Origin: Marine Group II euryarchaeote MED-G33
GTDB lineage: Archaea > Thermoplasmatota > Poseidoniia > Poseidoniales > Thalassarchaeaceae
Length of the DNA: 24,000 nucleotides
Direction of reading: 5' to 3'
Assembly (NCBI GenBank): GCA_002457195.1
Contig: NTJU01000010.1
Span: forward strand, 3,890 to 27,889
Shown: positions 1 to 24,000 of the stretch, piece after piece
How the letters are laid out: every line of letters begins with the position of its first letter
How positions within the stretch are numbered: position 1 is the first letter of the stretch
Translations under genes and position numbers: made by a program
Notes under the pieces: generated by a model
What the model was told of the DNA's origin: nothing
Seen by the model: the letters and a program-made list of their open reading frames with translations, nothing else
Databases searched by the model: none

Positions 1-1
1 G

Positions 2-832
2 ACGGCATATACCTTCTTTGCCATCCTATCCGCCCTATTTGGATATGGCATATTCCGAATCCTCACCGGAGAGGAAAACCCAGCCCACACAACTCGGTTG
101 GGAAACGTTAGGGCAACCCCCGTCGAAGTTCCTGAACCCCGCCCCAATCGATTTGCTTTGGAGGAAGACATGGAGCGTTTGCCGACAATGACAATCGAAA
201 CCACCCTCGAGGAACCACACAGCGACGCCTCAATGGAAATCGATCAAGATGAATCTCCAATCGAAGCAGAACTGGCAGAGGAGGAACCACCATTGTCTGA
301 AGACATACTGGATTCGTCAGAAGCACTCCTTGCTGAAATCGGCGCTGAATGGGATACTAACCCCAGGGCCCAACCTGGCCAAACCCCCCTCACCGTCGAA
401 ACGGGAGAGGAAGTATCCAACCCCGACCTATCTGATTTCCATGATCGCCTTGAACGAGAAGGCGCTAAATCTGGGCAAGTCCAAGTCAGCCTGATTTGGG
501 ACAATAAAAACGATTTGGATTTGAGCGTAGTTTGTCCCTCAGGTGAACGAATCTCATTCGATAACAAATTATCAGCATGCGGCGGTCAGTTGGATGTCGA
601 CATGAACGAATTGCCCACCAGTGAGCAACCGGTCGAGAATATTTTCTGGGCAGCAGGGAAAGCGCCCACTGGCGAATACAAGGTTTTGATTGAGCATTTC
701 GAGCAGCATGACGAAGAAGACCTCACACCTTACCGCGTCCTTGTGGATGATGGAAATGGCCCCAAAGAGTATCGAGGAGAGATCCTCAATGATGAACCGC
801 CCCGATTGGTGTGCAAGTTCACAGTCGAATAG
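2..832 (+). CDS. 5'-truncated membrane-anchored protein with an acidic linker and a C-terminal YfaP/DUF2135-like beta-sandwich domain
   Basis: The frame is open from the window edge, with no stop before the ORF track's TTG at 98. The extra residues read TAYTFFAILSALFGYGIFRIL, a TM-like helix, so the true start probably lies upstream of the window. Stop is TAG 830-832. An acidic low-complexity linker precedes a conserved C-terminal domain (473-829). Confidence 0.65.
   Translation, partial: TAYTFFAILSALFGYGIFRILTGEENPAHTTRLGNVRATPVEVPEPRPNRFALEEDMERLPTMTIETTLEEPHSDASMEIDQDESPIEAELAEEEPPLSEDILDSSEALLAEIGAEWDTNPRAQPGQTPLTVETGEEVSNPDLSDFHDRLEREGAKSGQVQVSLIWDNKNDLDLSVVCPSGERISFDNKLSACGGQLDVDMNELPTSEQPVENIFWAAGKAPTGEYKVLIEHFEQHDEEDLTPYRVLVDDGNGPKEYRGEILNDEPPRLVCKFTVE
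473..829 (+). other. YfaP/DUF2135-like domain, copy A
   Basis: GQVQVSLIWDNKNDLDLSVVCPSGERISFDNKLSACGGQLDVDMN..PVENIFW..APTGEYKVLIEHF. The same motif order (L-x-WDN-x-NDLDL, P-S/G-GE, GG-x-LD-x-x-MN, ENI/V-x-W, P-x-G-x-Y-x-V) recurs at 3011-3376 and 4070-4435. Confidence 0.6.
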
Positions 833-843
833 GAGAGAATCAA

Positions 844-1281
844 ATGCGCCTCTCCAGAAAATCTCGCAAATTTCAACGCCGCACCAACCGAGCCAGAACC
901 ATCGAGTCCTTGCAAACGATTGCAAACGAAGTCCAAGTTCAATACGATAGCCGAGAGATTACCCACAATGAGGCGATTGCCCTGGGAAATCAAATCCAAA
1001 TTAGGGCAGAATCCATCGACAACAGCCAAATCGTTTACGCGATCTCAGATCGAGATACATATCGCAGACTGATTGAGGTATACCTCGACGATGGGATTCT
1101 AACCAGAACTGAACAAATTCTACTGTGGGACGAGCGAAGAAAGTTGGGAATCAGCGAAACCTCTCACGATGCATTGCTAGCATCATTGGTTGCACGATAC
1201 CAAAAACAGGGCCGCGCCATCCACATCCAATCATTACCAACCCCTTCGAGGGATGAAGAAGAAGATCCAACAGGAGAGTGA
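844..1281 (+). CDS. small basic/helical protein of unknown function, possibly TerB-like
   Basis: ATG 844 lies 6 nt after GGAGAG (832-837) and 12 nt after the upstream stop. Its stop, TGA 1279-1281, lies 4 nt before the next ATG. The N-terminus is basic (MRLSRKSRKFQRRTNRAR). The segment YRRLIEVYLDDGILTRTEQILLWDERRKLGIS weakly resembles the TerB-type D-G-x-h-x3-E-x3-L...LG-h-S helix pair. Confidence 0.55.
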   Translation: MRLSRKSRKFQRRTNRARTIESLQTIANEVQVQYDSREITHNEAIALGNQIQIRAESIDNSQIVYAISDRDTYRRLIEVYLDDGILTRTEQILLWDERRKLGISETSHDALLASLVARYQKQGRAIHIQSLPTPSRDEEEDPTGE

Positions 1282-1285
1282 CTCA

Positions 1286-4200
1286 ATGGACACCTATGTT
1301 GGATATGCGATTGTCTCGTCCATCGTATTGGTCATGGTATGGCAAGCGATTTCACACCTCAATCAAGGCCGAAGAAAAACCGAATCATTACTGGGCACAT
1401 TGAAAATGGAAGATATCGAAATCGAAGACACACTCCCGCCATCGCGTACATCTCAACACCAATCTTTGGTCGGCCCTAGAATCGAATATTCGCCTGATAT
1501 GACTCCCTTTCCCACAGATTCGAAAGCCCCCCATTCTGATCCACGCATCCGTATGAAGCAAGAAATCACCGAGTTACAGGGAACCAACATTGAACGATAT
1601 TCAGTACTTGAGAGATCAACAGAAAAAATGGCCGAATGTAAAGGCATCATCGAATTGATTCGGGGCCTAAGTGAAGAATACAATATTGACGTCAACCAGG
1701 AACTGATTGAAGCACCTCTTGAGGGCGCAACCCTAGTCGAACTGGAATTACGACAAGCCGCCCTATTGGAATTATATGACCGAATGTACCAACTGACTTT
1801 CGAAGACACCATCCAAACGATTCGAAAGAGGGAACTTGACTACCAAGAGCACCAAGAAAAATCTGCCAAAGAAAAAATTGATGCCGAAACTCAAGGATTA
1901 TCAACACAATTGGAACAACTGAGGCGCGAAGAAGAGCTGTATCGGGAAATTCGTTCTGCACAAACAGTTGATTATCTGGAAAGTTTGGATTTCTCTGAGT
2001 TGGATGAAGAAGGATCCACTCGCCTCAAAGCGCATTACGAATTTTACCACTCCCGCTTGAGTGAAAAGGCCCGCATCGAATTTGAGGCAGAACTGTATCG
2101 CCACTTTACTGATATGATTCATGATAGTGAAAGCCAAGAAGAATTACAAAACATGGTGTTCGAAGATTTACCAGTCGCTCAGTTGACCGAATTAGATGAA
2201 CGCAGAAACAAACGCATTATTGCACTAGATGCGAAAGATCAGAAGGACAAAGAAGATGCTAGAGCCGAAGAGATTCGCTTGGGAATAGAATCTGCCAAAT
2301 CTTCATCCGAACTTGACCGAATTCGAATCTCAGGCGTAAATCCAACGCAAGATGAAGAGTTACGGGAACTCTTTGCTCGAACCAGAGAAAATCTTGTTTG
2401 CGATGAACTGAATGCTAAAATTTTGAATTGTGAATATGTAATTGAATTAGACTCACTCAAAATTCATGGAGTCACGGAAGAACAATCAGAGCTTTTGACA
2501 GAGATCAAAATCAACAGACGCTCCGAATTGGTAGAACTTGCACGCCAAAGGAAATTCACTGAGCAATACACCAGATACCTGGATTCAATCCCTCGAATAG
2601 AGGATATAGAGGGCCTATTAGAGGTCGACATTGTCAACGTCACCGAAATCCAGCAACAAGAACTCGAAAACCTCCGTCTTACTCGTTTAGATTTTCTTGA
2701 AGAAATCGAACGCCAAAGAATCGAACAAGAACAAGCCGCTCAATATCAAACCCTTCGGGGCTCTCTTGAAACAGCCAGAACATCTGACGAAATCGATGCG
2801 ATCGAAATCAAAGGCGTTAATGAAGAACAAGAAGAACGCCTCATCGAAATCAAGGAAGAGATAAGGGAAATTCTCGTCGAAGATGAGTTGGTCACAAAAC
2901 ACGTTGAAAAAGCAGAAAAGAAATCGAAAAAGTCACCACTCCCAGACGATTTTGATTTTGAACCCGAATCAGCATTCCGAACCCGAATCAAGACATTGGA
3001 TGCTGGCGACGGCAATTTGCGTTTCAGTTTGTTATGGGACAACATGAATGATCTGGACCTCATTGTACGAACTCCTTCTGGAGAAATTATTCACAGAGGT
3101 AAGAAGAAATCATCCTGCGGAGGGATTCTAGATTTAGAGATGAATTCACAGCCCGAAATGAAGTCAGCATTGGAGAACATCGTTTGGCCACAAGGAACCA
3201 CACCACCCAAAGGCACCTACAATGTATTCGTTTGGCACAGAAAACGTCACCAAAGACTCCGCAAATCAGATCCAACAATTTTCACCCTAAGGGGTCGAGT
3301 TGGAGCAGATTATTACCAATACTCTGGAAAAATGAGCTTTGGTGACAAACTCAAATTAATTGCATCATTCGATGTACCCGATGCCGAGACTTTAGATCAA
3401 CGAATAAAATCTGAAACGGAACTTTATCGCCACCAACGTGCAGATGTAATGTCTGCACAAACCATCGAAGAGTTCCCTGAAATTGATGACGACATCTCAA
3501 CAGTACATCGTGTAATGCTCAACAGATTGATGGAAAAAAGGGAATCAGAACTTGAAGAGGCCAAAAGAAAGCAATATATTGCCGAACAAGAGGAACAATA
3601 CAATCGAATCATGATTGAAATTGATGCAGCCAGGGACCTTGATGAACTGTCTGCAATTCGCTATAATAACGTGTCAAGTGATGTGGTGAAATATATCGAG
3701 AAAGCGATTACAAAACGTCGGAAACTGATTGATGCTGGCTTGAAGAGAAAGGAGCAACAAGAAGCCAAGGAACGGTACGAAAAATATCGGAATATGATTA
3801 ACGAATCTCAAAACTTGACGACCCTCGCATCCATCATTTTCGAAGACGTTGATGATCGCGAAGCCAAATCACTCCAACAGTTGAGGATTGCACGTCGGAA
3901 AGTGATGCACAATAATATGAATAGTGCGGATATTGAGAAGGATAAGCAAACAAGATTACACTCGGCGTTAAACGATGCCTACAAACGCGGCGGCCTCCAA
4001 CCAATCGGTGACGACGAGTGGCGAAAAAGTGATTTTGACGAGCGCCTAGAAAACGAAAATGCAAGCACCGGAGATCTCCAAGTATCTCTAATGTGGGACA
4101 ATAAAAACGACTTCAATTTACTCGTCGTTTCACCCGGTGGCGAAATTGTACACCCCCGGAATAGGGAATCAAGTGATGGCGGAATCCTCGACATTGAGAT

Positions 4201-4438
4201 GAACGAAAAAGGAAAAACACGAACACCAATTGAAAACGTGTTTTGGCCCAAAAGTAGTACTCCCAAAGGCGCTTACTACGTCTATGTCCATTTCTACAAA
4301 GAGCATGAATTATTCAAGAAAACAAATCTCTCTGAATGTCGAATCCAAATTCAGAATAAAGGCGAAAGATCTGAATTCTCTGCACAAATGTCAGTCTCAA
4401 ATAAATTGCAATTCATTACTTTGGTACAGGTGGTATGA
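1286..4438 (+). CDS. giant membrane-anchored coiled-coil repeat protein carrying two YfaP/DUF2135-like domains
   Basis: ATG 1286 is preceded by GGAGAG (1273-1278). N-terminus MDTYVGYAIVSSIVLVMVWQAISHL is a TM helix followed by NQGRRK, so the positive-inside rule suggests a cytoplasmic bulk. About 900 aa are E/K/R/Q-rich helical sequence with recurring units. Two conserved beta-domain copies lie at 3011-3376 and 4070-4435. The track's start at 1190 would overlap the upstream gene by 92 nt and lacks an RBS. Confidence 0.8.
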   Translation: MDTYVGYAIVSSIVLVMVWQAISHLNQGRRKTESLLGTLKMEDIEIEDTLPPSRTSQHQSLVGPRIEYSPDMTPFPTDSKAPHSDPRIRMKQEITELQGTNIERYSVLERSTEKMAECKGIIELIRGLSEEYNIDVNQELIEAPLEGATLVELELRQAALLELYDRMYQLTFEDTIQTIRKRELDYQEHQEKSAKEKIDAETQGLSTQLEQLRREEELYREIRSAQTVDYLESLDFSELDEEGSTRLKAHYEFYHSRLSEKARIEFEAELYRHFTDMIHDSESQEELQNMVFEDLPVAQLTELDERRNKRIIALDAKDQKDKEDARAEEIRLGIESAKSSSELDRIRISGVNPTQDEELRELFARTRENLVCDELNAKILNCEYVIELDSLKIHGVTEEQSELLTEIKINRRSELVELARQRKFTEQYTRYLDSIPRIEDIEGLLEVDIVNVTEIQQQELENLRLTRLDFLEEIERQRIEQEQAAQYQTLRGSLETARTSDEIDAIEIKGVNEEQEERLIEIKEEIREILVEDELVTKHVEKAEKKSKKSPLPDDFDFEPESAFRTRIKTLDAGDGNLRFSLLWDNMNDLDLIVRTPSGEIIHRGKKKSSCGGILDLEMNSQPEMKSALENIVWPQGTTPPKGTYNVFVWHRKRHQRLRKSDPTIFTLRGRVGADYYQYSGKMSFGDKLKLIASFDVPDAETLDQRIKSETELYRHQRADVMSAQTIEEFPEIDDDISTVHRVMLNRLMEKRESELEEAKRKQYIAEQEEQYNRIMIEIDAARDLDELSAIRYNNVSSDVVKYIEKAITKRRKLIDAGLKRKEQQEAKERYEKYRNMINESQNLTTLASIIFEDVDDREAKSLQQLRIARRKVMHNNMNSADIEKDKQTRLHSALNDAYKRGGLQPIGDDEWRKSDFDERLENENASTGDLQVSLMWDNKNDFNLLVVSPGGEIVHPRNRESSDGGILDIEMNEKGKTRTPIENVFWPKSSTPKGAYYVYVHFYKEHELFKKTNLSECRIQIQNKGERSEFSAQMSVSNKLQFITLVQVV
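3011..3376 (+). other. YfaP/DUF2135-like domain, copy B
   Basis: GNLRFSLLWDNMNDLDLIVRTPSGEIIHRGKKKSSCGGILDLEMN..ALENIVWPQGTTPPKGTYNVFVWH, colinear with copies A and C. Confidence 0.6.
4070..4435 (+). other. YfaP/DUF2135-like domain, copy C
   Basis: GDLQVSLMWDNKNDFNLLVVSPGGEIVHPRNRESSDGGILDIEMN..PIENVFWPKSSTPKGAYYVYVHFY, colinear with copies A and B. It forms the C-terminus of the protein. Confidence 0.6.
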
Positions 4439-4482
4439 TTTTGGAAAATTACTCATCGATGCAGATGTTCATAGTCCGACTA

Positions 4483-4499
4483 CTACACCGTAGGTGTAG
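4483..4499 (+). terminator. short GC hairpin downstream of the coiled-coil gene (possible transcript end)
   Basis: CTACACC-GTA-GGTGTAG is a perfect 7-bp stem with a 3-nt loop, 45 nt after the stop at 4438. No clear oligo-T tract follows. Confidence 0.3.
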
Positions 4500-4534
4500 A
4501 AGTATAGACAGAAATACAAATTGGAGTGATTGTA

Positions 4535-7500
4535 ATGCGAAATAAAACCTTCACAGTTTTCGTAATTTTACTGTTGAGTACCCTCGCTCCTTTGTGCGTT
4601 AACACATCAGATCCCGCTCAAACCACCACAACCATATCCAGCACGGCTAGAGCAGCAAGTGCGGATATCAATATCACACAAATTGAGTGGATCGGACCAT
4701 CTTACTATTGCAACCCCTGTATAACGGACGTACTCGCCCCAGGTCCCCAAGAAGTTCGCATCACACTTGCAAATGACGGCCTCCTCAGCGGAATGGGCGC
4801 CCTCACCGTGTTCATTGACAGTGCTGATGGAATGGGTTATGTTACAATTGACTCCCAATCGGTCAACCTCTTACCTGGGGCCGTTGCTCAATACGTATTC
4901 AGTTGGACAGCCACACCAGGAATCAATCAACAAATCCGAGCCCATGCTCAAACGATTCCAGAAATCAATCCTTCCAACAACCTATTGGAGCAATTTTTCG
5001 ATGTAACTGCCCAGAATACAGGAGAGGTCTATTCAGACACCCTTCCTTCAGATGGGGCGCGACTATCCCTGGGCGAAGAGGTAGTTTCTGTCGGCGTTCG
5101 GAATACAGGGAACCTAGACACAGAGGCGACTCCGATAATCGTACTAACTCCCCTTGGTGGAGGAACTCCAGTATCGTTCACCGGATCAGCAATACCCCTT
5201 CCAGCAGGAAGTATCGCCTCCCCACCACCGGTTGAATTGGCTTCCCTCGTCATTAACGCGTCGTCCCTTTCGGGCGATTACACACTATCGGGTGATGTAT
5301 TCTTCAATTCAACAACTCCCCCTCTTTCAGACATCGTGAGCATCACCCCTCGCACAATCACATTTAGCCCATATCGAACCATTTTGTTGGCACCTAGTGA
5401 TCGAGCTGTTGAACCCGGTGGCTCCACAACTTTGACATTCATGGTTCAAAATGTCGGAGATGCCCCCGATCGATACAATTACACAATTACTGATGTCCAA
5501 GGATGGGCTGCTATTTCGGGCAATCCCTCTCAAACAGAAATTGTGAATGCATCATCATCGACAACCATTGTAATATCTGTTACAGTACCATTTGGAACCG
5601 ACCGATCTTTGTCCGATTTAATCACCGTAGAAATCGAAAGTGAAGGGGGGGAATACAATCTTTCCAATCACGCCGCAATCATGGCAGGAGATTTGCTATT
5701 GGGTGAACTTAACCGCACCACAGGCAGCTGGCTCGTGCCAATTATTCCCGGGACCGAAGAAACAATTCAGTACACTTTGCGAAACAACGGCACCTCACCA
5801 GCAATCTTCAATCTTGAAGCCGGATTCTCGCAAACTGCGCCAGGGTGGTCTGTTGAAATCCACCCATCGACCACACCATACATGACCGTCGGCGAAGAAA
5901 TCATCATCAACGCCGTAGTTCAACCTCCCGCACTTTCACTCCCATTCGATCCGACAACAAAACTTGCAGAAGGCAATCAATTGACTCTTTGGACTGCGAT
6001 AACTCCAGTAGGGGGTGGCCCAAATGTTCAGCAGACAACCCTTGAAATTCAACCGACGATGATGATTGAATTATTTGCCGAGCAAACTGAATTCTCTATT
6101 GACCCATCTGAACTTTTGATTGGACCAATCTCCAGATTCGTCGATATTGAAATGGAATTGCGACACAATTTGGTTTCAGGAATTGCAACTGCAGGGGGAG
6201 CCGACATCCAACTTACATCGACACCGATTGAATTCACATCATCTAGAACATCAAGCGGACCAAATGAGATACTGCGATGGAACAGCTCAGTTGCACCCAA
6301 TCAAACCACTATGGCGATGGGCGACTCGGAACCACTTGTGGCCACAATCCTAGGCCCTTCAGATATGCTACCACTCGCCGGCTCGCTCGTCATCGACGTT
6401 GTCGCCAACCTAACCTTGTTAGGTTCATCGGGTGGAATCGAAGCCCCCGAATCCAATATTAGCATCACACTCAGCATCCCTGAACTAACTCTGGCAGATG
6501 TGGAAATACCACCGCCAACAACCGTGACCCCTGAAATTATGACGTCGACCCCGATCATTGTTTCCAATACGGGCAACCACGAATCGAATCTCTCACTAAG
6601 TGTCGAAGGCCCAGAAGGTTGGATTACATCCATCACTCCAACCTCCATCACCGATCTCAATTCAATCGTGGACGCATGGCCTTCAGTCGGCGGCGATAAT
6701 GTGACCACAACACTCAGTGTTACAGCGCCCCAGAACACCCGCGCAGACACTCCGTTCGACGTCAACATCACCGTATCGGATGACATGGGAGAAATTCTGA
6801 CAACGACTTCGATCCCATTCCTCGTGGAAGAGGTAATCGGTGCATCACTATCCCCTGAATATGCAGTAGCGGTCATTCCTGTCAATGGAAACTCATCCAT
6901 CGCATTAGAGGCCAATAATACAGGCAATTCCTTGCAGACATTTACAATTGAAATTGAGGAAACTCTCGAAGACATCAATTTGACACTAATCTCAAGCCCC
7001 CAAATTGCAATCGAGCCAGGCGAGGTCAGTATCGTTCAAATTGAAGTCACTGCTGAACAATTTGCACGTGCCGATGAAAACCATAGTGCACAAGCCGTAA
7101 TGTATCACAACGGGGTAGAACTCGATCGAATCGATGTATATGTCGAAATGATTCCCAATCACCAAATTGAATTCGAACATGCCACTGAATATTCTGTTGT
7201 CCCCGGGATGTCTCTCAGCATCCCCGTCAATGTCACCAATGCAGGCAATCTCGAAGAGTTCATCAATTTCACAACAATTCCCCCGGAAGGATGGCAATCA
7301 TCAGTCACACCATTGAACATGACAATCGATGGTGAAGGCATCGAAATTTTACCTCTGATTGTCGATGTTACAATCCCACCAATGTCAACAGATGCAGGGT
7401 TAGAACCGGGCTCAATCCACAACTTGTTCATATTGGCAAACAATGTTACTGATTCGATTCAAGTGGGAATGTCCACAATTCAATTCAATGTTGAACCTGT

Positions 7501-9253
7501 GTTTGTTCTATCATCGGACGATTTCCCAGATATAGTGGAGCTGTTGCCGGGTGAACAAAGGACATTTGATATTGAAATTTCAAACGATGGGAACCAAGAT
7601 GTAATCCTCGATTTAGACTGCGAAGTAGACAATCCAAATCGATGGGACGTATCTGCTTGTGATGCCACAAACCTAACACTCGATAGTGGAGAAGTGCGCA
7701 CAGTATCCTTCAGCGTGCAAGGCATCGCATCAGATCATTACAATCTCGAACAATCCGACCTACGCCTGACATTTTCACCCCAGGACAATCATTCGGGCGA
7801 TGCCCTCCTTGCAACCGTTCTCCGAATCAGTCGAATACACATTGACGAACCAGTTGACCTCTCAGGTGGCGAATCAACACATGACATCGAAATCGATTGG
7901 ATGCATGTTCAGGGGGTCGGACAAACTGCCGACTCCAGCCCGATTGGATATGAGTTGGAGTTGGTAAACGAATCTCGTTACATCAACGAATCATTGTACC
8001 CCGGAGATCTAGCATGGGATCTCGAAATTGACTATGGCAATGGTTTCGTTCCACTCTTCGACAACGGCCCCTTCACACTAAACTCTGTAGCGCCACTGCA
8101 GCAGCAAACAATGACTATTCGGGCAAATCTCCCACCTTCAGTCAACATCCCTCCTGGTGATGGATATACTTTGAAATTCAACCTAACACATCCCACAGAA
8201 CTCACAACCACAGAACTCACACTCGATTTACGGGTCGATGCTTGGGCCGATCCAGCCATCATTTCGATTACAATTGATGGAGATTCAAGTATCGTGGAAT
8301 CAATGTCGGGAACATTGTACGCCAACATCCAAAATGCAGGCAATGCAGGAACTGCACTCGGCGTCGTGGCTACATTAGAGTGCACCACTGGAATCACAAT
8401 TGATGGTGAAGCAACACAACCTCTCATTGGGATGCAACCATTTGAAACACGTCAACTGGAATGGCAAATCCAGTCAAATGCATTGAATTGGTGGAGTTCG
8501 GATGAAGTGGTTCCGTGCACAGTCACAATAGAAGCCCCTGATATGGCTGGTGACGACGAATCAAACGACATCAAATCTCAGTCGATGACAATTGAATCAT
8601 GGTCGCTACCCTTGCTGGTGTTAATTCCAATCACATTCTCCTTGGTCACCGTTTCGAGTCGACTATTGCGCCGCGCATCTGAGGACGAACGCTCCCTCAT
8701 GTTGTGTGCATATTCAGGAACAGCCTTATTGGGCATCGCTACTCAATACAATCTTGGTTCATACGTCAATTTCTCACTCGCCGCTACCGCATTATTGTGG
8801 GTCGCTTTCATCACCTCACGAACATCAGCGTTCGAGATCCCTGCAATTCTTTCCGATCGGCAAAATATGCAGCGCGGCTCAGAATCAATCTTCGAAGACC
8901 ACGAACAAGAAATGGACCGAGTCCTCAAACAACTCGCTGCCAAATTGGCCTTTGCACCCTTGGGCTTCATCTTGGTCGCCATCATCATGCCAAATGACAT
9001 CTCATGGGCTTTAGCCAACATCGGCTCAATCATTCTCTATGTGGTATCAGGGGCACTCGTAGTCACCTACATGACACTCCGCACTCGAAACATTTGGCTC
9101 ACGATCTTTGACCAGTTAGCGGCCATGGAAATAGAGTCTCAAGAACTACTAGTCCAACTGGGCAACCCATCCGCAGATTTGCGGAGAATCACCATTGGGC
9201 AGAGATGGGGAGAGGCGCACGACGTAAGCGTGGAGGTAGATGCAGATGTCTGA
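4535..9253 (+). CDS. giant secreted, sequon-rich surface protein of tandem CARDB/NEW3-like beta-sandwich domains with a C-terminal polytopic membrane domain
   Basis: ATG 4535 lies 6 nt after GGAGTG (4523-4528). MRNKTFTVFVILLLSTLAPLCVNTS is a Sec-type signal peptide. There are at least eight V/L-x-N-x-G-N/D strand signatures (VRNTGNLD, VQNVGDAPD, LRNNGTSPA, VSNTGNHES, ANNTGNSLQ, VTNAGNLEE, ISNDGNQDV, IQNAGNAGT) plus P-E/G-GW strands (APGWSV, GPEGWIT, PPEGWQS). I counted roughly 30 N-x-S/T sequons by eye. Bases 8600-9100 encode about five hydrophobic helices (WSLPLLVLIPITFSLVTV, LMLCAYSGTALLGIA, FSLAATALLWVAFI, LAFAPLGFILVAIIM, IGSIILYVVSGALVVTYM). Confidence 0.85.
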   Translation: MRNKTFTVFVILLLSTLAPLCVNTSDPAQTTTTISSTARAASADINITQIEWIGPSYYCNPCITDVLAPGPQEVRITLANDGLLSGMGALTVFIDSADGMGYVTIDSQSVNLLPGAVAQYVFSWTATPGINQQIRAHAQTIPEINPSNNLLEQFFDVTAQNTGEVYSDTLPSDGARLSLGEEVVSVGVRNTGNLDTEATPIIVLTPLGGGTPVSFTGSAIPLPAGSIASPPPVELASLVINASSLSGDYTLSGDVFFNSTTPPLSDIVSITPRTITFSPYRTILLAPSDRAVEPGGSTTLTFMVQNVGDAPDRYNYTITDVQGWAAISGNPSQTEIVNASSSTTIVISVTVPFGTDRSLSDLITVEIESEGGEYNLSNHAAIMAGDLLLGELNRTTGSWLVPIIPGTEETIQYTLRNNGTSPAIFNLEAGFSQTAPGWSVEIHPSTTPYMTVGEEIIINAVVQPPALSLPFDPTTKLAEGNQLTLWTAITPVGGGPNVQQTTLEIQPTMMIELFAEQTEFSIDPSELLIGPISRFVDIEMELRHNLVSGIATAGGADIQLTSTPIEFTSSRTSSGPNEILRWNSSVAPNQTTMAMGDSEPLVATILGPSDMLPLAGSLVIDVVANLTLLGSSGGIEAPESNISITLSIPELTLADVEIPPPTTVTPEIMTSTPIIVSNTGNHESNLSLSVEGPEGWITSITPTSITDLNSIVDAWPSVGGDNVTTTLSVTAPQNTRADTPFDVNITVSDDMGEILTTTSIPFLVEEVIGASLSPEYAVAVIPVNGNSSIALEANNTGNSLQTFTIEIEETLEDINLTLISSPQIAIEPGEVSIVQIEVTAEQFARADENHSAQAVMYHNGVELDRIDVYVEMIPNHQIEFEHATEYSVVPGMSLSIPVNVTNAGNLEEFINFTTIPPEGWQSSVTPLNMTIDGEGIEILPLIVDVTIPPMSTDAGLEPGSIHNLFILANNVTDSIQVGMSTIQFNVEPVFVLSSDDFPDIVELLPGEQRTFDIEISNDGNQDVILDLDCEVDNPNRWDVSACDATNLTLDSGEVRTVSFSVQGIASDHYNLEQSDLRLTFSPQDNHSGDALLATVLRISRIHIDEPVDLSGGESTHDIEIDWMHVQGVGQTADSSPIGYELELVNESRYINESLYPGDLAWDLEIDYGNGFVPLFDNGPFTLNSVAPLQQQTMTIRANLPPSVNIPPGDGYTLKFNLTHPTELTTTELTLDLRVDAWADPAIISITIDGDSSIVESMSGTLYANIQNAGNAGTALGVVATLECTTGITIDGEATQPLIGMQPFETRQLEWQIQSNALNWWSSDEVVPCTVTIEAPDMAGDDESNDIKSQSMTIESWSLPLLVLIPITFSLVTVSSRLLRRASEDERSLMLCAYSGTALLGIATQYNLGSYVNFSLAATALLWVAFITSRTSAFEIPAILSDRQNMQRGSESIFEDHEQEMDRVLKQLAAKLAFAPLGFILVAIIMPNDISWALANIGSIILYVVSGALVVTYMTLRTRNIWLTIFDQLAAMEIESQELLVQLGNPSADLRRITIGQRWGEAHDVSVEVDADV

Positions 9254-10109
9254 AATTGCTACAATCTCAACCAAGAGTAATTATCGGGCTCAAGTGACTA
9301 GACTGAATTTGATTCTTGACGAACACATTCGCTTGATTCAAGAATCGGTGACGGATAAACATGCACGAGATGCCAAACGCAGCATCCGACAAGCTCGACA
9401 AGATATAGACGAACTCAAGACCCAAGTCGGGCGAATGCACCGCTCGATTGGGATGCTGCATACAATTATTCGGGAACGATCGACGACTGAAACGGAACTG
9501 GTTGATGTGCTGTTGACAATGAAAACAGCGGAGACCCTCATACTTCGAGGCGCATTCGATGAAGCATCACTCCAATTGGAGAGATTGGTCGAACACCTAC
9601 TCGTCAATAGTGCTGCATTGAACCCCTTCATTTTCTATGAATTTTGGATGGGTGTCGAAGCGCGTTGGGAAGCAGGATCCGAAGGTGGGCAACTCTTGGT
9701 CAGAGTTGAAAACACAAGCCCAGGACTCCTCCCTGGGTTTAATGTCAAGGCACCAGTACCTCCAAATTGGCGCTCATCTCCACCATCTCAGTCCATCATG
9801 GCTCTCGACCCCGGCCAATCCTGTGACCTGATCTTCAATATCACCCCTTCAGCAATGGCAGCCATTAGGGAAGTGGGGGCACCAGGGAGCCTCCAAGAAA
9901 AATTGTCAATTCAGACCGGTTACAATCTGACTCAAGAAGGCCTCACAATCAATTGCAGGGTTGAGAATAAAACAGGAGAAACCATGACTGAAGTTTTGGT
10001 GACACCTTGGATTCCCCCTGGGTGGAAAACAAACTCTTGGCCATTCATTCGAACGCTAGAACCAAATCAGGTTGAATTCGTCGAAATTAACCTTGATTTG
10101 GCCAAATAA
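9246..10109 (+). CDS. hypothetical protein with an N-terminal helical region and C-terminal NEW3/CARDB-like beta-sandwich; no signal peptide
   Basis: ATG 9246 lies 8 nt after GGAGGT (9232-9237) and overlaps the upstream stop (ATGTCTGA). ATG 9240 is an alternative start. The C-terminal half has LLVRVENTSPG, CRVENKTGETMTEVLVTPWIPPGWK and a NITPS sequon, echoing the domains of the preceding giant protein. No N-terminal hydrophobic segment is present. Confidence 0.6.
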   Translation: MSEIATISTKSNYRAQVTRLNLILDEHIRLIQESVTDKHARDAKRSIRQARQDIDELKTQVGRMHRSIGMLHTIIRERSTTETELVDVLLTMKTAETLILRGAFDEASLQLERLVEHLLVNSAALNPFIFYEFWMGVEARWEAGSEGGQLLVRVENTSPGLLPGFNVKAPVPPNWRSSPPSQSIMALDPGQSCDLIFNITPSAMAAIREVGAPGSLQEKLSIQTGYNLTQEGLTINCRVENKTGETMTEVLVTPWIPPGWKTNSWPFIRTLEPNQVEFVEINLDLAK

Positions 10110-10141
10110 CCCATGGGGCCCCGAGTATTATCATAGAGTAG

Positions 10142-10170
10142 AATAAAATACCTTCTTGGCTAAAAATAAA
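10142..10170 (+). promoter_or_regulatory. A/T-rich TATA-box candidates upstream of the archaellin gene
   Basis: AATAAAATA (10142-10150) and TAAAAATAAA (10161-10170) lie 20-47 nt upstream of ATG 10189, within a 79-nt intergenic spacer. The second would predict a nearly leaderless transcript. This rests on motif resemblance only. Confidence 0.3.
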
Positions 10171-10188
10171 CTACAGGAACGTGAACAA

Positions 10189-10767
10189 ATGCACCGGAAG
10201 AAACCCTACCTGAACGAGAACGAGAGTGGCGCCATCGGCATCGGTGCGATGATTATCTTCATCGCATTGATTTTGGTCGCTGCAGTAGCATCAACAATTA
10301 TCATCAAAACAGCTGAAGAACTTCAACAAAGAGCAGAAGCAACTGGTGATGACACACGAGATGAAATCAGTGGAAAAATCCAACTGGTTGGCGCGTACGT
10401 CAGCGATGATAACGCAGCTGGAAATGCAGCAGACGAAATTACACTGATCGTTCAACTCAGTGCTGGTTCAGATACCACCTTACTGGACAACATGGATTGG
10501 TTCATTGTTTGTGATGGTGGTGCAGGTACAGCAGATGTCAATACAGCTGACTTTGACGGTGTTGCAACAGACTTGGACGGAACACTTCTTGTAGCCGGTT
10601 CGTCAGTAGAGGCCGGTGAAACATTCCTGGTTCCAATTGACACCTCGACAAACTGTCAACCCGGTGTTGGTGATGAACAAGAACTCCGTGTAATCATCGA
10701 CGGTGGTGGCGAAACTTACGCCCAACTACACTACAACAGTATAGGCAATGGCGATACCATCGTATGA
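10189..10767 (+). CDS. arlB: archaellin (archaeal flagellin, FlaB/ArlB family)
   Basis: The class III signal peptide and archaellin N-terminal helix read MHRKKPYLNENESG|AIGIGAMIIFIALILVAAVASTIIIKTAEELQQRAEATG. The predicted prepilin-peptidase cut falls between G and A (10230/10231). The gene is followed by arlF-J. ATG 10189 gives a 14-aa leader, whereas the track's TTG 10156 gives an atypically long 25-aa leader. Confidence 0.9.
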   Translation: MHRKKPYLNENESGAIGIGAMIIFIALILVAAVASTIIIKTAEELQQRAEATGDDTRDEISGKIQLVGAYVSDDNAAGNAADEITLIVQLSAGSDTTLLDNMDWFIVCDGGAGTADVNTADFDGVATDLDGTLLVAGSSVEAGETFLVPIDTSTNCQPGVGDEQELRVIIDGGGETYAQLHYNSIGNGDTIV

Positions 10768-10780
10768 TACTATGATAACC

Positions 10781-10807
10781 CCTCTGCCCCCCTACGGGGG
10801 GCAGAGG
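10781..10807 (+). terminator. strong GC-rich hairpin immediately after the archaellin gene (terminator/attenuator)
   Basis: CCTCTGCCCCCC-TAC-GGGGGGCAGAGG is a perfect 12-bp stem, 14 nt after stop 10767. A TTTT tract follows at 10819-10822, just before the next gene's ATG at 10826. Confidence 0.6.
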
Positions 10808-10825
10808 ACATAGTGAGGTTTTGTC

Positions 10826-11650
10826 ATGGGGTTGCTGTCATTTCTCGGATTTGGTTCAAGCGATGATTACGACGATATCGACGAGGCCTCAGTGCAGCGT
10901 TTAGAATCGCTATCGGAGCAAGCCGTTGAGGCAGTGATGGTTCCTGAGGAATCCATCCCGATCGAAGAGGACGCCTGGACACTTGCCCCGTCGCCCGCCA
11001 GAGCACGTGTCGGCGCCAGCGGCTTGGAATCGGCAACAATCGAGAGTAAACCCACACCCGCTCCAACGACAATTGATACCAAAGCAATTGAGCAACGGCT
11101 AGATGACCGCTTCGATCGGATTGAAGCCACAATGAGTATCATGGATGCCCGCCTCACTCAATTACACGTTTCCGACAATTTGACACATGCTCTACCCTCG
11201 GATACATTGGTCACATTAGAATCCGAAGAGAATGAATCAGAGGAGCAAACAGACCCGTCATCAGATGAATCAGAACACTCGGAATCGCCCGTGGTTGAGA
11301 CAGTTAGTCTACTCGATTTGTATGAGGGCAGCGTCGCAGACATCAACCCGTTCTTGAATCGTCGTCGCGATTCACATTCGCAAACCCCATCAGTTTCTGT
11401 AAATGAAATCTCAGCGCTACTGCTTGATCATCTATCATCTGCTTCCGCCACGGCTTTCATCGAGAAAGCAAAATCCAGTGGCATGATTACCAAGAGCGAG
11501 TCTGCTGAATTGAGTGCCATTATTGGATTGGCTGATCCAGCCATCAATGATGGCGGTTCGGAACACTTACCACATCGTACGCTACTGATGTTCGGTTCGA
11601 TGGTGGAAGCCTGGCGAAGTTCTCAGTCCACCTCTGTCGAGGGGGCCTGA
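10826..11650 (+). CDS. acidic, probably largely disordered protein in the ArlC/D/E position of the operon; weak ArlD/E-like C-terminal motif
   Basis: ATG 10826 is preceded by GTGAGG (10813-10818). The stop lies 3 nt before the arlF start. The protein is very D/E/S-rich with an N-terminal MGLLSFLGFG. C-terminal FIEKAKSSGMITKSESAELSAIIGL resembles, from my memory of the consensus, the FlaD/E motif G-W-I-S-x6-L-x4-G-L. Confidence 0.6.
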   Translation: MGLLSFLGFGSSDDYDDIDEASVQRLESLSEQAVEAVMVPEESIPIEEDAWTLAPSPARARVGASGLESATIESKPTPAPTTIDTKAIEQRLDDRFDRIEATMSIMDARLTQLHVSDNLTHALPSDTLVTLESEENESEEQTDPSSDESEHSESPVVETVSLLDLYEGSVADINPFLNRRRDSHSQTPSVSVNEISALLLDHLSSASATAFIEKAKSSGMITKSESAELSAIIGLADPAINDGGSEHLPHRTLLMFGSMVEAWRSSQSTSVEGA

Positions 11651-11653
11651 GAT

Positions 11654-12055
11654 GTGGGCGGTTCTGTTAGCATCTCGGCTTTGATTGTGGGGACGGCACT
11701 CCTCGGAATCTTTGCACTTGCATCACTGTCACTCAACAATAGCGCAATAACAGCCTCAGAAGTCTTAGAAGAGAATCTAGGTGAACCAGAAATGCGCCTC
11801 ATCAATGCTTCCGAAGTAAATGGAACCATTCATCTCAACATCACCAATTCGGGGGATGAACCCATATCCTTTGACAAAACTTGGTTCAGTATCGATGGAT
11901 CCTCACCAATTCGGGCGAGTGATTACCATACACAAACCACTGTTCTATTCGCGGGTGAGATCCAACACATCCAGTTGACAGGTACTGGATTCACATCTCC
12001 AACCCGACTCTTTGTTGCAAGTATGGGCGGCCAATCAGGAGTATCATTTTCGTGA
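11654..12055 (+). CDS. arlF: archaellum stator/S-layer-binding protein ArlF (FlaF)
   Basis: GTG start. N-terminus MGGSVSISALIVGTALLGIFALA matches the FlaF-type MGFSVS + hydrophobic helix. It is followed by a small beta domain (IHLNITNSGDEPISFDKTWFSIDG). Size (133 aa) and position before arlG fit. Confidence 0.7.
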   Translation: MGGSVSISALIVGTALLGIFALASLSLNNSAITASEVLEENLGEPEMRLINASEVNGTIHLNITNSGDEPISFDKTWFSIDGSSPIRASDYHTQTTVLFAGEIQHIQLTGTGFTSPTRLFVASMGGQSGVSFS

Positions 12056-12064
12056 GGTGTGGCT

Positions 12065-12547
12065 ATGGCAGATGGTGGTGCAAGTGAATTGATTATGCTG
12101 ATTTCCGGCCTTTTGGTCGCAGGCATTGTCACCACCTTACTGGTTGCATCATGGGGGGGGCTGGCCAATTCGGTTGACACTGCTCAAAATCAGGCCGAAG
12201 CCAACTCCAAAACAAAGGCCGCATTGGCCAGCGATCCAATGCAAGTTTCTTGGGACCAACCATCTTGTAACCTATCTTTACACATTCAAAATACAGGCAC
12301 CCTTGAATTGTTTGATAGTGAAATAGGCATCATAGCAAATGGCACAGCATCAACAGTAAATCAAACACGATTGCTCGGAAATAGTTCTGTTTGGACTTCA
12401 GGAGAAGTGCTCGAATTACAGGTCTGCCCCGTTGGAATTACGATGTCAGCAGGACAGGAAATCACCGTGACTGTAATTGTGCGCAGCGAGCACTATCAAG
12501 GCATTTCCGGCCAGCATTCATTCAGCGAGGTGATTCGTCTTGTCTGA
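12065..12547 (+). CDS. arlG: archaellum protein ArlG (FlaG)
   Basis: ATG 12065 lies 5 nt after GAGGTG; GTG 12059 is an alternative start. GASELIMLISGLLVAGIVTTLLV matches the FlaG-type ASE-h-I-h-F-I-A helix. A beta domain follows (LHIQNTGTLELFDSEIGIIANG). The gene lies between arlF and arlH. Confidence 0.7.
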   Translation: MADGGASELIMLISGLLVAGIVTTLLVASWGGLANSVDTAQNQAEANSKTKAALASDPMQVSWDQPSCNLSLHIQNTGTLELFDSEIGIIANGTASTVNQTRLLGNSSVWTSGEVLELQVCPVGITMSAGQEITVTVIVRSEHYQGISGQHSFSEVIRLV

Positions 12548-13235
12548 TGATATTGGCCTTGCATTCGAATTGGAAACTGATAGCCTTTCAGACAGTTTGG
12601 GAAGATATCTTCCAAAGAGGTCACTATACATCGTGACGGGCCAGATTGGCTCTGGAAAGAGTTTGATTTCTCAGAGATTGGCCTTTGGACTGGTATCGAA
12701 CAACGTATCAACAACAGTTGCCACAACTGAATTGACAACACGAGGTTGGTTAGAACAAGTGAACAGTTTAGGATATCCGCTGGAGGATGCGGCCAACTCT
12801 GGTGATTTCACCCTACTATCACGTTTTGGAGTAATATCCGATGAAGTTGAAGGGAATGTCGGTATTGAGGATTTGTTGGCTTCTGAGGCATTGCAAACTG
12901 CAGAAATCTCAATTATTGACCGCGCCTCGATGATTCTTCAACACTACGAAGGCACTCCAGACCAACTTCTCAGCCGACTTCGCACATTTTGTTCTGAAGA
13001 ACGCTCACTCATGTTATTGCTGGATCCTGATGAGATTTCAGCAGAGATGTTGAGGACACTATCTTCCTCCGCCGAAGTGGTCCTCGAAATGAAAACTTCA
13101 GAGATTGGTGGTGGGCTATCACGAATATTAGCCGTAACCCGGTTTTTGCGAGCCGCCGGCCCCGTACAACCCAGAATAGGTTGGAGAGTTGAACCAACCA
13201 TGGGCTTCATTGTCGATATTACAGCAGTCAGTTGA
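12540..13235 (+). CDS. arlH: archaellum KaiC/RecA-like ATP-binding protein ArlH (FlaH)
   Basis: TTG start lies 7 nt after GAGGTG (12527-12532) and overlaps the arlG stop by 8 nt. Walker A is GQIGSGKS (12639-12662), preceded by LGRYLPKRSLYIVTG. Size is 231 aa and the gene lies directly before arlI. Confidence 0.8.
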   Translation: MSDDIGLAFELETDSLSDSLGRYLPKRSLYIVTGQIGSGKSLISQRLAFGLVSNNVSTTVATTELTTRGWLEQVNSLGYPLEDAANSGDFTLLSRFGVISDEVEGNVGIEDLLASEALQTAEISIIDRASMILQHYEGTPDQLLSRLRTFCSEERSLMLLLDPDEISAEMLRTLSSSAEVVLEMKTSEIGGGLSRILAVTRFLRAAGPVQPRIGWRVEPTMGFIVDITAVS

Positions 13236-13245
13236 GGGATAAAAC

Positions 13246-14961
13246 ATGGAAGCCGAAGAACTTGAATTCGCCCGAGGGGATCTCAACGGCGTCATGTCTC
13301 GGTACGACCATGTTAGGGAGTGGGTCGAGGATTTTGAAACCAAACATGGAACGCGTCCGATGTATTACGGTCCATTAGATCGCGCCGCTTCTAAACAGAA
13401 TCCACTCAATCTAATCTATCATCTCCGTGGCCCTCTTTTCGCCCATGTCTATCGCCCTCCTCAAGACGAAGAAGGAGGGGGGCAGACCCTATGGTTTGGA
13501 ATTGAACCCTATCTTACCGAAGAAGAAGAGATGATCAAGCAAATTCTTGTTGAGAGATTGCTCAAAGAGGCTCCAAACGCCCCATCATTTTCGACTGACG
13601 CAGAATTTGAATCAATGCTTGGGAATATGATGAAAAAGCACACAAAAATTTCCAACACACCCGTTGCTATTAGCGAAATAGTCACCCCAGTCAGAAGGGT
13701 CCTGGGTCTGAACGACCCACCTCTAAGCGTTACAGAACAACAGATGGAACGGCTACAATACACAGTCATTCGAGATTTGGTACGTTCAGGGCCACTGGAA
13801 ACACTGCTCTCCGATGAAATGCTTGAAGATATTCACGCAGTTGGATTACGCTATATCAGCATGGATCACAAAGTGTTTGGAATGGTCACATCAAACATCC
13901 GTTTCCGAGATCGGGAGATGCTTGAGAGATATCTCCGCGCGATGTCGGAACGTATTGGTCGCCCGGTATCCGATAGCAAACCGATTATTGACGGCGCTTT
14001 ATTGGATGGTAGTCGTATCAACATCATCTATTCAGACGACGTCTCGACATTGGGGTCTTCGTTCACCATCCGAAAATTCGCAGAGGAAACCATCTCAATT
14101 ACTCAATTGATTCAATGGAAAACCATGTCTGCCGAAGTCGCTGCCTATGTATGGCTGTGTTTGGAGAATGGAATGTCACTATTGGTATCTGGAGAAACCG
14201 CATCAGGGAAGACAACAACACTGAATGCAATTCTCCCGTTCATCGATCACAACGTGAAAATTTACTCGGCAGAAGACACCCCTGAAGTCAAAGTTCGACA
14301 CCGTTTGTGGCAACGCCTTGTCACGCGTGATTCCAAAAATGAAGATTCTAGAGTAGAGATGTTCGATCTTCTAAAGGCTGCATTGCGAAGTCGTCCACGC
14401 TACATCATCATTGGTGAAATTCGGGGTGCTGAAGGAGCGACAGCATTCCAAGCGATGCAAACAGGACACCCAGTCATCGCTACATTCCACGCATCATCGA
14501 TTGTCAAAATGATTCAACGATTTACGGGCGACCCGATCAATGTTCCAATGCGTTTCTTTGACAACTTGAACTTCGCAATTTTCCAAGAAGTAGTCGAAGC
14601 CCCAGGTGGAGGAATCGCTCGTAGAATCACAGGAATTGATGAAGTAATTGGATACAACAAACACGCAGATGGTGTTCTCACAAGAGGCATGTTCGATTGG
14701 GACCCTGTTCGCGATAAACACTACTTCAGAGGAATGTTTCAATCGCATCTTATGGAGAACAAGATGGCCGCTCTCATGGGCTTTGAAAATAAGCGTGATA
14801 TCTACGAAGAAATGGCTCGTCGCGCAGAAGCTCTACAGCGCATGGTAGATCGAAATATCACACATTATGATGACGTTTTCGACTTACTCGATATTTACTA
14901 CCAACAGGATTGGGAAGCGTTCTCAAACGCGATTGACATTTGGGTTCCAATTGAGGATTAG
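13246..14961 (+). CDS. arlI: archaellum motor/assembly ATPase ArlI (FlaI), type II/IV secretion ATPase superfamily
   Basis: Walker A is GETASGKT (14191-14214). Also present are LLDGSRINIIY..SFTIRKF, Walker B/Asp box RPRYIIIGEIRGAEG and His box TGHPVIATFHASS. Size is 571 aa. Confidence 0.95.
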   Translation: MEAEELEFARGDLNGVMSRYDHVREWVEDFETKHGTRPMYYGPLDRAASKQNPLNLIYHLRGPLFAHVYRPPQDEEGGGQTLWFGIEPYLTEEEEMIKQILVERLLKEAPNAPSFSTDAEFESMLGNMMKKHTKISNTPVAISEIVTPVRRVLGLNDPPLSVTEQQMERLQYTVIRDLVRSGPLETLLSDEMLEDIHAVGLRYISMDHKVFGMVTSNIRFRDREMLERYLRAMSERIGRPVSDSKPIIDGALLDGSRINIIYSDDVSTLGSSFTIRKFAEETISITQLIQWKTMSAEVAAYVWLCLENGMSLLVSGETASGKTTTLNAILPFIDHNVKIYSAEDTPEVKVRHRLWQRLVTRDSKNEDSRVEMFDLLKAALRSRPRYIIIGEIRGAEGATAFQAMQTGHPVIATFHASSIVKMIQRFTGDPINVPMRFFDNLNFAIFQEVVEAPGGGIARRITGIDEVIGYNKHADGVLTRGMFDWDPVRDKHYFRGMFQSHLMENKMAALMGFENKRDIYEEMARRAEALQRMVDRNITHYDDVFDLLDIYYQQDWEAFSNAIDIWVPIED

Positions 14962-14969
14962 GTGGGACG

Positions 14970-16763
14970 ATGGAGCGCCTTTCATTATACCAAATCGCCT
15001 TTCGAAGAATGGAAACACCACTTGGCGAATATGCAGTCAAAATTGTTCTACCAGCTTTCTTAGGCGGGGCTGCTGTTTCCTCACTTCTTTTCTTCACCCT
15101 AGGCTCATTTTTCATTGGATTCTCCGGAATTGTACTCCTGATTCTATTCCCCATTCTATCCACACTCGCGGCCATTTCTTGGCCAATTGTCCAGACCCTT
15201 CGTGAAGCGGTTTTAATCGAGAAGGAAATGCACATGTTCATCACACGGATGGGGATTCTTAGCATTGGTGAAGTGACATCACAATCAATGTTCGACATCC
15301 TTCGTCAAATGAGCGATTATGGGGCACTTGCCAAGGAAGTAAAATCGATTGAAACCTTGGTCGACAAGTGGCACACAAGTTTGCCTGAAGCATCACGCAT
15401 CATCGGCCGACAAAGCCCCTCACCTATTTGGGGAGATTTCCTTGATCGGATGGCATTTTCCGTTGAGGCAGGACAGCCCATTGATGAGTTCATGCGAGCA
15501 GAACAGAAGACCTTCGCAAAGGAATTTGACACACTATATGATACACGATTGGAATCCATTGACATGCTCAAAGAGATTTACATTTCATTGACCACTACAG
15601 GCATTTTTGGTCTTGTGGTTGCAGGTATCCATCTGGTATTGTTTGTAACCGATGATTATGGGTCATCCTTGGTCGGAATCTTGGCTAGAATCCGTTGGGT
15701 ACTCCTCGCTGCATTATTGTTCGTCATCATGCAAATTTCAATGCTTGTTGCATTCCGTTCGATTGTCCCCGATGATCCTGTGTTTGGTCGCCACGAGTTT
15801 GAAACTAGATTCAGAATTCGATCTAGACAAACTTGGCTTACCGCTGTCACAATGGGCCTCCCACTGCTAATATCGACAATTGTAGTAGCAGTATTGTATG
15901 GTGACATCATTGTTTCATCATGGAACAAATACGGCCTAGTCTTGGTCGCTTTCTTGTTCACGCCATTCCTCGTTCCAGGAATCACAGCATCTCGAGAAGA
16001 AAAGAGCATCATGCGTCGAGACGAATCATATCCGGGTTTTATTCGCGCACTCGGCGGAACGGCCCAAGCTCGTGCATCAGAACCATCTGCGACAATTAAG
16101 GCACTCCGAGGAATCGACTTTGGGTCACTCAACGAATCTATCGCCAGTCTGGAAAGTCGGCTGATGCTAAGGGTCGACTCTGAACGAAGTTGGGATTGGT
16201 TTTCTGCAGAAGTCAATTCCTCGATGGTTTCTCGATTCAACCGTATCTATTTGGAAGGTGCACAAGCCAGTGGAGAACCGGCCGCAGTCGCCGATCTCGT
16301 CAGTCAAAACACCACCAACCTCCTATCCCTTCGTCGTCGAAGGGCACTATCGGCCAGTACAATGAATGGCGTCGCATACGGTCTTCTGGTCGCAACCATC
16401 GTTTCCTTCAATATCGCAATCGCAGTTGTATTCCAACTGGGTTCCAACGTCGCGGGAGTCGCTCAAGGCATGGAGAACATGGATTTTGGTGAAATCACAA
16501 CCAATGCAGGTGGACTTGGTTTGCCAGTATTGGATGATGCAGGAGGTGTGGAATCGAATATTGCCTTGTTCAAAGTCGTCACATCGATCTTGATTGTATT
16601 CATGGTGTTCATTCTCTCTTCTGTTGCATCTCGATTGCGTGGGGGTGGAATCACACTAGCCCTCGGTCAAGTATCAACCATGATGTGGGTGGCTGCAATC
16701 ACCAGCGTACTCACAGGATCGATGCTGGAATCAACCCTTGGTGCATTCTTCACTTCGACATAG
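14970..16763 (+). CDS. arlJ: archaellum polytopic membrane platform protein ArlJ (FlaJ)
   Basis: The 597-aa protein has many hydrophobic helices. It contains two cytoplasmic T2SS-F-like segments (SPSPIWGDFLDRMAFSVEAGQPIDEFM and YPGFIRALGGTAQARASEPSATIKAL). It lies immediately downstream of arlI, with a 9-nt gap. Confidence 0.85.
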   Translation: MERLSLYQIAFRRMETPLGEYAVKIVLPAFLGGAAVSSLLFFTLGSFFIGFSGIVLLILFPILSTLAAISWPIVQTLREAVLIEKEMHMFITRMGILSIGEVTSQSMFDILRQMSDYGALAKEVKSIETLVDKWHTSLPEASRIIGRQSPSPIWGDFLDRMAFSVEAGQPIDEFMRAEQKTFAKEFDTLYDTRLESIDMLKEIYISLTTTGIFGLVVAGIHLVLFVTDDYGSSLVGILARIRWVLLAALLFVIMQISMLVAFRSIVPDDPVFGRHEFETRFRIRSRQTWLTAVTMGLPLLISTIVVAVLYGDIIVSSWNKYGLVLVAFLFTPFLVPGITASREEKSIMRRDESYPGFIRALGGTAQARASEPSATIKALRGIDFGSLNESIASLESRLMLRVDSERSWDWFSAEVNSSMVSRFNRIYLEGAQASGEPAAVADLVSQNTTNLLSLRRRRALSASTMNGVAYGLLVATIVSFNIAIAVVFQLGSNVAGVAQGMENMDFGEITTNAGGLGLPVLDDAGGVESNIALFKVVTSILIVFMVFILSSVASRLRGGGITLALGQVSTMMWVAAITSVLTGSMLESTLGAFFTST

Positions 16764-16788
16764 TATAATGCATACACAACACCTTTGA

Positions 16789-18162
16789 GTGATTGATGCG
16801 GCCGAATGCCTGCAATCGGTAAGGAGGTGGGCTACTTTGCAACAATTTTTCGATGAATTATCAGGTGTTCAAGATTGGGCTAACAACCTCCCAATTTATG
16901 GGAAAATCGCAATCTGTATAGGCCTCAGTCTAGCACTTTTCGGTTTTATGAAATTCGTTCTTCTCAAGAAGTTTGGAGAATTTGTCAACCAAACCAAGGT
17001 CGGTTGGGACAACGACTTGTTCCATCCACTTTCTTCACGCACCCTTGCATTCTGTGCAGTGTTGTGTATCAATGGTTCATTTGCTTGGCTTTCTCCAACT
17101 GCCATGGAAGCGATTTACCATTTTTTGAACGCGACATACATCCTCATCTTCACCAGTATGATTAGCAGCTCAATCCGAGTCATTACCCCGCCTTTCATGA
17201 CATGGATCAACACCAATAGTCAGGGTGTCGCAGTCACTGGCCGCAACCATTTTGTCAGTGGATTTTCCAGAATTCTAGTTTGGGCATTTGGTCTGTATTT
17301 GGTTTTGGATGAATTGCAATTGGAATTGATGGGACTACTCGCCTCGATGGCCGTATTCTCATTGATTGCCGGTTTGGCCTTGCAACAGACATTGGGTAAC
17401 ATTCTGAACTCGTTCTTGCTCGCAATGGACCGTCCATTCGATGTTGGAGACCGCATCCAGGTAGACGACATTGAAGGAAAGGTAGTTTCCACGGGCATTC
17501 TCTCCACCAAGGTTTTGACATGGTCCGAAGAACTGGTGATTATCCCCAACAACACGTTGGTCTCCAGCACGATTCTGAACAAAGCAAGAGGGGGCGGAGA
17601 TGGAGTCCCAAAGCGCATCAATTTGCTCATCGATGTCTCCGTTGCTTATGATGAAGATCCGCCCCACGTCAAACATGTTTTGAACCAAGTTGCGCAAAGT
17701 TGCCCATACACACTAGATACGCCGAAATCGCGAGCATTGATTATCGGCTTGGGCGATTATTCCATCGACTTCCGCTTGTACACATGGATTTCGGATTATT
17801 CAGATGAATGGCCAGCCCGTGATTGGATCATGCAGAAAATGACAGACCGATTTAGAGATGAAGGCATCATCATCCCATACCCGGTGAATATCGAACTCAA
17901 GTCGCAACCAGCTGGCACCTATGGGAAAGGCGGAAGCTATGAATTGAAGACTCGAAGAAAATCAGCCAGACAGCAAACTGCTCGCCTGCAAATGGCTCGA
18001 GCCGATGAGGTTCATCGAGAAGAAAGAGAGACAATTAAGTCTGAAATTGAGTGGCTGGAAAGCCAAATCTCCGATACCTCATTGGGCGCTCGAGAGAAGG
18101 ATAAGATTCGGGCTGAAATTACAGCACTCGCCTCTTCGTTAGACATGTTTGATGGGGATTGA
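16789..18162 (+). CDS. MscS-family small-conductance mechanosensitive channel with a C-terminal coiled-coil extension
   Basis: The pore helix and beta-domain signature is LASMAVFSLIAGLALQQTLGNILNSFLLAMDRPFDVGDRIQVDDIEGKVVSTGILSTKVLTWSEELVIIPNNTLVSSTILN. The start is uncertain: either GTG 16789, or in-frame TTG 16837, which lies 9 nt after a strong AGGAGG (16822-16827) and downstream of a TATAAT-like box at 16764-16769. Confidence 0.9.
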   Translation: MIDAAECLQSVRRWATLQQFFDELSGVQDWANNLPIYGKIAICIGLSLALFGFMKFVLLKKFGEFVNQTKVGWDNDLFHPLSSRTLAFCAVLCINGSFAWLSPTAMEAIYHFLNATYILIFTSMISSSIRVITPPFMTWINTNSQGVAVTGRNHFVSGFSRILVWAFGLYLVLDELQLELMGLLASMAVFSLIAGLALQQTLGNILNSFLLAMDRPFDVGDRIQVDDIEGKVVSTGILSTKVLTWSEELVIIPNNTLVSSTILNKARGGGDGVPKRINLLIDVSVAYDEDPPHVKHVLNQVAQSCPYTLDTPKSRALIIGLGDYSIDFRLYTWISDYSDEWPARDWIMQKMTDRFRDEGIIIPYPVNIELKSQPAGTYGKGGSYELKTRRKSARQQTARLQMARADEVHREERETIKSEIEWLESQISDTSLGAREKDKIRAEITALASSLDMFDGD

Positions 18163-18167
18163 GGTTC

Positions 18168-18191
18168 CACCGCCGTAGGCGGTGTTCTTTT
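18168..18191 (+). terminator. GC hairpin plus T-rich tract after the MscS gene
   Basis: CACCGCC-GTA-GGCGGTG is a perfect 7-bp stem (18168-18184) beginning 6 nt after the stop. TTCTTTT follows directly. Confidence 0.45.
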
Positions 18192-18194
18192 AAT
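18188..18194 (+). promoter_or_regulatory. TATA-box candidate for the giant RCC1-repeat gene (would give a leaderless mRNA)
   Basis: TTTTAAT is centred about 25 nt upstream of ATG 18216. No SD-like motif precedes that ATG, unlike most genes in the window. Confidence 0.3.
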
Positions 18195-18215
18195 CGCCAC
18201 ATCTTCCGCGAAAGC

Positions 18216-21200
18216 ATGACAACCACTAGGGTTTGCCAATCATTGACATTGACAGGTTTGCTGATACTTGTTTCCTGCCTTGCGATTTTCAGCGGACAGA
18301 TTTCTGAGAACGAACAATTGGATATCGAGAAAATCAGCGAATCTAGCTCAGCAAATTCTCCAGGTTTCCAATCCGGATCAATCTTCACTCATGATTCATT
18401 GGCAGCCGGTTCTGAGCACACATGCGCCATTCTCGATGATGGTAACATGTCCTGTTGGGGCGCCAATTCGTTCGGGCAACTGGGCACCGGCTCTACAACA
18501 GCATCTTCCAGCCCCGTTGATGTTTCCTTCGTGAATCCAGGAGGTGTTACAACCCTCTACCCCGTCAGCGTTTCGTCAAGTCAATACCACACTTGTGCAG
18601 TATTGAATGATGGTTCAATACAGTGTTGGGGTGACAATGCATACGGCCAATTGGGCGATGGGACAAACACTTCCCAATCATCACCAACCGGTGTTGATCT
18701 TGGAGAAAACAACAGTGCCGTTATGATTGGAGTGGGGAAGACTCACACCTGTGCAGTCCTTCAAGACGCAAGCGTTTCTTGCTGGGGCTACAACATCCAT
18801 GGCCAGATCGGAGATGGAACAAACACACAGCGAAATGCTCCTACAAGTGTCGATTTGGGGCAAGACCGCAGTGCGGTTGCAATTTCCTTGGGTGAATCAC
18901 ATACCTGTGCACTTCTCGATGACCAGTCTCTGAAATGCTGGGGGCACAATAACGAAGGCCAACTCGGAGATGAAACCACCACTAACGCAAATTCACCAGT
19001 CACAGTCAGTCTAGGTGGCGATATACCCGTTGCAGTGACTACAGGTGAACAACATACTTGTGCGGTGCTCTCCGATGAAACAGTCTCGTGTTGGGGTTGG
19101 AATGATCGCGGGCAGTTGGGGGACGGTACACTCACCAGCCAATCTTCGCCGACGTCGATTACGATTGACACAGGAGTCACAACCCTCACGACCGGAGATC
19201 GCCACACATGTGCCATTTTGGACAATGGAACTGCTATGTGCTGGGGCAACAATATCTTCGGACAATTGGGCAATGGAGCCAATTCCAATTCACAAATTCC
19301 AGAACATGTCGATTCACTTTCCAATGTTGTTGGAATGGTGGCAGGAGACCACCATACCTGCGCGGTCATCAACGATGGCTCTGTGCACTGCTGGGGTGGA
19401 AATAACGAAGGCCAACACGGGGATGGAACCACTTCTAGCACAAATTCACCAGGCTCTGCAATTGGTTCCCTGACCTTGGCATTGGATGATCGAGATCGTG
19501 ACAATGATGGCACGCTCGATATTTACGACACACACATCGCCAACGATGGGGATGGAGACGGCATCCCTACACCGGATGATCAGTTCCCAGATAACCCGGC
19601 TCGTTCAGAGTCATGTAATGCTGGATTCTACGGTCGATATTCGTGCCAAGAAGCCGATGCAGGGTATTACGCTCCAGTTGGAGCCATTATCCAACTTCGA
19701 TGCGATGCCGGTACCTATCAGCCAGACACAGGTCAAGCAAGTTGCATTGACTCTGATGCCGGTCACTACGTTCCAGAAGAAGGTGCAACCAGTCAAGAAT
19801 CTTGCACAATCGGGCAATATCAGGACAATACCGGCCAATCGTCTTGTGATGATGCCGCACCAGGACATTTCGTAGATACAGAAAATGCCACCTCACAAAT
19901 TGAATGTGGAATTGGAACCTACCAACCGAATTCTGCACAATCGTCCTGTATTGACGCATCTCCAGGGTATTATGTCGATAGTAACGCTTCAGCCAGCCAA
20001 ACAGCTTGTCTGGCAGGTTCATACAATCCAGGCACTGCATCGAACAATAATTCTGCGTGTCTGCTCGCAGATCTTGGGCATTATGTGAGCCAACCAGGCC
20101 GATCCTCTCAGACCACCGCCTCCCCAGGATATTATGTCGATACAACAGGGGCGACCACTCAGACACCTTGCCTGGCTGGAACATACAACCCGGACACTGG
20201 TTCAAACAGTAGTTCAGCCTGCATGGATGCTGATTTAGGGCACTATGTATCTCAGCCAGGCCGTTCATCACAGACACCAGCCTCGCCGGGATACTACGTC
20301 GACACAACGGCGGCGACCACCCAGACCCCCTGCTTGGCAGGAACCTACAATCCCAACTCTACATCTACAGATTCATCTGCTTGCATGGATGCAGATTTAG
20401 GATACTATGTGTCTCAGCCAGGCCGCTCATCACAAACTCCTGCCTCACCAGGATACTATGTTGACACAACGGCAGCGACCACACAACTTGCCTGCTCTCC
20501 AGGTACATACAATCCGGCAAGCGCCTCTACCACCGCATCTGCTTGTTTGGATGCAGATCCTGGTTACTACGTGAGCCAATCTGGACGTTCGTCCCAAACA
20601 CCCGCCTCTCCTGGTTACTACGTAGATACTGCAGCGGCCACCTCACAGACCCCCTGCTTGGTAGGGACTTACAATCCAGTATCTGCATCTGACGATGCAT
20701 CTGCCTGTCTAGATGCAGATCTAGGTTACTACGTGAGCCAATCAGGGCGTTCATCACAGACACCCGCCTCACCAGGATACTATGTTGATTCGACAGGTGC
20801 AACAGGCCAATCACCCTGTTTGGTTGGAACCTACAATCCAACCAGTGCAGCCACCTCATCAGCCGCTTGTTTGTCTGCTGACGCCGGATACAAAGCACCC
20901 AATATCGGCATGGGCCAGCAGATTGCATGTTCCCCAGGAACATACCAACCTGATACGGGACAAACAGATTGCTTGGATACCGACCCAGGGCACTATGCGA
21001 GCGGCTCAGGGAACTCCGATCAGACACCCTGCCAGGAAGGCACATACATCAATTCCACACAAACTACTGCTTGCACACCAGCACCACAGAATACCTATGC
21101 AAATGGAACGGGGAATACCGACCCTTCACCTTGTCCACTTGGTACAGCCACCATTGGTCAAAGCACCACATCTTCTGATGGTTGCCTAACCGATTCAGAT

Positions 21201-22697
21201 GAAGATGGTACGCCGAACGAAACCGACAACGATGACGATAACGATGGCGTGAATGACGCCAACGATGCCTTCCCCACCAACCCGTCAGAAACTGTCGACA
21301 CCGACGGTGATGGTTCGGGCGACAACGCCGATTTAGATGATGACGGTGATGGCTGGGAAGACACCTCAGACGCCTTCCCCCTCGATGATAGTGAATGGCT
21401 CGACACAGACGCTGACAACATTGGTAACAATGTAGACACCGATGATGATGGTGACGGTTGGAGTGATGCTGATGAGGCCACTTGTGGAAGCGACTCCTTG
21501 GATGAATCAAATCAACCACTAGACACCGACTCCGACTCAACATGCGATGTCGTTGATGATGATGATGATGGCGACACAATCCCAGACTCAAGCGATATAT
21601 GCCCGGGTCACGATGATACATTGGACTGGGATGATGACGGTATCCCTGATGGTTGTGAAAATGATTTGGATATTGATTGGGACGGTGTCATGAACACTGA
21701 AGATCAGTGCCCAGAAACACCGCTTATCGAGAAAAATCAAGTTGATGAATATGGTTGCGGCCCCTCAGAGAGTGGTGATGATGATGCCGACGGCGTCCCC
21801 AATGCGTTAGACACCTGCGCAGATACCACATCTGATGAAATCCCTAATTCAGAGGGCTGTGGAGCTTCGCAAAGAGACACAGATGGTGATGGCTGGACAG
21901 ACTCCGATGAACAGAGATGTGGCAACGATTATCTCGATGGCTCCGATGTACCAGATTCCTCCTGTGCTCTAAGTGATAACTCAAACACAGAAAACAATTC
22001 GAGTTCATTCAGTTGTTGGATCATCCTCATTCTGCTTCTGATCCTCCTTCTTGCTGTATTGCTGGTCATATCCTCCCGTCGAGACGAAGAGGGTAACTTC
22101 ACTTTCAATATCACGAAAATTACCACGGTCCTAAGTAAGGAGCCAGAAGATGATGATCCATTCGCGAACCTCGAAGGTGAAGTATCTCCGAAGGAATCGA
22201 GTGTGGATGATTGGGACGACGACTCAACCCCATTCGCCGTGGATACATCGGAAGCTGATGCGAAAATCGCAGCGATGGACGCCAAGATGGCAGAGATGGA
22301 TGCCAAGATGGCAGAGATGACTGAAAAGGAAGCACAACTCGCTCGAATCGCATCCAAGGCAGAGGCGATCGACTTCGCCACAATTGGAACCGCTTCCGTT
22401 GATGACAAGAACGACTTGCGAAAAATCAAGGGGATTGGACCTTTCATCGAAGAGAAGCTGAATGCCCTTGGGATCTTCAAATTCTCTCAATTGGCGAATA
22501 TGACGCCAGAAATTGAAGAACAAGTCAACGAAGCCATCGAATTCTTCCCAGGAAGAATCAAGCGAGACAAGTGGGCCAATCAGGCGACTGAATTGGATTC
22601 TGAAGAGGCTGAAGATGAATTGCCCGACATGTCAGAATTGGTTTCCGACAATGATAAGGGTGAAGACGAAACATTCGAAGATGTGGATTGGGAGTGA
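18216..22697 (+). CDS. giant single-pass mosaic surface protein: signal peptide, 7-blade RCC1-like propeller, Cys/Tyr (ephrin-receptor-like) repeats, Asp-rich calcium-binding-type repeats, TM helix, cytoplasmic tail with a helix-hairpin-helix-like module
   Basis: ATG 18216 gives MTTTRVCQSLTLTGLLILVSCLAIFSG, a signal peptide with a lipobox-like LVSC. The protein has seven HTCA-x-L-x-D-x-S/T-x-x-CWG-x-N-x-x-GQLGDG repeats. It has C-x2-G-x-Y...C...G-x-Y-V...SQ repeats and D-x-D-x-D-G repeats. The TM helix is FSCWIILILLLILLLAVLLVISSRR (about 22008-22080). An acidic tail of about 205 aa follows. The track's TTG 18159 start overlaps the MscS stop and the hairpin. Confidence 0.85.
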   Translation: MTTTRVCQSLTLTGLLILVSCLAIFSGQISENEQLDIEKISESSSANSPGFQSGSIFTHDSLAAGSEHTCAILDDGNMSCWGANSFGQLGTGSTTASSSPVDVSFVNPGGVTTLYPVSVSSSQYHTCAVLNDGSIQCWGDNAYGQLGDGTNTSQSSPTGVDLGENNSAVMIGVGKTHTCAVLQDASVSCWGYNIHGQIGDGTNTQRNAPTSVDLGQDRSAVAISLGESHTCALLDDQSLKCWGHNNEGQLGDETTTNANSPVTVSLGGDIPVAVTTGEQHTCAVLSDETVSCWGWNDRGQLGDGTLTSQSSPTSITIDTGVTTLTTGDRHTCAILDNGTAMCWGNNIFGQLGNGANSNSQIPEHVDSLSNVVGMVAGDHHTCAVINDGSVHCWGGNNEGQHGDGTTSSTNSPGSAIGSLTLALDDRDRDNDGTLDIYDTHIANDGDGDGIPTPDDQFPDNPARSESCNAGFYGRYSCQEADAGYYAPVGAIIQLRCDAGTYQPDTGQASCIDSDAGHYVPEEGATSQESCTIGQYQDNTGQSSCDDAAPGHFVDTENATSQIECGIGTYQPNSAQSSCIDASPGYYVDSNASASQTACLAGSYNPGTASNNNSACLLADLGHYVSQPGRSSQTTASPGYYVDTTGATTQTPCLAGTYNPDTGSNSSSACMDADLGHYVSQPGRSSQTPASPGYYVDTTAATTQTPCLAGTYNPNSTSTDSSACMDADLGYYVSQPGRSSQTPASPGYYVDTTAATTQLACSPGTYNPASASTTASACLDADPGYYVSQSGRSSQTPASPGYYVDTAAATSQTPCLVGTYNPVSASDDASACLDADLGYYVSQSGRSSQTPASPGYYVDSTGATGQSPCLVGTYNPTSAATSSAACLSADAGYKAPNIGMGQQIACSPGTYQPDTGQTDCLDTDPGHYASGSGNSDQTPCQEGTYINSTQTTACTPAPQNTYANGTGNTDPSPCPLGTATIGQSTTSSDGCLTDSDEDGTPNETDNDDDNDGVNDANDAFPTNPSETVDTDGDGSGDNADLDDDGDGWEDTSDAFPLDDSEWLDTDADNIGNNVDTDDDGDGWSDADEATCGSDSLDESNQPLDTDSDSTCDVVDDDDDGDTIPDSSDICPGHDDTLDWDDDGIPDGCENDLDIDWDGVMNTEDQCPETPLIEKNQVDEYGCGPSESGDDDADGVPNALDTCADTTSDEIPNSEGCGASQRDTDGDGWTDSDEQRCGNDYLDGSDVPDSSCALSDNSNTENNSSSFSCWIILILLLILLLAVLLVISSRRDEEGNFTFNITKITTVLSKEPEDDDPFANLEGEVSPKESSVDDWDDDSTPFAVDTSEADAKIAAMDAKMAEMDAKMAEMTEKEAQLARIASKAEAIDFATIGTASVDDKNDLRKIKGIGPFIEEKLNALGIFKFSQLANMTPEIEEQVNEAIEFFPGRIKRDKWANQATELDSEEAEDELPDMSELVSDNDKGEDETFEDVDWE
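18370..19470 (+). repeat. seven tandem RCC1-type beta-propeller blades (about 50 aa each, protein-level repeat)
   Basis: The blades are marked by EHTCAILDDGNMSCWGANSFGQLGTG, YHTCAVLNDGSIQCWGDNAYGQLGDG, THTCAVLQDASVSCWGYNIHGQIGDG, SHTCALLDDQSLKCWGHNNEGQLGDE, QHTCAVLSDETVSCWGWNDRGQLGDG, RHTCAILDNGTAMCWGNNIFGQLGNG and HHTCAVINDGSVHCWGGNNEGQHGDG. Confidence 0.85.
20007..20816 (+). repeat. five in-frame tandem repeats of 162 nt (54 aa), highly similar at DNA level
   Basis: The unit-initial Cys codons fall at 20007, 20169, 20331, 20493 and 20655, with the next at 20817, an exact 162-nt period. The unit consensus is CLAGTYNP-x5-SSACMDADLGYYVSQPGRSSQTPASPGYYVDTTAATTQTP. Related but more diverged 34-aa units flank it (about 19612-20006 and 20817-21180). 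Confidence 0.85.
21192..21966 (+). other. Asp-rich thrombospondin-type-3-like / calcium-binding repeat region
   Basis: D-x-D-x-D-G-x-x-D recurs (DSDEDGTPNETD, DTDGDGSGDNADLDDDGDGWEDTSDAFPLD, DTDDDGDGWSDADE, DDDDDGDTIPDSSDICP, DWDDDGIPDGCEND, GDDDADGVPNALDTC, DTDGDGWTDSDE) with interspersed Cys. A shorter patch of the same kind lies at about 19483-19610. Confidence 0.6.
22401..22595 (+). other. cytoplasmic helix-hairpin-helix-like module at the C-terminus of the giant protein
   Basis: DDKNDLRKIKGIGPFIEEKLNALGIFKFSQLANMTPEIEEQVNEAIEFFPGRIKRDKWANQATEL matches, from memory, the conserved D-D-L-x-x-I-x-G-I-G-P-x-x-E-x-x-L-N-x-x-G-I-x-x-F-x-Q-I-A ... F-x-G-R-I-x-R-D-x-W-x-x-Q-A module. That module is found as a C-terminal extension on some bacterial NuoE and ribosomal protein L21 sequences. 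Confidence 0.55.
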
Positions 22698-22701
22698 TAT
22701 T

Positions 22702-24000
22702 ATGGAAAGCATTACACAATTAAGTAAAACCGACAGCAGCAAACAACGAGGGACACTTATGCAGAGCAGAGCAATCCTACTGATGGCCATCATGGTCTTG
22801 GCGTCATTATCGCCATTGGCAGCAACCGAATTAGATGCGAGCGTTGATTCAAACGACACGGCTGGACGAACAGGAGCCATATCTCACATCCAATATTTCG
22901 GAACATGGACAGGACAGAATGCATTGGTAAACCAGACAGCAGCCACTCCAATCAGCCCAATGACAATTCCATTGAGTGCCACTCCTGACGGTTATTCAAT
23001 TTCGAGTGACACTATTGTTCCGCCAGGAACCAATTCGCAAGATTGGTGGACGATGAACGACGTCTCATTTACAGACATAGGATCGGGAGCTAACAATCCA
23101 ATCTACCTCAACGGTAACGCAAATTGGATTTCTCAAGGCAAGGCGTATGGCGCCGTCGAATTGGGCGGCTCTTCAGGCGATTATATCAATTCAACAACTT
23201 GTGCGACACACAGCAATTCACAGGGGAACGGACAAGGTATCGCTGGTTGGTTTAAGCCCAACTCCCTCGGTGGTCAATTGTTCAGTCGAACATTTGATCG
23301 GACCGATAGTTACGGAGGGTTTGATGGCCTCAACCTAAGCATCACTGAAGACGGCTATGTTCAAGCAAAGATGTACTGGGCAAGTCAAAATGAAACCGAC
23401 ACTGCTGTGGATTGGACGTTCAACGTTACCACAGCAAATATGCAGACACCGATTGAAGAAGGAGAGTGGAATTTCATCACCGTATCGTATTGGAGACACG
23501 GCTGGAACTTCAACATGAGAGTATACGTGGACAACGGAACAAGCGCCAGTCTTAGCAATCAACTGTCCTTCTACGGTGGCTCGCTCACACCTTCCACCTC
23601 GACTATGCTGACATGGGGTAATTCCGAATGCCGATTTGGACAAGGGTTTGACGGGGCAATCGATGAATTACGCGCTTTCAAAGACATGGCTCCATGGAGC
23701 AATAACCAAGCCTATTCCGACTGGAAGACTGCAGGCCCAATCCCTCTTCCGACCGGACTATCCTTTGATCCTGATACAGGAGTAATTGATGGCACCCCTC
23801 AAATTCCGTGGGCCCCAACCGATTACAACATATCAGTCATGTCAGGGGATAGTAGTGTGTACACTATCTTGACACTCGAGGTCGTCGAACCGGATCTACC
23901 TTCGATTACATATGGTTCCAACGACAACTTCTACCTCACTACTGGGGACGAGGAATCAATCTCACCACCACCAAACATGGGTGGAAGCGATGCCTTCTGG
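22702..24000 (+). CDS. 3'-truncated secreted protein with a LamG/concanavalin-A-like lectin-fold domain followed by a putative Ig/cadherin-like domain
   Basis: This ORF is absent from the supplied track because it has no stop in the window. I translated it by eye and the frame is open from 22702 to 24000. ATG 22702 lies 5 nt after GGGAGTGA; ATG 22759 is an alternative start. The signal peptide is MQSRAILLMAIMVLASLSPLAA. LamG-like motifs are GAVELGGSSGDYINS, GIAGWFKPNSLGGQLFSRT, EGEWNFITVSYW, MRVYVDNG and FDGAIDELRAFKDMAPWS. LPTGLSFDPDTGVIDGTPQ then follows, typical of putative Ig/dystroglycan-cadherin-like domains. Confidence 0.8.
   Translation, partial: MESITQLSKTDSSKQRGTLMQSRAILLMAIMVLASLSPLAATELDASVDSNDTAGRTGAISHIQYFGTWTGQNALVNQTAATPISPMTIPLSATPDGYSISSDTIVPPGTNSQDWWTMNDVSFTDIGSGANNPIYLNGNANWISQGKAYGAVELGGSSGDYINSTTCATHSNSQGNGQGIAGWFKPNSLGGQLFSRTFDRTDSYGGFDGLNLSITEDGYVQAKMYWASQNETDTAVDWTFNVTTANMQTPIEEGEWNFITVSYWRHGWNFNMRVYVDNGTSASLSNQLSFYGGSLTPSTSTMLTWGNSECRFGQGFDGAIDELRAFKDMAPWSNNQAYSDWKTAGPIPLPTGLSFDPDTGVIDGTPQIPWAPTDYNISVMSGDSSVYTILTLEVVEPDLPSITYGSNDNFYLTTGDEESISPPPNMGGSDAFW

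Follow-up and report, generated by a model that had tools for sequence, protein, structure and literature searches.

The 24,000-nt window of DNA analysed here, from the genome of an uncultured marine Thalassarchaeaceae archaeon (Marine Group IIb, MGIIb), contains at the head of its archaellum gene cluster a trio of unannotated, tightly packed genes (g1, g2 and g3), which is real and conserved. Two of these genes, g1 and g3, encode proteins with an N-terminal transmembrane (TM) helix and one and two copies, respectively, of a domain homologous to the C-terminal domain of Escherichia coli YfaP, and g2 encodes a small helical protein. As the best explanation of the whole we tentatively propose that g1 and g3 are sub-membrane tethers or adaptors, co-expressed with the archaellum cluster.

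Table. Features of the g1-g3 locus and its downstream context (positions in the window).
Feature	Position	Strand	Description or basis
g1	2..832	+	Acidic protein with membrane anchor; full length 279 aa, first 3 codons outside the window
g1 N-terminal TM helix TAYTFFAILSALFGYGIFRIL	2..64	+	Hydrophobic segment conserved in the protein sequences of class-A orthologs
g1 acidic low-complexity linker	65..433	+	Composition and low conservation
Domain copy 1 (g1)	434..829	+	N-terminal helix and 9-strand beta-sandwich; AF2 pLDDT 97.4
GGAGAG Shine-Dalgarno-like site of g2	832..837	+	Overlaps g1 stop codon; read from sequence
g2	844..1281	+	ATG 844, TGA 1279-1281; 145 aa, six-helix, basic N-terminus
GGAGAG Shine-Dalgarno-like site of g3	1273..1278	+	Within final g2 codons; read from sequence
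g3	1286..4438	+	ATG 1286; 1050 aa, membrane-anchored, helical repeats and two YfaP-like domains
g3 TM helix YAIVSSIVLVMVWQAI	1304..1351	+	Kept in 19/19 orthologs; basic flank SHLNQGRRK follows
g3 repeat array 1 (~55-aa helical; residues 220-545)	1943..2920	+	5 clear copies and 1 weak
Domain copy 2 (g3 residues 563-699)	2972..3382	+	BLASTP vs g1 domain E 5e-24
g3 repeat array 2 (~55-aa helical; residues 778-889)	3617..3952	+	2 clear copies
Domain copy 3 (g3 residues 916-1050)	4031..4435	+	BLASTP vs g1 domain E 7e-29
Downstream context co-conserved with g2	4526..16763	+	Pfam/NCBIfam matches; synteny L003-L010, L092-L095

The g1 frame is open from nt 2 to a TAG stop at 830-832, 11 nt separate g1 from g2 and 4 nt separate g2 from g3, and a GGAGAG motif lies 6 nt ahead of the g2 start codon and 7 nt ahead of that of g3, in agreement with the tight coupling described in the first-pass annotation of this DNA. 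The co-directional archaellum block that it had placed beside the trio was identified by Pfam/NCBIfam profiles (ArlB, F, G, H, I and J), with the gene order 1575-aa Ig-like surface/membrane protein, p289, ArlB, p274, ArlF, ArlG, ArlH, ArlI, ArlJ; profiles of the ArlC, ArlD, ArlE and ArlX families matched no protein of the cluster. The missing 5' end of g1 was recovered from a 98%-identical contig (L001), which reads MPW-TAYTFFAILSALFGYGIYRIL and gives a complete N-terminus of MPWTAYTFF..., including the TM helix. The gene is called at 275-296 aa on other contigs, and some public gene calls shorten it to 220 aa at an internal Met start preceded by GGAGGAGG. The protein was correctly described as TM-anchored and acidic with a C-terminal beta-type domain: it has 21.7% D+E, a pI of 4.2 and no N-glycosylation sequons, and ends in a predicted beta-sandwich. 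Orthologs of g1 (39-98% identity) occupy the same position in 18 class-A loci, with higher conservation of the domain (71-90%) than of the linker (39-67%).

The three domain copies (~130 aa) are colinear, share 36-38% identity and 34 invariant columns, and match each other in BLASTP far beyond chance. A similarity to YfaP, noted previously, proved to be homology, as hhalign aligned the domain to the ~120-aa beta-sandwich at the C-terminus of E. coli YfaP (DUF2135, PF09906; COG4676) with a probability of 97.8% and an E-value of 1e-12, and BLASTP yielded 34% identity over 103 aa (E 2e-10). Colinear motifs common to both are sWD..DLDLhV..P.GE, G.LD.D and G.Y.V.v.yY; the archaeal copies additionally contain a conserved ERLEREGA helix and PVENI-W strand and, in many cases, a pair of Cys residues. 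Pfam DUF2135 is passed at threshold by 19/69 close relatives and gives no significant match to the window's three copies (best E 0.13, copy 3 only), because the model covers just 48 of about 120 residues. YfaP itself has a cleavable signal peptide, a periplasmic location and an unrelated N-terminal half and is encoded in the alpha-2-macroglobulin yfaA-T-S-Q-P operon, whereas the archaeal proteins are N-terminally TM-anchored, predicted to be cytoplasmic and encoded beside the archaellum cluster. The domain family comprises >10,000 clusters at 50% identity. Neither functional studies, in the literature searched, nor a solved structure were found for it, consistent with its earlier description as a domain of undescribed function.

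The AlphaFold model of copy 1, one of the follow-ups suggested by the first-pass annotation, is a confidently predicted beta-sandwich, for which Foldseek returned no significant structural neighbour. Marginal matches only (profile E 0.005 to the Tk-SP jelly-roll, Foldseek E 0.014, Pfam P_proprotein E 0.09) connect the domain to the PPC/P-domain beta-jelly-rolls of Thermococcus Tk-SP (C-terminal domain, PDB 3AFG) and Aeromonas ASP (3HJR), which are likewise small beta-sandwiches and share its strand-turn-strand signature WDN..DLDL..DP.G, but are appended to secreted proteases, while the window proteins lack a protease domain. In Tk-SP, this jelly-roll carries two bound Ca2+ ions (PMC3599501). 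This weak similarity and the invariant Asp/Asn/Glu cluster of the domain (WDN-ND-LDL, GG-LD-D-N, PVEN) suggest a metal-stabilised binding module. A Ca2+-type site would be better suited to the outside of a marine cell than to its cytoplasm, which counts against a cytoplasmic location of the domains.

In g3, for which 19 full-length orthologs were identified (1046-1055 aa, 51-100% identity; all those with source names are Thalassarchaeaceae), the region previously described as a coiled coil is indeed helical, but is made up of ~55-aa helical repeats, 7-8 in number, rather than a plain coiled coil. An iterated HMM on the orthologs recovered the repeats of array 1 with E-values of 1e-15 to 2e-19 and the two copies of array 2 with 1.7e-15 and 2.8e-18, and self-hhalign aligned the region to itself at offsets of about 52 and 112 residues. 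Furthermore, g3 contains an internal duplication, with residues 216-697 matching 373-1049 (E 2.7e-38). The g2 product has 240 homologs with 49-99% identity and 31 invariant residues, and no match in PDB, Pfam or NCBIfam. Its description as small, basic and helical applies in part: the AF2 model contains six helices (pLDDT 89), but the overall pI is 6.3 and strong basicity is confined to the Arg/Lys-rich N-terminus.

Within the stretch that each of them covers, the 18 class-A loci show the order g0-g1-g2-g3-surface-p289-arlB..J, and all 15 of these with sufficient length for a full g3 open reading frame carry one (g3 identity down to 51%), which confirms that the trio is kept as neighbours. However, the three genes do not constitute one evolutionary module, as had been suggested. 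While g2 heads the arl cluster throughout the Poseidoniales, in MGIIb and MGIIa alike, g1 adjoins it only in Thalassarchaeaceae, in either orientation and together with the upstream ribbon-helix-helix (RHH)-like gene g0, and g3 is limited to one sublineage, where it is an insertion that separates g2 from the gene of the large surface protein. Loci lacking g3 show an overlap of 4-17 nt between g2 and the surface gene, from which it follows that g3 entered a translationally coupled gene pair. It has remained closely linked there, with gaps to g2 of 0 nt (L004), 21 nt (L007) and 4 nt (window and L008) and to the surface gene of 1-2 nt (L004, L007). The MGIIa cluster has the same archaellum core headed by g2 and lacks g1 and g3, which thus cannot be essential parts of the core machinery. 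That g1 stays next to g2 even when inverted counts for a role as a tether.

The combination of TM helix, helical stalk and YfaP-like domain is not special to this locus, since nearly all sampled Poseidoniales genomes encode such a protein elsewhere. An example is the 418-aa ORF of the MG-II genome CM001443.1 (L066:7416-8672). Proteins of this type follow the same predicted N-out/C-in anchoring scheme and likewise have a helical spacer, and their domain shows 47-59% identity to that of g1, but they have a single domain copy and an E/R/A-rich helix as spacer, and the ~55-aa repeats of g3 were not found in them. About 60 such loci share a conserved neighbourhood of housekeeping genes and are free of arl genes within 8 kb, so the primary function of these proteins is probably not tied to the archaellum. 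It is thus possible, although we consider it rather doubtful, that g1 and g3 are local variants of this general membrane-proximal protein with another role, e.g. in envelope or ion homeostasis, and merely landed beside arl at an insertion-tolerant spot, as would fit the MGIIa cluster and the stretch between g2 and the AhpC/flavin-reductase genes, whose content and orientation vary between lineages. Such a landing would not readily account for the adjacency of g1 and g2 in both orientations down to about 60% identity of the g1 domain, for the position of g3 within an otherwise coupled gene pair at the short distances given above, or for its constant length down to 51% identity.

We tentatively prefer a role of g1 and g3 tied to the archaellum/adhesion gene cluster, whose head this region forms. 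Each protein would cross the membrane once, leaving a very short N-terminal tail outside and placing its large remainder in the cytoplasm, with the YfaP-C/DUF2135-type beta-jelly-roll domains held near the inner face of the membrane, one on the floppy acidic linker of g1 and two spaced along the repeat stalk of g3. Both are lineage-specific additions to a cluster whose order-wide first gene, g2, encodes a putatively cytoplasmic six-helix protein. Most probably they are translated together with g2 and with the gene of the large surface/membrane protein, and they could serve the archaellum/adhesion machinery in a lineage without recognisable ArlCDE or ArlX. ArlX, the motor scaffold of the crenarchaeal archaellum, is monotopic, its N-terminal TM helix anchoring a large helical portion that lies in the cytoplasm (PMC10117864). 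Like g1 and g3, for which this layout is predicted, it is encoded in the arl cluster and occurs in lineages without ArlCDE (PMC10117864), but it is smaller and lacks beta-sandwich domains, its place as a core part is not shared by g1 and g3 given their absence from MGIIa clusters, and no sequence similarity of g1-g3 to any Arl family was detected. Of the membrane-tethered scaffold proposed previously, the tethering is supported by the anchor pattern, whereas the scaffolding is a role that we infer.

Alternatively, g0, g1 and g2 might form a regulatory or signalling unit that governs how the archaellum cluster is transcribed or its product assembled, and the domain would then sense a ligand or a metal (Ca2+) in the cytoplasm. 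MGII lack chemotaxis genes (PMC6461757) and would therefore need another control route, and Sulfolobus provides a precedent in the membrane-bound archaellum regulator ArnR (PMC10117864). In addition, g0, just outside the window, starts with an RHH-like segment (weak CcdA match, E 0.08) and accompanies g1 in both arrangements, and g2 is the invariant first gene and has an Arg/Lys-rich N-terminus. We nevertheless regard this as improbable: g0 and g2 have no significant match to a DNA-binding family, the fold of g2 matches no known regulator, kinase, phosphatase and HAMP-type domains are absent, and the 1050-aa repeat protein g3 is unlike a signalling protein.

Tethers or adaptors of the proposed kind depend on an N-out/C-in topology, which is probable for g1 and g3 on the basis of flanking charges and composition. 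In all 19 g3 orthologs the N-tail of 2-7 residues (usually 5-7) is free of K/R and the TM helix is followed by 2-3 K/R, a pattern shared by nearly all homologs across the Poseidoniales, and the composition of g3 is cytosol-like, close to that of ArlI and unlike that of the window's bona fide surface proteins (K+R 14.5% vs 3%; 0.57 vs 1.1-2.0 sequons per 100 aa). These data strengthen the cytoplasmic placement of g3 suggested by the first-pass annotation. The charge bias of g1 is weak in the window (flank GIYRIL...R..R) and strong in the class-B homolog L094, whose C-flank is highly K/R-rich. Two bacterial homologs have K/R-rich N-flanks that imply C-out, and those relatives whose location is known or obvious lie outside the cytoplasm (YfaP of E. 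coli, which has a signal peptide, as well as PPC and P-domains and partner domains such as Lectin_C and OmpA); some proteins carry up to 13 tandem copies, resembling surface fibrils. Stalked N-in/C-out adhesins with Ca2+-dependent YfaP/PPC-like domains, filled by seawater Ca2+ and complementing an archaellum for which a role in adhesion has been proposed in MGII (PMC6461757), are nonetheless very unlikely, as they conflict with the charge pattern and composition of g3, lack a signal-peptide-like positive N-region, and belong to a family that also includes zinc-ribbon fusions and soluble members without TM or signal sequence.

The archaellum (arl) cluster of MED-G33 is headed by three co-directional genes, here termed g1, g2 and g3. 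ORF listing and direct reading bear out the tight spacing and GGAGAG sites reported in the first-pass annotation: the g1-g2 and g2-g3 gaps measure 11 and 4 nt, and the motif occurs at 832-837 and 1273-1278, 6-7 nt ahead of the g2 and g3 ATGs. The 5' end of g1, whose recovery had been proposed, was obtained from L001, a metagenomic contig of 98% identity, on which the protein begins MPW-TAYTFFAILSALFGYGIYRIL. Only three codons fall outside the window, and complete g1 comprises 279 aa with an N-terminal transmembrane (TM) helix. Orthologs with gene calls of 275-296 aa retain this TM segment at the protein level. Some public gene calls (database proteins P0001 and P0005) shorten g1 to 220 aa, starting from an internal Met that follows a strong GGAGGAGG site, with loss of the TM helix, and a soluble g1 isoform may arise from this internal start. 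Many gene calls for MGIIa homologs also omit the N-terminal TM and helical part.

Genes and domain copies of the archaellum cluster region, with positions in the window
Feature	Position (nt)	Strand	Description or basis
g1	open from nt 2; TAG 830-832	+	ORF listing, direct reading
g2	ATG 844 to TGA 1281	+	145 aa; ORF listing, direct reading
g3	ATG 1286 to 4438	+	1050 aa; ORF listing, direct reading
Domain copy 1 (in g1)	434-829	+	colinear alignment
Domain copy 2 (in g3)	2972-3382	+	colinear alignment
Domain copy 3 (in g3)	4031-4435	+	colinear alignment
1575-aa protein (surface gene)	4526-9253	+	signal-like N-terminus; many Ig-like domains (NPCBM_assoc, FixG_C, HYDIN/VesB-like)
p289	9240-10109	+	14-nt overlap with end of 1575-aa protein gene
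p274	10826-11650	+	acidic, Ser/Thr-rich; no family match
MscS-family mechanosensitive channel	16789-18162	+	26 nt past arlJ; overlaps start of 1512-aa protein gene
1512-aa protein	18159-22697	+	54 Cys; RCC1-like beta-propeller, ephrin-receptor-like and thrombospondin type-3 repeats

Synteny was assessed by tblastn of the window proteins against 95 fetched loci, together with called genes; relatives are Thalassarchaeaceae MAGs. In 18 loci (class A), with g3 identity as low as 51%, the order is g0 (318 aa with a ribbon-helix-helix-like N-terminus, encoded just upstream of the window), g1, g2, g3, a gene for a ~1570-aa Ig-like surface/membrane protein, p289, arlB, p274 and arlF-G-H-I-J, where p289 and p274 are two further proteins of the cluster. 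The g2-g3 junctions of two such loci (L004 and L007) measure 0 and 21 nt, and those between g3 and the surface gene 1-2 nt. None of the 11 class B loci (L003, L020-L026, L057, L094, L095) contains g3. Here the surface gene directly follows g2, with a 4-nt overlap in L094, and the g1 homolog is divergently transcribed with the g0 homolog beyond it. The two are adjacent in L003, and in L094 a nitroreductase gene lies between the g1 homolog and a 357-aa putative g0 homolog, recognized by size and position. About 60 loci from the rest of the Poseidoniales, mainly MGIIa (class C), carry a gene combining a TM helix, a charged helix and a YfaP-like domain; its surroundings are conserved and housekeeping in nature, contain no arl gene within 8 kb and, in MGIIa, yielded no functional clue. 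In one Poseidonia (MGIIa) genome, a g2 homolog (51% identical) heads the arl cluster (L092), with a 17-nt overlap into the surface gene, and the YfaP-like gene is located on a different contig (L050).

The first-pass reading of g1, g2 and g3 as one module is only partly right: the trio are conserved neighbours, found together only in class A, but MGIIa has g2 without g1 and g3, and class B has g1 and g2, divergently oriented, without g3. Because g2, g1/g0 and g3 differ in their distribution over classes A-C and MGIIa, the cluster head is composite, and the unannotated genes of the arl cluster fall into an order-wide archaellum core (g2, the surface/membrane protein, p289 and p274), a Thalassarchaeaceae-level neighbouring layer (g1 and g0) and a sublineage giant, g3, which is an insertion into the translationally coupled pair of g2 and the surface gene. 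This layered organisation appears to be undescribed; Tully (2019) pointed out the operon's unannotated syntenic ORFs as "several orthologous proteins lacking annotations", without analysing them (PMC6336850).

Homologs of g2 (n=240) share 49-99% identity and 31 invariant residues, among them the block YAISDRDTYRR..E.YL.D..L.RTEQ.LLW.ERR.L. The AF2 model of g2 consists of six helices (pLDDT 89) and has no match in the PDB by fold (Foldseek) or by sequence. The initial description of g2 as a small basic helical protein is thus correct as to the helices, but only the N-terminus is Arg/Lys-rich and the overall pI is 6.3. The 'DGILTRTEQ...RRKLGI' core of g2 was considered as a further unit of the g3 repeat and as SHOCT-like; both ideas were rejected, as hhalign put the probability of a g2-g3 match at 0.1% and Pfam SHOCT gave no match.

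An exact-sequence look-up of the window's g3 returned no match, and orthologs were therefore used instead. The 19 full-length orthologs (1046-1055 aa, 51-100% identity) derive from Thalassarchaeaceae wherever a source is named. Self-comparison of g3 aligns residues 216-697 with 373-1049 (E 2.7e-38), revealing a large internal duplication, and an iterated HMM defines a ~55-aa helical repeat present in 7-8 copies at residues 220-545 and 778-889 (per-repeat E 1e-15 to 2e-19). The helical regions, described as a coiled coil in the first-pass annotation, thus resolve into discrete ~55-aa units that have Gly/Pro-containing turns, e.g. '...IRISGVNPTQ...'. A tandem-repeat finder detected no DNA-level repeats beneath these protein repeats, so the duplication is old. 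Among all fetched loci the repeat is restricted to g3 orthologs, and a search for it in other YfaP-like proteins of Poseidoniales, which also have long helical stretches, found none. The giant g3 with its newly defined repeat appears to be undescribed.

One copy of a YfaP-C/DUF2135-like domain in g1 and two in g3, as originally noted, align colinearly at 36-38% identity, and BLASTP E-values of the g1 copy against g3 (7e-29 and 5e-24) rule out a chance likeness. Pfam and NCBIfam scans of the whole g1-g3 proteins yielded nothing significant. No isolated copy reaches the PF09906 (DUF2135) gathering score of 22 bits, copy 3 alone being matched (12.8 bits, E 0.13), because the 48 positions of this model are too short for the actual domain of about 120 aa. 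E. coli K-12 yfaP was fetched for direct comparison with a family profile of 61 members (A2), which hhalign aligns with the C-terminal half of YfaP over 84 columns (probability 97.8%, E 1e-12). BLASTP of the g1 copy against YfaP gives 34% identity across 103 aa (E 2e-10), 19 of the 69 top relatives pass the PF09906 threshold (best E 7e-9), and JGI labels several matches 'YfaP (DUF2135 family)', so that the resemblance noted in the first-pass annotation reflects real homology. An exhaustive HMMER search of 1.84 billion representatives recovered 10,573 clusters at E <= 1e-3, of which 1,569 reach E <= 1e-30. Up to 13 tandem copies occur in single family members, and the domain is found combined with zinc ribbons, GYF, C-type lectin, PPC, P-domain, OmpA and vWA, among others. 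DUF2135 is thus a full ~120-aa beta-sandwich with more than 10,000 sequence clusters that is under-detected by the current 48-residue Pfam model. A full-text literature search turned up no work on the function of DUF2135 or YfaP.

The AF2 model of the domain, built from the family alignment, is very confident (pLDDT 97.4) and places a short N-terminal helix against a nine-strand beta-sandwich. Foldseek identified no significant neighbour in the PDB, the best being the P-domain protease 3HJR (E 0.014), and a profile search of PDB sequences found no relative closer than marginal subtilisin jelly-roll matches; the domain is assigned to no characterised family, DUF2135/YfaP-C being known but uncharacterised. 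The profile search gave a weak match to the Thermococcus Tk-SP beta-jelly-roll over 'WDN..DLDL..DP.G' (E 0.005), a module that binds two Ca2+ ions (PMC3599501). The family alignment shows full conservation of D27, N58, E68 and N69 and at least 90% conservation of D29, D54 and D56, the invariant and near-invariant residues being mostly Asp, Asn, Glu and Gly. This conserved acidic cluster fits a putative metal site, though it is not proof of one.

A planctomycete domain (L074 8001-8390, from a Planctomycetota MAG) shares 50-56% identity with Poseidoniales copies and 41% with those of g3. The two g3 copies resemble one another less (37%) than this domain resembles the Poseidoniales copies, which suggests inter-domain gene transfer or else very strong constraint. 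A Cys pair (VVCPSGE ... S-x-CGG) is kept in g1, stand-alone Poseidoniales proteins and the planctomycete homolog, and is missing from E. coli YfaP, Anaerolineales homologs and, partly or fully, both g3 copies. If the domain is cytoplasmic, this pair would more likely be a metal ligand pair than a disulfide.

All 19 g3 orthologs begin with a K/R-free tail of 2-7 residues (usually 5-7), mostly with Asp or Glu, followed by the TM helix and 'LNQGRRK' or a variant with 2-3 K/R. Across the Poseidoniales, homologs have their TM helix 5-8 residues after the start Met and 2-8 K/R in the C-flank; one class B g1 homolog has '...KPPKSSRPRRSRQRRRP'. By the positive-inside rule, archaeal g1/g3-type proteins are probably N-out/C-in, which would place their domains in the cytoplasm; the charge signal of the window's own g1 is weak. 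In composition, g3 (K+R 14.5%, 0.57 sequons per 100 aa) is like ArlI (11.4%, 0.18) and unlike the window's two large surface proteins (3.1-3.4%, 1.1-2.0). Two bacterial homologs have the opposite charge bias, as does the planctomycete protein around its TM helix, and the family also includes members without any TM helix and others with N-terminal zinc ribbons. E. coli YfaP carries a signal peptide, which the window proteins lack, and their neighbours are archaellum-cluster genes instead of the yfaS/Q/T/A genes of the alpha-2-macroglobulin operon. The domain is thus probably cytoplasmic in these archaea and periplasmic in E. coli, and its likely inward-facing, membrane-tethered use in Poseidoniales appears to be undescribed.

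We tentatively favour a reading in which g1 and g3 would be membrane-tethered cytoplasmic proteins that keep beta-jelly-roll binding modules of the YfaP type at fixed distances beneath the membrane, g1 by a flexible acidic linker and g3 by a stalk of repeats that bears one domain half-way along and another at the tip. Co-expressed with g2 and the archaellum/adhesion cluster, they would act as accessory tethers or adaptors. The synteny of g1 and g3 with arl genes, their N-terminal TM helix and predicted cytoplasmic part, and the helical repeats of g3 are reminiscent of ArlX, a monotopic protein with an N-terminal TM and a cytoplasmic helical domain that is found only in Crenarchaeota; Euryarchaeota have ArlCDE in its place, and what the polar cap consists of is not known (PMC10117864). 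This likeness is architectural only: in Pfam and NCBIfam searches g1, g2 and g3 gave no significant match to ArlX or ArlC/D/E, nor did any cluster protein match the ArlC, D, E or X family, and the same searches recognised ArlG (E 8e-19) and ArlF (E 1e-4) as best matches, below curated cut-offs.

MGIIa arl clusters without g1 and g3, and a domain family that is not archaellum-specific, count against a core archaellum role for these two genes, and the order-wide g2, p289 and p274 are better candidates for missing core parts. That g1 and g3 have no functional link to the archaellum is somewhat unlikely. A regulatory module of g0, g1 and g2 is rather improbable. The g0 gene (L001 27-983; homologs at L003 10814-11899 and elsewhere, 318-361 aa) has a ribbon-helix-helix-like N-terminus with a weak CcdA match (E 0.08) and accompanies g1 in co-linear and divergent arrangements alike, and may therefore encode a regulator. 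It is quite improbable that the Marine Group II archaellum has its missing cytoplasmic anchor in g1, g3 and the order-wide g2 together, as a functional equivalent of ArlX, ArlCDE or the euryarchaeal 'polar cap', in which membrane-tethered helical-repeat stalks and a bacterially periplasmic jelly-roll turned inward would serve a possibly Ca2+-responsive motor/adhesion apparatus. Marine Group II are the most abundant archaea of surface ocean waters and uncultured, and if g1 and g3 act on the archaellum they would provide a first molecular handle on its anchoring in a euryarchaeal lineage without ArlCDE or ArlX. In the view of Rinke et al., who noted the absence of chemotaxis genes, the operon serves adhesion (PMC6461757). 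That g1 and g3 are extracellular stalked adhesins is quite improbable given their predicted topology. Neither Pfam, NCBIfam nor PADLOC matched g1-g3 significantly, and a defence-system reading was dropped. Rfam identified no RNA family within the window.

The C-terminal region of the 1575-aa protein has several TM helices as well as charged loops, and the protein contains 31 N-glycosylation sequons. In all Poseidoniales arl clusters examined its gene comes directly after g2 (or g3), and many of the junctions overlap or measure 1-3 nt. The p289 protein, which combines a K/R-rich helical N-terminal half with an NPCBM_assoc (NEW3) Ig-like C-terminal half and lacks a signal peptide, is conserved throughout the order at a position immediately ahead of arlB and may be an archaellum component that has gone unrecognised. 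The p274 gene occupies the slot between arlB and arlF, the usual place of arlC/D/E, and its product is conserved across MGIIb and MGIIa at 30-77% identity. The Cys-rich 1512-aa protein, encoded beyond the arl genes on the downstream side, is probably a further secreted adhesion protein.

Follow-up and report, generated by a model that had tools for sequence, protein, structure and literature searches.

A conserved giant protein on the surface of Marine Group II archaea, with a predicted cytoplasmic helix-hairpin-helix module that may tether it to the nucleoid

A gene of the Marine Group II euryarchaeote MED-G33 encodes a conserved, adhesin-like type I giant surface protein of the Thalassarchaeaceae (MGIIb), whose cytoplasmic tail carries a module of helix-hairpin-helix (HhH) type. 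We tentatively propose, as a reading with close to an even chance of being right, that this module tethers the protein to nucleoid DNA or to another nucleic acid. Poseidoniales are the most abundant archaea of the surface ocean and are still uncultured, and to our knowledge almost nothing is known of their cell envelope or of their interactions with particles. In the literature on the Poseidoniales archaellum, Marine Group II RCC1 proteins, MscS-archaellum-adhesin associations and the NuoE extension, we found no specific prior description.

The window, i.e., the whole 24,000-nt stretch of DNA that was analysed, contains the open reading frame on its forward strand from an ATG at 18216 to a stop codon at 22697, specifying one type I membrane protein of 1,493 aa. 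An in-frame TTG lies 5' of this ATG, at 18159, but is an improbable start: it overlaps the stop codon of the preceding MscS gene, and the signal peptide starts with the ATG. The encoded parts follow each other as signal peptide, RCC1 blades, Ephrin_rec_like repeats, TSP3 motifs, a transmembrane (TM) helix with RRDEE, and a 205-aa tail. The first-pass annotation had read all of these segments as one type I protein, which the open reading frame, Pfam matches, motifs and hydropathy bear out. The features of the window are as follows.

10156..16763, forward strand: archaellum operon with ArlB, an unknown 274-aa protein, ArlF-like, ArlG, ArlH, ArlI and ArlJ (Pfam, NCBIfam)
16789..18162, forward strand: MscS-family channel gene with a conserved C-terminal coiled-coil extension (Pfam MS_channel_2nd and MS_channel_3rd; NCBIfam MscS)
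18168..18195, forward strand: hairpin, T-run and TATA-like TTTTAATC between the genes, ~27 nt 5' of the target ATG (RNA fold)
18216..18296, forward strand: predicted signal peptide (aa 1-27) with its hydrophobic core at aa 6-24 (Kyte-Doolittle 2.11 for the core)
18393..19460, forward strand: predicted extracellular seven-blade RCC1-type beta-propeller, aa ~60-415 (Pfam, CWGxNxxGQxG motifs)
19614..21185, forward strand: Cys/Gly/Tyr repeats of the Ephrin_rec_like (GCC2_GCC3) type, aa 467-990 (Pfam PF07699)
21192..21965, forward strand: Asp-rich TSP3-like calcium-binding-type repeats with paired Cys, aa 993-1250 (Pfam TSP_3, TSP3_bac)
22014..22076, forward strand: predicted single TM helix, aa 1267-1287, followed by SSRRDEE (Kyte-Doolittle 3.61, AlphaFold helix)
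22077..22247, forward strand: disordered acidic cytoplasmic linker, aa 1288-1344 (pLDDT <50, net charge -12)
22248..22367, forward strand: Met-rich heptad coiled-coil helix with (MDAKMAE) repeats, aa 1345-1384 (AlphaFold, tandem repeat)
22368..22616, forward strand: COG3743 / PhaH / Urf1-type HhH module, aa 1385-1467 (NCBIfam, PDB sequences, AlphaFold)
22617..22694, forward strand: acidic 26-aa C-terminal extension, aa 1468-1493, ending in ETFEDVDWE (net charge -11)
22681..24000, forward strand: second giant surface-protein gene, continuing past the window end (open frame, signal peptide, He_PIG 7.9e-6)

The gene is real. A survey of the full architecture recovered full-length orthologues at 50-90% identity from no fewer than 10 independent Poseidoniales (MGIIb) assemblies, including proteins 80%, 67% and 55% identical to the target (P0121, P0122 and P0123, respectively) and further full-length loci with the same domain order (L010-L013, L018 and L026). 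Repeat-rich giant genes do break assemblies, numerous public copies are partial, and frameshifts split tails from ectodomains in some long-read contigs; the first-pass annotation had allowed for a misassembly joined within the repeats. It is nevertheless extremely improbable, and already effectively refuted, that the frame is an assembly or gene-calling artefact fusing unrelated pieces, or that its tail is a non-functional remnant. Not only does the same full-length architecture recur across these independent assemblies, but the five 54-aa Cys-repeat units, which form a 162-nt tandem repeat at 20067-20782 (TRF: 4.4 copies, 73% matches), are only 73% identical at the DNA level, making repeat collapse or chimerism unlikely, and the coil and module of the tail are the most conserved regions of the protein.

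Profile and motif searches resolved the ectodomain into three successive parts. The propeller can be assigned to the RCC1-like family by its seven tandem repeats of ~50 aa scoring above Pfam gathering thresholds: WD40_RLD (PF25390) matched at 2.8e-74 (251 bits, cut-off 150), RCC1 (PF00415) and RCC1_2 (PF13540) reached 187 and 196 bits, each over seven stretches, and seven CWGxNxxGQxG motifs lie between aa 80 and 392. The Cys-rich region (12 CxxGxY units and 14 xGxY[VA] half-units) similarly classifies as Ephrin_rec_like / GCC2_GCC3, with PF07699 exceeding its gathering cut-off of 23.1 over five stretches (71.3 bits, 5.8e-20). Next comes a region of net charge -81, assignable to the TSP3 repeats and predicted to bind calcium, in which 11 of the 13 DxDxDG motifs of the protein are found (aa 993-1232; the other two at aa 425-449); its match to TSP_3 (PF02412) is marginal (3e-6, 27.3 bits vs. 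a cut-off of 25) and that to TSP3_bac (PF18884) lies under the cut-off of 25 (18.5 bits, 1.8e-3). The RCC1 propeller would be held on a stalk of disulfide-rich Ephrin_rec_like and calcium-binding-type TSP3 repeats.

These domain types, together with the literature on MGII "thrombospondin" genes, point to an ectodomain of adhesin-like or cell-envelope type. Rinke et al. 2019 (PMC6461757) proposed, in a flagellum-based adhesion hypothesis, that such proteins and an archaellum without chemotaxis genes serve particle attachment in MGII, and the target belongs to the same organisms and lies beside such an archaellum operon. The paper is limited to gene presence and mentions neither an RCC1 - Ephrin_rec_like - TSP3 - TM architecture nor a cytoplasmic tail or HhH module. 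The Asp-rich repeats also resemble those of the Myxococcus cohesion protein MtsC (NF047638; 5.5e-10, target aa 1134-1232), but the match is confined to the repeat region (38.7 bits vs. a cut-off of 350), and MtsC ends in a MYXO-CTERM sorting signal rather than in a TM helix and a cytoplasmic domain.

Hydropathy analysis (Kyte-Doolittle, 19-residue window) revealed just two hydrophobic segments, the signal at aa 6-24 (2.11), which is kept in close orthologues, and aa 1267-1285 (3.61), which is directly followed by SSRRDEE and occupies the same place in all target orthologues. The latter is the segment taken for a TM helix in the initial reading, and its hydropathy agrees. The topology call rests on hydropathy and rules, and by these the protein is predicted to be of type I, with an N-terminal signal, one TM helix and a positive cytoplasmic flank; paralogues carry RKR or GRKRSD at the position of the target's post-TM RR. 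The tail is accordingly placed in the cytoplasm, as had been suggested, on the basis of the signal peptide, the single TM helix, the RR following it and the distribution of Cys residues (53 in the ectodomain, 0 in the tail).

Conservation partitions the tail sharply. In distant orthologues, identity is 64-73% in the module, in keeping with its initial description as conserved, and 62-78% in the coil, but falls to 44-56% across the ectodomain repeats and 16-40% in the linker. No other parts of the protein are as well conserved as coil and module, and none is as variable as the linker. The heptad stretch noted at the outset corresponds to a 21-nt tandem repeat (2.4 copies, 22269-22319) with a clean register (a = I,M,M; d = M,M,M,L). 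It forms a long helix in the AlphaFold model, and the Met-rich coiled coil is a probable site of oligomerisation. At the other end, a terminal TF[ED]DVDWE motif is retained in close orthologues, whereas paralogous tails end instead in basic KNKK-type sequence. Pfam and NCBIfam searches of the tail detected no kinase, SAM or PDZ-binding domain of the kind expected of an Eph-like receptor kinase, and no other enzymatic or signalling domain. Since the tail has no enzymatic domain, and since RCC1, Ephrin_rec_like and TSP3 repeats are common in prokaryotic surface proteins (6,461 matches at E<=1e-10), the label of a eukaryote-like receptor proposed in the first-pass annotation is superficial and not supported.

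The module itself was better recognised through its relatives than through generic models. Direct Pfam HhH matches (Cdd1, HHH_5, IMS_HHH) were weak, with E-values of 0.005-0.06, below gathering thresholds. NCBIfam, by comparison, matched it to the C-terminal parts of NuoE (9e-19), S2, L21 and the phasin PhaH (1.1e-9), and PDB sequences to Urf1/protein-3h (9wqv_a, 2.9e-12) and protein-O (8yy9_O, 9.5e-12), so that by these scores it is homologous to the C-terminal module of PhaH, NuoE, L21, S2 and Urf1 (COG3743 / "H3TH" HhH). The family comprises 8,755 representatives, with arrays of up to 26 tandem copies. AlphaFold predicts a helical fold for the ~95-aa module (pLDDT 92, pTM 0.84), which, with the NCBIfam and PDB sequence matches, agrees with the original view of the tail as folded and HhH-like. 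Foldseek searches of the PDB with the TM-plus-tail model and with the module alone gave no significant match; the best neighbours of the module, all non-significant, were the DNA-binding (HhH)2 domains of RadA/Rad51 (59 residues, 2.0-2.7 A), NusA, Pol theta and Pol iota.

A tail of this kind is widespread in the lineage. The first-pass annotation held a large cytoplasmic domain to be exceptional among archaeal giant surface proteins, but many giants of Poseidoniales and MGIII have cytoplasmic tails of 200-640 aa with one to three module copies, and the neighbouring giant also has a cytoplasmic EF-hand. At least 35 of 80 genome loci combine an ectodomain, a TM helix and a 200-640-aa tail with one or two modules, often placed after long K/A/E-rich helical spacers. 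Many other MGII/MGIII giants have tails that end in the module, and it is also C-terminal on NuoI-like, HEAT and EF-hand proteins. Judged from these matches, it recurs across the lineage as a C-terminal cassette, both in giant surface proteins and in a NuoI-like subunit of complex I.

Among functional readings, anchoring to an intracellular structure, one of two options offered initially, is the one best supported by homology. Past the single TM helix, the flexible acidic linker and the Met-rich coiled coil would present the HhH module inside the cell, where, by homology to PhaH, it would link the surface protein, through its cytoplasmic end, to nucleoid DNA or some other nucleic acid; the module would then serve for passive anchoring or positioning and not for enzymatic signalling. 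Reuse of the module on giant surface proteins and on a NuoI-like subunit fits a general role in attaching large membrane assemblies to the nucleoid. PhaH is the sole characterised member of the module family, and a review (PMC13052382) and a further paper (PMC12678847) report non-specific DNA binding by its C-terminal HhH domain, which positions PHB granules on the nucleoid. The similarity to the Caulobacter crescentus protein (NF045508) spans target aa 1347-1460 and model positions 121-231 of 234 (E 1.1e-9), and extends, as far as those accounts describe PhaH, to a shared layout of cargo-binding N-terminal part, linker, and C-terminal module linking the cargo to the nucleoid. As a whole protein, the target falls short of PhaH (38.8 bits vs. 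a cut-off of 250, over the C-terminal 110 model positions only): PhaH is soluble, bacterial and 234 aa long with a PHB granule as cargo, while the cargo here would be a 1,290-aa extracellular and TM archaeal protein, and the heptad coil and acidic C-terminal extension are extra features of the target. The primary study of C. crescentus PhaH is reportedly that of Salinas et al. 2023 (PMID 37487601).

Other carriers of the module follow a similar plan. Urf1/protein-O/protein-3h of Rhodobacterales LH1-RC complexes (8YY9 chain O, 9WQV chain a) has the same module as the target, and alphaproteobacterial NuoE, S2 and L21 bear it as a C-terminal appendage (E-values, with Urf1, of 3e-12 to 9e-19). All consist of an anchor or complex subunit, a flexible linker and a cytoplasmic C-terminal module, but these proteins are bacterial, with small TM-hairpin anchors or soluble subunits in place of an extracellular domain. 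In the two cryo-EM structures with module-bearing proteins (8YY9, 9WQV), the module could not be seen or had been cleaved off, and its function is described by the authors as "obscure". A single anchor, a flexible linker and a non-specific DNA-binding HhH domain are likewise combined in the ComEA-type (HhH)2 DNA receptors of competent bacteria. ComEA is, however, small and directs its HhH outward to catch incoming DNA, whereas the target module is cytoplasmic and sits on a giant ectodomain, and ComEA models in Pfam and NCBIfam gave no sequence match to the target.

Charge analysis is equivocal on DNA binding. Conserved basic residues lie on the flanks of both module hairpins (IKGIGP, PGRxKRD), and the core of the module is near neutral in an acidic proteome. 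Conversely, the extended module (aa 1385-1467) has a net charge of -8 and the whole 205-aa tail one of -33, and the acidic tail and C-terminal extension would oppose DNA binding unless they are regulatory. Stacked HhH domains raise DNA affinity, as known from topoisomerase V, and arrays of up to 26 modules could provide such avidity to a DNA tether. On the other hand, proteins and not DNA are the ligands of acidic (HhH)2 domains, NusA AR1/AR2 among them.

This leads to an unlikely but sizeable alternative, in which the module does not bind DNA but serves for protein-protein docking or clustering. The coil would oligomerise, the near-neutral or acidic module would bind a common cytoplasmic partner or itself, and the giants, along with complex I via NuoI, would be gathered into membrane patches or a cortical lattice. 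The acidity of the tail and its extension would suit such a role, as would the end peptide TF[ED]DVDWE, which resembles a short docking motif, the multivalent arrays, the presence of NusA among the best (non-significant) structural neighbours, and the very different cargoes involved (surface giants, NuoI, HEAT and EF-hand proteins; bacterial NuoE, S2, L21 and Urf1). It would have to accommodate the basic residues conserved in both hairpins and the DNA binding reported for the only family member studied experimentally, and no candidate partner emerged from the analysis.

Genomic context raised a further alternative, which we consider improbable: that the target and the adjacent MscS-type channel make up a mechanosensory or attachment-sensing unit, with the target as its extracellular tether. 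Force on the calcium-dependent ectodomain would pass via the TM helix and coiled-coil tail to the channel, the signal could also reach the archaellum motor, and the EF-hand tail of the second giant would read ion influx. In all orthologue loci with enough flank, down to 50% identity, the archaellum operon is followed by MscS, the target and the second giant, in that sequence. MscS paralogues (39-54% identity) adjoin other module-tailed giants on the same strand, at -70 to +100 nt, in nine further genome loci, and among 80 metagenome loci from an MscS alignment search, ~25-29 show a module-tailed or Asp-rich giant ORF that ends immediately upstream of MscS, and in ~12 an RCC1 giant follows directly downstream. 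Every MscS protein beside a giant carries a coiled coil of ~65 aa at its C-terminus, the second giant has its cytoplasmic EF-hand, and chemotaxis genes are absent from MGII (PMC6461757). Yet ~40% of MscS loci of this type are without a giant neighbour, and the relation between MscS and target is known from gene positions, not from physical interaction. The linkage may also be inherited synteny: two loci (L107 and L125) read giant - MscS - Top1B and a third (L001) MscS - target - giant - Top1B, and the shared Top1B flank makes one ancestral neighbourhood likely, weakening the idea that MscS adjacency arose repeatedly and independently. Finally, MscS and target are parted by a terminator-like hairpin (-20.9 kcal/mol, z = -4.25) and a TATA-like box, suggesting separate transcription.

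Strict co-transcription of MscS and target is doubtful given this hairpin, T-run and TATA-like box, which are kept in five closer orthologue loci (in L011 the stem is the same and the loop different). Rfam and tRNA scans of the 24,000-nt window found nothing. The target is linked to archaellum proteins by synteny only: NCBIfam and Pfam gave it no Arl match, whereas its neighbours score as ArlF, ArlG (8.3e-19), ArlH (8e-43), ArlI (5.6e-201) and ArlJ (1.6e-113; NCBIfam E-values). Downstream, the seemingly empty region past 22697 is the second giant ORF leaving the window; its start overlaps the target stop codon, and its orthologues, of 1,700-1,790 aa, close with a TM helix, an EF-hand loop on the cytoplasmic side and the acidic terminus ...DDDLFD. 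The broader notion that calcium-binding giant tethers, the MscS channel with its matching coiled-coil tail, and cytoplasmic HhH/EF-hand tails form an unrecognised archaeal attachment- or force-sensing apparatus beside the archaellum operon is, in our view, a long shot. If true, ion flux, the motility motor or, directly, the nucleoid would be coupled to contact with particles or algal cells, in a functional parallel to tethered mechanotransduction channels or eukaryotic envelope-to-chromatin linkers, and this in an organism devoid of chemotaxis genes.

If the nucleoid is indeed bound by the tails, as we tentatively favour, the surface of these tiny cells, and complex I as well, would be physically connected to the chromosome by a module that bacteria use for organelle positioning. 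This would also give a concrete function to a very large family of 8,755 representatives, likewise found on NuoE, ribosomal proteins S2 and L21, and photosynthetic-complex subunits. Small tandem-module proteins were considered as a separate soluble family and rejected, as those at L003-L005 are continuous with giant TM proteins when frameshifts are read across. In practical terms, numerous small ORFs of MGII that carry the annotation "FEN-1-like 5' DNA nuclease" are detached tails of giant surface genes.

The giant surface-protein gene of the window (18216-22697, + strand) forms one uninterrupted ORF of 1,493 aa, and Pfam searches, motif counts, and hydropathy recovered every segment that the first-pass annotation had listed for it. 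These included an RCC1-like propeller (Pfam WD40_RLD, 2.8e-74; RCC1 and RCC1_2, seven stretches each), Ephrin_rec_like repeats (5.8e-20, five stretches), and TSP3-type repeats (TSP_3, 3e-6; TSP3_bac, 1.8e-3), with seven CWGxNxxGQxG blades, 12 CxxGxY units, and 13 DxDxDG motifs counted. By hydropathy, only two segments are hydrophobic, the signal at aa 6-24 and the TM segment at aa 1267-1285 (Kyte-Doolittle 3.61), which is directly followed by SSRRDEE. The distribution of cysteines (53 ahead of the TM, none in the 205-aa tail) and the arginine pair behind the TM support placing the N-terminus outside the cell and the C-terminus inside it. In AlphaFold models of the tail, the TM helix leads into a disordered linker of ~57 aa (pLDDT <50), then a helix of 40 residues, and finally a compact, helical module, which scores pLDDT 92 and pTM 0.84 when modelled alone. 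The MDAKMAE stretch in this tail corresponds to a 21-nt tandem repeat, and Ile, Met, and Leu occupy its a and d heptad positions in a clean register.

As DNA, the five Cys-repeat units of 54 aa share just 73% identity, and the same full-length domain order recurs in independent assemblies, including the related proteins P0121 (80% identity, 1,500 aa), P0122 (67%), P0123 (55%), and P0126. The architecture is present in six GTDB species representatives (loci L010-L013, L018, and L026), and after a 2.4-kb contig of 'Marine Group II euryarchaeote MED-G33' that matches the module at 100% identity, the loci nearest to the module are from Thalassarchaeaceae. This places the source of the window among MGIIb archaea, in the order Poseidoniales. 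An assembly artefact as the source of this ORF is essentially excluded. Conservation within the protein is strongest in the coil and the module.

Identity of regions of the surface protein to distant orthologues
Module (aa 1385-1467): 64-73%
Coil (aa 1345-1384): 62-78%
RCC1 propeller: 48-56%
Cys repeats: 44-56%
Linker (aa 1288-1344): 16-40%
Acidic end (aa 1468-1493): 4-19%

The order ArlF/G, ArlH, ArlI, ArlJ, MscS, surface protein, second giant is conserved at every orthologue locus with enough flank, and persists down to ~50% ectodomain identity.

Features of the neighbourhood (window coordinates)
2-832, frame 2: ORF entering at the window start, ending in a Cys-containing beta-rich domain
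1190-4438: secreted protein, 1,082 aa, no Pfam match
4526-9253: secreted protein, 1,575 aa, with NPCBM_assoc, FixG_C, and HYDIN-like Ig domains
10156-16763: archaellum operon (ArlB, a 274-aa protein, ArlF-like, ArlG, ArlH, ArlI, ArlJ), with no ArlC/D/E or ArlX homologue recognised
16789-18162, + strand: MscS gene
18168-18195: conserved GC-rich hairpin CACCGCC-GTA-GGCGGTG (z = -4.25)
22681-24000: second giant, starting at ~22681 across the stop codon of the surface-protein gene and running past the window end

With two large secreted proteins encoded upstream, the archaellum operon is embedded in a giant surface-protein gene cluster. The 274-aa protein (10826-11650) and a 289-aa NPCBM_assoc protein (9240-10109) are also conserved in orthologous loci. 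Orthologues of the second giant (L001 14436-19583; L009-L013, L018) span 1,700-1,790 aa. Towards their C-terminus they carry TSP3 repeats and a TM with RKR behind it, and the cytoplasmic part holds a canonical EF-hand loop (DKDGDGxISDEEW) and closes with an acidic ...DDDLFD.

The module belongs to a family named 'FEN-1-like 5' DNA nuclease, H3TH domain' (COG3743) or 'helix-hairpin-helix domain-containing protein' in databases, for which an exhaustive HMMER search yielded 8,755 representatives at E <= 1e-3. Its NCBIfam matches include the C-termini of alphaproteobacterial NuoE (9e-19), ribosomal S2 and L21, and phasin PhaH (1.1e-9, model positions 121-231 of 234), and by sequence search it matches the PDB chains Urf1/protein-3h (9wqv_a, 2.9e-12) and protein-O (8yy9_O, 9.5e-12). 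In two cryo-EM studies, the latter proteins begin with a TM hairpin, continue through a flexible loop, and end in this module, which was cleaved or invisible in the maps and whose function the authors termed obscure. Foldseek returned no significant neighbour for the module, its top hits being the DNA-binding (HhH)2 of RadA/Rad51, then NusA, Pol theta, and Pol iota. Across the family the module is mostly C-terminal, with up to 26 tandem copies in some proteins. Arrays of 12-26 copies occur in bacterial P0241 (3,033 aa), P0242 (3,115 aa, Verrucomicrobiota), P0243, and P0250, reminiscent of the multiple HhH domains in topoisomerase V.

Throughout the archaeal lineage, the module recurs as a tail cassette. 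At least 35 of 80 genome loci combine an Asp-rich ectodomain with one TM and a tail of 200-640 aa that holds 1-2 modules, and these module-tailed giant ORFs reach lengths beyond 3,400 aa. Small Poseidoniales 'proteins' with 2-3 tandem modules are ends of giant genes: at L003-L005, such ORFs join He_PIG/TSP3 ectodomains once frameshifts are read through, giving the order ectodomain, Leu-rich TM then GRKRSD, small beta domain, long K/A/E-rich helix, and modules. ORFs called 'predicted flap endonuclease-1-like 5' DNA nuclease' (L003 and L004, ~4800-6780; L005, ~3300-4662) are split-off cytoplasmic tails of such giant genes, the splits being frameshifts or internal start calls within the K/A/E-rich helical spacers. 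In the marine groups MGII/MGIII, the module also terminates a NuoI-like 2x[4Fe-4S] protein, a HEAT-repeat protein, and a TM-plus-EF-hand protein (listed together: 452-462 aa at L050, L054, L063, L064, L073, L077, L080, and L085; 319-330 aa at L024, L025, L029, L051, and L082; 342 aa at L046 and L086), paralleling the NuoE-module fusions of alphaproteobacteria.

The only studied member of the module family found in the literature is Caulobacter PhaH. Its N-terminal part is reported to attach to PHB granules and its C-terminal HhH domain to associate non-specifically with DNA, which spreads granules along the nucleoid; phaH deletion leaves granules disorganised (review PMC13052382; PMC12678847). 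A COG3743 domain in Halomonas PhaC2 was similarly read by its authors as pointing to DNA binding. By analogy, our preferred reading, held with somewhat less than even confidence, is that of an adhesin-like protein at the cell surface: the coil would oligomerise its cytoplasmic end, and the HhH module would tie that end to nucleoid DNA, much as PhaH tethers granules, but with this type of tether built into a transmembrane protein of the surface. This mechanism rests on homology to PhaH, for which a single experiment is cited second-hand, and the net charge of the tail (-33) speaks against it, as do the -8 of the extended module and a further -11 from the last 26 residues. The 61-aa module core carries +1, compared with an average of -1 over 328 family cores, and conserved basic residues flank both hairpins. 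Overall, the charge data are equivocal for DNA binding. Paralogous tails have basic C-terminal ends (KNKK), whereas the clade of the surface protein adds an acidic TF[ED]DVDWE, which could be an autoinhibitory or docking peptide. That the module is instead a protein-docking or clustering domain seems unlikely, if clearly less so than the next alternative.

Coupling of the surface protein to the MscS channel encoded next to it, or to the archaellum, is improbable in our estimation, even though MscS paralogues (39-54% identity, same strand) adjoin module-tailed giants at nine additional genome loci, and about half of the 80 metagenome loci retrieved with MscS as seed have a giant surface gene beside the channel gene (loci compared: L014, L015, L019, L021, L022, L027, L032, L034, L036, L081, and L088-L167). 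A common Top1B flank suggests one ancestral neighbourhood, and between MscS and the surface-protein gene lie the conserved hairpin, a T-run, and, ~27 nt upstream of the ATG, a TATA-like TTTTAATC. These intergenic elements suggest that transcription ends after MscS and that the surface-protein gene has its own, near-leaderless promoter. In L011, the hairpin stem is retained and the loop differs. The MscS paralogues share a conserved C-terminal coiled-coil extension of ~65 aa ending in ...MFD.

Prior knowledge extends to the domain types, to the 'thrombospondin' adhesins of MGII, and to the archaellum operon. Our literature search found no description of this architecture, of archaeal surface giants with an HhH module in the cytoplasmic tail, of the module fused to NuoI, or of the linkage to MscS. 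The observation itself is solid, and the nucleoid tether is a testable hypothesis.

Relatives combining RCC1 and Ephrin_rec_like repeats (P0124-P0240) bear different tails: 19 aa ending ...DWHQEDSLFD; 75-120 aa ending in a WW-like GYEW..G.KWYR...W.KW; basic, ...KMQRRYKY; or long and acidic. Tails are therefore swapped on a common scaffold. Many end in an acidic-aromatic peptide, e.g., DVDWE, DDLFD, or DEWFE.
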